Shown one piece after another: positions 1 through 37,230 of a stretch of DNA of 37,230 nucleotides. The notes below the pieces were generated by a model, which saw nothing but the letters and a program-made list of their open reading frames with translations, had not been told where the DNA came from and made no database searches. The position numbers and the translations under genes were made by a program. How positions within the stretch are numbered: position 1 is the stretch's first letter; the number at the start of each line of letters is the position of its first letter. Source of the stretch: a virus; the IMG/VR virus record IMGVR_UViG_3300025597_000002. One strand, written 5' to 3'.

Positions 1-192
1 TCGTACTTGTGCTTGTCGAACTGGTCGGCTGTTGCGTGGTCGTGCTGCTGGTTGTCGAGCTCGTGGTTGAGCTGCTGGTCGGTTGGCTGGTGGTCGTCGT
101 ACTTGTGCTTGTCGAACTGGTCGGCTGTTGCGTGGTCGTGCTGCTGGTTGTCGAGCTCGTGGTTGAGCTGCTGGTCGGTTGGCTGGTGGTCG
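1..192. repeat. 96-bp tandem repeat, two full copies (1-96, 97-192), encoding a 32-aa Thr/Ser/Gln/Pro unit on the minus strand
   Basis: Direct comparison: 1-96 is identical to 97-192, and divergence starts at 196. The period is a multiple of 3. Confidence 0.95.
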
Positions 193-3100
193 TCGAGGAA
201 CTGCTCGTGGTGCTCGAAGGAGGCGGCGGTGGCGGCGGGGGTGGCGGATTGATGCAGCGTGATGGATAGTCGTTGGTCCAGCCCTCCTCCGGATCCCAGA
301 CCGGTCCGGGGCCGGGCGGGGCCTCGCAGACACAACCTTGCGGGCAACCCTCGGTCAAGACCCACACGCGGTACCAGCTGGACCATTGCCAGAGGCAATC
401 GCCGCCGCAAGGCGCTTTCGTGGTGCTGGTGGTCCCCTGGCAGGGTGTCATGTCCCAGGCCCCGGGCGCCCTCGGCAGGCGGCTGGGTGGCGGGCAGCCG
501 GCGCAATTTTCCGAGCAGTTGTACTGATCGAGGATCCAGTGGGTCGCCGTGGCATCGGCCACCCAGCGGCAATCTCCGGTGCAGGGGCAGGTGCGGTTGA
601 TTAGTTCCTGGTCATCGGTGCAAGGGACGGCGAAATGTCCGACATTGACATATCCAGTCTCGTCCCCTGTGCAGTATTTGGGGCAACCACAACCACTGGG
701 ACAACGTCCTCCAGCAGGTACGATCTGTTTCCGTCCGTCTTCTGTCCAAACGATCTCATAGAAACACAGGCCCTGACAGAGGCACGTCGTGGTCGTTTGG
801 TTGGCGGGGATGCAATCCACGATCAGACTCATGTCCGCTGGAAATGGGTTGCCACCCCAACCCCAGTCGCAGGGCGGCGGGGCACATTGGCAACCGGGGG
901 CACAGTGATTTTGCACCCCGTAGCCGTACGGCCATCCAGAGGCCCAAATCTCGCAATACCCGAAGCACGCGCAGGTTGTGGTCGTAGCGGCCTGTTCGGA
1001 GGTCAGGCAACCCACGGAAATGGTCTGACCGGGGAGGACCTGGCGGCAGGGAGCCGGGGCACAGAGGCAGCCAGATTGGCAACTGTTTTGGACCAGTTGC
1101 AATCCCGATTCGGTGGCCGCATAGAGACAGAAGCCCGGGCAGGCGGTCGTGGTTGTCGTCGAACTCGTTGTCGTCGTGGAGGTCGACGTGGAGGTCGACG
1201 TCGATGTACTGGTGGTTGACGAGGTCCCCCGGCAAAGACTCTCCCGGCACTCGCCGACCAGTTCGCCATCGACAGGCGGCGGGGCGCAGGGGCATTCCGG
1301 CGGGCAATTCCCCCCGCCCCAGGCCGAGCCGTCCCAACTGACGATGCAGGGGGAGCCGCAGCCGGGTGTCGTTGAGGTCGGCGGTCGGACCGGCGGCGGG
1401 ACGGGCGGCGGGCAGTCGTAGGGCCAGGTCGTGGTCGTACTGACGCAGGTGCAGCGGCAGGGGGTGAAGGCCCGGTCGTCGCAGGTTGGATCGGCGGGGA
1501 GTTCGCTCGGCCGGTCGCAACCGCAGGCGATGCAGGCCGATCCATCAGGGCAGGGGCAGTTCCAGAGGCGGGAGCAATCGTAGGAGACGAGCAGCCACTT
1601 TTGCAGATCGACACTCCAGATCCACTGGCAGCCACCGCTACAGGGGATGCAGCCGACCTGGGTCGTTGTAGTTCCCGTACAGGCGGTGTGGGCCCGATCG
1701 CACTGATCCTCCGGCGGCCGATCCGGATAGGGGCACATGCACTGCGGACAGCAGTCGTGCTGGTAGAGGACCCAGGTCAAGGCCCCGCCCCAGCCGAGGA
1801 CCGCCTTCCAACCGCAACCGATGCAGCCTCTTTCGTCTGCCTCATCGGGACAGCAACAGGCCGGGGTGGTGCTCGTCGAACTCGTAATTGAGCCATCCGG
1901 GTTGGGGTTACACGGATGACCGGGCGGCCAGAGATTGACCCAGGAACTGGTCGTCGTCGGATCGCCGGTCGTCGTGCTCCCGCACTGCGGTGGGCTGGTC
2001 GGCTCATCCTGCGGGATGCAGTACGTTCTGGCGTACTGGCAATCCCCGCCCCCGCAAAATCCCGGATCAGCGCAGAGGCAACCGTCGCTGCAATCACTCT
2101 CGGAGAGCGTCCAGGCCAGATTCTCTTCGTCCCACTCCCAGAGGCAGCTTCCGGAACAGGGGGCGGTCGTGGTCGTGACGCAGGGGACGGTGATTTCCCA
2201 GTCGTCCTCGTCCCGGCAACGGGAGGGGGCCTCGAGGCACTGGCAACCTTCGGGGCAGGTGTCTTCCAGCAGACTGAGCTGGCCGTGATCGCACTTCCAG
2301 CGGCAGGTGCAGGGGTCACATTGCGGGTCCTTAGGCCAGGGATCACCGATCCCACCCGAGGGCGGCCGGGTGCTGCTCGTGGACGTGGTGGCCAAGACAT
2401 CCCGACAGGTGAGCTGGTATTCGGTCGGTTCCACCCAGCGGTGGAAGGGGGCGATCGTCACCAGGCCCCGTTCGAGATCGGTTTCGATCCAGTCGATGTC
2501 CGAGAAGAAGCCCCAGTTTCCACGATCGGGAACGACCACCGCCGGTCCCACGGATGGCCGTGCCCGGGCACGGAGGCTTGTGATCCGCTGGGCGATCGCC
2601 CGGGCGCAGGCCTCGGTCAGATTACAGGCGGAGTCTCGGTACCACCGCTCGCCGACGGTCGGTTCCTCCTCGTCGGTCTCTCGGAAATCGCGGATCTGCC
2701 AGTTCTGGAGCTGGCCCTTGCGGCAGGTGGGATAAGTGAGATAGAGCCGCTTTAGTTTGGGCAAATGTTCGGCCTGGAGATTAGCCCGTCCCGAAAGGAC
2801 CGTGTAGCCGGCCCGATCTTTCTTGTTTTCCTCATCGAAGAGGGGAACTTTGGTGAGATAGATCGTGAACTTGGCGGAGTCAAGGGACTGGTCGATGAAG
2901 CCGGCCACGGTGTAGCCGAGGCTGGCCGCGACGGCATCGAGGAGGACGGTCGCCGGTTGGCCGGGTGTCTCCCAGGCCTCCGGATCGGGATAGATCGGCG
3001 GGAGCGTGGTCGTTGTCGATGTGGAGGTCGTGGACGAGGTCGAGCTGGTCGAGGTGGAACTACTCGTCGTGGAGCTGCTGGTGCTCGTCGTTTTCGGCAG

Positions 3101-3850
3101 GCATTGGCGGCTGGTGGTGGTCGTCGTGGCCAGCTCGTCGGCCAGTTCCGGGACGAACTCTTTCGCCAGTTCTGGATTTTCGAGGAGATTGTCGAACAAG
3201 ACATAACCATCGTCGTCCACGACGAACGCGATCTCGGCGTGGAGGGCCTGCTGGATGGCGATGAGGATCTCTTTCCAGCCGGCGGGTTGGCGGAGGGGGA
3301 TATGGACAAACTGCCAGAAATATCGCGGGTCGACGAGGACCAAGAGGTACAGATCCTCATGTCCTGGGAGCGTTGTCGTCGTCTCCTCGTCAAGGCGACC
3401 CACGGCCGAGACGGGCAGGATGTCGATCGGCCGGCAGAGCAGGCTGCGATATCCCTCGCGATCGTCGGTGCGGAGAAAGAAGAAGAGGTCCTCGTCGAGA
3501 TGCTGATAGAGTCGCCGGGCATCGCTCCCCGTCACGAGGACGAGGGCCACGCCGAAGCGGGTCGCCCCGCTGGGGAGCCAGATCATGTTCAACTCCCATT
3601 GCGGGGGGAGGGCCTGGGCCCACCGCCACTGCGACCAACCGCCGAGGGGCGTCGGCTTCGTGGCCTGGGGAAAGAGCCGCGAGGGCAAGAACGGGCCTTC
3701 CGGCGGGGCGGTGTAGGGCCAGTGCCCGGCCGGCCAGTGGCGACGGAAATACCGTCGCAGACGGCGGTCGGAGCGGCCGTGCACGATCGGCACGGCGAAT
3801 TGGCCGAGGACCTGGAGGCTGGCTTGGAGGGGTACCGCATGGTCGGTCAT
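1..3850 (-). CDS. Giant tail-fibre-like protein, N-terminal and central part. The ORF leaves the window at nt 1 and continues at the other end. It is not in the supplied ORF track.
   Basis: Manual translation of the minus strand (codon first bases at positions = 1 mod 3). ATG at 3850-3848, 4 nt after the stop of ORF 3854..4342. No stop codon down to nt 1, checked line by line. The protein is coherent (MTDHAVPLQASLQVLGQFAVPIVHGRSD...), with Thr/Ser linkers and repeated Cys/Trp modules. Confidence 0.85.
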   Translation of the reverse strand, partial: MTDHAVPLQASLQVLGQFAVPIVHGRSDRRLRRYFRRHWPAGHWPYTAPPEGPFLPSRLFPQATKPTPLGGWSQWRWAQALPPQWELNMIWLPSGATRFGVALVLVTGSDARRLYQHLDEDLFFFLRTDDREGYRSLLCRPIDILPVSAVGRLDEETTTTLPGHEDLYLLVLVDPRYFWQFVHIPLRQPAGWKEILIAIQQALHAEIAFVVDDDGYVLFDNLLENPELAKEFVPELADELATTTTTSRQCLPKTTSTSSSTTSSSTSTSSTSSTTSTSTTTTLPPIYPDPEAWETPGQPATVLLDAVAASLGYTVAGFIDQSLDSAKFTIYLTKVPLFDEENKKDRAGYTVLSGRANLQAEHLPKLKRLYLTYPTCRKGQLQNWQIRDFRETDEEEPTVGERWYRDSACNLTEACARAIAQRITSLRARARPSVGPAVVVPDRGNWGFFSDIDWIETDLERGLVTIAPFHRWVEPTEYQLTCRDVLATTSTSSTRPPSGGIGDPWPKDPQCDPCTCRWKCDHGQLSLLEDTCPEGCQCLEAPSRCRDEDDWEITVPCVTTTTAPCSGSCLWEWDEENLAWTLSESDCSDGCLCADPGFCGGGDCQYARTYCIPQDEPTSPPQCGSTTTGDPTTTSSWVNLWPPGHPCNPNPDGSITSSTSTTPACCCPDEADERGCIGCGWKAVLGWGGALTWVLYQHDCCPQCMCPYPDRPPEDQCDRAHTACTGTTTTQVGCIPCSGGCQWIWSVDLQKWLLVSYDCSRLWNCPCPDGSACIACGCDRPSELPADPTCDDRAFTPCRCTCVSTTTTWPYDCPPPVPPPVRPPTSTTPGCGSPCIVSWDGSAWGGGNCPPECPCAPPPVDGELVGECRESLCRGTSSTTSTSTSTSTSTSTTTTSSTTTTTACPGFCLYAATESGLQLVQNSCQSGCLCAPAPCRQVLPGQTISVGCLTSEQAATTTTCACFGYCEIWASGWPYGYGVQNHCAPGCQCAPPPCDWGWGGNPFPADMSLIVDCIPANQTTTTCLCQGLCFYEIVWTEDGRKQIVPAGGRCPSGCGCPKYCTGDETGYVNVGHFAVPCTDDQELINRTCPCTGDCRWVADATATHWILDQYNCSENCAGCPPPSRLPRAPGAWDMTPCQGTTSTTKAPCGGDCLWQWSSWYRVWVLTEGCPQGCVCEAPPGPGPVWDPEEGWTNDYPSRCINPPPPPPPPPPSSTTSSSSTTTSQPTSSSTTSSTTSSTTTQQPTSSTSTSTTTTSQPTSSSTTSSTTSSTTTQQPTSSTSTST

Positions 3851-3853
3851 GGC

Positions 3854-4342
3854 TCACTCCAAGCTCCAATCGAATTCCACCAAAAACTCCACGGCAAAGC
3901 TGGCATATTCGATCTCGCCCCGGTTGCCGCGAAGCCACACGAGCGGCGTGGCGCTTGTGGCCGCGATCGTGCCGCGGAGGTTCCAGGCCGGGTTGTCCTG
4001 TCCCACCAGGGCCCGCAGCACCTTCTCTTTCCAGGCGAACATCCCGTCATCGGCATCGAGCAGGCGGACCTCATCCTGTCCCGGCCGATCCCGGCTGATT
4101 CTCAGAAAAAGCCGCACCCGGAAGCCCCAACGTTCGCAGACGTTGCCCGGGGTTTGTTCGTCGATGATGAACTGGCTTCCCAGCGGACTGAGGACGCAAA
4201 AGGTCGGATGCGGCGGGATGCGGGCCGGGGCCAGATCGTCGGAAGCCAGAAAGCAGGCCTCGGGCCCCAGTCCCAGACCGTTGCGGAGCAGGCCGAGGAT
4301 CCAACTGAGAATGTCTTGCGGTTTGGTATCGACGCGACTCAT
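3854..4342 (-). CDS. Hypothetical virion/tail protein (162 aa)
   Basis: ORF track. ATGA overlap with the upstream gene at 4339-4342. Lies between the tail-tip gene and the fibre gene. No recognised motif. Confidence 0.55.
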   Translation of the reverse strand: MSRVDTKPQDILSWILGLLRNGLGLGPEACFLASDDLAPARIPPHPTFCVLSPLGSQFIIDEQTPGNVCERWGFRVRLFLRISRDRPGQDEVRLLDADDGMFAWKEKVLRALVGQDNPAWNLRGTIAATSATPLVWLRGNRGEIEYASFAVEFLVEFDWSLE

Positions 4343-6228
4343 AAGGCCCTAACCTCCCCGTGGCTTTCCAGGCTCAAGGATTGGATCGGCGTCCAACCCG
4401 GCGCATCGTCCTTGATGTGGGGCAGGCGGCCGACCGGCCAGGCCGCGGCAGTCTCATCGCTCGGCGGCAGGCGATCCAGGGCATAGCGATAATAGGCCCG
4501 GATGCGATAAATGAGTTCGTCGCCCATCGGGGACGTCACGGGTGGGAGCAGCTCCACATTCCAATCGAGGAGAAAGCCGCGGACACCGTTGGGGTCTTCG
4601 TAGTCGATCGGGGCGGGAATCTTCGGCATCTCGCCATAGCGCTCGGCGTCGAAGACGATCCGCCGTTCGGCCTTTCCGGCCCCCAATTTGACCACAACGG
4701 CCGTTGTTCCGTCGTCTGCCACTCGCGATCGTTCCAGGTGGCCCCGCCCCTTGCGGATCCTGTAGACACTCTTCATCCGGGCATAGGTGTAGTGGGCCTG
4801 CCGGTGCTCGTCCGACCACTTGCTCTCGTTCTCTCCGGCCGGCTCGGGGACCTCCTCCACCCGCTGGACGAGCGTCTCGGGTTGCTCGGGCCGGAGCGTC
4901 TCATCCGGGACCCCGGCCGGGGCCGGCCACCAGCCGGTGGCATGCCAGGGATGATAGGGCCGCTGCAGGTAGCACTGGAAGATCGCCACGGCCGCCGGAT
5001 CACGCTGGTCGCCCCAGGTGTTATAGCCGTACGGGGCCGGCATCCAGGAGAGATTGGGATCATAACGGTCAAAGGGTGGATCGCCGGCGGCGGGGATCGG
5101 CCACGGCTCGAGGCCCTTCAGGTCATGGCCGATGTTGAAGACCTCATCGAAAAAGTTCTGGACCTTGACCTGGTCCCCCGGCGGTGTGTATTGATACTCG
5201 AGGTTGATCTGGACCTCATTCAGTTCACCGATGTTTTCACTCAGTTCGCAATTGATGGGAAGCCAAGTGTACTTGGCCAGTTCCTGCCGCTTCTTCAAAA
5301 ATCCGGTGAGGGCGTCCACGATCTGGACCGCCCGCACAAAGAGGACCCGGCGTGAGACGTGGGGCGGCCCCAACAGCCGCACTTGACAAAGCCCACCGAA
5401 TTGCGTCCCCATCTGGGTCCGCTTACTGTTGCGGACCTCCATCTTGGTGGCCGGCCAAGGGGCCGCGGTGTGGACCTGCCGGTCCACCACTTCATAGTCG
5501 GCGGAAAGCCCATCCTCTTTGACGGCGTAGCGGAGCCGCTGCCGCCTAAAGCCCGCCTCGAGGGCCGGGACCATCAGCCAGCGGTAATCGTAGCCCAGTT
5601 GGGCCACCGGCTTGGAGAGCCTCAGACTGCCGCGGATCGTCCGCGTCAAGAAGAAATTCTCATCGAGTTCTTCTTCCACCGCCCAGCGGTTATCGAGGAC
5701 GACGCCGAGGACCCCCTGACCCTGTTCCAAGTGGGAAGGGCGGTCGGGCGTGCTGGGAAGTTCGAGCTTCTGGCACTGGACCTGCCAACTGACCTTCATC
5801 GCGCGCGTCCCGATCGCCCCGATGATTTCTAGACTGAGCGGCTGCGGGCCATGCGCTAGATCCCGATCCGGATCGTCCGGATTCTCGATCGCAGGGACAC
5901 AGCGAAAGACGGTGGCCGATCCCACGGCCCCATTGGGCTGCTCAATGAGTTGCTCGACAACCAAGGGATGCCGCGGGTCCATGAGGGCCTGACGGGCGTC
6001 CAGCCAGATGTCATGTTTGCTGTGCGGGACGAGCGTCTGGCAGAAGACGTTGGGGCTCTTCCCCTCGTATCCGCTGTAACTGGCCAGGTCAGTGATGACG
6101 CCTTCGAAGGTCATCGTGAAACGCGAATACCAGGGGTCGCTTTGGGTGGGGTCGTAGATCACCTCCTGGCGGAAGGCCTTCGTAAGGACGTTTTTCAAAA
6201 CGATCTTATTGTAGGTGACAATGATCAT
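4339..6228 (-). CDS. Tail tip/baseplate-type structural protein (629 aa), called by position only
   Basis: ORF track. It immediately follows the tape measure gene with a 4-nt overlap. No family recognised. Confidence 0.55.
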   Translation of the reverse strand: MIIVTYNKIVLKNVLTKAFRQEVIYDPTQSDPWYSRFTMTFEGVITDLASYSGYEGKSPNVFCQTLVPHSKHDIWLDARQALMDPRHPLVVEQLIEQPNGAVGSATVFRCVPAIENPDDPDRDLAHGPQPLSLEIIGAIGTRAMKVSWQVQCQKLELPSTPDRPSHLEQGQGVLGVVLDNRWAVEEELDENFFLTRTIRGSLRLSKPVAQLGYDYRWLMVPALEAGFRRQRLRYAVKEDGLSADYEVVDRQVHTAAPWPATKMEVRNSKRTQMGTQFGGLCQVRLLGPPHVSRRVLFVRAVQIVDALTGFLKKRQELAKYTWLPINCELSENIGELNEVQINLEYQYTPPGDQVKVQNFFDEVFNIGHDLKGLEPWPIPAAGDPPFDRYDPNLSWMPAPYGYNTWGDQRDPAAVAIFQCYLQRPYHPWHATGWWPAPAGVPDETLRPEQPETLVQRVEEVPEPAGENESKWSDEHRQAHYTYARMKSVYRIRKGRGHLERSRVADDGTTAVVVKLGAGKAERRIVFDAERYGEMPKIPAPIDYEDPNGVRGFLLDWNVELLPPVTSPMGDELIYRIRAYYRYALDRLPPSDETAAAWPVGRLPHIKDDAPGWTPIQSLSLESHGEVRAL

Positions 6229-7649
6229 TTTTTTGGACGTTTGTTGAAGGGTTCATCCGGCTTGCGGCGGGGAACCATCGCCACACGGGCGTCCCGCATC
6301 CGTTCCAGATAATGGAACCACCAATCGGCCGGCGATTTACCCTCGAGGTTGATTCCGACATGCTTCTCAATCGTTTTCAGCACGGCATCCAATCCGCGGT
6401 TGAGCGGTCCGGCGGCTTGCTCAAGGAGTTTTAACCCAGTGGCCACTTTGATCATCTCGCCTGCGACCAGTTTCGCCATGCCAGCGAGGTTTCCGAGATT
6501 GGCCCCCAGGATGCGGAGTTGTTCCCCTTCCCGCCGGTAACGTTCCGCCATCGCGGCATACAGGCGCGTCGATTGGTAGGTCCCTTCCGCCACCCGCCGC
6601 TGCTCCTGGAGGCGGGCGGCCTGGAGTTGGGCCGCCAATCCGGCCATCCCGGAATGGACGTAGCGGAAGGATTCGGCCGTCTGCTGGATCGTGAGGACGG
6701 TTTGCTCCAGCCCCCTGGCCCAGCGGACCAGGGAGACCAGGGCCGCCGCCAGGGCCGTGCCGAAGGCCAAGACGACCCCGATGGGACCGGTCAGGGCCGA
6801 GGCCACCCCCGCCACGGCCCCGCCGGCCTGACCGATGGCCCCCACGACATTCGCCCCGCGGGCCAAGGCCGTGAGGGAAATCCCCGCCGCCCGGGCGGCC
6901 TGAATGGCTTGCGGCGAACGCATTACGGTTGGGGCCCGTTGCAAGGTCGTGGCCAATTGCCGGACGTTCCCCCGCTCGGCGAATTGCGTCAGGGCCCGCC
7001 CCACGTACTGCCGCAAGGGGGAACGACTCCGCTCCAGTCTCCACCGCCAGACCCGCCCCCGCCGCGTCCAGAGGAGATCTTGAAGCTTGCTGGCCAGACC
7101 CGCTGCCCGACGCTGCGGACCTCTCAGGCGTCGCAGCCGTTGGCGGGCTATTGGCGACCGGGACATGGGAGCAGGTTGAATGGCGGACCGCTCCGCCTTC
7201 TCCAAATGTCGGGCGATCTTTTCCGCCGAGGGATTGAGTTTCGTTAACTGTTCGACCAGCCCGGGATTCGCTTCCTTCCCAATCAATTCGCGGACTAGCG
7301 AGCCCGCAGCGGCCGTTTCTGTTCGTGGTGGCAAAAGAGCCGCGGTTGTCTCTTGTTGTAATTGTTCTTTTTGAGATGTTATCGGTTTAGCCCCAACGGC
7401 AGAACGGAGGGCCTCGCTCAGCTGGCGGGCGTTGAGTTCGCGGAAGCGATCGAGATTGACGATCGTGCTCTCGGCCTGCCCTCTCCGAAGGTCCGGCCGA
7501 CCTGCTGACGGAATCGCCGCTATTTGGGATTGGGCCTGGAGCTGCTGGGCGATCTGCGCAAGCTGTTCCCGCCCCTGGGTGAGGGCCTTCTCGAGGGCCT
7601 CCGCCCCGCGGACGATTTCATCGACGATCTGCGCGAATTCACCCAACAT
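6225..7649 (-). CDS. Tape measure protein (474 aa)
   Basis: Directly downstream of the frameshifted chaperone pair. Long helical Gln/Ala/Leu/Arg-rich sequence with a Gly/Ala-rich hydrophobic core (GPIGVVLAFGTALAAALVSLV). Confidence 0.7.
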   Translation of the reverse strand: MLGEFAQIVDEIVRGAEALEKALTQGREQLAQIAQQLQAQSQIAAIPSAGRPDLRRGQAESTIVNLDRFRELNARQLSEALRSAVGAKPITSQKEQLQQETTAALLPPRTETAAAGSLVRELIGKEANPGLVEQLTKLNPSAEKIARHLEKAERSAIQPAPMSRSPIARQRLRRLRGPQRRAAGLASKLQDLLWTRRGRVWRWRLERSRSPLRQYVGRALTQFAERGNVRQLATTLQRAPTVMRSPQAIQAARAAGISLTALARGANVVGAIGQAGGAVAGVASALTGPIGVVLAFGTALAAALVSLVRWARGLEQTVLTIQQTAESFRYVHSGMAGLAAQLQAARLQEQRRVAEGTYQSTRLYAAMAERYRREGEQLRILGANLGNLAGMAKLVAGEMIKVATGLKLLEQAAGPLNRGLDAVLKTIEKHVGINLEGKSPADWWFHYLERMRDARVAMVPRRKPDEPFNKRPKK

Positions 7650-8237
7650 CGCTGGCCATCCCTCGTGTCAATCCCTCTTCCAACTGGCGATAGGCCGCCA
7701 GTCGTTCCGCCTCCAGTTTGGCCTGCTCCTCGTTGGCCAAGAGGGCCAGCAGGGCCGCTTGCGGAATCTCGCCAAGCGCCATCCCTGCTCCCCGATAGAC
7801 CGCCCAGGCCTGCTGCCAGAGGCGGTGGTCCCGCATCATCTCCAGGGCCAGCCGCCAGGCCGGATCGGTCAGGCTCGGTCCGCCGATGCGGAGGACCTCC
7901 CACCCCCAGAGGCCGACGAGGTCGATCCAGGAAAAAAACGTTCCCGGACCTCCCGCAAAAAGCCGTCGAACTCCGCAAAGACGTTCACGACCTCGGCCTC
8001 GCTGAGACCCTTTCCCGTTGACGGGTCGAAGCCTTTCAGTTGGAAAATCTCCCTCAGTAAGGCCACGAACTCGTCGGCCTCCGGATGCCGCTGTTCGTCC
8101 CAGGCCGTCGCCAGGACGACCAGCCGGTCGGCCTCCGCCCGCAAGCGGCGATAAAGTGGCAATGGATCCGCCGCCACCCATGTTTCCCCATTGAAATAGC
8201 GAAAAAGGAGCCTGCGGCGACGAAACGGCCAGATCAT
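7639..8237 (-). CDS. Tail assembly chaperone, gpGT-like product made by a -1 frameshift (about 199 aa)
   Basis: The -1 frame is open from the slippery site to 7639 (...RERFF/SWIDLVGLWGWEVLRIGGPSLTDPAW...) and ends 11 nt inside the tape measure gene. Confidence 0.6.
7869..8237 (-). CDS. Tail assembly chaperone, gpG-like short product (122 aa)
   Basis: ORF track. Lies just upstream of the tape measure gene and contains the slippery heptamer. Confidence 0.65.
   Translation of the reverse strand: MIWPFRRRRLLFRYFNGETWVAADPLPLYRRLRAEADRLVVLATAWDEQRHPEADEFVALLREIFQLKGFDPSTGKGLSEAEVVNVFAEFDGFLREVRERFFPGSTSSASGGGRSSASADRA
7932..7938 (-). promoter_or_regulatory. Slippery heptamer T TTT TTT for -1 programmed ribosomal frameshifting
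   Basis: Seven A on the plus strand at 7932-7938. The zero frame reads CGT TTT TTT CCT. The -1 frame reads ACG TTT TTT TCC TGG. Confidence 0.6.
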
Positions 8238-8363
8238 CCTTCAACCTCCTTGTCGCTGGGTGGCGGGGCCGTGGTTTGTTCGGGCCCATACGACTCCCAG
8301 GGCGCGATGGTGGTCGTCGTGATCGGCTCCTGTCCTGATCCCCAAAGCGGCATGATGGACCTC

Positions 8364-9938
8364 CTAGCTCAAAAGACTGTCTGGAATGAGAGTGCTGCCG
8401 CTTGTCGGCAGCGGCCGGTCGACAAGCTCGGGCCAGCGGAGGAAGCGGGCCAGCGTCGTCTCCCAGACCCCGGCCAGGTTGTTGCTGATCGCAACCGTCC
8501 AGCGATCGTTGAAGAATGGTTTCCAGCCGGAGGCCGCGGCCAACCAGGGACCGCCGTTATAAAGCCGCGTCCCGTCCACCAACACCAGTTCGTCAATCCC
8601 CACCGCCTCACCATCGTTGATCGCCGTCGAGGCCTGGATGACGAAGGTCACTGGGCCACTGTAGTCAACCGGCAGGCGAAACGCACCGCTGACACCCGTA
8701 TGGGAGCTTGAGGAAACACTCGTTAGGTTCACGCTGATGCGGTTGACCGTCCCGGCCGAATCGCTCAAAGCCGATTCGTTTACGGAGCGGCGGAGCTCGA
8801 AGCGGATTTCGCCGGTGGCCGAAGACGATTTCCGCATCCGGGCAAAAAGGAAATAGGGCCGCGCTGGGGCGAGGTCGATCGACTGATAAAGGAGGCTTTG
8901 CTCCGTCCCGTTGCCCACCAGCTTGAGGCTCCGCCCGCGATAGGAAACTACGTCCCCAGGCTGCGTCGTGGTGACACTCACCTGGGGACTCGTCCCGCCC
9001 GTCAAGCGGTTAATCACACCCAGTTGGCTGATGTCGCCGGCGGTTCCCTCAAACGTCAGCGCCCAGGGATTCGTCCCGCTGACTGTCACGGCCTCCAGCC
9101 CCGGGATTGTGCGAAGGGCGGTTCGGATCTCCGCCGCTGTCGGATTGTAACCGATCTGGGCGGTTTGCCAGGTGCGACCTGAAGGATCCGTCCAAGTGAG
9201 GATGAAATATCCGCCGGTGGGGCCACCGGAGAGCGTTAGCTCCTGGACTTCGGGGCTGGTGACTCGGATCGTTTGGCCTGCCGTTCCGGTATGAATCGTC
9301 CAGCCTTGGGGTTGGTCCGTGGCGGCCAGAGATTCGAAACCGGCATTCTGCAAACGCGACTGGTCGACCGATTGAGGCAGGACGGTCAAATAGACTCCCG
9401 AGCCGCCCGGCCAGGTTCGGTCCGTGCGGACCTTGATCGGTTGTCCGATGACCGTCAGGCCCCGCTCGCCGGCCACCACCTGCCAGCTCTCAGGATAGCA
9501 CCAGGCCGCCTCACCGCGGGCATTCTTCAGATCGACCGCCAGGATGACGTCCCCTTGATTGCCAGAGGCCGGCGTGATCGTGGACCCTTGGGTGGAACTG
9601 GTGAAGTAGTAGCCACCCGCCGCCAAGTCCGAATGGACCTGCTGGAGGGCCTCGGCCTGGCTGCGGTAGGGCAGGCCCTGTTCCAGGATGTAGCGGCGGA
9701 TGAGCTTTTGCGCCACCGTGGCGATCTGGTTCTGCAAGCCCCCCCCCGCCGATTCCCAACTCGTCTCCGCCGAGAGGACCGGATCAGCCTCCGGACAGAG
9801 ATCGAGAACCTCCTGGAGGGCCGTCAACTTCGTCTGCACCGACCCGCCGCGGGCCGTGTCGATGCTGCGGGAGAGGGCAAAAAGCTTGCCCAACAAGTTG
9901 AAAAGACCGCTGTCATCAGCCGTTGTGTAGAGGTCCAT
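8364..9938 (-). CDS. Beta-rich structural protein (524 aa); first gene of the tail transcription unit, function unassigned
   Basis: ORF track. Thr/Ser/Gly-rich sequence with strand-like segments. Located upstream of the chaperone genes. Confidence 0.5.
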   Translation of the reverse strand: MDLYTTADDSGLFNLLGKLFALSRSIDTARGGSVQTKLTALQEVLDLCPEADPVLSAETSWESAGGGLQNQIATVAQKLIRRYILEQGLPYRSQAEALQQVHSDLAAGGYYFTSSTQGSTITPASGNQGDVILAVDLKNARGEAAWCYPESWQVVAGERGLTVIGQPIKVRTDRTWPGGSGVYLTVLPQSVDQSRLQNAGFESLAATDQPQGWTIHTGTAGQTIRVTSPEVQELTLSGGPTGGYFILTWTDPSGRTWQTAQIGYNPTAAEIRTALRTIPGLEAVTVSGTNPWALTFEGTAGDISQLGVINRLTGGTSPQVSVTTTQPGDVVSYRGRSLKLVGNGTEQSLLYQSIDLAPARPYFLFARMRKSSSATGEIRFELRRSVNESALSDSAGTVNRISVNLTSVSSSSHTGVSGAFRLPVDYSGPVTFVIQASTAINDGEAVGIDELVLVDGTRLYNGGPWLAAASGWKPFFNDRWTVAISNNLAGVWETTLARFLRWPELVDRPLPTSGSTLIPDSLLS

Positions 9939-10180
9939 ACCGCCGATTATAGCGGCGGCGGAAAAAACTTCTGGGACACGACGGGCGAGTCGGCTGGAAG
10001 ATGGTCAGACACGCTGCCCACTCGTTTGAGAGCACTCAGCAGGCAATCCCCCCCTTTTGGAAGAAGGTTCTTCGAGTAGCGTTTCGCACGTGTTCTTCGC
10101 GTCGACTCCCACCGAATGCCGATCATCCGGTGCAAGCCTCGGTTTGAACAGACCTTACTACTAGATTTCAAAAACAGTTG

Positions 10181-10208
10181 AAAATCGACACCCTTGCCTA
10201 CCTGTCGA
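10181..10208 (-). terminator. Weak intrinsic-terminator-like hairpin
   Basis: In minus sense: TCGACA, 12 nt, TGTCGA, then TTTT. It lies 67 nt downstream of the stop at 10275. The stem is only 6 bp. Confidence 0.3.
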
Positions 10209-10274
10209 ATTTTGTCGGCCCCATTTCGGGGGATGAGTCACAATCAAACCGCCCTCGGTCACCCGCCGCCGGGT

Positions 10275-10757
10275 TCAACGTTCTCCCTCCCCAGACGCCT
10301 CGTCCTCCTCATCCTCTTCCACCTCGTCCAGCCCACCCAGCGGGATGAAAAGCGAGGCTCCCGTGATCCCTTCCCAGACATCGTCCGTTAAGAGTTTTCC
10401 CTCCTCAGCCGCTTTCCGGTTGTACTCCTCGACAAACCGTTGAATCTCCTCGATCGGCCGATCGTCCGCCTCCGCCGCCTTGGCAATCTCCCACAACCGC
10501 GTGATCATCGGACTGTCCGGGTCGGGACTCCAGTCAGGAACGTCCGGTTCCCCACGCATCATCCGCTCATGCCCACGAATGGCTATCTCATACACCGAAC
10601 GCACAACATCCGCTGGCTCCGTGCGCAGGAATTCCCGATCCTCTTCATCCAACTGGTCGTACTCCTCCAAATCCTCAGGAGCCAGCTCCCGAAGCACGGC
10701 AATAACTTCTGGCGACAACTCCTCTTCGTATTTTGGACGCTTCTTTTCGCTCACCAT
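10275..10757 (-). CDS. Acidic hypothetical protein (160 aa)
   Basis: ORF track. Coherent Glu/Asp-rich sequence. No family recognised. Confidence 0.5.
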   Translation of the reverse strand: MVSEKKRPKYEEELSPEVIAVLRELAPEDLEEYDQLDEEDREFLRTEPADVVRSVYEIAIRGHERMMRGEPDVPDWSPDPDSPMITRLWEIAKAAEADDRPIEEIQRFVEEYNRKAAEEGKLLTDDVWEGITGASLFIPLGGLDEVEEDEEDEASGEGER

Positions 10758-11187
10758 CTTACTTGCCTCGGAGCTGCCTGCGTGCCAAGTTAATCCGCTT
10801 CCGATAAATCTTCGCCGACCGTTTCCGCCACTCCCGATCCGTCATCCCCTCCTGCGGTTCCGCCCCGATAAACCGCAAGCGACCCGGTTCCAGCTTGAAG
10901 GACTTCGGACGCAAAGCTTCATGGCATCCCCCAGGCTGGCCCGCTCGACGCCCGCCTCGGCCAGGGCCCGCTTCAAGACCCCCTTCAACCGCAAGTGTCG
11001 TGGTGAACGGAACCGACGCTCGGCGGCCTCCGCTTGGTCCCTCAGAGTCTGTTTCGGAATATCCTTCACACTGGGAGACAAAAACAGACTGGCCGCCCCG
11101 CTCACCCGCTGGAGGGCCTTGGCCCCGGCCGGCGGTTCGCTATCCACCCGCACCCAACGGCCTTCCACCTTCTGATAAATCCCCCCG

Positions 11188-11541
11188 GTGAGTTCGGACC
11201 GCACGGTGGTCAGACCGGGACGGGCCCGGATCTGTTCCCGCACGTCCTCGGGCAGGCTAATGGAAGAGGCTCCCTGGGCCACCATCAGCGGCGGTCGGCC
11301 ACTGACACCGCAGAAACTATCGCGAATGTTGCGCAAATTCGGCGTCAGGTCACGAAAAGGGAGAACCAATAACATGTACGTGCGCGAAGATTTGGTGGAC
11401 AAATGGGAGCGGTATTGTCCCCAATATGGGGGACAAAGTGGGCCGGTTGATAACACGGAAACAAAAAAATCTCCCTACCTCCCGAATCAAACCTCCACAC
11501 CTCCACAAGTTGACGTAAGTGTAAATGTGAAGAAGATTTAG
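11188..11541 (+). CDS. Orphan winged-helix-like ORF resembling the C-terminal end of DUF3631 (P4-type primase C-terminal region). The true start may be the ATG at 11260.
   Basis: The motif string EEAPWATISGGRPLTPQKLSRMLRKFGVRSRKGR..YVREDLVDKWERY matches my recollection of DUF3631 C-termini. It is preceded by in-frame TGA TAA at 11173-11178. It competes with the antisense ORF 10842..11456. Confidence 0.35.
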   Translation: MSSDRTVVRPGRARICSRTSSGRLMEEAPWATISGGRPLTPQKLSRMLRKFGVRSRKGRTNNMYVREDLVDKWERYCPQYGGQSGPVDNTETKKSPYLPNQTSTPPQVDVSVNVKKI

Positions 11542-11648
11542 GGCGTGGAGGTTTGTTTCGGTGATAGGTCCTGGTTGTATGAAACCTCCACGCCGCAAGT
11601 GTATATAGAATAAGCACTTGCGACAAGGTGTGGAGGCGTGGAGGTTTG
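11488..11648. repeat. Nested inverted repeats built from six copies of AAACCTCCAC / GTGGAGGTTT, plus an internal 8-bp-stem palindrome
   Basis: Forward double motif at 11488-11509. Reverse single copy at 11543-11555. Forward single copy at 11581-11593. CGCAAGTG, 13 nt, CACTTGCG at 11594-11622. Reverse double motif at 11627-11648. Confidence 0.85.
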
Positions 11649-11680
11649 AAACCGGTATTGGAGGGAAAAAATGATTTCTC

Positions 11681-13162
11681 CTAGGTCTCATTCGGTACCG
11701 CCTCGAAGGAAGGAGGCGGCCCGGTTGGCCCGCCCATCTCCTGGCCGGGGAGGGGCGACTGCCGATAGGCCGGATTCTGGAGGAATTCCTCCTCATCGGA
11801 CGGCGGCGAGAGGTTCAAGAGATCCCGCAGCTCCGCCGCCTTGATCTTGAGGCCCATATCGAAGGCCACGCGGAGGCCCTCCAGGCGTTCCCTCGTGTCA
11901 TCCTTTTCCAGTTCGATCACCAGGCGGAAGGCGGTCGGGTCGAGATGCGGCCAGTTCCAGACCACCAGCCGCCGCACGAGCTGTTCGCTGAGTGTCTCCT
12001 GGAGATTGATCGCGTCGTAGCCGACGATCTGGAGGAAGGTGTCCAGGTGGATCGAGGCCAAATTCGAGCCCAGCCCGGTGGCATGGGCCTCGGTGGTCAA
12101 AGTTTGCCCCAAGATATACCGCTTGATTTGGTGCCCGAAGAAGTCCGTCAAGATTTCTTTGAGGACCTGGGCCCCGGCCATCGAGGGTTCGATCCGCTCC
12201 ACACCGAAGGCCGCCCCTTCCACCCCCGGCGGACGCGGAATCAAGAGGATGTTTTTCCCCGGGCCGACCCGCTCGGTGGCGGCCTGTTTCATCTCCTCCC
12301 GGCCCTGCGGGTTGCCGGACGGATAGTACCAGAGCTCGATCCCGAAGGCCGACCGCTCCAGGAATTCCATTAGCCAGGCCAGGGCCTCCTGCCGCTGGTA
12401 CCAGGTCCAGTAAATCCGGTCGCGGATCCCGACGCCGAAGATCTTGGCGGCATTGCGGGGCTCTTCATACTCTCCGTCCTCGATGTAATGGCGATGGACA
12501 ACGAGGAGCTCTTTCGTTCCCGGCGGCGGAAAATACGCCCACCCATAATCGGTACTTTCAATAAAGCGGCGATGCTCCTCCCGCCAGCGGTTGAGGGGGG
12601 CACTCAGTCCCGTTCCACCGCCCACCCGCAGGCCGATCCCATCGAGGACCGACGAGGCGTCGGCATCGATCTTCCAGACCAATTTGTCGCCGTGGATGGG
12701 CATCCACGAATTGACCACGACGAGCTTTTTCCCATCGATCCAGTCCCAGGCATAGCGATTGGCCACGGCATAGCGGCCAAACCAGATGGCGTGGAGGAGA
12801 TTTTCCCGGTACTGCATGAAGCGGGGGATCCGCCGACAGATCGTTTCCAGCAGGTCGCGGGCCTGGGTGTACTCCGGGTCTTGATCCCGCTGGCACTCGA
12901 TCCGCCAATCGAGGAGGGCGACGGCCCGCTGGCGGAGCTCGACGCACTCCATGATCGAGGCGTCCGCCCGCATCAAGACGGCATGCTGGCGGGCCCGACG
13001 GAGGGCCTGATCGGAGGGCCAATAGACGCGGGCCGCCCCGCCGCCGAAGAGACTGATGAAACCGGCCCCATGCGGGACCAAAGGCTGCCCCATCCCCGGG
13101 GGCATCCCCGGGAGTTCATGGACCCCCTGCGTATCGACCAGATAGAGCGTATCCCCAGGCAT
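11681..13162 (-). CDS. Portal protein, DUF935 / Mu gp29-like (493 aa)
   Basis: Motif pattern LRQRAVALLDWRIE...LLHAIWFGRYAV and ILGQTLTTEAHATGLGSNLASIHLDTF, as in Mu-type portals. The start is 6 nt after the upstream stop. Confidence 0.7.
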   Translation of the reverse strand: MPGDTLYLVDTQGVHELPGMPPGMGQPLVPHGAGFISLFGGGAARVYWPSDQALRRARQHAVLMRADASIMECVELRQRAVALLDWRIECQRDQDPEYTQARDLLETICRRIPRFMQYRENLLHAIWFGRYAVANRYAWDWIDGKKLVVVNSWMPIHGDKLVWKIDADASSVLDGIGLRVGGGTGLSAPLNRWREEHRRFIESTDYGWAYFPPPGTKELLVVHRHYIEDGEYEEPRNAAKIFGVGIRDRIYWTWYQRQEALAWLMEFLERSAFGIELWYYPSGNPQGREEMKQAATERVGPGKNILLIPRPPGVEGAAFGVERIEPSMAGAQVLKEILTDFFGHQIKRYILGQTLTTEAHATGLGSNLASIHLDTFLQIVGYDAINLQETLSEQLVRRLVVWNWPHLDPTAFRLVIELEKDDTRERLEGLRVAFDMGLKIKAAELRDLLNLSPPSDEEEFLQNPAYRQSPLPGQEMGGPTGPPPSFEAVPNET

Positions 13163-13168
13163 GCGAGA

Positions 13169-13672
13169 TCATGGTCCATTATAGGGTTTGTAGATGTACC
13201 CATTCGCGTCAGGATAACATTCAAACGCCATAAGTAGCCGGCTGGCCCGGGAGCCCTTATTGATCTCGAATTGGCCGCGGACAATCGCCACGGGCAGGTC
13301 CCAGCTCCCCACCGCCGCTTTGAGGACCAGACGGAAGGCCTTCGTCCCGCCGATCATAACGATCCCGGCGTCGTATTGTTTGCCGGGTTCAGGGGTCGTG
13401 ACACCCAGCCGGGCGGCCAACTGATCGGCCACCGCGGCGTCCCATTTGACCAGTTCCAGCGTGACGCGGACCCGCTTGCCATGGTAAACAAGTTCGACCG
13501 GCGGGCCGGCCTCACCACCCCGCTCATCGCTGTGGACCTCTTCAAAAAAGTCCTCTTCCTGGATCCGCACGCCATTGGCCGTGTAGCCGAGGGCCGCTAA
13601 ATTATTGTCCGCACAGCCCTGCGGCCCGACCTTGACCAGGACCGCCCCGGATACTTGAATACTCACCGCCAT
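13169..13672 (-). CDS. Tail-tube-like protein (167 aa)
   Basis: Size and a beta-rich pattern (LGYTANGVRIQEEDFFEEVHSDERGG...VELVYHGKRVRVTLEL) resemble small tube proteins. GGAG SD upstream. Confidence 0.4.
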   Translation of the reverse strand: MAVSIQVSGAVLVKVGPQGCADNNLAALGYTANGVRIQEEDFFEEVHSDERGGEAGPPVELVYHGKRVRVTLELVKWDAAVADQLAARLGVTTPEPGKQYDAGIVMIGGTKAFRLVLKAAVGSWDLPVAIVRGQFEINKGSRASRLLMAFECYPDANGYIYKPYNGP

Positions 13673-13693
13673 GGTGATGTCTCCTCTTCTCTC

Positions 13694-14191
13694 TCACAGT
13701 CGCGGCCAGCGTTCGCCGCGATGGGGATAATAGCCTTCGCAGCGATCGACCAGGAGATTGAGTCGCTGCATCTCCACGAGGAGGGGCCCATCGGCCTTGG
13801 GTAATCCCGCTTCCTGGGCCGCCGCCGTGGCGAAGATCCGCTCGCCGCTGGCCAGTTCCTTGAGTTTTTCGCGGACATCGTCGCGGAGGGCCCGCCAGCT
13901 CTCTTCGCCAATCGTCGTCACCCTGGCGGCCGCCAGCCGCAAGAGTGCCAATCCGCAAACGAGGTCCTTCAAATAGGCCTGATCGTCTTCCCCGAGCGAT
14001 TGCAATTCTTCGAGGGAATAGCGTTTTCCCTGCAAAATGGCACTGCGGACCTCACCGCTGGCCCCCTGGAGGGCGGCCGCAATCCGCGGATTGGTGGCCA
14101 GATTGGTTTCCGCGGTGCCGTCATCGCGGGCCAGATCGGCCAGGAGGGCGCGGTCGTAACGGTCAATTAAATCCTGGACCGTGGCCAGCAT
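13694..14191 (-). CDS. Head-tail adaptor, DUF1320 / Mu gp36-like (165 aa)
   Basis: N-terminus MLATVQDLIDRYDRALLADLARDD and its position directly after the capsid gene. Confidence 0.55.
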   Translation of the reverse strand: MLATVQDLIDRYDRALLADLARDDGTAETNLATNPRIAAALQGASGEVRSAILQGKRYSLEELQSLGEDDQAYLKDLVCGLALLRLAAARVTTIGEESWRALRDDVREKLKELASGERIFATAAAQEAGLPKADGPLLVEMQRLNLLVDRCEGYYPHRGERWPRL

Positions 14192-14204
14192 CGGCGGCCC
14201 TCCC

Positions 14205-15236
14205 TCAGGTGATGTTGGTGATCAGGACGGCCGCCGCGGGGGCCACCAGCTGCACGTCGTAATCCTCGACGACACGGCCGATCGTCCGCCGGTTGTCCGG
14301 ATCGTCCTTCTGCTCGACCGTCATCTCCTCGAACATGAAGAGGCAGCAGGCCGCAAAATTGATCACGTTGGCGGCCCCTTCCATCCCACCCGGTCGAGCC
14401 AAAAGCACAGCCTGGTTGTCTGGCCAGATCGGCGACACTGTGCGGGTCGAGGCCCCCTTCTTGGTCGTCACCTTGCGGGTCTCGTCCACCACGACCTTAA
14501 AGCCGTAGAGGCTCTCCGGGACACCGTAAGAGACGTTCGTCTGTTGCGTCATCCCGCGGAGATAGTCGAACCCGGCCTGGTATTTGACCAGTTCCGTGAG
14601 TTCCGGAGCGGCCGCGATCTTGCGGGCCAGACCCGTTCCGATGACGAGGACAAGGTCGTCTTTCGTCACCATCCCCAGCGTATCATCGAGGATCTTTTCC
14701 GCCGCCCCCATCAGGGTCTTGTAGATGTACATGTTGGTCTGCGTACTCGAGCTCCAGGCCCCGTAGCCCGAGGTGGCGTTGATCACGTGGCTGCTGTCAT
14801 ACCGCGTGCTATCGAGGAGGACATTGGCCGCCAATTGCGTGCGGAGCGTCATCGCCTGCTGGGCCTTGGCCGCGGCATGCCGGGCCACGATCTCCCAGGA
14901 GGCCTGCTGGACCGCCTTCCAACCCAGCGTGAACCCGAAATAGTAGCGGGTCGTGCGGTAGGGCCGGAATTCAAACTCCTGGCTCCCGTCGTACCGCCGC
15001 GGGGCATCGGCCGCATCGTACCAGACGAAATCCCGGGCATCCGTGTTCAGAATGCGGCCGGCCTCATCCGGATTGAGGTAGAGGTAGTAACCGGTATCCC
15101 TTTCCACGGGAATGACCTGGGTGTACTGGGCGACCTTGAATTTTTTCGGGTCGCGGGCGAAATCGACGACGAGTTTGTCCTTGGCCAGGGCCACTGGGAC
15201 AAACGTGTTCGAACTGGCAGGCATGACTTGCGGCAT
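14205..15236 (-). CDS. Major capsid protein (343 aa; lambda gpE-like family by recollection)
   Basis: Position after scaffold and decoration genes, size, and a strong SD (AAGGAGGA, 7 nt upstream). Confidence 0.7.
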   Translation of the reverse strand: MPQVMPASSNTFVPVALAKDKLVVDFARDPKKFKVAQYTQVIPVERDTGYYLYLNPDEAGRILNTDARDFVWYDAADAPRRYDGSQEFEFRPYRTTRYYFGFTLGWKAVQQASWEIVARHAAAKAQQAMTLRTQLAANVLLDSTRYDSSHVINATSGYGAWSSSTQTNMYIYKTLMGAAEKILDDTLGMVTKDDLVLVIGTGLARKIAAAPELTELVKYQAGFDYLRGMTQQTNVSYGVPESLYGFKVVVDETRKVTTKKGASTRTVSPIWPDNQAVLLARPGGMEGAANVINFAACCLFMFEEMTVEQKDDPDNRRTIGRVVEDYDVQLVAPAAAVLITNIT

Positions 15237-15269
15237 GGGATATCCTCCTTCGGTTTATGGTTGCTCGAA

Positions 15270-15683
15270 TCAGGACAGGGCCGGTCGGACCTTGTTCAGC
15301 GGAACCACCAAGCAGAGGATCTTTTCTCCGGTCGCTCCACCTTCTAAGGCCACCGCCCCGTAGTTCTGGATCGTGGTTCCGCTCGTGGCGATGGCCACGG
15401 CCCGGCCCTGGGAATCGCTCTTGAGGAGATTCCCGGCCGTGATTGTCCCGCCGGCCTCCACCAGGCAGACCTCCCCAGCGCTGTAGACCTCCAGCGACTG
15501 GCCCGTCTCCGCGGCGTAAACCGTGCTGACCATGTCTTGCAAGGGGGCCTTATTGGAACCCTCCTGGGCCACGCCGATGATCTCGCCGTTGTCCCCGGCC
15601 TGGGCCACGGTCTTGGCCCCGGAGAGCGTCACGAACCGCGACGGGCTGATATTGGCACTCGCCTTGAAACTGAGAATGGCCAT
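15270..15683 (-). CDS. Head decoration/cement protein, DUF2190-like (137 aa)
   Basis: Gly/Ala/Val-rich beta pattern (IIGVAQEG...EVCLVEAGGTITAGNLLKSDSQGRAV). Lies immediately upstream of the capsid gene. SD AAGGAGA. Confidence 0.55.
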   Translation of the reverse strand: MAILSFKASANISPSRFVTLSGAKTVAQAGDNGEIIGVAQEGSNKAPLQDMVSTVYAAETGQSLEVYSAGEVCLVEAGGTITAGNLLKSDSQGRAVAIATSGTTIQNYGAVALEGGATGEKILCLVVPLNKVRPALS

Positions 15684-15699
15684 TTTTTGTCTCCTTCAA

Positions 15700-16407
15700 T
15701 CACATCTTGCCGCTACGAACGGCCTCCAGAATCTCCTCGAAACTCACGTTCTCACCCTGTTCCTTCTTCCGCTTGGCGATCGCCACGGCCCGCTGCCGGA
15801 TGTCCTCACTGTATTTCTCGCGGGCCTCATCCAGCTCGACCGCCGCTCCCAACGCCGGCAACCGCTCCCCGACCGGGATCCGGCGGTAGTTTTCACGGAT
15901 GATCTGGAGGTGGTCCTGGAACTGCTCATCCCCCATCTTCGAGTAGCGGCAGCGTTCCACTTCCTTGTCCAGATCGAAGGCGTAGATCTGACGCAGTTGC
16001 ACCAGTTGCGAGTAGCGTTCGGCGTTGACGCGGGCCGCCCGCTCGGCCTTCACATCCTGCTTCAGCCGCTCCAATTCCGTCCGCTGCCGCTCCAGGTGCT
16101 GCTCAAGGAGGTGATAGCGCTCCCGTAGGGCCTGATCCTGGTCCTTTTCCCGCGAGGCCGCCGCGGCGAACATCTTCCGCTGGTCTTCGGTGAGAGGTTT
16201 GCCGTGCACTTCTCCGTCCTCCAAAATCTGTTTGGCCTTCTCCGGATCAATCTTGTCCGAAGGTTGCTGCTGGAGTTTTTCGGTCGGCTCTTGACCCGCC
16301 TGATTCGAGGCGGCCTGCTCCTCGGCCATCTTCCGCTTGCTCCACTGGACCCAGTCCAGTTGCTCGAGGGCCTGAATGATTTCCTGAACGAGTTCTTCGT
16401 TGGCCAT
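15700..16407 (-). CDS. Nested in-frame scaffold product (235 aa) from an internal start
   Basis: Internal ATG at 16407-16405, in frame, preceded by AAGAAGGAGAG 8 nt upstream. It starts exactly at the coiled-coil half (MANEELVQEII...). Confidence 0.4.
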   Translation of the reverse strand: MANEELVQEIIQALEQLDWVQWSKRKMAEEQAASNQAGQEPTEKLQQQPSDKIDPEKAKQILEDGEVHGKPLTEDQRKMFAAAASREKDQDQALRERYHLLEQHLERQRTELERLKQDVKAERAARVNAERYSQLVQLRQIYAFDLDKEVERCRYSKMGDEQFQDHLQIIRENYRRIPVGERLPALGAAVELDEAREKYSEDIRQRAVAIAKRKKEQGENVSFEEILEAVRSGKM

Positions 16408-16986
16408 CGTGTATCTCTCCTTCTTGTGCGTGGTCGAAGGGACGTATGTGTTGCTCGCGGCCGGCAGGACCGCGGCGTAGCGCTCCACCAGGGTCGAGCC
16501 ATCCCGCTCCTGATAAAGCAGGGTCAGGCCCATATCGAGCCGCGGCGGTTCCGCCCCCAAGAGGGCGATCGGATCGAGGTGCGTCTGCCGCAGGTCCTCC
16601 ACGAGGCGGAACTCCGGGCTCCGCCGGGGATATTTCTTGAGGATGTCCTGGTATTCCTTGAAGATGTGGAAGTCGGCCAAAATCGCCGGTTTGCCAGCAA
16701 ATTCGCCCAAACGGAACGGTCCGGCAAATCCCACGACCTCCGGCGGCGGCCGGTCGTCTCCCGGAGGCGGCGTGTGCCCGAGCGTGATCACGGCATAATC
16801 GCCGGTTTCCTCGATCCGCCGGTTGCAGTTGGCCACGATCGCCGCCAGATCCTCCGGTCCGAAGGTCACCGTCCGCCCGTCGGAAAGGGTGGCCTGATGG
16901 GCCACAAACACCGGCACGTCGCGGACGTTGAGAAACTCCTCCTCGGGAAAACTCTTCGGTTGGGCAATCTCCAGAAAACTCACCAT
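15700..16986 (-). CDS. Prohead protease/scaffold-type protein (428 aa)
   Basis: The N-terminal half is globular and the C-terminal half is a charged coiled coil (ERQRTELERLKQDVKAERAARV). Lies upstream of the decoration and capsid genes. Confidence 0.5.
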   Translation of the reverse strand: MVSFLEIAQPKSFPEEEFLNVRDVPVFVAHQATLSDGRTVTFGPEDLAAIVANCNRRIEETGDYAVITLGHTPPPGDDRPPPEVVGFAGPFRLGEFAGKPAILADFHIFKEYQDILKKYPRRSPEFRLVEDLRQTHLDPIALLGAEPPRLDMGLTLLYQERDGSTLVERYAAVLPAASNTYVPSTTHKKERYTMANEELVQEIIQALEQLDWVQWSKRKMAEEQAASNQAGQEPTEKLQQQPSDKIDPEKAKQILEDGEVHGKPLTEDQRKMFAAAASREKDQDQALRERYHLLEQHLERQRTELERLKQDVKAERAARVNAERYSQLVQLRQIYAFDLDKEVERCRYSKMGDEQFQDHLQIIRENYRRIPVGERLPALGAAVELDEAREKYSEDIRQRAVAIAKRKKEQGENVSFEEILEAVRSGKM

Positions 16987-17031
16987 AACCCGAATATAAT
17001 CGCCACCTCTGGCAAAACCGGGACAGAGGGA

Positions 17032-18171
17032 TTAATCAAGCCCCAAGAGCGGTCGCAACCCCGGCCGGGCCGGCTTCACGACCTTGAAGACCTGGACGAC
17101 CTCGAAGGGCAATTTCGAGGTGATCCACTGGCCTTCATGAAACACAGTTCGAGGCCGAAAAACCTCGGCGATGTATTTCTTGCCGGTCTTCGGCCCACGG
17201 ATCGTGGTCAAGGCCGCCTGCCGCGGCACATACCCGCCCGTGATGCCGGCCAGGAAGTAGTGCTTCTTGTGCCCAGACACGGTGCCCCGTTCGCGGAGAT
17301 TGTCCCAGACCCAATTCCCCTTGGAAGGGGCCTGGAGGAACGCCAAAAACTCCTCCGGCCAGACGTCCCGATAACCGTAAACACTCCCCGGAAAACGGAC
17401 GATCTGCCCCTGACGGACCGTCTCCACCCAGAACCGCACATAGAGGATGTGCTGATCCAGGTCGTAGCCGATGGAATGGACGTTGCTTGAGGCGACCTCG
17501 ACCATCTCCCCGGTCACGATCGGGTGATCGACGGGAAATTCCCGCGGCGGCCCGAACCGCATCGGGACCATGACCGTCCCCGCATCGGGCAGCTTGACCT
17601 CCCGCCGCTCCTCGACCCGCTCCTCGATCTGGGCACTCTTTGCCACGGAGGGGCCCAGCCCAAATTCCGGTTGCCGTAAGAGCAGATCGGCATGCTCCCG
17701 CAAGAAATAGTAGGCCGCCCAGATCGCCCGCTCCCGTTCCTCCTGCGGGAGTTTCATCTCCTTGGGCGGGAGGACCTCAAAACCGAAGGCCCGCAGGAAA
17801 TTCATCGCGTCCAGGGCCGAGAGGCGAAATCCCGCGGCCTCGAAGGGAACTTTGCCCAAGGGGGTGAAAAGCGACTCCAGGAGCGTCCCCACCGGCCCCA
17901 TCGATCGCAGGAACTGTTTGACGAGCGTCCACTCCGAGCGGCCGGCATACCGCTCGATGGCCCCGGCGATCTCCCAGACACTCGTCCCCCGCAGCTCCCG
18001 CAGACCGGCCCCCCGGGCCAACTGTTCCATCAACCGCCACGGATCGGCCACCGGTCGGGTCCGCACCGTCTGGAGGAAAAACCCCAGCGGCGAGCGGCGG
18101 AAACTCTCTTCAAGTTCCCGCTGCAAGGCGACGTCCGCCCGACGAAAGAGTTTTCCGGCGTCAAAGGCCAT
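17032..18171 (-). CDS. Head-module protein with a C-terminal KTSC domain
   Basis: SSNVHSIGYDLDQHILYVRF...GSVYGYRDVWPEEFLAFLQAPSKGNWVWDNLR matches the KTSC pattern. ATG at 18171 with AAGGAG 8 nt upstream. The track start at 18201 is a GTG. Confidence 0.55.
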   Translation of the reverse strand: MAFDAGKLFRRADVALQRELEESFRRSPLGFFLQTVRTRPVADPWRLMEQLARGAGLRELRGTSVWEIAGAIERYAGRSEWTLVKQFLRSMGPVGTLLESLFTPLGKVPFEAAGFRLSALDAMNFLRAFGFEVLPPKEMKLPQEERERAIWAAYYFLREHADLLLRQPEFGLGPSVAKSAQIEERVEERREVKLPDAGTVMVPMRFGPPREFPVDHPIVTGEMVEVASSNVHSIGYDLDQHILYVRFWVETVRQGQIVRFPGSVYGYRDVWPEEFLAFLQAPSKGNWVWDNLRERGTVSGHKKHYFLAGITGGYVPRQAALTTIRGPKTGKKYIAEVFRPRTVFHEGQWITSKLPFEVVQVFKVVKPARPGLRPLLGLD

Positions 18172-18197
18172 TTCAGGTCTCCTTTCCCCCGATCCTA

Positions 18198-19724
18198 TCA
18201 CAGCTCAGGGACGCTTCCGGGACGGAACGTTTCCCGCTCCAGGGCCGAAGGTGGAGCGACCACCGACTGCAAGATCAGCCGCAGGGCCATCTCCAGGGCA
18301 TCCGGGCCGTCGTCATGCTCGGCCAGGGGAAAGTCTTCCAGCTCTTCGACAAGGAGGCGGCAACCGGGATTGCGGCGGAAGCGAAGCTCACGATTGGCCA
18401 GATAGGGTCCGATCCGCCGAATTCGCATGAGCTTATTCTCCGTGTTATGGATCGGCCAGACGGGAATTCGCAATCCCAGCCGAGAGAGGCTTTCCCGCTC
18501 CAGTTGCCGCTCGAGAAAGCCGTGGTACTGGTTGGATTCCACGACCATCCACCGCGGTCGATAGACCTCGTAGAGCTGCAAGGCCCGGCGGATCGTATCC
18601 TCCGGAGTTCTCGGCTGGATGTCGGCATCGACAAACAGCAGCCCCCGGTCCTGCGCCACGCCCACCGCCACGATCGCCGTATCGTCGCCTGGCAGATCGG
18701 CCCGTCCCCGCGACGGATCGATCGCCACCAACCACCAATCGGCCGGCGGCGGCCAGCGGTCTTCTTCGATCCACAGCCAATCGCCAAAGTAGGCCGGCGG
18801 CCACTCCGTCCCGGCCGCCTCCGCCGGGTCCTGTTGGTAGAGGGCGGCAAAGGCCCGCAGGTCCTGCCGCCTCGTCCGCTCCAGGGCCTCGGCATCCAAA
18901 AAGGCCGGCCAAAGGGCCTCCCCGGCGGTTCGTGGATCCTCCGGGTGCCGCCGATCCTCCCTGGCCAAGGCTGGAAGCTCAATCACGTCCCACTGATCGG
19001 CGTCCTCTTGTCGCAACAAGCGCCCGACCAAATCGTCCTTGTGCCAGCGGGTCATGCAGAGGACGATCGCCGCCTCCCGCGACCTCCGCGTGAAAAAATC
19101 CGACGTGTACCACTCCCAAATCTTCTGCCGATAGATCGGGCTTTCCGCCTCTTCGCGGTTCTTGATGGGATCATCGATGATTCCCAAATCAAAGCGAAGG
19201 CCGGTGATGGCACCGCCCACACCGGCCGCCCGGAAATAGCCGCCCTGGGGGAGCTCCCAATAATCGTCGGTCCGCTTGAAGCGGCCCGCCAACCGCCGCT
19301 CCGCCGCCGGTAGGATGACATCCGGAAAGACCGCCCGATAATCGGCCGATTCGATGATCCGCTGGATGTCCCGACTGTGGGCCTCGGCCAACGTCGCCGT
19401 GTGCGTGCAGGCGATGATCCGCGTCTGCCGATTTTTTCCCAAGACCCAGGCCGGAAACCGCCGACACACTAATTCGCTCTTGCCGTGCTGAGGCGGCATA
19501 CAGACGATCAGTCGCCGTAAGTTGCCTGTCACCAACTCCTGGAGTTTGCTGGCCAGCAGGCGATGGTGCCAATTGACCTCGTAATCGGGCTTAGTGAAGA
19601 GCGTGAAGGCTAACAGATCACGGCGGGCCTCTCGCAGGGCCTTTTCCCGCAACAGAAGGGCCAGCCGCTGTTTGTCAATCGCAGATTTTCCGGTAGCGGC
19701 GGATTTCTTCGTCGAGTTCATCAT
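18198..19724 (-). CDS. terL: Terminase large subunit (508 aa)
   Basis: Walker A-like MPPQHGKSE, a DD Walker B-like region (LGIIDDP) and a C-terminal nuclease-type region (VAIDPS...DDTAIV...HDDGPDAL). Lies after TerS. Confidence 0.85.
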   Translation of the reverse strand: MMNSTKKSAATGKSAIDKQRLALLLREKALREARRDLLAFTLFTKPDYEVNWHHRLLASKLQELVTGNLRRLIVCMPPQHGKSELVCRRFPAWVLGKNRQTRIIACTHTATLAEAHSRDIQRIIESADYRAVFPDVILPAAERRLAGRFKRTDDYWELPQGGYFRAAGVGGAITGLRFDLGIIDDPIKNREEAESPIYRQKIWEWYTSDFFTRRSREAAIVLCMTRWHKDDLVGRLLRQEDADQWDVIELPALAREDRRHPEDPRTAGEALWPAFLDAEALERTRRQDLRAFAALYQQDPAEAAGTEWPPAYFGDWLWIEEDRWPPPADWWLVAIDPSRGRADLPGDDTAIVAVGVAQDRGLLFVDADIQPRTPEDTIRRALQLYEVYRPRWMVVESNQYHGFLERQLERESLSRLGLRIPVWPIHNTENKLMRIRRIGPYLANRELRFRRNPGCRLLVEELEDFPLAEHDDGPDALEMALRLILQSVVAPPSALERETFRPGSVPEL

Positions 19725-20124
19725 CGGACATCTGCCAGACCGCCATCATGCCCATTCCGCCGGCCGCCTGAATTTCGACCCGCTGCCGATTGAAGACCTC
19801 CGGTTTAAGTCCCTTGAGAAGAAACTCCAAGAGCCGGTCACTCCCAGCCAAGGCCCGCCGGAACGCCTCGTCGAGGAGTAGGTCCGTCAACCGTTCCTGG
19901 ACCTGGGCAAAAGCCTGGACATAAGCCGGAGACGTCTGAAGCCACTCGTAATGACTTGTTCGGTTGACGTTCGCCACTCGGGCGGCCTCGCTGAGGACGC
20001 CACAATCCCGATAGGCCTTCAGGAACGCGGCCTGTTTCGGAGTGAGAATCGCGGAATTTTCGGGTTGTTCCGTGGCCCGTGACGATGATTTTCGTTTCGG
20101 AGGAGACGTTCCCTTTTTGGCCAT
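19675..20124 (-). CDS. terS: Terminase small subunit
   Basis: LTPKQAAFLKAYRDCGVLSEAARVANVNRTSHYEWL is a TerS-type HTH. ATG at 20124, 2 nt after the upstream stop. The track start at 20130 is a TTG. Confidence 0.6.
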   Translation of the reverse strand: MAKKGTSPPKRKSSSRATEQPENSAILTPKQAAFLKAYRDCGVLSEAARVANVNRTSHYEWLQTSPAYVQAFAQVQERLTDLLLDEAFRRALAGSDRLLEFLLKGLKPEVFNRQRVEIQAAGGMGMMAVWQMSDDELDEEIRRYRKICD

Positions 20125-20126
20125 CG

Positions 20127-20423
20127 TCAACTCGACAACCAGGCTGAAAGCGTCTGGGCCACCAGAAGGACCAGAAATCCGGCAATCGCCGAACTGAGGT
20201 AAAGAATGGCCGAGACCTTGGTGCAGAGCCCCGTCGATCCGTTACCGAAGAGGGTCTTCTCCGCCCGGTCCAGCCGCCGCTGGTGATCGGCATAGATGAT
20301 TCGGATCTCAGCGATCCCGGCTTGAATATCAGCCAATTGCTCGTGAAACTGCTCCCGTTGCTGAAGCAGTTCCTTTTGCAATCCCTGGATGTCGCGTTGC
20401 ACTTGTTCCAAGATGGCCTCCAT
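20127..20423 (-). CDS. Small coiled-coil protein with a C-terminal transmembrane segment (98 aa), holin/spanin-like by position
   Basis: ATG at 20423, 1 nt after the peptidase stop. MEAILEQVQRDIQGLQKELLQQ... ends in ILYLSSAIAGFLVLLVAQTL. Confidence 0.45.
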   Translation of the reverse strand: MEAILEQVQRDIQGLQKELLQQREQFHEQLADIQAGIAEIRIIYADHQRRLDRAEKTLFGNGSTGLCTKVSAILYLSSAIAGFLVLLVAQTLSAWLSS

Positions 20424-20424
20424 C

Positions 20425-21219
20425 TCACCAATCCCCTTGCGGATCGACCACCCCGCGGACGGCCCAGCCGTCCACGAAGGGACTGGACCCGAAATAACTC
20501 TCCGGGACCACCGCGAAGCCCCCCTGGCCCCAGTCCTTGCCCCAACTGTTGACGACCTTGACGCCCCATGTTTGCCGGGTGCGGTGATAGAGGAGTCCCA
20601 CACCGCACATAGCATGGCCCCCACCCCCGCCGCGATAGTCGGCCAACCAACCGTCGGCCTGGACCTTAAACTTCCAGCCCACCAGGATGCCCAGATTCAC
20701 GGGGAACCCCAGCAAAATCGCCGACGCCAAATGATCGAAACTCGGGCAGTCGAAGGCCTCCAGAATCCGGAACTTTTTGGCCTCCTCCTTCCAGGTGGCG
20801 GGCCAAGACCGCTGCCGCCACTGGAGCTCCGGCACCGTGGCCGCGGTGCAGACTCCCTCTTTCTCTAGGGCCTGGATCGCATCGGAGAGGACACTCCCGC
20901 CGTCCACGCCGCCGTTGATCCGACCGTAGAGGTTGCCCGGACTCAACGGGACGTGCGGCAACCCCGCCTCGAACCGCAAGACGTGGAGCGTCTGGACGGC
21001 GGCAAAGGCGTTGCAGGCGTTCGTCCCATCCTGATCGAGGACCTCCGGAACGAGGTGGGACAAATCGATCTCAGCCCACTCGTCCCGTGGAATGAGGCGG
21101 ATTTCGGGCCGGGCGGGATCAGACCCGAGGATCGGGTAAACCGCCCCCGGGTGGAGCAGCCGCGGATGACAGCCGAGATGATACTCGCGTCCCTCAATCG
21201 TGACGGTCAGCACACTCAT
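20425..21219 (-). CDS. Papain-like cysteine peptidase, family C1 (264 aa)
   Basis: Q-x5-C (QDGTNACNAFAA), catalytic His context (GGGHAMCGVGL) and NSWGKDWGQGGF. ATGA overlap with the upstream gene at 21216-21219. Confidence 0.8.
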   Translation of the reverse strand: MSVLTVTIEGREYHLGCHPRLLHPGAVYPILGSDPARPEIRLIPRDEWAEIDLSHLVPEVLDQDGTNACNAFAAVQTLHVLRFEAGLPHVPLSPGNLYGRINGGVDGGSVLSDAIQALEKEGVCTAATVPELQWRQRSWPATWKEEAKKFRILEAFDCPSFDHLASAILLGFPVNLGILVGWKFKVQADGWLADYRGGGGGHAMCGVGLLYHRTRQTWGVKVVNSWGKDWGQGGFAVVPESYFGSSPFVDGWAVRGVVDPQGDW

Positions 21220-21923
21220 CGAAAGATCCTCCAGCGGCGGGTCGTCGGTTGAGGTGTCGGGGGACACTGCCCGGTCGGACAGGACTGTTCCCGGTTGGGC
21301 TGCGGCTGGATCCCGGGTGACGGTGGGCCCGCCTCCTTAGTCGGACCCACCACCAACCCGAAGCGACTGAGAAGGGCAGCAAACGACGAGGCGTCAGGAG
21401 GGGCGGCTCCGGCATAAAGCTCCTTCCCGTCCTGGAGAATAAAGACCCGTGGCAGACCGGCGGCCCGGGCTGCGGTGATGTAGGCCGCCAAATCCCCGGG
21501 GGACTCTCCTGTTTCGTCCACCACATCGTCATCCACGATCCGGAGTTGCCAGCCGGCCACTTGGATCGCCTGCCGAATCTCCTTGTTGACAATCGCCGCC
21601 GCCTGCCCCGGAGAACGGTCCGCGGATTCCTCAATCCAGAGGACGACCTTCGGCCCGGGGATCGGCTGCGGCTCAGGCTCCGGCTTCGGACCAGGTCCAA
21701 ACGGCCAGGAAAACTCCTCCACAATCAGTCGCTCCCCGATCAAGGCCGCCACGATGATTTCCGGCTGACCGGAGCGATCAAAGACTTTCCAGGTTTGTTT
21801 CTCGGCGCCGGCCACCCGCACCGCAAGATGATCACCCCCGGACAGCTCAAATCCGAGCTCCCCGGCTGAGGCGGAACCGGTCAGACCGACCGCCAGCCCC
21901 CAGGCAATGAGCAAACGGATCAT
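21216..21923 (-). CDS. Secreted protein with an N-terminal signal peptide (235 aa)
   Basis: MIRLLIAWGLAVGLTGSASA signal-like N-terminus, a Pro-rich linker and a C-terminal CPTGQCPP. Confidence 0.5.
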   Translation of the reverse strand: MIRLLIAWGLAVGLTGSASAGELGFELSGGDHLAVRVAGAEKQTWKVFDRSGQPEIIVAALIGERLIVEEFSWPFGPGPKPEPEPQPIPGPKVVLWIEESADRSPGQAAAIVNKEIRQAIQVAGWQLRIVDDDVVDETGESPGDLAAYITAARAAGLPRVFILQDGKELYAGAAPPDASSFAALLSRFGLVVGPTKEAGPPSPGIQPQPNREQSCPTGQCPPTPQPTTRRWRIFR

Positions 21924-21931
21924 GATTCACC

Positions 21932-22393
21932 TCATGCGGCTTCGATCTCTTTGGCCTTGGCGTCGGCCACCCCGAAGATCAAGACCCCCACGATCTGGAG
22001 GACATCGGCCGCCTCCTTGGCGATCCGCACCGCCTCCAAGGGTGTGATCCGCCCGTCTTCGCGGGCGTCCTGGATCGCTTTCTTGAGTTCCACCAATTCT
22101 TTGACAAGGTCCATTGCCTGTTTCTCCATTTTGCTAAATCGTGTCTTCCAGGCCCGCCTCTTGTGCGGCGGCGCCGTCTCCAAATAACAGGCCAGACAAG
22201 GCAGCCTCACCAGCCGGCGACACCGAGGACATCGGCCAATCGGGCCCGATCCCGGCAGGACCTCACGGCCACTCTCGAGGATGCGTGTCACCGCACTCCG
22301 CGACAGACCGGTGATCGCGGCGATTTGCCGGATTGAGGCCCCGGTCTCACGGAGCTTCCAGACCCAATCCCGATAGGCCTGTGAGACTGCCAT
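21932..22393 (-). CDS. HTH plus zinc-ribbon protein (153 aa), possible regulator
   Basis: ASIRQIAAITGLSRSAVTRILE helix-turn-helix, followed by CPRCRRLVRLPCLAC. Confidence 0.45.
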   Translation of the reverse strand: MAVSQAYRDWVWKLRETGASIRQIAAITGLSRSAVTRILESGREVLPGSGPIGRCPRCRRLVRLPCLACYLETAPPHKRRAWKTRFSKMEKQAMDLVKELVELKKAIQDAREDGRITPLEAVRIAKEAADVLQIVGVLIFGVADAKAKEIEAA

Positions 22394-22402
22394 GTCTCGA
22401 TT

Positions 22403-22771
22403 TTACGCCCCCCCTTTCCCAAAACCGGGACAATCGCCGCCGTGAAGAACCTCCAAGGCCCGGAAATACCAGGTGGCCACCGCCCCCAAATCCCGGATCT
22501 GGCAGAGGACCATGGCCGGCGGACCGGGAATCACGACCAGGGGGATGCGGGCGCCGCACCGCTCATCCGCAAATCGCAAGGCCTCGTCGGCTTGAGACAC
22601 GTCCTCCCGCTGACAGAAACAGAGATCGGACAACGCCGAACCGGGATCCCGGCCCGAGGCCTCGGGGAGATTGAGGATCAGCCGCAAGGCCCGCCGCACA
22701 CAAGGGTGCAGAACATTCCAATCGGATACCAAGCATGGCATCAGCGTGGTGGTGGTCGTCGTCATCATCAA
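22403..22771 (-). CDS. Hypothetical protein (122 aa)
   Basis: ORF track only. Overlaps the upstream gene by 4 nt. Confidence 0.35.
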   Translation of the reverse strand: MMMTTTTTTLMPCLVSDWNVLHPCVRRALRLILNLPEASGRDPGSALSDLCFCQREDVSQADEALRFADERCGARIPLVVIPGPPAMVLCQIRDLGAVATWYFRALEVLHGGDCPGFGKGGA

Positions 22772-23244
22772 CCCTTACGACGTAGAGTTAGAATCAATAA
22801 TCCGTTCTTCATCGTCCCCGTTTTTCGGAAGCCTGCCCGAAGAAAACAATAGCCTGGTACTGCCGATTTTATCTTGCGCGGATTGACGAATGTGAAAATA
22901 TCTGATTCGTGCAGCCATCGCGCAAAGGCCATCTGGCATGCCTGACGCAGAATCTGCGATGCTTTGCGAGATGATTCATTCCGAAAGACCGCAAGATAGA
23001 TCCCGCGGCAGCCGGCAATGGCACGCCCAGACCGGCGAAAACCAATCAGGCAGGTCCACGATGGATCAGTCAATAGCAAATACTGCCCAGGCCCCATGAG
23101 CTTAAGCGGCTTTCGTCCATCGCGATAGCGGCGGGCCGAATAATGCCGGTTGTAAAGTTCCCGCGCCTCCGGCGTCCCGTCGCGAATGCAAATCAAATCG
23201 TCGATCGGTAGGAATAACTGCTTAATCATCGTATTCCTACCCAT
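22768..23244 (-). CDS. Hypothetical protein (158 aa), lower GC than its neighbours
   Basis: ORF track. Coherent sequence (..FTFVNPRKIKSAVPGYCFLRAGFRKTG..). Family not recognised. Confidence 0.45.
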   Translation of the reverse strand: MGRNTMIKQLFLPIDDLICIRDGTPEARELYNRHYSARRYRDGRKPLKLMGPGQYLLLTDPSWTCLIGFRRSGRAIAGCRGIYLAVFRNESSRKASQILRQACQMAFARWLHESDIFTFVNPRKIKSAVPGYCFLRAGFRKTGTMKNGLLILTLRRKG

Positions 23245-23253
23245 TGGTCTTTC

Positions 23254-24036
23254 TTATCGCGCATCAATCTTGATCACCCTGTTTGCCTTGCGATGACTTG
23301 ACCAGCGACAGGCGATCACCAAAGCCCCGTCCTGCAGCCGATCCACAATCGCCGCCCCCAGCCGTTCGTCAGCCTCCTGCGAACTGGCCACGTTGAGCGA
23401 AGCCCATGTCACCAGGCCTCGACTCCAACGCCAATCGACCAGCTCGTACAGGATTGACGCCTGATAGGGAGTCAGGACCCCAATCGGCGGCAACGGATCG
23501 GAAAGGATCAAGACCGGCCAATACTTGAGCGAATCGATCTTGGCCGACTCTTCCCCCGCCGCCATCGCATCCCGCATCAGCCGAAATAATTCCGGGCCGC
23601 AGACCCGCTTGACCCCCAAACCTGATGCCGCCGCCAGTTTGCCCAGGGCGATGAGGAGATGGTCCTTGCCGGTCCCGGCCGGGCCGTAAAGCACGACCCC
23701 TTGCCCCTGGTCGATCCGCTCCCGGAGATTCGCGGCATATTCCCGGATCGCCTTCAAGGCTAGCATCGCCCAATCATTGGGGGGATCAAAGTTCTCCAAC
23801 GTCGCATCCCGATGCCGAGGCCCCAATTGGGCCAGAAACCGCTCCAGCGGGCCCGGCGCCCGGGGAGGTTCCCAGGAGGGCATCCGATCTGGCGGCGGCA
23901 AATGCTCGACGACCTCACGAACCACATCCATCAACCGCACCGGTTCCCCGTCACCAGCCGCGGCTGGCGATGGTGGCATCGTCCGGGTGCCGTTGCCCCG
24001 GTCCGGCGGCCCAGTTCGTCCGTTCTCGTGCATCAT
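23254..24036 (-). CDS. DnaC/IstB-like AAA+ helicase loader. The start may be an internal ATG at 23979 or 23931.
   Basis: Walker A GPAGTGKD and Walker B VLILSD. Follows the initiator gene. Confidence 0.75.
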   Translation of the reverse strand: MMHENGRTGPPDRGNGTRTMPPSPAAAGDGEPVRLMDVVREVVEHLPPPDRMPSWEPPRAPGPLERFLAQLGPRHRDATLENFDPPNDWAMLALKAIREYAANLRERIDQGQGVVLYGPAGTGKDHLLIALGKLAAASGLGVKRVCGPELFRLMRDAMAAGEESAKIDSLKYWPVLILSDPLPPIGVLTPYQASILYELVDWRWSRGLVTWASLNVASSQEADERLGAAIVDRLQDGALVIACRWSSHRKANRVIKIDAR

Positions 24037-24790
24037 GACCTCCTTTCTGCGGTAAAAAGCAGCCCTGATACCCCTGGGCGATCGAGTGGCGGACGGCCTC
24101 GACGATCGCCGCCCCGTGCTCCCTCAACAGCAGCGAAATCTGCTTTTCCGGATCGCGGTAGCGCTTGCCGATCTTCCGTCGGTATGCGAGCCATTCCAAG
24201 ATGGCATCACGAACAGCCGGCGTGTCGCACCCATCCGGAAACACCACCCGCGACCAGTCGAGGGTTTCCCCCCCGCATTTTTGCGGGGGGGATTTATTTA
24301 AGGGGGGGTTATTATTTTTCTCTTCTCTTCTTTCCTCTTCTGTGGTCACGCTTTTGTCACGCTGCGAGCGTGACAGATGCGTGACAGATTCGCAACAATC
24401 GCGTGACAGAACCGTGACGTGAGCGTGGCATGGTCCGTGTCGCCCGTGTCTGAGCCGCGATTGCCTTTCTCGCTCCTGCAACCGCCGCTTCGCGCTGCGA
24501 GATAGCCACCGCTCGAAATTGGGGATCACCAACCCGGTCTCGTCCTGGATCAACCAGCCGACGCCTAACAGAGCGTCCAGAAAACGGCGATCAAAGCAAT
24601 GGATGCTGGCCAGATCATCCACGCTCAGACCGTCGATCCTGCCGTCCGCCGACTCGGCCGCCACCCAAACCCAAAACTCGAGCAGACGACCCACAACCTC
24701 ATAGCGTGACCATTTCGTACGCGCGGCGATAATTGCCACTTCACGCCTGTGCAACAGGTCGACCGACATCGGAATCCAATCGCCAGCCAT
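23951..24790 (-). CDS. Replication initiator / replisome organiser (lambda O-like arrangement)
   Basis: Position upstream of the DnaC-like gene. A low-complexity central linker is encoded by the iteron and AT-rich region. Confidence 0.5.
   Translation of the reverse strand: MAGDWIPMSVDLLHRREVAIIAARTKWSRYEVVGRLLEFWVWVAAESADGRIDGLSVDDLASIHCFDRRFLDALLGVGWLIQDETGLVIPNFERWLSRSAKRRLQERERQSRLRHGRHGPCHAHVTVLSRDCCESVTHLSRSQRDKSVTTEEERREEKNNNPPLNKSPPQKCGGETLDWSRVVFPDGCDTPAVRDAILEWLAYRRKIGKRYRDPEKQISLLLREHGAAIVEAVRHSIAQGYQGCFLPQKGGHDARERTNWAAGPGQRHPDDATIASRGW
24268..24420. promoter_or_regulatory. Candidate replication origin inside the initiator gene
   Basis: 9-bp GC hairpin at 24268-24291. AT/pyrimidine-rich tract at 24292-24341. 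GCGTGACAGA at 24368, 24379 and 24401, plus inverted GTCACGC at 24345 and TGTCACGC at 24355. Confidence 0.55.
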
Positions 24791-24874
24791 GCCATTATCC
24801 CTATCCTTGGTCGCTGGTCCTCAACCGGGTTCCCGTAAGCCGGACGTTCCGGGTAGGGCGCGCCGGAATCTTCC

Positions 24875-25141
24875 TCACACTCCAAGAAATCTTCGCAGCC
24901 ATTTCACGGGCGACGGCAACGCCGCCTCCGCCCGCCGCTCTAAGGTGTCGAGCAGCGACTCCGCGATATAGAGCGGGATCTCGCCGTCCTCGACCAAGCC
25001 ATAGGCCCAATTGGCCCAGATCCTGATGGCCTCCCGTTGTGTGGCCATCCCAGTCCGCATCCCCAGGATGAAGTCGTCCTTCCTTCCCCGGACCGTGACG
25101 ATCGTGTATCCTTTCCTGACTTCAATCGCATATGCTGCCAT
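24875..25141 (-). CDS. Hypothetical protein (88 aa)
   Basis: Internal ATG at 25141 of track ORF 24875..25381. The sequence is coherent from MAAYAIEVRKGYTIVTVRG. Confidence 0.4.
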   Translation of the reverse strand: MAAYAIEVRKGYTIVTVRGRKDDFILGMRTGMATQREAIRIWANWAYGLVEDGEIPLYIAESLLDTLERRAEAALPSPVKWLRRFLGV

Positions 25142-25166
25142 GCCGAAGACTCCTTCATCACACACG

Positions 25167-25415
25167 TCACAACAACCGCGGTTGCTCCGCCGCTGTGGGT
25201 TTGAGGAGTTTATCCACCTTCCGTTCCGCCGCCTGGGCCTCCCGCAAGGCCGAAATCGCCTTGGTCTGAAAATACGCCCGCTGGGCCTGACGCATCCGCG
25301 ATACGGCATCCCGCAAGGCCTCGAACTCGGTTTGCAACCGGCGCAAACGGCAGCGGTAACACTGGCCGCAACGTCCGTCATCGCAAATGGTTATCGTTTT
25401 GCTCATGGGTGACAC
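25167..25415 (-). CDS. Small Cys4/coiled-coil protein (82 aa)
   Basis: ORF track. CDDGRCGQCYRCRL followed by a helical segment. Confidence 0.4.
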   Translation of the reverse strand: MSPMSKTITICDDGRCGQCYRCRLRRLQTEFEALRDAVSRMRQAQRAYFQTKAISALREAQAAERKVDKLLKPTAAEQPRLL

Positions 25416-25581
25416 ATCCTTTGGTCTCTAATTCATTCCGTAAGACCAGAACCGAGCGTGGTGCCATAATCGCCAGTTTGACCGCCGATTTGACCCTCAC
25501 GACCTTCACCACAATCCGCCCATCCCTGGTGTCGATCAGCAGTTTCTCGCCTTCCCGCCGGCTCAAAACGAGGTTCCCCAT
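25378..25581 (-). CDS. csrA: CsrA/RsmA-family RNA-binding regulator homologue (67 aa)
   Basis: MGNLVLSRREGEKLLI...VKLAIMAPRSVLVLRNEL matches CsrA hallmarks. ATG at 25581 with AAGGAG 7 nt upstream. Confidence 0.75.
   Translation of the reverse strand: MGNLVLSRREGEKLLIDTRDGRIVVKVVRVKSAVKLAIMAPRSVLVLRNELETKGCVTHEQNDNHLR
25507..25579. repeat. Left arm of a 73-bp perfect inverted repeat (covers the G of the csrA ATG through codon 25)
   Basis: Exact reverse complement of 27113-27185, checked base by base. Confidence 0.95.
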
Positions 25582-25600
25582 GGCATACTCCTTCCGTGTT

Positions 25601-25801
25601 TCAGTCGTCAGACTCCTGCGCATCCAACTTGCCAAACAGAATCCGAAGTTCGCTTTGGGCCCGGTCGAGACGTTCTTTCGCACTCTTGACGGCCTCTTTC
25701 AGTTCGGCCAGGTTCTCTTCCGCCGCTTGCAGCTCCCGGTAGGCCTCCATCAGGTCACTCAAGGTGACCTCGTCATCCTTCACCATGATCGTTCTTGTCA
25801 T
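25601..25801 (-). CDS. Small coiled-coil protein (about 66 aa)
   Basis: Internal ATG of track ORF 25601..25906. EAYRELQAAEENLAELKEAVKSAKERLDRAQSEL. Confidence 0.35.
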   Translation of the reverse strand: MTRTIMVKDDEVTLSDLMEAYRELQAAEENLAELKEAVKSAKERLDRAQSELRILFGKLDAQESDD

Positions 25802-26693
25802 TGGACCCTCCTGTTTCACGACGTTGACGTGCCAACTCACGTTTTCGCTTGACCGCCAAATTAAAGAGCTCCGTTTTTTCCATGTGATCGAGCCGGTCAT
25901 CTTCACGAATGGCCTGGATCACGCCATCGATCCCGTCCGGGGCCGCCGTCTCGATCGACCTCAGATATTGACTGGCCAGGTCGCCCAATTCGTGGTTGGC
26001 CGCCTCAGTCGGGCTTCCGGCCGCAGCTTGCGGGTTGTCGGCTGCGGCCGATTCGCCCGACCTGGAAAACTGGTGCGGCAGATACTTCGCTAGCCGCTTG
26101 ATGACCGTTTTTCTGGCCATTTCCCCCCAATCCGTCTCCCAGGGGCTGTTCTCGTTGCCGAAGGAACCACCCCGTTCGGCGTTGGCCTCGATTTCGGCCT
26201 TCGTCATCCACTCCACCAGCGGCCGGTCGAAATCCTTAAACCAGGCGATGGCGTAGGCCCCGATCGGTTCGCCCGGCTCCGCCGCAATGGCCGGACGATG
26301 CTCCACAATCCGCCCTTCGGGATCGCCGAACCGCAATTCGAACTGATCACCCTTGCGAACCGTTCTGGCCTCGATGTGGGAAATCCGGGGGTTACTGAGC
26401 ATGATACGGAGGATCGCCCGATAATCCGGGACAAAGACGGCCCGGTATCCCCCGCCTTTGGTTTTCCGTGGGATCAATGTCCCCTCGTTGGAAAGCCCGC
26501 TCGGGTCCAGGCCCATGGCCACCGCCTCGGCCACGGCTTCGAGGATCGAGGGCACGGAGCAATTGGCCAGATCTCCGTCACGATTGATGACGTAGATGAC
26601 GTTCTCAACGATCTCCTCGACGGGCGTGCCCGCCTGGGCAATCGCCCGCAGACGCGGCAGAAGTTCGCGCAGTCGGATGGCAATCGGCGTCAT
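25773..26693 (-). CDS. recT: RecT-family single-strand annealing recombinase (306 aa)
   Basis: CSVPSILEAVAEAVAMGLDPS, PIGAYAIAWFKD, SPWETDWGEMARKTVIKRLAKYLP. ATGA overlap with the upstream gene. Confidence 0.75.
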   Translation of the reverse strand: MTPIAIRLRELLPRLRAIAQAGTPVEEIVENVIYVINRDGDLANCSVPSILEAVAEAVAMGLDPSGLSNEGTLIPRKTKGGGYRAVFVPDYRAILRIMLSNPRISHIEARTVRKGDQFELRFGDPEGRIVEHRPAIAAEPGEPIGAYAIAWFKDFDRPLVEWMTKAEIEANAERGGSFGNENSPWETDWGEMARKTVIKRLAKYLPHQFSRSGESAAADNPQAAAGSPTEAANHELGDLASQYLRSIETAAPDGIDGVIQAIREDDRLDHMEKTELFNLAVKRKRELARQRRETGGSNDKNDHGEG

Positions 26694-27088
26694 TGGCTTG
26701 TCTCCGGTTGCTCCTGATTCCTAAGTTCACGGCCATAGGCCACACACAAGGCTTTTAAGGCCTCGTCCAGTTTTGCGTGGGGCACCGGTCCGTATTTGGC
26801 GTAAAACTCCGCCACCGTTCGGCCCCGATCAACGATGGCGCACAACTCAGTGAACGCCTGGCTCAGCCATTGGCAATGACGCTCCAGGACCTCCTTATAG
26901 GCCCGATGGGCCTCCAAAAGCGTTTCCACGGGCCGACGTTTCCCAACGAACGGCGTGAGGGCCAAAAAGCTGATCTCCCGAATGAGTTCGGCCTGTAAAC
27001 TCTCCAGAGGGCCGACATCGAGGACCTCCTGAAAAAGTTCGGCTTCATCGCGTTTTGACTTATTCCTGTTCCGTGTTGGCATCGCCAA
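26690..27088 (-). CDS. Hypothetical protein (132 aa)
   Basis: ORF track. Coherent helical sequence. Confidence 0.45.
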   Translation of the reverse strand: MAMPTRNRNKSKRDEAELFQEVLDVGPLESLQAELIREISFLALTPFVGKRRPVETLLEAHRAYKEVLERHCQWLSQAFTELCAIVDRGRTVAEFYAKYGPVPHAKLDEALKALCVAYGRELRNQEQPETSQ

Positions 27089-27473
27089 GTTCCTTAGTTT
27101 TTATGTCTCCTCGGGGAACCTCGTTTTGAGCCGGCGGGAAGGCGAGAAACTGCTGATCGACACCAGGGATGGGCGGATTGTGGTGGGCGTCCAAGTCCCA
27201 AGCGTCACCCCAGCAATCACACTCATACACCCAGATCGTGAGTTCGCCGTTCTCTTCTCGTTCGGTCGTGTATCCAAGCTCATGCCCACATGTGGCGCAG
27301 CGGCAAACGTCACCGCAGATTTTTTGGTTTGCGTTCATTTCATCGTTCATCCGGTTGTAGCAATGCAGGCATGGTTTAACGCGGATCTCAATCGCTGGGT
27401 ATTTATCCACCACTTCCGTAACGGTGAGTTTGCATGAGCATCCGTCGCAAACGCAAATTGGCTGACAAATCAT
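27060..27473 (-). CDS. Cysteine-rich, zinc-ribbon-like small protein (137 aa)
   Basis: Last 137 codons of the implausible 559-aa track ORF. ATG at 27473 with GGAG upstream. MICQPICVCDGCSCKL...CLHCYN...CGDVCRCATCGHEL...YECDCWGDAWD. Confidence 0.5.
   Translation of the reverse strand: MICQPICVCDGCSCKLTVTEVVDKYPAIEIRVKPCLHCYNRMNDEMNANQKICGDVCRCATCGHELGYTTEREENGELTIWVYECDCWGDAWDLDAHHNPPIPGVDQQFLAFPPAQNEVPRGDIKTKELGDANTEQE
27113..27185. repeat. Right arm of the 73-bp perfect inverted repeat (inside the 3' end of the Cys-rich gene)
   Basis: Exact reverse complement of 25507-25579. Confidence 0.95.
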
Positions 27474-27670
27474 GACAAATCGACTCCAGTTAACAGGTTG
27501 GGGAAACATGGCCCGGGGCGGCCTCTTGCCGTCGCCCGGGCCGGGGTCCCACTCGACCTCCCTGCCGGCGTAACCGACCGTCCCCGGGCACGGACCGCCC
27601 GCGCCAGTTGCGGGGTGGCAAACCTTTGGCCGCCATACCGGTGACACACAAGAGGGAAGCGGCCTGGGGT

Positions 27671-28540
27671 TTAACGAAATGAAACGTTGATTTTCGGGAC
27701 CACCGGCCGAATGGCTCCCAGCATTCTGGGGTCCACGTAATGCTTGATGGTAGTTTCCGGAGAAGCATGACCCGCCACTCTGGTGGCCATATTCAGATCG
27801 TTCACAGCGGTCCACGTAATACACGTTCGCCGCATCTTCTGAAAAAGCTGCCCGTGTAGTTGCTTCGGGGCTGGAATCCCTGCCCGATCGACAATTCGAC
27901 GCAAGGCCCGATCGGGCCATTTTGGGTTGTACGGGTGTTCCCATACTTTTTCGCGGGGTGGCTCTTTGATTTCCTTTAACAGCACGGCCAAATCCCCGGG
28001 AATCGCGAAAGTCTGCTCGCGTTTGTTTTTGTTGGTTAACGCCTTGAGAAACCGGCCATTGAGGTCGACCTGAAACCAGTACACGTTCAAAAGGCCACTT
28101 AGCCTCAAGCCGGTGTAGTAGCTCGCCAGGAGAATAGACTGCCACCAGAGCCGGGCCGGAACGGAACCCACGTGACCATCCAGTTTCCCCACGTACTCGA
28201 AGAGTTTTTTGGTCTCTTCTAAGGTCCAGGCATCGGGGGTCCGCTTTTCCACTTGGATTCTTGGAAAGCGTGGCAAACGAGAAATTAGACCGCGTTGAAA
28301 CGCCTCGTTGACAATCGCTTTCAAGACGACGAGATAGTGTTTCAGAGAATGCGATGACCGGCAGTGATTTCCCACGGTGGAAAGGTACCGCCCGATATGT
28401 TCTTCGCAGATATCGCCAACAAAGATGTCTCCGTTGGCCTCGATGAATCTCTTGATCACCCGCTTGATATCGTCGTGGTGTTTTTGCGACTGATGAGGCC
28501 GCAAGAGAGCGTACTGCTCCGCGAGATGAGACATCTTCAT
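27671..28540 (-). CDS. int: Tyrosine recombinase / phage integrase (289 aa)
   Basis: Catalytic pattern: GLRLSGLL (Arg), HGQLFQKMRRT (His-x-x-Arg), GHASPETTIKHYV (His...Tyr). Confidence 0.85.
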   Translation of the reverse strand: MKMSHLAEQYALLRPHQSQKHHDDIKRVIKRFIEANGDIFVGDICEEHIGRYLSTVGNHCRSSHSLKHYLVVLKAIVNEAFQRGLISRLPRFPRIQVEKRTPDAWTLEETKKLFEYVGKLDGHVGSVPARLWWQSILLASYYTGLRLSGLLNVYWFQVDLNGRFLKALTNKNKREQTFAIPGDLAVLLKEIKEPPREKVWEHPYNPKWPDRALRRIVDRAGIPAPKQLHGQLFQKMRRTCITWTAVNDLNMATRVAGHASPETTIKHYVDPRMLGAIRPVVPKINVSFR

Positions 28541-28786
28541 GGCGCCTTCTCCATGGGTGCACGGCGGCCTTTTGGGCTGCCTTGCCCCCTGAAGGCCACG
28601 GAGTCATGACAAGTCTTTCCCTATCGAAAGTATGCCATATTCCGCGCAGCGAGAGCGCACAATTTCCGCGCATAACACCATTCCAAATTGTGCCAATGCG
28701 GGCTACACGCCCAGTGTTTTGGTTGTGAGCACCCGCCAAGCCGCCTCAGAGGAGGCTCAGAAGATGCCCGGTGATTAATCCAACCG

Positions 28787-28817
28787 CCATTGTACAGATA
28801 TCAGACCAATTGTCAAT
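28787..28817. repeat. Imperfect direct repeat copy A (CCATTGTACAGATATCAGACCAATTGTCAAT)
   Basis: About 24 of 30 positions match copy B at 29082. Lies between xis and int. Confidence 0.6.
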
Positions 28818-28845
28818 AACATACAAGTATGAAATTATCTGCGTA

Positions 28846-29070
28846 TCAGGAAAAGAGTTGCGTATTCACGCGAGAACGAGGCCGCCCCACGCTCGAAGGC
28901 TCACGGAATTTGTCGGCTTCAGATTTCGGCACAACCCAGATCTTTTTCCCCATTTTTTGGCCGCGCATTATCCCAGACCGAAGCAGTCGGCAAACGTAGC
29001 CCTCGGTGACTCCAAGATACGATGCGACCTCCGAAACGGTAAGCATTACGTCGGGATTCTGCAGCGCCAT
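28846..29070 (-). CDS. Excisionase-type HTH DNA-binding protein (74 aa from the ATG at 29070)
   Basis: MLTVSEVASYLGVTEGYVCRLLRSG is an excisionase/MerR-like HTH. GGAGG 8 nt upstream of the ATG at 29070. Lies upstream of int. Confidence 0.6.
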   Translation of the reverse strand: MALQNPDVMLTVSEVASYLGVTEGYVCRLLRSGIMRGQKMGKKIWVVPKSEADKFREPSSVGRPRSRVNTQLFS

Positions 29071-29081
29071 ACTCATACCCT

Positions 29082-29113
29082 CCATTGTACTGATAGACGA
29101 CCAATTCGGCAAT
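29082..29113. repeat. Imperfect direct repeat copy B (CCATTGTACTGATAGACGACCAATTCGGCAAT)
   Basis: Matches copy A. Overlaps the xis translation-start and promoter-proximal region. Confidence 0.6.
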
Positions 29114-29481
29114 TCAAATGGCAGGCGTGGATAGGCTCACCGGGCACCGGAAGCCCCCCAGTCCTCGCGGAGCTGGGCACCTGCCATATACTTGGTGTTT
29201 TTCCGGAATATGCTAGAATCTTTCCTGAGGACCTAACATGACATCTCGATTCAGGAGACGAACCAATGGTGAAAGCCTTCCTGAAATCTCGCCTCTGCGA
29301 CCCACCAGTGGATTGCACGCCGGCAAATATCAATTCCGATTTGTTAAAGCAGCCCATTCCTGGCGACAAAGTCTATCATGCCGCACTCGAGGCTTATAAA
29401 AGCCAAAATGTATCTTTTGTGTACGCATGTCCCCTGGATTCTAGATAAAACGAGAGAATGCTTAACATCTGTTGCTTAAAC

Positions 29482-29512
29482 TGGGGTACTAGGATTCGAA
29501 CCTAGCGCCACA
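29482..29512 (-). other. tRNA 3'-half-like fragment (perfect T-arm plus acceptor strand); candidate attP core
   Basis: In minus sense: GCGCTAGG TTCGAAT CCTAG TACCCCA. No matching 5' acceptor strand, D-arm or canonical anticodon arm upstream. Confidence 0.5.
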
Positions 29513-29671
29513 CGAAATCTCCATGAGTAGTTCGTGTGCACAAAAGGAGCATTAACGAATCAGTGCACCTGAGTTGGAGTCAGCACACACCCTATAGCCC
29601 GGTAGGGGGGGTGGGAGAGCGTGTTCGCACCCGCGACACACAGATCCACAGTCTGGTTCCCCTCAGGGAGA

Positions 29672-29730
29672 GCGGAAGCCAGAATTCGACCCCGCAACGC
29701 CCAGCTTGGGAAGCTAGCGCTCTAACCGAC
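29672..29730 (-). pseudogene. Degenerate tRNA-Gly(CCC)-like remnant
   Basis: In minus sense: GTCGGTTAGAGCGC (D-loop-like), CTAGC TTCCCAA GCTGG (anticodon arm, CCC), then GCGGG GTCGAAT TCTGG CTTCCGC. The T-stem is mispaired and there is no 5' acceptor. Confidence 0.4.
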
Positions 29731-29931
29731 GGGGATCGGGGCCGAACCGACTGGCAGAGGAAGATAGGCCATTACGGGGCTTTCGGCTTTTGCGTGCTTA
29801 CGAAAAGGCTTGCACTGACTGGGAAGACCACAACTCAGCACCTGTAAAACTTGATTGGCTTACGTGGTCTTGCGGATACACGGGAGTGCAAGGAAAAGGT
29901 GTTAGGGGGAAGTTGGGAAAAAGAAGAGGCT

Positions 29932-30708
29932 TCACTCAGGATTTTTCGGCGGCCAAAATACCCCCACGACAATCCAGGCCTTCTTCTGGTAAACGTTCCC
30001 TACAAAAAAGTAAGTATCTCTGTTTGGCCCGCACATCTCATCAAGAAATTTTGCTCGCACGTCTTTGAGAGCTTTTTCTTCCCCTTTTTTATCCCGTATT
30101 TTTCGGAAGAGCTGGTAGATTTCCCAGTCGAGAATCGTCTGTTGGTGGCCACGGCAGTTGCTGGCCTCGCAGCGATACCTGTATTTAAATTTCCACGGAA
30201 TCTTTTCCAAAGGCTTTTGGCCGGGGCCAAAGAGTGTGAGTTGTTCAAACAGTTTCTGATACTTAGGCTCCCACGACGGCGAATCTTTTTCGATGACCAG
30301 GTCATGAACGATTTTTGGCTTTACAACGGCGAGAGACTGGCTGAGCGGCCCAGATTTTTGGAGACCGCACATCGTAGCCGGTGGATTGGCTAGCACAATT
30401 TTCTTGCGTGCGGACCAGTCGCGATCTGCGGGAAGATGAGAAACAGTCTCGATAGGTTTATCGGGGTCGGGGCGGTATGATTCCGGGCGTGGGTCATTTG
30501 AATGTTTAACGGCGACGACTTTGATCCATTCGTACTTACGAAACCACTGTGTGTATGGGCGATACCGATAGTTAATAGGGTAAAGGCGAATCCATTTTCC
30601 TTCTTCCGTCATCCCCGCAGTGCAGACAACCTCCTGATGGTGCTGCGATGGACGCGGGTAGGTCTTTACCAGCACAAGTACTTTCAATTCCCGCCAATTC
30701 TGTTCCAT
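29932..30708 (-). CDS. Hypothetical protein (258 aa), partner of the DUF488 gene
   Basis: ORF track. Coherent sequence (KVLVLVKTYPRPSQHHQEVVCTAGMTEEGKWIRLYPINYRY ... CEASNCRGHQQTILDWEIYQLF). GC about 45-50% by eye. Confidence 0.6.
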   Translation of the reverse strand: MEQNWRELKVLVLVKTYPRPSQHHQEVVCTAGMTEEGKWIRLYPINYRYRPYTQWFRKYEWIKVVAVKHSNDPRPESYRPDPDKPIETVSHLPADRDWSARKKIVLANPPATMCGLQKSGPLSQSLAVVKPKIVHDLVIEKDSPSWEPKYQKLFEQLTLFGPGQKPLEKIPWKFKYRYRCEASNCRGHQQTILDWEIYQLFRKIRDKKGEEKALKDVRAKFLDEMCGPNRDTYFFVGNVYQKKAWIVVGVFWPPKNPE

Positions 30709-31198
30709 CCCGGAGCTCCCGAACTGTGATTCCGCTTATGGCATGGATGGACTGCGCGAGGACCCAACGGTGGCAATCCCGCGGGTTCATTTCATAGCAC
30801 AATAACAGGAGATTATAGGTCTTCGCAATCGCAAGAAGGGAGAGCACGGCTTTTTCCGCATTAGGCAAGAGGACGGTTCGATAAAGCGAAAGCAACTCAA
30901 CGCGGCGGCCTGGCAAGTAACTTTTTCTGATGCGAGCAGGAATTCCTAGCTCTGGAAAGTGCAAATATTCCAGACCATTAGCGGAGCACGTTTTGTCCAG
31001 TGATGCTTTGCAAAATTCTCGTCGCCGGGAAAAAGGATTGGCCCGAATATCGATAAGATGCGTAATCTGATTAACACCTATCACCTCGATAAGGTTTGGC
31101 AAGCTCATCCGCTCATATCCGGCTGTGAAGAGTATTCGCGAACTTCGCGTCTCGGAAGATGGTCGTTCGAAGCTGTGATTGATCATGGCGAACAACAT
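30572..31198 (-). CDS. DUF488-family protein (start at 31198 or 31186)
   Basis: ILFTAGYERMSLPNLIEVI, HLIDIRANPFSRR, LLLCYEMNPRDCHRWVLA match the DUF488 pattern. The 45-aa tail overlaps the next gene by 137 nt. Confidence 0.65.
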   Translation of the reverse strand: MLFAMINHSFERPSSETRSSRILFTAGYERMSLPNLIEVIGVNQITHLIDIRANPFSRRREFCKASLDKTCSANGLEYLHFPELGIPARIRKSYLPGRRVELLSLYRTVLLPNAEKAVLSLLAIAKTYNLLLLCYEMNPRDCHRWVLAQSIHAISGITVRELRDGTELAGIESTCAGKDLPASIAAPSGGCLHCGDDGRRKMDSPLPY

Positions 31199-31493
31199 CC
31201 ATGTTTGCCCAAAGTGGGCGACAGTAACGGCACAACACTTCCAGCAAGCGGGCGACATCCGCCTGTGCAAAACTGTAGCACACAGCCACCAACCGCGCAA
31301 TACCACCGTCGGGGGATATCAAGGTAGTGAGCGACGATTCTCGGCAGATCGATGGTCCCCCCAGCAGAAGCCGCGACTCACGGATCGGAATTGCACGCCA
31401 CACAGGGGACATCTAGAATTTGGTGGATTGGGGAAAAGGGAGTTTTGACTAGAGCGGGAGTTCATTCCTGTTTGTTCGCAGGAGATCGCTGAT

Positions 31494-31997
31494 ATGATCA
31501 CCGGAAAAGACAAGTGGGTGCTAAGTGCTCTCGCTATAGCACCTTTGGACCGTATTCGTTTGATGAAGGCGCTCTTCCGCCTATGGTGGCATTCAGGGAA
31601 GTCTATCCCAGATTTTTTTTCATTTAAGCCTTATCTTTACGGGCCGTGGAGTCCTGAGGTCTACGACTCCCTGGAAAGGCTCGAAAAGGAGGGATTCATA
31701 GTTCGGTTGCCTCACCCGGTTCCGGCTTGGTCAAAATATCATCTCACAGACCGTGGAAGACGCGCAATTCAGGGTGTGATTCCAACCATCAATCAATCGC
31801 ATTTGGGTTTGCTGAAAAAGCTGACTCATGAAACAGCCAACCTTGGTTTCTACGAACTCCTGAAACTTGTTTACAATGAGTCCCCTGAGTTTGCCCAAAA
31901 CTCGGTTGTAAGAGAGGTCCTGCTGCATGACACTGATTCTTGCTTTGACGGCGCGGAGTGCCGGGCGGAGTGGGACGCGTTTGTTGACATAAAGTAG
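31494..31997 (+). CDS. Winged-helix protein, YwgA / Panacea(DUF4065)-like by recollection (167 aa)
   Basis: LDRIRLMKALFRLWW...FSFKPYLYGPWSPEVYDSLERLEKEGFIV. AGGAGA SD 10 nt upstream of the ATG. One of very few plus-strand genes. Confidence 0.5.
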   Translation: MITGKDKWVLSALAIAPLDRIRLMKALFRLWWHSGKSIPDFFSFKPYLYGPWSPEVYDSLERLEKEGFIVRLPHPVPAWSKYHLTDRGRRAIQGVIPTINQSHLGLLKKLTHETANLGFYELLKLVYNESPEFAQNSVVREVLLHDTDSCFDGAECRAEWDAFVDIK

Positions 31998-32206
31998 TCG
32001 CGGAACTTTTCGCGCGCCCACTCGGCAAGGTCGTCGTTACCTCTTAACAGCTCGTCCCTGACGCGATCGATGCTGCAGAGGTCTTGCTTTTCGGCGTGTG
32101 TGATTAGTGCCTCCCAAAAACCAGGGGCAAGGTCAAAGGCGTAATATCTTTGCGCCGCTTGGATGAAAACACTGGCATCGAGTAGGAAAGGCACTCGGGG
32201 AATCAT
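31871..32206 (-). pseudogene. DUF4411 (PIN-like) N-terminal remnant, truncated
   Basis: MIPRVPFLLDASVFIQAAQRYYAFDLAPGFWEALI...IDRVRDELLRGNDDLAEWA matches the first ~75 aa of DUF4411. The remainder is unrelated and overlaps the convergent gene. ATGA coupling to ImmA at 32203-32206. Confidence 0.55.
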
Positions 32207-32910
32207 ATTCTGCCTGATAACGCCCGCTGGAGGAAACAATCGAAGGTTTTACCGTAAAGTCCCGTCAGGCGATAGGCCTCCCGATAGAGCAGATCTCCTT
32301 CGAGGACCGCGTGTATGACTGCCATAGCAAAGCTTCGGCCGAGTTTCTGCATTTGCGTGGCATAGAAATTTCCGCCGTGCCGCCTGCTGGTTCGTTCACG
32401 CCCTCGCTCCTGATGCGTTCGGTAAAACTCTGAAAAGTCCTCGCGGTTCATGAAACCCAAGTCCAGGGCTCGCCGAGCGGCGACAATCTTGCTTACCTTG
32501 AAACTGCGGGCCATTACCTGCAGAATATCCCGCGACCCCCCGTGCCGCCGCCACAATTTTGTAAAGTTTTCGCTGGGCACAAGGAACTCCGCGGCGATGC
32601 GGTTGCAGACTTGTTCGGTTCTTTCGTCCGCTGGCTGGAGCTCGCGCAGATCGAAGGCGCTGCTGCTGCCGAGCCATAGATGGGCAAGTTCGTGGGCGAA
32701 GGTGAACATCTGCGCCGCTTTGCTATCGGCGCTGTTGATGAAGATCAGCGGTGCGTAGTCATCAACCATGACAAAACCGCGAAATTCTTCGGGATTTAAC
32801 AGGCGGTGTGTGTCGTTGCCCACGGTGCTGCTGCTGACCACCAAAATACCAGCGCTATCAGCTTTATCCTGGAGGGCGATGATTACTACATCTACGCGCC
32901 TTCCCCTCAA
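32203..32910 (-). CDS. ImmA/IrrE-type zinc metallopeptidase domain; probably the detached C-terminal half of an XRE-ImmA fusion
   Basis: HEXXH in FTFAHELAHLWLG. There is no in-frame ATG near the 5' end (only TTG at 32910), with an in-frame stop at 32956-32958. Confidence 0.65.
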   Translation of the reverse strand: MRGRRVDVVIIALQDKADSAGILVVSSSTVGNDTHRLLNPEEFRGFVMVDDYAPLIFINSADSKAAQMFTFAHELAHLWLGSSSAFDLRELQPADERTEQVCNRIAAEFLVPSENFTKLWRRHGGSRDILQVMARSFKVSKIVAARRALDLGFMNREDFSEFYRTHQERGRERTSRRHGGNFYATQMQKLGRSFAMAVIHAVLEGDLLYREAYRLTGLYGKTFDCFLQRALSGRI

Positions 32911-32937
32911 GTTCCGTGGGCCTTGTAGTTCCGCATT

Positions 32938-32975
32938 AGTTACGCGAAACGTAACTCAGTTACGCGAAACGTAAC
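32938..32975. repeat. Tandem pair of a palindromic 18-mer (AGTTACGCGAAACGTAAC, 20-bp period)
   Basis: 32938-32955 and 32958-32975 are identical. Each contains GTTACG, 5 nt, CGTAAC. Confidence 0.9.
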
Positions 32976-33052
32976 GCGTTCCTTTATGGAAGCGGCTGCC
33001 CGGTGCAAGCCGCAACATCCTGTAACGGGTTTCTGTAAAGGGACGCGTGACC

Positions 33053-33154
33053 ATGCTGGAACGACTTCTTCTCAACGTGCGTGAAGCGGCTTACCGCCTT
33101 GGAATTTCTACCCGGCACCTCTGGAATTGGAAGGCCTCCTGCCACGTTCTGTAA
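33053..33154 (+). pseudogene. Truncated excisionase/AlpA-like HTH fragment (33 codons)
   Basis: Manual translation gives MLERLLLNVREAAYRLGISTRHLWNWKASCHVL. Below the track length cut-off. Overlaps the 3' end of the XRE ORF on the other strand. Confidence 0.3.
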
Positions 33155-33597
33155 TGGACCGCCCATTCCGCGTCCATCGCGAGTTGCTTCCTGATCCTCG
33201 CGGCTACTTCACCAGGCGGATCGTCCACAGTCGCAGACCCAATGAAGCTCAGGCGTTCCTGGCCCTGTTCGATCAGATACTCGCGCATCCACTGCTGGCG
33301 TTGGTGCGTGATGGAAACGGTTTCCGCCAGATCGGAGCTTGGCGGCTGCTGGCCCAGCTCTTTCTGGGTGCGGAAGAGCGGGAGGGGGAATCGTTCTTCA
33401 GGGGGCCGCTCCAGAAAGAGGAAACCAAACGGCACATGACCCAGGCGAGCAAAGCGTTCGAGTTGACGGAGGGTGGGTTGCTTCCGCCCAGAAAGCCAGT
33501 CGTTCAGTTCGGGAAACCTGGCGCAGACGTCTGCCGGGGCGCGACGGATCGCCCAGGAGAGCACCTCTTGTTTGATGTCGACCCGGATTGTTTTCAT
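33091..33597 (-). CDS. XRE-type HTH protein (168 aa); probably the detached N-terminal half of an XRE-ImmA fusion
   Basis: KQPTLRQLERFARLGHVPFGFLFLERPPEE is an HTH typical of ImmA-linked XRE regulators. The last ~12 codons look foreign. Confidence 0.6.
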   Translation of the reverse strand: MKTIRVDIKQEVLSWAIRRAPADVCARFPELNDWLSGRKQPTLRQLERFARLGHVPFGFLFLERPPEERFPLPLFRTQKELGQQPPSSDLAETVSITHQRQQWMREYLIEQGQERLSFIGSATVDDPPGEVAARIRKQLAMDAEWAVHYRTWQEAFQFQRCRVEIPRR

Positions 33598-33754
33598 GGC
33601 GCGAAGATCGTGTTTTGGCCCGGCTAGTCCCTGGGGTTAACTTGAAGAGAAGCGACCTCACCAATGAGGTCCGGCTACGTCTTCTCAGGTCCCCAACAGA
33701 TTATAGGGCTGCGGGAGATCTCTTTCCAGATGGATTGCGAACGGCCGCCCGGGC

Positions 33755-34501
33755 CTATGCTCGGCCATCCGGGATTCGCCACTGGCCATTCCCCTTATAA
33801 ATCGGCCCGGTTTCCTTGTCAAAAGCGATCCGCAGGTCTTCTGGTGAGAGTGGTGGCGCGGCCTCCTGGACGGCCTGATACCAACTCGTATCGTCCGGGC
33901 CCCGCATGAAGAATTGGGCGTGGTAGGCCCCGGTGGAGCCGTAGCGGAAGATGTAGCCGGGAACGGGGTGAACGGTCAGCGGATCGGCCGGCGGTCCGAA
34001 TTTCTGCGTCAGGGACGCCATCAACTGCTGGTCGAAGTCGGCCCGGCCGTTTTCCGGCCATCGCACACTTTCCCAGGCCCGGCGCGTGAGGAGGATCGAG
34101 GCGTGGAAGCGCCCGGCGGCGGGCTCTTCTTCGAGTTTGCCGGTGTAGAGTGAAAGCACGCGGGACGGTTTCGACCAGGCCGCCCCGGACTGGGTCAAAG
34201 CCAAAATGTGGGCCTCGAGGTAATGGGGCAGGTAAATATCATCGTCCTCCCAAACGGCCAGGTAATCGGCGTCGTACTCCGTGATAGCCAGTTTGGCCAG
34301 GGCGTTGTATTTCGCCCCCAGATTGGGAAATCGGCCCGAGGTGACGACCTGGACCGAGCCGTAGCGGCCGGCTTTGAGGGCCCCACCGTCTTCCCAGATG
34401 ATGAGTTTGTGCGGCAGGTCGATCTTCTGGGCCAGGAAGCAGGCCGCGGCGTTGCCGGCCAGGTTGGGCCGGCGAAACGTCGGACAGAGGGCCACGATCA
34501 T
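33755..34501 (-). CDS. GT-A fold glycosyltransferase (248 aa from the ATG at 34501)
   Basis: MIVALCPTFRRPN..., acidic DxD-like WEDDDIY. ATGA overlap with the upstream gene at 34498-34501. Confidence 0.65.
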   Translation of the reverse strand: MIVALCPTFRRPNLAGNAAACFLAQKIDLPHKLIIWEDGGALKAGRYGSVQVVTSGRFPNLGAKYNALAKLAITEYDADYLAVWEDDDIYLPHYLEAHILALTQSGAAWSKPSRVLSLYTGKLEEEPAAGRFHASILLTRRAWESVRWPENGRADFDQQLMASLTQKFGPPADPLTVHPVPGYIFRYGSTGAYHAQFFMRGPDDTSWYQAVQEAAPPLSPEDLRIAFDKETGPIYKGNGQWRIPDGRA

Positions 34502-35184
34502 GGGTTTTCCTCCAGAAGGACCTGGGCCAGGCGAAAGCTCCAAGAGATTCCACTGGGTCGTTCGGTCAGGGTTGTCTTGAGGTAGAAGCGGAGTTCGTCG
34601 TTGATGGAATCCCGGGTCCAGTACCAGGGGAGATGCCGGGCCATGTACGGCGGTCCGACGCGGAGGGCCGGGCCGTAGATGCTGCCCGGGCGGCGGTTGT
34701 CGTAGAGGGCGAAGGTCGTATCGATGGGGGCCTCGTAGAACGTCACGCCCTTTGCTTGGCCGGTCGGTTTTTTCCAGTAGGCATGTTCCCATTGTCGAAT
34801 CTCACTGGTCAATGGGGCCTCGGCTGGAAGGTCACCGATGGCCAACGACAGGCCGACCTTGTGGGCGGTTTTGTCTAGGGAAAAGCCCTCGTTCAGAATC
34901 TCGATCGCGTCGTCCGGTACGCTCGACAAATCGAGGTCCCCGTCGGTGACAACACACCGTTTTTCGGCGTGGACCAGTCCGAGGGCCCAGGCCACACGGG
35001 GGCCGTGGTTTTGCCGGGCCCGCACGACCTCGACCTGTTTCTGCTGGTCCAACCAGGCCAGAAGCGGCGGATAGGTCGAAGCGTTGTCGACAATCACCGG
35101 CTTAAGCCCCAGCCGGCGGACATCTTCCACCAGGTGGATCAAGGGCGTGAGCAGATTCCAGGAGGTGATAAAGCACGGGATCAC
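34498..35184 (-). CDS. Glycosyltransferase-like protein (228 aa, GTG start)
   Basis: PVIVDNASTY and VVTDGDLD (DxD) patterns. Starts 1 nt after the upstream stop. Confidence 0.5.
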   Translation of the reverse strand: MIPCFITSWNLLTPLIHLVEDVRRLGLKPVIVDNASTYPPLLAWLDQQKQVEVVRARQNHGPRVAWALGLVHAEKRCVVTDGDLDLSSVPDDAIEILNEGFSLDKTAHKVGLSLAIGDLPAEAPLTSEIRQWEHAYWKKPTGQAKGVTFYEAPIDTTFALYDNRRPGSIYGPALRVGPPYMARHLPWYWTRDSINDELRFYLKTTLTERPSGISWSFRLAQVLLEENP

Positions 35185-35185
35185 G

Positions 35186-36901
35186 TCAAGACTCCTCCGG
35201 CAGCCATTTTCCGAGGGGGCAGGCCTGTTCGGCCCATTCGGCCTTGCCGCCCTGGCCGGTGGGCGAACCGATCAGGTAGCAGCCGCAGATGGAACAACGG
35301 TTGTCGCTGCGGTGTTCGCAGAGGGCGCAGATATCGAGCCGTTTTTCCAGAGTCGCTTCGCTGACCATTTTGCCGCCTTCTTTGAGGTGCTGGACGACGG
35401 CCCTGGCGAAGTTGAAGGCCTGCCGGGCCAGATTGGGGAGCGGCTTTTTGTCCTCGGGCACTTGCGAAATCACCGTCAGGCCGTAATCTTCCCGAACGTG
35501 TTTGAGGACGACGAACTCGGGGTGTTCCTTGAGAAACCGCCGCAGGGCGGGCAGGATCCCGGGGCGATTATCGAAGCGTTCGCCGAAGATCTCGGTGTCG
35601 TGGAGGGCAATCCTCGATGCCAGCGGTCCGAACGTTTCGAGGATGTTCCAGGTCGTGGGGGCGTCGTGGACCGGATGATCGACAAAGAGCAGGTCGCATG
35701 CCCGCGGTTGGGCCGCCGTCAGGCCCGGGACTGCTTGCCAGACCAGGCCGTCGGGGAGGCCGTCCAGTTCCGGCGGCCTGACGCCTTCATAGATCGAGAC
35801 GAGTTCCTTGGCCTTGGCCGCGAAAATCACCGTCGAAATCTCCGGGCGGTGGGTGATCTCGATCACCGTGCCTTTTTCGGCCAGTTCCCGAAGCAGTGGC
35901 ACGTGGGCCCGCAGTTCGTGTTCCCGGTCGAGGCCGGCTTCGAGCTCCGCCAGGGAGGCCCGAAGGGGCTTGCCGCAACCGCCGCAGCCAGAGGTTTTTC
36001 TGGCGGGGGGCTGGAGGTGGTTTTCCGGGTCGGCCACGAGGTAGTCCCAATCCTCCTGGCTCATGCGGTTGAGGGCCCCCTGGGGCGGCGACCCGTCGCC
36101 TGGGTCTTCCCCTTCGCCGAGGACGAAGTGTTTGTAAATTCGGTCCAAAGGCAGGCCCAGTTCGCGGTGTTCGAGGACGTAGTTGCGGACCTTATTCCAC
36201 TGCGTCAGGGGATAGGGGACACCCTTGGGGCGGCCGAAGCGGTGGACCCAGCCCAGGCCGGGCAGGCACCAGCACTTGCGGCCGGCCCGGCGGTACTTCT
36301 CGTGGATGTAGCACTCTTCGCCGCCGAAGCCGCGGGCCAGAGGATGAAAGCCCAGCCAACTTTCGCGGCGGGCGCAGAACAGCCCCAAGCCCTGGGCGAA
36401 GATTTCGAAGGGGGGATTGGTGGAGGATTGGCCGCGGGGATCGGAGCCCCAGATCCCCCACATCTCGGCCCGCCAGACGTCCTGGAAATGGGTCCAGCGA
36501 TGTCGCAGATCGTCGGAGTACAGGACGCCTTGAATCAGATCATCGCAGGGGTGATGCTCTTCCAGGAATCGCCGCAACGCCGCCAGGGCCCCCGGCAGCA
36601 AGATGACGTGCGAATCGACGACCAGGACGTAATCGCCCGTGGCGTGGCGGAAGATGGCATCGCGGGCCGGGCTGGTGCCTACCGGTTCGGCCAGGGGAAC
36701 GTATTTGACTTCGCGATTGCCGCGGAGGGAGCGGCAGTAGTTGGCCAGGTCGCGGGCCTCCGGGGCCTGCGGGTGGTTGTCAATGAGGACGATCTCCGTC
36801 ACCTCCGCCGGCGTCGTCCGGCAGATGATGTTTTCGATCGTGAAGTAGGCCCCGTCGAAGTCGTCGTAGGTGGCAAGGCCGAAGGTTATCGTAACCGACA
36901 T
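35186..36901 (-). CDS. Multidomain protein (571 aa): N-terminal GT2-type glycosyltransferase, central Rossmann/methyltransferase-like region, C-terminal Cys-rich motif
   Basis: ATG at 36901, 5 nt after the fibre ORF stop. TITFGLATYDDFDG..IVLIDNHP..VLVVDSH. Later CDLLFVDHPVHD..IALHDT. C-terminal CALCEHRSDNRCSICGCY...CPLGKW. Confidence 0.65.
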   Translation of the reverse strand: MSVTITFGLATYDDFDGAYFTIENIICRTTPAEVTEIVLIDNHPQAPEARDLANYCRSLRGNREVKYVPLAEPVGTSPARDAIFRHATGDYVLVVDSHVILLPGALAALRRFLEEHHPCDDLIQGVLYSDDLRHRWTHFQDVWRAEMWGIWGSDPRGQSSTNPPFEIFAQGLGLFCARRESWLGFHPLARGFGGEECYIHEKYRRAGRKCWCLPGLGWVHRFGRPKGVPYPLTQWNKVRNYVLEHRELGLPLDRIYKHFVLGEGEDPGDGSPPQGALNRMSQEDWDYLVADPENHLQPPARKTSGCGGCGKPLRASLAELEAGLDREHELRAHVPLLRELAEKGTVIEITHRPEISTVIFAAKAKELVSIYEGVRPPELDGLPDGLVWQAVPGLTAAQPRACDLLFVDHPVHDAPTTWNILETFGPLASRIALHDTEIFGERFDNRPGILPALRRFLKEHPEFVVLKHVREDYGLTVISQVPEDKKPLPNLARQAFNFARAVVQHLKEGGKMVSEATLEKRLDICALCEHRSDNRCSICGCYLIGSPTGQGGKAEWAEQACPLGKWLPEES

Positions 36902-36906
36902 AACTG

Positions 36907-37230
36907 TCACCCTGTGCAATAAACGTAGCGAATTTCGCCCTGGTATTGAGGATTGGACGGTGTTGGACAATTACAACTACTTGGACATCCTTCGTAGGTG
37001 CAGTCGTAATAGAGCATCCAGCCGTATTCGTCGTCCCATTGCCACGCGCATTGGCATTGATTGCACGGCGATGGTGACGTGCTTGTGCTCGAGCTCGTGG
37101 TCGGTTGCTGGCTCGTCGTCGTACTTGTGCTTGTCGAACTGGTCGGCTGTTGCGTGGTCGTGCTGCTGGTTGTCGAGCTCGTGGTTGAGCTGCTGGTCGG
37201 TTGGCTGGTGGTCGTCGTACTTGTGCTTGT
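36907..37230 (-). CDS. C-terminal segment of the same giant ORF (last Cys/Trp module and stop)
   Basis: nt 1 equals nt 37119 through the terminal overlap, and both are codon first bases, so the frame is continuous. It reads ...TSTSPSPCNQCQCAWQWDDEYGWMLYYDCTYEGCPSSCNCPTPSNPQYQGEIRYVYCTG, then TGA at 36909-36907. Confidence 0.8.
   Translation of the reverse strand, partial: TSTSTTTTSQPTSSSTTSSTTSSTTTQQPTSSTSTSTTTSQQPTTSSSTSTSPSPCNQCQCAWQWDDEYGWMLYYDCTYEGCPSSCNCPTPSNPQYQGEIRYVYCTG
37119..37230. repeat. Terminal duplication identical to nt 1-112 (circular-assembly overlap, inside the tandem repeat)
   Basis: Base-by-base identity of 37119-37230 with 1-112. Confidence 0.95.

Follow-up and report, generated by a model that had tools for sequence, protein, structure and literature searches.

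A gene for a cysteine/tryptophan-module protein spanning the contig junction of a Planctomycetota phage, a probable tail-tip fibre with proposed glycosylation

The window analyzed here, a 37,230-nucleotide stretch of viral DNA (IMG/VR record IMGVR_UViG_3300025597_000002), contains a real and previously uncalled gene for a protein of 1353 amino acids in which a new small cysteine/tryptophan domain occurs eleven times. This protein is probably a tail-tip fibre made by a Planctomycetota phage, with sugars O-linked to its Thr/Ser spacers by the cassette encoded downstream, a reading to which a rough probability of 0.6 is given.

The gene lies on the minus strand, and its frame runs from ATG 3850 down to nucleotide 1 without any stop. 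Positions 1-112 are an identical copy of 37119-37230; on the circularized sequence of 37,118 nt, the frame then continues in phase to a TGA at 36907-36909, as the preliminary description had proposed, which makes an ORF of 4062 nt. The gene occupies the following parts of the window:

1..3850, minus strand: main part, amino acids 1-1283, from ATG 3850 to the window start (open frame, GC3 0.77, L125 match)
36907..37230, minus strand: C-terminal end, within which 37119-37230 is the 112-nt terminal duplication
36907-37118, minus strand: unique part of this end, encoding the end of a Thr/Ser stalk, module 11 and the stop

It had been overlooked in the ORF listing since the frame leaves the window end, and JGI's own calling also placed no gene at this position on linear contig L125 (Ga0116255_10003524, 21.5 kb), although the entire ORF lies on that contig, 100% identical, free of gaps and undivided by any contig end. 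The ATG has an in-frame stop directly upstream and a GGAG 6 nt ahead of it. The GC3 of the frame is close to that of terL (0.76) and the capsid gene (0.83), whereas the opposing plus-strand ORFs reach only 0.59-0.65, which identifies them as shadows, in agreement with their first interpretation. A 96-nt (32-aa) tandem repeat spans the junction (37098->195; period 96, 2.2 copies by TRF), and only its copy number varies among assemblies. The same gene is called in the 37,163-nt ENA sequence L124 at 1321 aa, the sole difference being one 32-aa repeat fewer, and in a copy from an NCBI MAG the repeat is broken by a scaffold gap of 100 N. The longer version of 1385 aa once considered, with an extra repeat, has no copy among the assemblies compared. 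The protein contains 101 Cys (about 100 had been estimated), 172 Thr, 142 Pro, 126 Ser and 50 Trp, and its parts are arranged as follows, all on the minus strand:

3128..3850: N-terminal domain, first half, aa 1-241, with motifs P-x-GA-x-RF and LYLL-x-LVD-x-RYFW (alignments)
3005..3127: internal poly-Thr/Ser insertion, aa 242-282, splitting the N-terminal domain
2390..3004: N-terminal domain, second half, aa 283-487, with motif LLDAVA-x-S-x-G (alignments)
242..2326: modules 1-10, aa 509-1203, separated by Thr-rich spacers of 4-27 residues (HMM domain table)
1..247: Pro10 tract (218-247) and start of the final stalk, which resumes at 37072-37118
36910..37071: module 11, the terminal one (i-E-value 1.4e-9), at the tip of the longest stalk

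The four-part architecture described earlier stands, including the positions of the poly-Thr/Ser linker and the Pro10 tract, but its two separate globular regions do not: alignments indicate one conserved N-terminal domain of about 450-490 aa, interrupted by a Thr/Ser insertion that is missing from most homologues. The final stalk, of about 100 aa, is rich in Pro, Thr, Ser and Gln and includes the tandem repeat.

The module comprises about 55 aa (range about 50-65) with six invariant Cys and a WxW…WxL pattern, giving the consensus CxGxCxWxW-x6-WxL-x4-CxxxCxCxxP...C...C. A profile HMM built from 34 modules detects exactly 11 significant copies in the protein, the number first counted, with i-E-values from 2e-7 to 1.5e-18, and the three example modules given at 2063-2158, 314-409 and 36958-37065 lie where they had been reported. 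Among 464 modules, the six Cys are conserved at 98-100%. AlphaFold2 predicts the fold of module 2 with confidence (pLDDT 90.3, pTM 0.73), as four β-strands. Searches of Pfam, PHROGs, NCBIfam and PDB sequences, as well as Foldseek searches of PDB and BFVD, returned no match, which agrees with the initial impression that the module lies outside known families; it is a new small cysteine/tryptophan domain constituting its own family. This family is rare: 433 clusters represent it in a set of 1.84 billion proteins. Between homologues, the modules align collinearly at 39-74% identity, compared with a mean of 33% within one protein, and module 11 lines up in this way with the final module in P0001, L004 and L025.

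Cysteines number an odd total in 298 modules and an even total in 166, with seven being the commonest count, and this predominance of odd counts makes a simple all-disulfide domain a poor fit. A possible but doubtful explanation is that the modules are all-Cys metal-binding (Zn or Fe) knuckles formed in the reducing cytoplasm rather than disulfide-bonded beads; this concerns module chemistry only and is compatible with a fibre role. Besides the odd totals, it would account for the C-x3-C and C-x3-C-x-C pairs that flank a β-hairpin in a zinc-ribbon-like manner. The protein also has no signal peptide, which implies cytoplasmic folding (a signal-peptide-like N-terminus occurs in 1 of 151 family members), and the nearest genome match is to Thermogutta-like hosts, thermophiles able to grow anaerobically, a condition that would hinder disulfide formation. 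However, the spacing within the Cys knuckles varies from 2 to 7 residues, which is unusual in metal sites, His makes up only 0.9% of the protein, and six invariant Cys suit three disulfides. Optional Cys occur in correlated pairs (OR 7-8, p 1e-10 to 2e-15), as expected of extra disulfides, although shared ancestry could give the same pattern.

The N-terminal domain is common to a clade of phages and prophages, with relatives in 22 IMG/VR contigs and 15 Planctomycetota genomes. All 15 matches among 185,579 GTDB species belong to this phylum, several on contigs of 69 kb to 6.5 Mb, and on these matches the host phylum is Planctomycetota. The predicted structure of the domain is poor (pLDDT 49.6). 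Foldseek matches this weak model best to proteins that almost all belong to baseplate hubs or tail tips, none of them significant (best E 0.03), and sequence searches relate the fibre candidate to none of the known siphophage tail-tip proteins; the domain may be related to baseplate hub proteins. The C-termini attached to this domain are Cys-module arrays, unrelated β-rich regions, His/Thr-rich regions or poly-Ser regions, and the module array is also found on a second, unrelated N-terminal domain, itself present in at least 105 viral contigs. Such wholesale C-terminal swapping on a conserved anchor is the behaviour of a receptor-binding protein.

The genomic position points the same way. Minus-strand genes are ordered terS, terL, protease-like, scaffold, capsid, adaptor, portal-like and tail genes, followed by the fibre candidate. 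Three products of the tail region are conserved alongside it, all encoded on the minus strand:

8364..9938: 524-aa tail-tip protein, conserved over the phage clade, with a profile match to Bxb1 gp23
4339..6228: 629-aa tail-region protein, conserved over the clade (tblastn 23-95% identity in most related loci)
3854..4342: 162-aa protein encoded immediately before the target and kept beside its homologues, with a stop-to-ATG gap of 3 nt

For the 524-aa protein, the profile match is to PDB 9d93_Ma (mycobacteriophage Bxb1, "Tail tip cage, gp23"; E 7.2e-18), with weak PHROG matches to tail proteins in addition, and the 629-aa protein has no match in PDB, Pfam, PHROG or NCBIfam. In the comparison with the related phage L004, no structural gene has diverged further than the target (43% identity, versus 54-89% for neighbouring genes). 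The gp23-like neighbour, the conserved N-terminal domain with its exchanged C-terminus and this divergence uphold the suggestion that a gene placed last in the tail module occupies the usual place of a receptor-binding fibre.

Glycosyltransferase (GT) genes follow the target immediately, on the same (minus) strand:

35186..36901: GT2–methyltransferase-like–DUF6171 enzyme, 571 aa, with its ATG 5 nt beyond the stop codon of the target
34498..35184: second, small GT2-like protein, 228 aa, called as a gene in the independent contigs L124-L128
33755..34501: 248-aa protein (gene call), found downstream of the GT in module-bearing loci

The 571-aa enzyme matches PF00535 (1.2e-12) and PF19668 (3.9e-5), has a Cys-rich DUF6171 C-terminus and is predicted to be soluble, with no credible transmembrane segment; its L119 homologue additionally matches Methyltransf_24. 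The 228-aa protein matches PF00535 weakly (2.7e-4, under the gathering score). The 248-aa protein has no database match, and tblastn locates it at 41-67% identity in L002, L004, L005 and L025 and as two copies at 29-36% in L013. A GT of the window type lies directly downstream in 7/7 assessable module-bearing loci and in 0/58 without modules (Fisher p 1.4e-9), and any GT of the panel is downstream of 22/25 proteins with a Ser/Thr stalk versus 7/40 without (p 1.8e-8), these p-values resting on about 4-5 separate stalk/enzyme pairings since the loci are phylogenetically non-independent. A distinct enzyme set goes with each stalk type, and the poly-Ser-stalk relatives carry other glycosyltransferases; examples of such sets are GT9 with a cytidylyltransferase and a stand-alone DUF6171, a GT25–sulfotransferase fusion with GT2, and a GT–radical-SAM fusion. 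Strict co-inheritance with its own glycosyltransferase suggests a sugar-coated, mucin-like host-recognition fibre.

It is also conceivable, though unlikely, that the target is a fibre while the cassette modifies a host envelope glycan for seroconversion, superinfection exclusion or receptor masking. GTs would then travel with the receptor-binding region since both concern the same receptor, the Thr/Ser spacers would be plain flexible linkers, and the link between C-terminus type and GT type would be expected as well. Among GTs of solved structure, the nearest relatives are TarP and TarS (a weak match, E 1e-4), wall-teichoic-acid GlcNAc transferases whose substrates are cell-wall polymers, not proteins; TarP is of prophage origin, and O-antigen-modifying (gtr) genes adjoin tailspike genes in P22-like phages. 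The cassette also occupies the border that separates structural from lysogeny genes (M78 peptidase, PadR-like), where accessory genes are typically found. Nevertheless, GTs follow the Ser/Thr low-complexity stalk and not receptor-binding regions generally, with 33/40 stalk-less homologues having no panel GT downstream. The 5-nt spacing suggests co-translation of the GT with the fibre, the cassette proteins lack transmembrane segments, unlike Gtr-type systems, and in L002 a 12-gene sugar-tailoring cluster interrupts the structural operon immediately ahead of the fibre gene.

It is very improbable that the protein acts outside the virion, as a glycosylated adhesin-like product of the prophage that is displayed on the host surface or secreted and benefits the lysogen. 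This reading draws on a chromosomal homologue in Bremerella volcania, whose neighbours are an RHS-repeat (toxin) gene and a glycosylation island of eight genes, no recognizable phage genes lying within 10 kb, so that not all family members are demonstrably phage-borne, and on the Cys/Pro-rich envelope proteins typical of planctomycetes. By contrast, 150/151 members have no signal peptide, the target shares the orientation of the tail genes and is closely packed with them, both N-terminal types occur chiefly on viral contigs with capsid and tail genes, and an anchor with a swapped C-terminus is the pattern of virion receptor-binding proteins. Finally, an artefactual ORF, arising from a circular contig misjoined through the tandem repeat or from a chance frame in GC-rich DNA, might be imagined since the junction falls within that repeat, which assemblies give in differing copy numbers, but such an artefact is refuted by the unsplit, identical copy on a linear contig from another assembly, by full-length homologues of 1282-1412 aa on linear contigs with the order target, GT and 248-aa gene, by the GC3 typical of a real gene and by the database relatives of the module.

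Under the favoured interpretation of a glycosylated tail-tip fibre, the phage, of about 37 kb, would be siphophage-like and probably temperate, and the target would form a central or side fibre of the tail tip. Its N-terminal ~490 residues would anchor it there, and the other ~850 residues would constitute a beads-on-a-string fibre of eleven independently folded, four-stranded β mini-domains of about 55 residues, each pinned by its six Cys and a small Trp/Leu cluster. Thr-rich spacers would link the beads, with the last bead borne on the ~100-residue Pro/Thr/Ser/Gln stalk. In the infected cell, the soluble 571-aa enzyme, assisted by the second GT2, would place sugars, possibly methylated, on the Thr/Ser spacers to yield stiff, protease-resistant, mucin-like segments. 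The cysteine beads may act as adhesive or host-recognition units, stabilized either by disulfides after virion release or by bound metal.

Several known systems share individual features with this protein. Thrombospondin type-1 and EGF-like repeats are β-rich, six-Cys tandem domains of about 40-60 residues that are glycosylated when folded by dedicated GTs, and thrombospondin repeats have Trp-rich strands. The target modules resemble these eukaryotic repeats by analogy only, as they differ in Cys spacing, are bacterial or viral and are made in the cytoplasm; they have no Pfam match to TSP_1 or EGF and no Foldseek match to any PDB structure. Fungal CBM1 cellulases and mucins contain Thr/Ser/Pro linkers that glycosylation stiffens and protects. 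CBM1 itself is a small, aromatic, disulfide-bonded binding module of secreted proteins; the target likewise has small Cys/aromatic-rich modules on such linkers, but it has no signal peptide and matches CBM families neither in sequence nor in fold.

Planctomycetes possess Cys/Pro-rich wall proteins known as YTV, and the target matches zero Pfam domains of any kind, YTV included. The S-layer protein Kustd1514 of Kuenenia carries heavily methylated O-glycans (PMC5088730), which parallel the methyltransferase-like domain of the phage enzyme, although these planctomycete proteins have no sequence similarity to the target. Gram-positive bacteria have Ser/Thr-rich disordered regions and serine-rich-repeat adhesins to which dedicated enzymes, encoded close by, attach glycans (PMC12041528). 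The poly-Ser-stalk relatives L029 and L106 resemble these adhesins more closely than the target does; unlike the target, the adhesins belong to the host membrane or cell wall, receive their glycans outside the cytoplasm or leave the cell through accessory Sec, and involve other enzyme families.

Siphophage tail-tip hub and central fibre proteins (Bxb1, Douge and lambda gpJ-type hub–fibre fusions) are similarly encoded at the end of the tail module, combine a conserved N-terminal anchor with a variable distal part and adjoin tail-tip genes, as the target adjoins that of the gp23-like cage protein; its N-terminal model is weakly hub-like. In Douge, the central fibres make the first cell contact (PMC13033339). 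The target differs in that its distal part consists of Cys-rich mini-domains on low-complexity Thr spacers and is not β-helical or coiled.

Mycobacteriophages provide, to our knowledge, the only established case of phage self-glycosylation. As summarized in a passage of PMC11256854 citing Freeman et al. 2023, phage-encoded GTs of Che8 and its relatives glycosylate virions, the major capsid protein being among the glycosylated proteins. As in the target locus, these GTs lie near structural genes, and the virion proteins there carry O-linked glycans. The enzyme of the present phage, by comparison, is a predicted GT2–methyltransferase-like–DUF6171 fusion that would act on a tail fibre whose Thr spacers are mucin-like.

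The preliminary description drew attention to a long minus-strand open reading frame missing from the ORF list, and that observation is borne out in every particular. From ATG 3850 the frame is stop-free on the reverse complement down to nt 1; positions 37119-37230 are identical to 1-112, and once the sequence is circularised to 37,118 nt the frame reaches TGA at 36907-36909 in phase, yielding a 1353-aa product with 101 Cys, 172 Thr, 142 Pro, 126 Ser and 50 Trp. An in-frame stop lies directly 5' of the ATG, GGAG stands 6 nt ahead of it, and the ATG follows the end of a 162-aa upstream gene by 3 nt. The ORF is absent from the list only because its frame runs past the end of the window. The plus-strand ORFs over the same DNA are indeed its shadows, as the long ones have a third-position GC content (GC3) of 0.59-0.65, against 0.77 in the minus-strand ORF, 0.76 in terL and 0.83 in the capsid gene.

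The linear JGI contig Ga0116255_10003524 (L125) carries the entire 4062-nt ORF at 1934-5995, at 100% identity, gapless and clear of the contig ends, and this complete, unsplit copy refutes any reading of the ORF as an artefact. Five contigs, each of a separate assembly, also carry the protein of the adjoining glycosyltransferase (GT) gene at 100% identity. On the ENA contig L124 (37,163 nt) the gene is called at 1321 aa, the sole difference being the missing 32-aa repeat at aa 1220-1251, and a copy in an NCBI MAG has a 100-N scaffold gap in place of the repeat. The 96-nt (32-aa) repeat, which runs from 37098 across the junction to 195, is present in 2.2 copies in the circularised window and in L125 and in 1.2 copies in L124; the same number is implied for contig L127 by its length of 37,099 nt. 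This difference could be due to assembly collapse or to real variation, the repeat copy number being the one feature of the ORF that is not firm. A longer variant of 1385 aa, also considered earlier, is supported by no assembly. The JGI gene call of L125 places no gene on the coding strand over these 4 kb, just four small opposite-strand ORFs. The codon-position GC of the ORF is atypical for this genome (GC1 0.55, GC2 0.62 and GC3 0.77, with GC2 of about 0.45 in neighbouring genes), which is a probable reason for the missing call and may defeat gene finders. That a production gene caller missed a complete 4-kb gene exposes an annotation blind spot, to which other genes of this Thr/Cys/Pro-rich kind may regularly fall victim.

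The window holds the whole genome of a tailed phage, in which the following features are relevant here.

Features of the window
17032-18201, minus strand: 389-aa gene in the usual portal place after terL; its sole match is the unannotated phrog_3292
11681-13162, minus strand: Mu-type portal-like gene (phrog_113, 1.9e-32), placed 3' of the capsid and adaptor genes and not beside terL
8364-9938, minus strand: 524-aa tail gene
3850 to nt 1 and across the junction to 36907, minus strand: the 1353-aa ORF
35186-36901, minus strand: 571-aa GT (window-type GT)
34498-35184, minus strand: second, small GT2-like gene
33755-34501: conserved 248-aa gene
31494-32910: M78/IrrE-like peptidase gene (PF06114, 5e-19; minus strand) and divergent PadR-like regulator gene (opposite strand)
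30572-31306, minus strand: DUF488 protein

Further minus-strand genes encode RecT, an IstB-like loader, terS, terL (E 2e-113), a protease-like protein, a scaffold, the major capsid protein, a head-tail adaptor and tail proteins. The stretch 31494-32910 (L124:9992-11408) looks like a lysogeny-switch neighbourhood, and a DUF4411 (PIN-like) gene is called near the peptidase gene in sister contigs; no integrase is recognised among the window ORFs scanned.

An IMG/VR search with the N-terminal domain of the 1353-aa protein returns 22 loci. Their capsid, adaptor, 524-aa and 629-aa proteins share 23-47% identity with those of the window, with values as high as 95% for L003-L005, which are close relatives; these common proteins place the loci and the window in one phage clade. 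In one scan of the 185,579 species genomes of GTDB, the domain occurs at 15 loci, all in Planctomycetota (Thermogutta, Schlesneria, Planctomycetaceae and Pirellulales), several of which lie on contigs of 69 kb to 6.5 Mb and are therefore integrated prophages. The closest of these, on a Thermogutta MAG contig (L025), encodes a homologue of 1286 aa with 103 Cys and 9 modules.

The distal part of the protein is built from a Cys/Trp mini-domain of ~55 aa. A profile HMM, for which five proteins supplied 34 modules, detects exactly 11 significant copies, as many as had been counted earlier.

Modules of the 1353-aa protein located by the profile HMM
Modules 1-6: aa 509-563, 563-623, 674-734, 735-810, 829-883, 902-960
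Modules 7-11: aa 960-1024, 1023-1088, 1088-1145, 1146-1203, 1300-1353

The module consensus is xxCxGxCxWxW-x6-WxL-x4-CxxxCxCxxP…C…C. Across 464 distinct family modules, the Cys residues at profile positions 3, 7, 25, 29, 31 and 49 are 98-100% conserved, and a seventh Cys at position 41/42 is found in 62%. Thr-rich spacers of 4-27 residues separate the modules, and ahead of module 11 stand a Pro10 tract and a ~100-residue Pro/Thr/Ser/Gln stalk that holds the repeat; Thr/Ser runs of at least 4 residues account for 193 residues (120 Thr and 73 Ser). Upstream of the array, two separate globular regions had been proposed. The conserved stretches exist, yet they are the halves of one ~450-aa domain, marked by the motifs P-x-GA-x-RF, LYLL-x-LVD-x-RYFW and LLDAVA-x-S-x-G; most homologues have this domain in one piece, and the poly-Thr/Ser tract at 3005-3127 is an insertion within it.

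The earlier view that the module could not be assigned to any family has stood up to systematic searches, which found no match in Pfam, PHROGs, NCBIfam, the PDB or the viral structure library BFVD. Pfam contains no family for the protein down to E = 1 and none for 70 other family members at E = 0.001; PHROGs and NCBIfam return nothing for the module, and its profile reaches a best E of 0.32 against PDB sequences. An AlphaFold2 model of module 2, based on the 34-module alignment, predicts four β-strands with confidence (mean pLDDT 90.3, pTM 0.73), and Foldseek gives a best E of 1.8 (TM ≤0.42) against the PDB and of 1.2 against BFVD. Membership in the TSR/EGF families is rejected (no Pfam match for the protein or the 70 members, no PDB fold match), as are CBM families (no profile or fold match) and the planctomycete YTV wall-protein family (no Pfam family of any kind matched). 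HMMER, run exhaustively over 1.84 billion representative proteins, recovers 433 module-bearing proteins at E ≤ 1e-3, 149 at ≤ 1e-10 and 14 at ≤ 1e-30, each with 2-16 copies. Cys makes up 8.1% of family members on average, and Thr/Ser runs occur in nearly every one. The module defines a new compact domain of six Cys, spread over 433 protein clusters. Inside the 1353-aa protein the modules share a mean of 33% and a maximum of 45% identity. With their positional counterparts in the family protein P0001, L004 (both likewise with 11 modules) and L025 they share 39-74% and are largely collinear; judged by these alignments, the array is old and ordered and does not stem from a recent expansion.

The ORF is the final gene of the co-directional structural block, and the profile of the 524-aa tail gene, 4.5 kb upstream, matches PDB 9d93 ('Tail tip cage, gp23', mycobacteriophage Bxb1) at E 7e-18, which places the region in a siphophage-type tail tip and upholds the proposed position of the ORF as last in the tail module. 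It is also the most diverged structural gene between the window and L004 (43% identity, against 54-89% for its neighbours). Homologues of its N-terminal domain carry at least five unrelated types of C-terminus.

Distal parts joined to the N-terminal domain of the 1353-aa type
Cys-module arrays: L003, L004/5, L013, L025, L002
1585-aa β-rich repeat protein: L009
His/Thr-rich repeat protein: L021
Poly-Ser/Gly stalk of ~300 residues with a tiny Cys motif at its end: Schlesneria prophages
Short C-terminal domains

Conversely, the Cys-module array is also carried by a second, unrelated N-terminal domain of ~180 aa (as in family protein P0002, Bremerella protein P0003 and L119), which recurs, joined to a wide range of further distal parts, on at least 105 contigs of IMG/VR. 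No match to known tail-fibre or tailspike families is obtained in Pfam, PHROGs, NCBIfam or PDB sequences, and a tblastn search of 50,697 phage records with the first 500 aa finds nothing; a match of the N-terminal region to phrog_14018 is spurious, as it falls within the poly-Thr/Ser insertion. AlphaFold2 models the N-terminal domain poorly (pLDDT 49.6; Foldseek best E 0.03, TM ≤0.21). The top, non-significant matches of this model are nearly all to proteins of the baseplate hub or tail tip (MuSo2 gp44-like, eCIS, diffocin, Bxb1/Douge tip, T4 gp27 and VgrG structures), which hints that hub and fibre may be fused in this protein.

Immediately 3' of the fibre gene lies a three-gene cassette that begins with the window-type GT, whose ATG (36901) is 5 nt beyond the fibre TGA. 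This protein has an N-terminal GT2 domain (PF00535, 1.2e-12) and a Cys-rich C-terminal DUF6171 (PF19668, 3.9e-5; aa ~500-571). Its middle is considered methyltransferase-like because the L119 homologue matches Methyltransf_24 (3e-4) and the profile weakly matches O-methyltransferases. The second GT2-like gene and the 248-aa gene follow. The closest solved relatives of the window-type GT are TarP and TarS, which act on wall teichoic acid; PDB sequence searches with the window-type GT alone and with the 629-aa protein yielded nothing useful.

Among 65 distinct loci with a complete fibre ORF and at least 2.5 kb of downstream DNA, the window-type GT is encoded 17-1100 nt downstream in 7/7 module-bearing loci (L001, L002, L004, L005, L013, L025 and L119) and in 0/58 module-free loci (Fisher p 1.4e-9, for loci that are not phylogenetically independent). 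Both types of N-terminal domain are represented among the seven, which means that array and GT move together as a cassette; by Pfam, the P0002 contig has the same fibre/GT order. The related phage L002 (Logan SRR27686863_783) has an insertion of 12 genes (1333-9153) immediately ahead of its fibre gene. Among the products of this cluster are a GT2, two proteins with Methyltransf_24, several of the radical-SAM/SPASM type and one that is sulfotransferase-like; the cluster could be used to tailor glycans or, possibly, to introduce peptide cross-links into the Cys-rich fibre.

Long low-complexity stalks also occur on module-free homologues. There they consist of poly-Ser rather than poly-Thr, and different enzymes are encoded downstream: a stand-alone DUF6171, two GT9 heptosyltransferase-like proteins and a cytidylyltransferase in L029; a GT25–sulfotransferase fusion and a GT2 in L051, L109 and relatives; and a GT–radical-SAM fusion in L048 and L052. 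When a BLAST panel of these GT-type enzymes was applied to the 5 kb downstream of each fibre, a panel GT was found at 22/25 stalk-bearing and 7/40 stalk-less fibres (p 1.8e-8, with loci not phylogenetically independent), a signal that rests on about four or five separate stalk/enzyme pairings. In Thr-linker phages DUF6171 forms part of the GT, and in poly-Ser-stalk phages it is encoded as a small protein of its own (L029:12451-12927, L030:12340-12702), adjoining a low-complexity fibre gene in both cases; no description of DUF6171 or of the module was found in the literature.

The poly-Ser fibres have architectures of their own. In L026-L032 (Schlesneria and other Planctomycetota; e.g. L029:9740-17661), an N-terminal domain of the 1353-aa type leads through ~300 residues of poly-Ser/Gly to a tiny tip with the motif GCVTVVTxVxCxxGxLxVT…C, with a small Cys/Ser protein also encoded downstream; these sister fibres and their GT9 heptosyltransferase-like genes are reminiscent of heptosylated autotransporter adhesins. 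Just 3' of the fibre/DUF6171 genes in the Schlesneria prophage L030, a 753-aa ORF (12946-15207) encodes, at its C-terminus, a toxin domain of the DddA-like double-stranded-DNA deaminase type (PF14428, 8.5e-11). In L093-L118 and L051 (IMG/VR; e.g. L109:8318-14743), type-B fibres of 800-914 aa have Ser-rich acidic stalks of 300-500 residues, each capped by just one minimal Cys/Trp tip (C-x3-WIWSCGW-x-L-x-ESDC), with the GT25–sulfotransferase fusion and GT2 genes directly 3'. Such minimal module-like tips (CNTTWIWSCGWQLLESDC in L106, CLSTWIWSCGWELIESDC in L051), closing poly-Ser stalks, fit a binding role of the module at the distal end.

The protein is concluded to be a tail-tip fibre, in which the N-terminal domain would dock in the tail tip and the distal 850 residues would form beads on a string. 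Its Thr/Ser spacers would most likely be O-glycosylated in the cytoplasm by the co-translated window-type GT and the second GT2, becoming stiff, protease-resistant, mucin-like segments, while the Cys beads would act as adhesive units, the last of them displayed on the longest stalk. What the analysis shows directly is the gene with its modules, their family, the host phylum, the genomic setting, the exchange of distal domains and the joint inheritance with the GT; the place in the virion, the glycosylation, the binding and the Cys chemistry are inferred. In the main rival to this reading, the substrate of the GTs is a host envelope glycan (seroconversion) and they only travel with the receptor-binding region, as might be expected from the teichoic-acid activity of TarP and TarS and from the lysogeny genes that adjoin the cassette. 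Against it, the GT tracks the Ser/Thr stalk and not receptor-binding regions in general, the gap between fibre stop and GT start is only 5 nt, and the cassette enzymes are soluble: no credible transmembrane segment is found in the cassette proteins, whose only hydrophobic window is a GT-A core strand. With no Gtr Pfam match either, a Gtr-type seroconversion cassette is rejected.

A broader form of fibre glycosylation, to which slightly less than even odds are given (roughly 0.4), is that Planctomycetota phages carry a self-contained, horizontally mobile 'glyco-fibre cassette', comprising a poly-Thr-strung Cys/Trp-module fibre and a dedicated soluble GT2–methyltransferase–DUF6171 enzyme that recognises this fibre, perhaps via DUF6171 or the modules, and builds methylated O-glycans on it in the cytoplasm. 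It would constitute the first mucin-like, enzymatically glycosylated phage receptor-binding fibre, in parallel with the poly-Ser stalks and their heptosyl-, GT25/sulfo- or radical-SAM-linked transferases, and DUF6171 would receive its first function, that of a substrate-targeting module of protein glycosyltransferases.

The chemistry of the Cys residues bears on how the beads are held together. The optional Cys of the modules occur in correlated pairs (OR 7-8), and these pairs and the six invariant Cys favour disulfides, although no profile or fold match to knottin, CBM1 or hevein-like disulfide-rich mini-domains is obtained. Room is left for metal sites or inter-chain bonds, with which cytoplasmic folding and the CxnC knuckles around a hairpin would agree. 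Zinc-ribbon/Cys4 sites have a pair of CxxC-type knuckles at fixed spacing; the motifs here, C-x2-4-C and C-x2-7-C-x-C, vary in spacing, and His amounts to 0.9%. Cys parity per module depends on the segmentation: even and odd totals number 159 and 153 in one, and in another odd totals predominate (298 vs 166), as metal or inter-chain bonding would allow.

A non-virion surface protein is an unlikely alternative to the tail-tip fibre. Its support comes from the Bremerella volcania copy (L001; CP036289, 855-878 kb), in which the module-bearing Pan97_07260 is divergent to an adjoining gene for a 2823-aa RHS-repeat protein and is followed by an eight-gene glycosylation island, with no phage structural genes within 10 kb; this locus may be a domesticated or remnant cassette. 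The general lack of signal peptides (a signal-peptide-like N-terminus is present in 1/151 family members) and the position in a structural operon speak against it.

To our knowledge, almost nothing is known of host recognition by phages of Planctomycetota, a phylum with an unusual envelope rich in protein and glycan, and very little literature on such phages was found. The proposed tail-tip fibre is a concrete candidate for the protein with which an entire clade of Planctomycetota phages and prophages recognises its hosts, and it offers a testable rule, namely that in these phages a Ser/Thr-stalk fibre brings along its own enzymes for adding and tailoring sugars, which differ with the type of stalk. 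Should this rule be confirmed, the glycosylation of virions would reach beyond the capsids of mycobacteriophages to receptor-binding fibres, and a function could be assigned to DUF6171.

Taken as a whole, the protein is probably a phage host-recognition fibre made of a new domain family, with a likely dedicated glycosylation system. The components of such a system have precedents: heavily methylated O-glycans decorate an S-layer protein of a planctomycete (PMC5088730), streptococcal proteins are O-glycosylated in disordered regions rich in Ser/Thr (PMC12041528), and phage GTs glycosylate the virions of mycobacteriophages, according to a passage in PMC11256854 that refers to Freeman et al. 2023. 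The role of the protein is like that of the central fibre and hub-fibre proteins of siphophages; in design, it resembles arrays of small disulfide modules joined by Thr/Ser linkers, as in cellulase CBM-linker systems, mucins and TSR/EGF arrays, though it matches none of those domain families in sequence or fold; and in the linkage of phage-encoded GT genes to structural genes, it resembles the virion glycosylation of mycobacteriophages.

Follow-up and report, generated by a model that had tools for sequence, protein, structure and literature searches.

The 5′ end of a phage csrA gene recurs as an exact inverted copy, 73 nt long and 1.5 kb away, within the 3′ end of a Cys-rich gene in the window analysed here, a viral DNA sequence of 37,230 nt (IMGVR_UViG_3300025597_000002). 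This second copy is probably a recent, clone-specific, templated inverted insertion, for which a template switch or copying during break repair offers the best explanation. Arm-less and arm-bearing versions of the locus occur in wild phage populations ∼0.5% apart, providing natural pre- and post-insertion alleles of a templated inverted insertion that spans 1.5 kb. The arrangement is best explained as a further example of an established class of mutation, one whose structural potential is incidental, and not as a conserved device or switch.

The inverted repeat and its locus

A repeat search of the 37-kb window established that positions 25507–25579 and 27113–27185 are reverse complements over 73 of 73 nt, with 1533 nt between them, as the initial annotation had reported. 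Read on the minus strand, the left arm (25507–25579), which is the donor, begins with the G of the start codon of csrA (position 25579) and continues through codon 25. The right arm (27113–27185, minus strand) is the inserted copy, an exact inverted repeat corresponding to the reverse complement of csrA nt 3–75. Its described placement in another frame within the 3′ end of the Cys-rich gene (27060–27473) was likewise recovered, as was the TCG (27111–27113) that occupies the position of the csrA ATG. Only two other long exact repeats are present in the window, namely the terminal overlap of the circular assembly and a 96-nt tandem repeat, and the runner-up inverted matches window-wide extend over at most 28 nt at ∼80% identity, apart from one 68-nt hairpin at 74%. 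By our own arithmetic, the chance expectation for an exact 73-nt inverted match in 37 kb of the same base composition is ∼1e-33.

The arms sit in a string of minus-strand genes headed by a tyrosine integrase (27671–28540; Pfam accession: PF00589, E 1.8e-8), upstream of which a strong promoter-like site, TTGACA-16-TACAAT (28789–28816, minus strand; 11/12), was recognised by consensus match only; a transcript including both arms could start there. The Cys-rich open reading frame (27060–27473, minus strand) follows, encoding 137 aa in the arm-bearing clone and 99 aa in its ancestral form (P0001). Open reading frames and Pfam matches bear out the earlier description of the 1533-bp spacer as carrying recT and two small genes, all co-oriented: first a 130-aa gene (26690–27082, minus strand), identified as an open reading frame with an 88%-identical homologue (P0009) from a lineage without the Cys-rich gene; then recT (25773–26693, minus strand; Pfam accession: PF03837, E 4.6e-37), encoding a single-strand annealing recombinase; and last before csrA an open reading frame for a 66-aa coiled-coil protein (p66; 25601–25801, minus strand), which also adjoins csrA in the related contigs L003, L014 and L023–L028. 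The AAGGAA ribosome-binding site of the 130-aa gene falls ∼20 nt downstream of the right arm in the mRNA. The csrA gene itself (25378–25581, minus strand) is intact and encodes 67 aa; its product matches Pfam PF02599 (E 8.7e-12; 45.3 bits, cut-off 27; profile positions 2–49 of 53) and PHROG 9500, ‘CsrA-like regulator’ (E 6e-9), and is predicted to belong to the CsrA/RsmA family by a profile match above the curated threshold. Searches of Pfam and PHROGs gave no match for the products of the Cys-rich or 130-aa genes, and an Rfam search at gathering thresholds combined with a tRNA scan gave none in the window.

Relatives without the inserted copy

The closest view of the locus before the insertion comes from a Logan contig (L009; ERR14790949) carrying the integrase and the Cys-rich gene, the latter 99.7% identical to the window with 1 SNP in 313 nt; this single short contig, which ends 7 nt past the stop, is the sole basis of the ancestral allele. 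Where the window reads GGACG-CC-[73 nt]-GAGGAGACATAA, L009 reads GGACG-AC-GAGGAGACATAA, so that the arm-less allele string is GGACGACGAGGAG as against GGACGCC+arm in the arm-bearing form. The window thus differs from L009 by a clean net gain of 73 nt, the arm itself, and by one base change at the junction, the flanks being identical. The Cys-rich protein of L009 is 99 aa long and ends in ...WDLDDEET and the stop (codons GAC GAC GAG GAG ACA TAA), with the TAA ∼20 nt ahead of the start of the next gene.

Two further Logan contigs align to the window with 0 gaps at 99.5% identity, L014 over 9.9 kb and L015, which shares its sample of origin with L009, over 3.7 kb; both continue uninterrupted through the csrA arm, and the second copy is absent. 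The arm is presumably single-copy in these genomes, as an assembly graph built at k=31 should be interrupted wherever a 73-mer recurs. In sense orientation, the 73 nt of the csrA arm occur as a single copy at 100% identity in L003, L004, L014 and L015, and in L023–L028 BLAST aligns 63 of these 73 nt at 96.8%. The gene order is recT-p66-csrA in L003, L004 and L023–L028 and int-p155-recT in L018–L022, among which only the longest, L018, extends to csrA. Across these roughly ten relatives from other runs (L003, L004, L018–L022 and L023–L028), any inverted match to the start of csrA was 14 nt or shorter.

The Cys-rich gene is itself missing from the L003, L004, L018–L022 and L023–L028 lineages, and appears to be a recent accessory insert of ∼440 nt between int and the 130-aa gene. 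Word-indexed and exhaustive phmmer searches for homologues of its product recovered nothing beyond the 99-aa allele itself and a single weak match, to a 1374-aa Cys-repeat protein; the family is thus an orphan with no deeper outgroup to fix polarity. Comparison of related phages for conservation of the right arm, a check advised in the initial annotation, found the arm absent in L009, L014, L015, L003, L004, L018 and L023–L028. Relatives with the same genes and no right arm had been named there as the observation that would speak against a regulatory element or a switch and, because such relatives exist, both readings are refuted on those terms.

Consequences for the Cys-rich gene

The insertion point lies four codons ahead of the old stop of the Cys-rich gene, and the additional 73 nt shift the frame by +1. 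The former TAA (27101–27103, minus strand), located by comparison with L009, no longer lies in frame and is bypassed, and the protein lengthens from 99 to 137 aa. Residues 1–96 (27186–27473) are ancestral, and the last four residues (DEET) are replaced by a 41-residue tail, encoded by the arm together with frameshifted downstream sequence, whose coding region extends 23 nt into the 130-aa gene. The csrA gene, its Shine–Dalgarno sequence and the other genes are unaltered, and csrA is intact and identical in the arm-less relatives. The change was probably neutral or mildly deleterious, and presumably tolerated since it affects nothing but the very 3′ terminus of a gene that the phage can do without; it was not strongly deleterious, because several datasets yielded complete circular assemblies of the variant, and it may confer a selective benefit.

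A probable templated origin for the insertion

The proposed history would begin with an ancestral int-(p130)-recT-p66-csrA arrangement, pass through gain of the Cys-rich gene to the state of L009, and reach the state of the window by insertion of the inverted 73-nt csrA fragment. In this last step, a growing DNA 3′ end would have left its template, copied the strand of opposite polarity at csrA, and then returned with only 1–2 nt of microhomology, the event being either a template switch during replication or, in the repair of a break, the synthesis of templated filler DNA. The junctions carry a 1–2 nt (C/CC) ambiguity and one non-templated A to C change on the left; in combination with the exact reverse-complement copy, these features would form the signature of template switching or break-repair synthesis. 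We infer the molecular mechanism; any part played in it by particular enzymes, RecT among them, would be conjecture.

Perfect identity over 73 bp had been singled out initially as needing an explanation, for which the youth of the insertion suffices. The divergence from the arm-less strain, 0.3–0.5%, predicts ∼0.3 mismatches per 73 nt and, because the carriers represent approximately one clone, a 73/73 match is unremarkable. Identity of the arms most plausibly reflects recency, with no need to invoke gene conversion or selection. Among the origins first suggested, a recent gene-conversion scar comes closest to the evidence in being a recent scar, but the alleles point to a templated insertion and not to conversion between older repeats. 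The same clonality calls for caution in assigning a function, which neither perfect identity nor suggestive placement implies if all carriers belong to a single clone.

Insertion of templated, inverted sequence at breaks has been reported (PMC11724301; PMC8421209), and the present case resembles these and other template-switch products (PMC7954356, PMC11724301, PMC8421209) in being specific to the descendant, in matching exactly the reverse complement of a stretch close by in that molecule, and in creating a perfect inverted repeat with minimal microhomology and an irregular junction. Unlike in these known cases, whether explained by the quasipalindrome or four-point template-switch model or as MMBIR-type or break-associated templated insertions, the donor lies 1.5 kb off and not tens of bases, the target lacked a pre-existing near-palindrome, and the setting is a temperate phage with its own RecT. 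Classical prokaryotic template switches have a range of tens of bases, against 1.5 kb here, a discrepancy that counts against the preferred explanation.

Microhomology at the junctions is minimal, which leaves the preferred explanation less secure, and the mechanism is not provable from sequence.

Potential for an RNA duplex

In the initial annotation, a read-through minus-strand mRNA containing both arms was proposed to fold into a regulatory duplex that buries the csrA start. As a selected cis-antisense device, the arm would pair with the csrA start 1.5 kb downstream, block initiation and create an RNase III substrate, which is unlikely; it is improbable, too, that CsrA is made only from transcripts starting within the spacer, a logic resembling that of lambda sib. 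The duplex as such is physically possible, and is predicted to cover the csrA start from +3 and to present an RNase III-type substrate. The csrA Shine–Dalgarno sequence, AAGGAG (25588–25593, minus strand; by sequence inspection), does lie just outside the arm, as had been noted, although the gap is 8 nt and not 7. Thermodynamic prediction assigns −166 kcal/mol to the 73-bp duplex and places 73 of 73 pairs in the minimum free energy fold of the 2.1-kb mRNA; the genes are co-oriented, a promoter-like site stands upstream of int, and a consensus scan between that site and csrA found no terminator-like site on the minus strand. Long double-stranded RNA, moreover, is cut by RNase III in bacteria (PMC7373196, PMC6212723).

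The full 73-pair fold and the lack of an intervening terminator-like site stand, but complete pairing in a minimum free energy fold is trivial for any perfect repeat, and the regulatory part of the claim is opposed by the nearest relatives, which have the same genes without the arm, hence no conservation or covariation. Both arms are in translated regions, where ribosomes would oppose pairing, and a simple scan of the spacer found no promoter-like site from which an arm-free csrA transcript could arise. Lambda sib is a conserved, local hairpin 3′ of int that mediates RNase III-dependent retroregulation of int. The duplex would resemble it in forming only in transcripts from a particular promoter, in dooming a specific cistron, and in belonging to the integrase-proximal early region of a temperate phage, but differs in that the pairing is long-range, spanning 1.5 kb with 73 bp, is non-conserved, and is predicted only.

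A broader proposal is that the insertion is a newborn regulatory element, either through a self-made antisense arm by which CsrA synthesis comes to depend on the promoter of origin of the mRNA, or through a crude csrA OFF switch flipped by RecT, and that it helped the clone to spread to several datasets; this is decidedly improbable. Were the arm to modulate CsrA, a cis-regulatory RNA element would have arisen de novo, to which the evidence gives no support. The locus does illustrate how one event can equip a phage with a long inverted repeat of perfect identity, with a novel tail on one of its proteins and with a possible antisense partner for a regulatory gene.

Possible DNA inversion between the arms

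An invertible ON/OFF switch has also been envisaged, in which the 1.5-kb segment with recT is turned round, either through homologous recombination by RecA or RecT or through site-specific action of the integrase, and csrA loses its Shine–Dalgarno sequence and ATG. The arm geometry is as the initial annotation has it, with recT between the arms, and Rad52-like phage recombinases, RecT included, have been found to invert a lambda PL promoter cassette flanked by 800-bp inverted repeats at a rate ∼20-fold that of RecA (PMC3945230). The arms could in physical terms support occasional inversion through homologous recombination; a functional switch is very unlikely. All assembled contigs with recT, csrA or p130 show one orientation, the inverted order appearing in none, and the right arm is not conserved among relatives. 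Nor is the inverted state a sensible one, as recT and two other genes would be set antisense to the operon, csrA would receive TCG for its ATG, and the csrA start would be fused to an open reading frame antisense to the Cys-rich gene, which lacks CsrA similarity beyond the arm (Pfam residues 4–18 only). The arm, furthermore, is plain csrA coding sequence and not a recombinase core site, and 73 bp would be a poor substrate compared with 800 bp.

The locus is like the engineered lambda PL cassette (Red-beta, RecT or Erf; PMC3945230) in that identical inverted repeats enclose a phage segment on which expression depends, and in the availability of a phage single-strand annealing recombinase. It is unlike that cassette, which is artificial, selected and built on 800-bp repeats, in that the arms are 73 bp, the inverted isoform is not seen in contigs, and the inverted state looks non-functional. 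Among natural switches, Mu G/Gin, Salmonella Hin, E. coli fimS and the shufflons use short, conserved sites for a dedicated recombinase and alternate between two functional states. Inverted repeats bracketing a segment with a start signal, and a recombinase gene nearby, are shared with these systems; the repeat here, by contrast, is a fresh coding copy, and the recombinase is an ordinary phage integrase with a xis-like partner.

An older duplication or an artefact as unlikely origins

That the right arm is the remnant of an older, larger inverted csrA duplication, its core kept identical by gene conversion, is extremely unlikely: a faint resemblance to CsrA residues 26–45 can be seen by eye in the plus-strand open reading frame past the arm, but the Pfam CsrA match on that frame ends within the arm (residues 4–18, E 0.12), and L009 has a contiguous Cys-rich coding sequence from which the arm is cleanly missing.

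Two other candidate interpretations of the repeat were considered and rejected. A second, diverged csrA on the plus strand has a profile match confined to the arm, which is cleanly absent in L009; and a DGR-like mutagenic repeat does not fit arms that are inverted, identical and devoid of A-specific differences.

The right arm was found in L001, L002, L010–L013, L016 and L017. Both arms are present with equal spacing and orientation in a SPAdes contig (ERZ724020 NODE_832), a MEGAHIT k141 contig (ERZ27257446) and an NCBI MAG contig; in a second JGI contig, the presence of the arm was judged from an identical arm-encoded open reading frame. The SNP haplotypes of the arm-bearing contigs vary slightly, with 0–3 differences in 12–20 kb. 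An assembly or amplification artefact, with one arm absent from the real genome, might be suspected from the metagenome origin and from the exact repeats that can mark chimeric joins, but hardly any probability attaches to it, given the same structure in SPAdes, MEGAHIT k141, NCBI MAG and JGI contigs of slightly different haplotype, the continued openness of both reading frames and, from the workings of de Bruijn assemblers, the expectation that at k=141 read-derived k-mers span each arm and both flanks. The assembly chimera raised initially is thereby ruled out. A 103-aa JGI protein (P0006), at one point taken for a diverged arm-bearing relative, proved to be the same open reading frame, with its TTG start translated as L.

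Phage context

As a whole, the window constitutes a circular and complete element resembling a temperate phage, whose ends overlap over 112 of 112 nt at offset 37,118, and which encodes a terminase, a replication initiator, a DnaC/IstB-like loader, an integrase and a xis-like HTH protein. No close DNA relative of the window was found among INPHARED phages, and the exact arm 32-mer and Cys-rich 25-mer had zero matches in IMG/VR, in the JGI metagenome contigs or in the representative genomes of GTDB. Distant RecT relatives in IMG/VR (L005–L008) are without the Cys-rich gene, and most are without csrA, leaving them uninformative on the arm. An identical stretch is present in a MAG labelled Candidatus Hydrogenedentes (GCA_035369885.1).

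Variable position of csrA and mosaicism among relatives

The phage csrA (25378-25581, minus strand) is an accessory gene, variable in both presence and position across the window and the related phage contigs L005-L007, L018 and L023; it is absent from L006 and L007, follows a p79 homologue in L005, and lies immediately after recT, without the 66-aa coiled-coil gene p66, in L018. A PHROG family of phage CsrA-like regulators already exists. A direct match of 15/16 nt between csrA (25509-25524) and recT (26303-26318), which also brings with it an inverted 16-nt match with the right arm, the exact inverted copy of the csrA 5' end, is probably a coding coincidence; both genes encode a G-R-I-V motif at this site.

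Sharp mosaicism is evident at 25290-26697 in comparison with contigs L003 and L004, which share 94% identity with the window in recT and 100% in csrA and the 330 nt downstream, and at 27188-27910 in comparison with L009, where the integrase has 61% amino acid identity and the adjoining Cys-rich gene 99.7% nucleotide identity. The recT ATG of L003 occupies the exact position of the ATG of p130, a 130-aa gene, in other lineages. Adjoining the xis-like gene, a 468-nt stretch (29118-29583) containing a 60-aa ORF (29266-29448, plus strand) is 97.6% identical to positions 2611-3077 of L006 (IMG/VR UViG_3300034759_000283), a record with just 57% amino acid identity to the window in RecT and just 32% in the integrase. 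This stretch has no match in Rfam, Pfam or PHROG; it may be a module that was exchanged recently, or a regulatory or att-proximal region that has been conserved.

Circular ends, tandem repeat and int-xis intergenic region

The ends of the window overlap by 112/112 nt at an offset of 37,118 (right end, 37119-37230), and the element is therefore circular. Positions 1-192 comprise two copies of a perfect 96-nt (32-codon) tandem repeat, immediately preceded by a partial, diverged copy at 37075-37118. A circle of 37,022 bp fits both ENA contigs (SPAdes, 37099; MEGAHIT k141, 37163) and, judged solely from these assembled sizes, would contain one 96-nt copy fewer than the circle formed by the window; the difference would reflect either a VNTR or assembly collapse.

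Within the int-xis intergenic region (28541-28845), the first base of NCBI MAG contig DAOOVF010000032.1 coincides exactly with position 28745, next to divergent promoter-like sites at 28789-28838. This position may be attP, or an assembly-graph branch between the integrated and circular forms. Elsewhere, a large imperfect hairpin is found at 11487-11649, with 68-nt arms of 74% complementarity and a 27-nt loop.

Public MAG annotation

Three errors appear to be present in the public MAG annotation. An antisense ORF of 103 aa (27126-27437, plus strand), with its TTG start and first 20 residues within the inserted arm, is called in place of the Cys-rich gene; csrA (25378-25581, minus strand) is left out; and the 66-aa coiled-coil protein (25601-25801, minus strand) is labelled ‘TolC family protein’.

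Follow-up and report, generated by a model that had tools for sequence, protein, structure and literature searches.

A candidate O-glycosylation cassette with a polypeptide GalNAc-transferase-like enzyme, coupled to the gene of a mucin-like tail protein in an environmental phage

The machinery that initiates mucin-type O-glycosylation is usually regarded as eukaryotic. In animals and apicomplexans, the initiating enzymes are the GT27 polypeptide GalNAc-transferases (GalNAc-Ts), whose defining features are a DxH motif, a third Mn-ligand His and the GGE "Gal/GalNAc-T" motif (PMC11074326). Glycosylation of virion proteins by viral enzymes has been reported for actinobacteriophages such as Che8 (Freeman 2023, as cited in PMC12582341 and PMC13313380). 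It is also described for the chlorovirus PBCV-1, where A064R, a GT+GT+methyltransferase fusion, and A111/114R represent soluble multidomain proteins that join glycosyltransferase (GT) and sugar methyltransferase domains and build a virion protein's glycan (PMC7826918). Temperate phages, moreover, carry Gtr- and TarP-type GTs, which are GT2-family enzymes with a GT-A fold.

The window analyzed here is the whole 37,230-nt stretch, a circular 37.2-kb phage contig with its first 112 nt identical to the last 112 nt. Near its end lie three GT genes, named GT1, GT2 and GT3 (the GT2 gene being distinct from the GT2 family). With a probability of roughly 0.6, they form a late-expressed cytoplasmic protein O-glycosylation cassette, dedicated to the mucin-like tail protein encoded directly upstream. 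The fibre-like gene stops with TGA at 36909-36907 and is followed, after 5 nt (cagtt), by the GT1 ATG at 36901. GT1 ends at 35186, 1 nt (35185) before the GTG of the GT2 gene at 35184, with GGAGGAG 8 nt upstream, and the GT2 gene stop and GT3 start share ATGA at 34501-34498, preceded by GGAGGAAAA; an SD-like GGAGG stands ahead of both GT2 and GT3. The three ORFs are translationally coupled to one another and to the fibre gene, the last tail gene, with which they are co-oriented, and the cassette sits between it and an HTH/ImmA regulator pair. The junctions given in the initial annotation (36907, 36901, 35184, 34501) were all confirmed on the minus strand. Its phage-like GC was confirmed as well, with 0.60-0.63 at 33-37 kb and 0.58-0.67 for the region of the structural genes. 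Its placement of the fibre within 33755-37230 holds for the C-terminal end: only the last 107 codons are located there, and the rest runs from 3850 to 1 across the contig junction.

Table 1. Coordinates of the features of the tail-GT region in the window
Feature	Position	Strand	Remark
Perfect tandem repeat, 96-nt (32-codon) TS-rich unit	1-195		Sequence repeat
Fibre-like gene, N-terminal and central part	1-3850	-	ATG 3850, open frame past coordinate 1
Two tail-module genes directly upstream of fibre	3854-6228	-	629 aa (6228-4339), 162 aa (4342-3854)
Promoter-like hexamers TGGAAA-17-TATAAT	33700-33728	-	Consensus match only; weak signal
GT3, 248 aa	33755-34501	-	GT2-family GT-A enzyme; gene end 33755
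GT2 gene, 228 aa, GTG start	34498-35184	-	Small GT-A enzyme
GT1, 571 aa	35186-36901	-	ATG at 36901
GT1, six-Cys DUF6171 domain (aa 498-566)	35410-35204	-	Family comparison
GT1, Methyltransf_24-like Rossmann domain (~aa 317-480)	35953-35462	-	Degenerate motif I
GT1, ppGalNAc-T-like GT-A domain (~aa 1-290)	36901-36032	-	D96-S-H98, F192GGEE196, H220
Fibre-like gene, last 107 codons and stop	36907-37230	-	TGA 36909-36907
Extra copy of the 96-nt repeat	37119-37230		Identical to 1-112; forms contig terminal overlap

Read in frame from ATG 3850 to position 1 and continued at the window end, the complete fibre-like protein comprises ~1353 aa. This join is valid because two relatives (L001/L002) carry one uninterrupted 1412-aa homologue, 44% identical to the fibre, directly upstream of GT1. 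The copy number of the 96-nt repeat in the gene is uncertain, the reading frame being kept since any copy number preserves it. A non-repetitive N-region of ~490 aa is followed by Cys modules with Thr/Ser linkers between them: 11 copies of a ~36-aa module (C-x3-C-x-W-x-W...W-x-L...C-x2-GC-x-C-x2-PP), each with 5 conserved Cys (C-x3-C...C-x3-C-x-C). The C-terminal portion combines the TS-rich repeat with a Cys module (CNQCQCAWQWDDEYGWMLYYDC...YQGEIRYVYCTG) that is conserved in L001 and L004. Overall, the protein contains 101 Cys (7.5%) and 22% T+S. The initial annotation spoke of at least ten Thr/Ser tracts; 21 runs of at least four T/S were counted, and together with the tandemly repeated 32-aa TS-rich unit they give the protein the multiple Ser/Thr-rich tracts and tandem repeats of a mucin-like domain. 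The fixed positions of the module Cys suggest structural disulfide or metal roles. The initial annotation called the fibre Cys-knot-like; a cystine knot consists of three interlocked disulfides in a knotted topology, and the two CxxxC pairs per module could equally be metal knuckles. No Pfam or PHROG family matched the protein, and the labels "fibre", "receptor-binding" and virion protein are positional, taken from its place in the gene order and its neighbours.

GT1 matched Pfam PF00535 with E 1.2e-12 (48.5 bits; cutoff 23.3); among its relatives, PF00535, PF13578/PF04989 and PF19668 occur. In a Foldseek comparison of its AF2 model (pLDDT 93) with the PDB, the best 50 matches were all GT27 polypeptide GalNAc-Ts (E 4e-13 to 1e-10; rmsd ~4 A across 260-300 columns), a ranking that is partly generic to GT-A folds, since the model of the small GT2 protein also ranks GalNAc-T2 first. 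The GT-A domain is superposable on the GT27 enzymes over ~270 residues with the DxH, third His and GGE aligned. In particular, D96-S-H98 and H220 align with the DSH and the ...GHI(Y/F) His of GalNAc-T10, -T7 and TgT3, and F192-G-G-E-E196 aligns with the WGGE(N/Q) Gal/GalNAc-T motif; the D-S-H, GGE and third His are invariant across 60 relatives. A profile of aa 88-265 searched against the whole PDB sequence set matched only GalNAc-T7, -T10 and TgT3. At the sequence level, the similarity to GT27 is marginal (best E 3.6e-4), and PF02709 was matched by 7 of 22 GT1 relatives (best E 4.1e-5), the window protein giving no match at E<=1. With the full-length profile, the wall-teichoic-acid GT2 enzyme TarP outscores GT27 over the nucleotide-binding half; the C-terminal half and the motifs match GalNAc-Ts and not TarP or GtrB. 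Sequence and model together thus indicate a catalytic domain with the fold and the metal-binding motif of polypeptide GalNAc-Ts, and probably with their sugar-binding motif, and the presumed substrate, a Thr/Ser-rich mucin-like tract, is also of the GT27 type.

Unlike these eukaryotic enzymes, GT1 is viral/bacterial and has neither signal anchor nor Golgi context, and is therefore predicted to be soluble and cytoplasmic. No ricin/lectin match was found in GT1, whose C-terminus instead consists of Methyltransf_24-like and six-Cys DUF6171 domains. This architecture recalls the PBCV-1 fusions, whose domains, however, are not orthologous to those of GT1 and whose glycans are N-linked and attached, in a virus of eukaryotes, to the major capsid protein. 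A further difference from A064R concerns the methyltransferase-like domain itself: the Rossmann fold is present in the AF2 model, but motif I reads EITHRPEIST versus ELGxxRGGST in relatives, the GDS motif is lost, and no SAM-binding glycine-rich motif I is recognizable. In this genome the domain is probably only structural. The GT, methyltransferase-like and Cys-motif protein of the initial annotation thus has all three domains, one of them with a degenerate motif. By analogy with the GalNAc-T lectin domain, the six-Cys domain may bind metal and help to dock the substrate.

The GT2 protein reached 21.3 bits with PF00535, under the cutoff of 23.3. Its AF2 model (pLDDT 96) is folded as a GT-A enzyme and matches GalNAc-T2, TarS and TarP, and the sequence contains VDNAS and D81-x-D83 motifs, with D33 and D81xD83 being family-invariant. 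GT3 has no Pfam match itself; its relatives, which bear the name GT2 family, do contain PF00535, the family profile found GT2-family enzymes in the PDB (E 8.7e-5), and E85-D86-D87-D88 is invariant in the family. There were no TM segments in the GT1, GT2 or GT3 proteins. Family and fold evidence hence agrees with the early assignment of three glycosyltransferase genes and characterizes all three ORFs as soluble GT-A enzymes. The term "three-enzyme cassette" describes only this genome, because no homologue of the GT2 protein was present in 60 viral loci (L001-L060); its homologues elsewhere are on contigs with GT1 and GT3 homologues. GT3 is next to GT1 in L001-L006, L008-10, L012, L014, L018, L019, L024-26, L061, L081 and L082. 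What is conserved is the combination of the fibre-like protein with GT1 and often GT3, the GT2 protein being accessory.

Very divergent phages share the pairing of a GT1-type enzyme with a tail protein made of Cys modules and Thr linkers, and the pair is located in tail modules. Of 38 dereplicated IMG/VR clusters, which span GC 0.39–0.65, 30 have a gene rich in Cys or in Thr runs directly adjoining the GT1 homologue, and a reciprocal search starting from the Cys-rich protein alone found a GT next door in all 10 assessable loci; the co-occurrence in related phages suggested as a check in the initial annotation is thus strongly positive. Among the 505 non-overlapping ORFs of at least 200 aa in the 60 loci, the 43 with at least 5% Cys are nearly all directly beside a GT. 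An identical gene order was found in a prophage of the planctomycete Thermostilla marina, where the cassette lies near the prophage end beside host rpsO and pnp, and in two metagenomic contigs (L081, L082). In relatives, the neighbours of the pair match tape measure, tail spike and tail fibre PHROGs, and one relative's protein ends in Gly_rich_2; GNAT, sulfotransferase, extra GT2-family and GT9-like genes also occur beside GT1. The synteny could partly result from shared ancestry.

The invariant property of the partner gene is its high Cys content (6-14%), even where the T/S runs are short (L027, L034, L046, L053). GT2-family S-glycosyltransferases exist, and glycocin enzymes such as SunS glycosylate Cys, so that the abundant Cys might themselves be the acceptors, or the chemistry might concern another residue or a non-protein substrate such as DNA. 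Such a different chemistry is very improbable: a SunS-type structure is missing from the best 50 PDB matches of GT1, the five Cys of each module stand in fixed positions, and no hydroxymethyl-pyrimidine pathway genes were among the ORFs scanned.

Lysogenic-conversion genes are typically situated where the late region ends and lysogeny regulators adjoin it. The cassette, beside HTH/ImmA lysogeny-type regulators, is in such a place, and so is that of the Thermostilla prophage. The GTs might accordingly be expressed from the prophage and alter host envelope glycans (LPS, capsule, cell-wall glycoproteins), blocking superinfection or changing surface antigens, with the fibre adjacency being merely the usual "moron" position. 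TarP, the best match of the full-length GT1 profile, is indeed a prophage-encoded wall-teichoic-acid GT, and a GtrB entry is at rank 27 of the GT1 structural matches in BFVD. Several features make this improbable. The GTs have no TM helices and are not accompanied by anything resembling GtrA or GtrC (the ORFs in 33-37 kb include neither a flippase nor a GtrC-like protein), and the C-terminal half of GT1 is GalNAc-T-like, in contrast to Gtr- and TarP-type systems; the Gtr-like homology that the initial annotation had set against its own proposal did not emerge. The 5-nt fibre-GT1 spacing is too short to accommodate an independent promoter. Marine relatives have the GT amid the genes of the structural module, flanked by the Cys-rich gene on one side and by a tail-fibre-like gene of 1000-2257 aa on the other. 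Finally, a specific Cys/Thr-rich partner would be needless for a host-directed enzyme, and this obligate neighbour of GT1 has no counterpart in those systems.

The actinobacteriophages offer a closer parallel, with phage GT genes, sometimes accompanied by a methyltransferase, beside structural genes, and with cytoplasmic glycosylation of virion proteins, which is putative for the present locus; the Che8 glycosyltransferase ranks 6 (E 2e-10) in the BFVD matches of GT1. The targets there are reportedly the capsid and tail tube proteins. Such other or additional virion proteins, or a host protein, might be modified here as well, with the Thr linkers as flexible spacers, and the 5-8 GT1-homologue clusters without an adjacent Cys/Thr-rich gene (L015, L016, L020-23, L054) are in line with this. 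It is nevertheless unlikely, given that the fibre is the sole T/S-tract protein of the genome, none of the other window proteins having more than two short T/S runs in a genome-wide count, and that the fibre-GT association is reciprocal. Compared to the actinobacteriophage system, the putative target is the adjacent modular Cys/Thr tail protein instead of the capsid or tail tube, the enzyme that would initiate resembles GalNAc-Ts, and the hosts are Planctomycetota-like and marine bacteria.

In the favored reading of an O-glycosylation cassette for the tail protein, GT1 would initiate O-glycosylation on linker Thr/Ser between the Cys modules with a UDP-sugar and Mn2+, while extension of the glycan would fall to GT3, plus the GT2 protein in this genome. 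Its decoration in relatives might be the task of the fused methyltransferase domain, together with sulfo- and acetyltransferases encoded nearby. The resulting fibre would resemble "beads on a string", in which stiff, protease-resistant, mucin-like glycosylated spacers display small Cys-stabilized modules for host contact. The glycosylated, mucin-like apparatus originally predicted is supported by the co-occurrence, the non-Gtr enzymes and the GalNAc-T-like GT1. No BLAST-level similarity was found among the phage genomes deposited in GenBank, and no paper describing the fibre-GT cassette was found; it is likely a new form of phage virion glycosylation. More tentatively, and at somewhat less than even odds, many environmental phages (prophages of the Planctomycetota type and marine phages whose GC is near 0.40) would make their own mucin-type glycoprotein by means of a GT27-like cytoplasmic enzyme that is fused to tailoring domains and modifies the Thr linkers of the adjacent Cys-rich tail protein, whereby accessory GT, sulfo-, acetyl- and methyltransferases diversify the glycan. 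If true, the machinery initiating mucin-type O-glycosylation would have a large prokaryotic-virus branch.

The promoter-like hexamers downstream of the cassette are located right after the GT3 stop and ahead of the HTH/ImmA regulators, and the late unit may end there; the promoter scan yielded 2 sites versus 1.6 expected. Upstream of the fibre, the 629-aa and 162-aa genes are tightly packed, with an ATGA overlap between them and the stop of the 162-aa gene 3 nt before the fibre ATG. Family searches gave no match for either protein; the 629-aa protein shares 26% identity with a 761-aa protein that the Thermostilla prophage encodes in the same module. The host probably belongs to Planctomycetota or a neighbouring phylum.

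The predicted tail protein gene directly upstream of the glycosyltransferase cassette, named the fibre after its position and neighbours, reads across the contig junction and starts 3 nt after a 162-aa tail-module gene ends. The terminal 112 nt of the contig are identical and the same 37,230-nt contig is present in NCBI, where it belongs to a MAG labelled Candidatus Hydrogenedentes; the window was therefore treated as an assembly that is circular or overlaps at its ends. The join of the fibre ORF is validated by its two closest relatives (IMG/VR loci L001 and L002), in which a single unbroken 1412-aa homologue with 44% identity lies directly upstream of the gene for GT1, the first cassette enzyme. 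The interval 33755-37230 proposed in the initial annotation thus holds the glycosyltransferase genes but only the last 107 fibre codons, the remainder lying across the junction (3850 to 1). The terminal overlap falls within a perfect 96-nt (32-codon) tandem repeat spanning the junction and encoding a 32-aa TS-rich unit, so that the number of repeat copies is uncertain and, with it, the length of the fibre; the reading frame is safe whatever the copy number. Both may vary within the phage population.

The fibre protein (about 1353 aa) contains 101 Cys (7.5%) and 22% Thr + Ser, with 21 runs of at least four T/S residues, which bears out the T/S tracts recognized earlier; every other protein of the genome has two short ones at most. 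Its modules, in 11 copies of about 36 aa with five conserved Cys (xxCxGxCxWxWxxxxxxWxLxxxxCxxGCxCxxPP), are each preceded by a Thr-rich linker. Pfam and PHROGs searches with the fibre gave no family, the sole weak PHROG match being on a TS tract. A module profile retrieved 27 sequences at E≤1e-3 from 1.84 billion representative proteins, each of them multi-module, with a reach limited by the shortness of the profile. The whole Cys region found one near-identical contig only, from another sample (L063, IMGVR_UViG_3300025657_000010). Its fibre segment is 97% identical to that of the window, and near-identical phages are therefore present in more than one metagenome.

The cassette follows the fibre closely: re-reading of the coordinates gave the three junctions exactly as first annotated, with a 5-nt spacer from the fibre stop to GT1, a 1-nt spacer from GT1 to GT2, and an ATGA overlap of GT2 with GT3 at 34501. 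An SD-like GGAGG precedes both GT2 and GT3, and the GC content of 0.60-0.63 is phage-like, as claimed, and matches the structural region. The assignment of all three genes to glycosyltransferases also held. In GT1, Pfam gives a GT2 domain (E 1.2e-12) and, below threshold, DUF6171; the C-terminus matches a PHROG of unknown function. Relatives of GT1, more than 800, have the architecture PF00535 + PF13578/PF04989 (Methyltransf_24/CmcI) + PF19668. The AF2 model of GT1 (pLDDT 93) consists of three domains, with a conserved GCGxCG in the disordered linker between them. Among its fold matches in PDB, the best 50 were all polypeptide GalNAc-transferases (human, mouse, Drosophila, Toxoplasma). Direct phmmer searches of GT1, GT2 and GT3 against PDB sequences gave nothing meaningful. 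Of all PDB sequences, a profile of GT1 residues 88-265 matched only GalNAc-T7, GalNAc-T10 and TgGalNAc-T3. In this alignment, D96-S-H98 corresponds to DSH, F192GGEE to WGGE(N/Q) and H220 to the third Mn ligand of GalNAc-Ts, all being invariant across 60 GT1 relatives; 7 of 22 relatives matched PF02709, the Gal/GalNAc-T motif family. Eukaryotic enzymes of GT27, the CAZy family initiating mucin-type O-glycosylation, are defined by a ricin lectin domain and a membrane anchor (PMC11074326). GT1 has neither and is therefore called GalNAc-T-like rather than a GT27 member.

The methyltransferase-like domain of GT1 keeps the fold but no longer has the glycine-rich motif I or the GDS motif. Its SAM motif I reads EITHRPEIST, whereas 64%-identical relatives keep ELGxxRGGST and GDS; judging from these residues, the domain is probably inactive in the window lineage and in P0004. 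The DUF6171 domain has six Cys (C-x2-C-x7-C-x2-C-x-C-x19-C); with those of GCGxCG, eight Cys are conserved, which may form a Zn or Fe-S site or serve to dock the substrate.

GT2 (228 aa) was just under the Pfam threshold, with invariant VDNAS and DxD motifs in its family. Since the family profile was not significant against PDB (E 0.51), a structure model was used: the AF2 prediction (pLDDT 96) has a GT-A fold, with GalNAc-T2, TarS and TarP among its matches. No GT2 homologue occurred in the 60 viral loci obtained with GT1 (see below); from contigs of equal length, we infer that it shares other metagenomic contigs with GT1 and GT3 homologues. GT3 (248 aa) has no Pfam match of its own; its relatives carry PF00535, and its profile, with an invariant EDDD, matches PDB enzymes of family GT2 (E 8.7e-5). 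An NCBIfam search added nothing useful.

Scanning IMG/VR with GT1 yielded 60 loci of diverse GC (0.39-0.65) and glycosyltransferase identities as low as 30%. Their tail modules are not alike, with tape measure genes as neighbours in one set of loci and tail spike or tail-fibre-like genes in another. Among their 505 non-overlapping ORFs of at least 200 aa, 43 had at least 5% Cys. Nearly all of these directly preceded the GT1 homologue, with a gap of 5-117 nt, or in several clusters directly followed it. At least three T{3,} runs were present in 84% of the Cys-rich proteins vs 3.7% of other ORFs, most of the latter being likewise glycosyltransferase neighbours. After dereplication at 90% identity, a Cys-rich or Thr-run-rich gene adjoined the GT1 homologue in 30 of 38 clusters; three of the other eight were contig-edge, frameshift or one-gene-removed cases. 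As the whole Cys region had found only L063, the reciprocal search used the N-terminal MTQCCQCDG...GACCY motif of marine Cys-rich proteins, by which alone its 17 loci were found; all 10 with enough downstream sequence had a GT1 homologue 25-120 nt downstream. The co-occurrence of fibre and glycosyltransferase genes, proposed as a check in the initial annotation, is seen from both sides.

GT3 homologues stand beside GT1 in most high-GC loci of the 60. The order Cys/Thr-rich protein, GT1, GT3-like was found in three further contexts, the Cys/Thr-rich protein having 1042 aa and 6.2% Cys in a prophage of Thermostilla marina, 654 aa and 8.1% Cys in a prophage on a 197-kb scaffold, and 863 aa and 8.5% Cys on an 80-kb contig. 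The 654-aa protein ends with a Gly_rich_2 domain of the tail-fibre type. T. marina is a cultured Planctomycete whose genome encodes one of the GT1 relatives; its prophage (GCA_054657455.1, contig BAAHYR010000001.1, about 2.20-2.22 Mb) ends beside rpsO and pnp. This prophage suggests hosts of the Planctomycetota type, although the MAG is labelled Hydrogenedentes. Genes adjoining GT1 in relatives encode GNAT, sulfotransferase and extra GT2 or GT9-like enzymes, which suggests, as far as gene content goes, sulfated or acetylated glycan variants. A glycan pathway would be expected to combine, in this way, a conserved initiator with variable tailoring genes.

The marine Cys-rich tail proteins of four loci (L030, L031, L042, L053) start with MTQCCQCDG-TPPPPP-GACCY, and several marine ones have sub-threshold Hint/intein-like matches directly after it (aa ~62-207); they may be self-processing.

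In the proposed mechanism, the soluble, late-expressed enzymes would act on the adjoining tail protein: GT1 would initiate O-glycosylation on its Thr/Ser linkers and the glycan would be extended by GT3, and in the window genome also by GT2, giving a mucin-like fibre that presents small Cys-stabilised modules. Lysogenic conversion, whereby the cassette would modify host surface glycans, is possible given its location next to regulators, but the tight coupling of the genes, the specific and reciprocal partner, the location of the glycosyltransferase amid the structural genes of marine relatives and the absence of membrane components (no TM segment in GT1, GT2 or GT3) argue against it. The enzymes could also glycosylate other virion proteins; glycocin-like S-glycosylation of the Cys residues is improbable. 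DNA glycosylation was set aside, since no genes for hypermodification were seen and it is a tail gene to which the enzyme is coupled.

To our knowledge, phage-encoded virion glycosylation has so far been shown in only a few actinobacteriophages. At the BLAST level, the gene pair is absent from deposited GenBank phage genomes: tblastn against 50,697 phages gave no match for the Cys-module region, GT1 or GT3. Literature searches covering GT27 and phages, Planctomycetes prophages, and Thr/Cys-rich tail proteins linked to glycosyltransferases yielded no description of such a pair. The actinobacteriophage glycosylation is known from Freeman 2023, as cited in PMC12582341 and PMC13313380, and multidomain GT-methyltransferase enzymes from chloroviruses (PMC7826918). 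The locus points to an arrangement different from, and much more widespread than, that of actinobacteriophages: a predicted enzyme-substrate gene pair, readable from sequence, across dozens of lineages of uncultured phages. A GalNAc-T-like candidate initiator bears on the origin of mucin-type O-glycosylation, and the small Cys modules on glycosylatable linkers represent a new family and may be a general design of host-binding fibres. The hypothesis is directly testable in the cultured T. marina with its matching prophage. Furthermore, the pair could give a rule for annotating tail proteins among viral dark matter, and the cassette could provide soluble bacterial-type O-glycosyltransferases to glycoengineering.

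Features of the phage genome (window coordinates) and tailoring genes of related loci (locus coordinates)
Feature	Position	Strand	Remark
Identical ends	1-112 = 37119-37230
96-nt tandem repeat	1-195 and 37119-37230
Fibre ORF	3850-1, then in frame from 37230 to 36907	-	ATG 3850; TGA 36909-36907
GT1	36901-35186	-	ATG start; 571 aa
GT1, GCGxCG	35989-35972	-	aa 305-310
GT1, methyltransferase-like domain	35953-35462	-	aa 317-480
GT1, DUF6171 domain	35410-35204	-	aa 498-566
GT2	35184-34498	-	GTG start
GT3	34501-33755	-
Low-GC island	28000-32500		GC 0.50-0.55
Weak PadR-like ORF	31494-31997	+	low-GC island
DUF488 protein	30572-31306	-	low-GC island
phrog_25907 protein, 258 aa	29932-30708	-	low-GC island
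RecT, replication initiator, DnaC-like loader	27-23 kb	-	first in transcription order
TTG-start ORF, 122 aa	22403-22771	-	early region
Large terminase	19724-18198	-	after replication genes
Protease, scaffold, capsid, adaptor, portal	17-11.7 kb	-	after large terminase
Tail genes	10-4.3 kb	-	after portal region
GT1-adjoining tailoring genes in relatives	L007 11898-12578; L004 11752-12204; L008 12001-12657		including sulfotransferase (PF03567), GNAT acetyltransferase, GT9-like enzyme

Most genes of this phage genome are on the minus strand, and its TerL shares no more than 36% identity with that of any known phage (50,697 GenBank phages). A promoter and terminator scan gave no convincing signals. 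The low-GC island, flanked by the ImmA/HTH regulators on one side and the RecT/replication genes on the other, may have been acquired as an accessory or defence element. In the fibre and cassette (1-4000 and 33000-37230), the GC skew of the coding strand runs opposite to the skew of the remaining minus-strand genes (13-27 kb); for the fibre this is explained in part by Thr codon bias, which does not explain it for the glycosyltransferase genes. The 122-aa TTG-start ORF of the early region, beginning with MMTTTTTT and containing 5.7% Cys, may be spurious.
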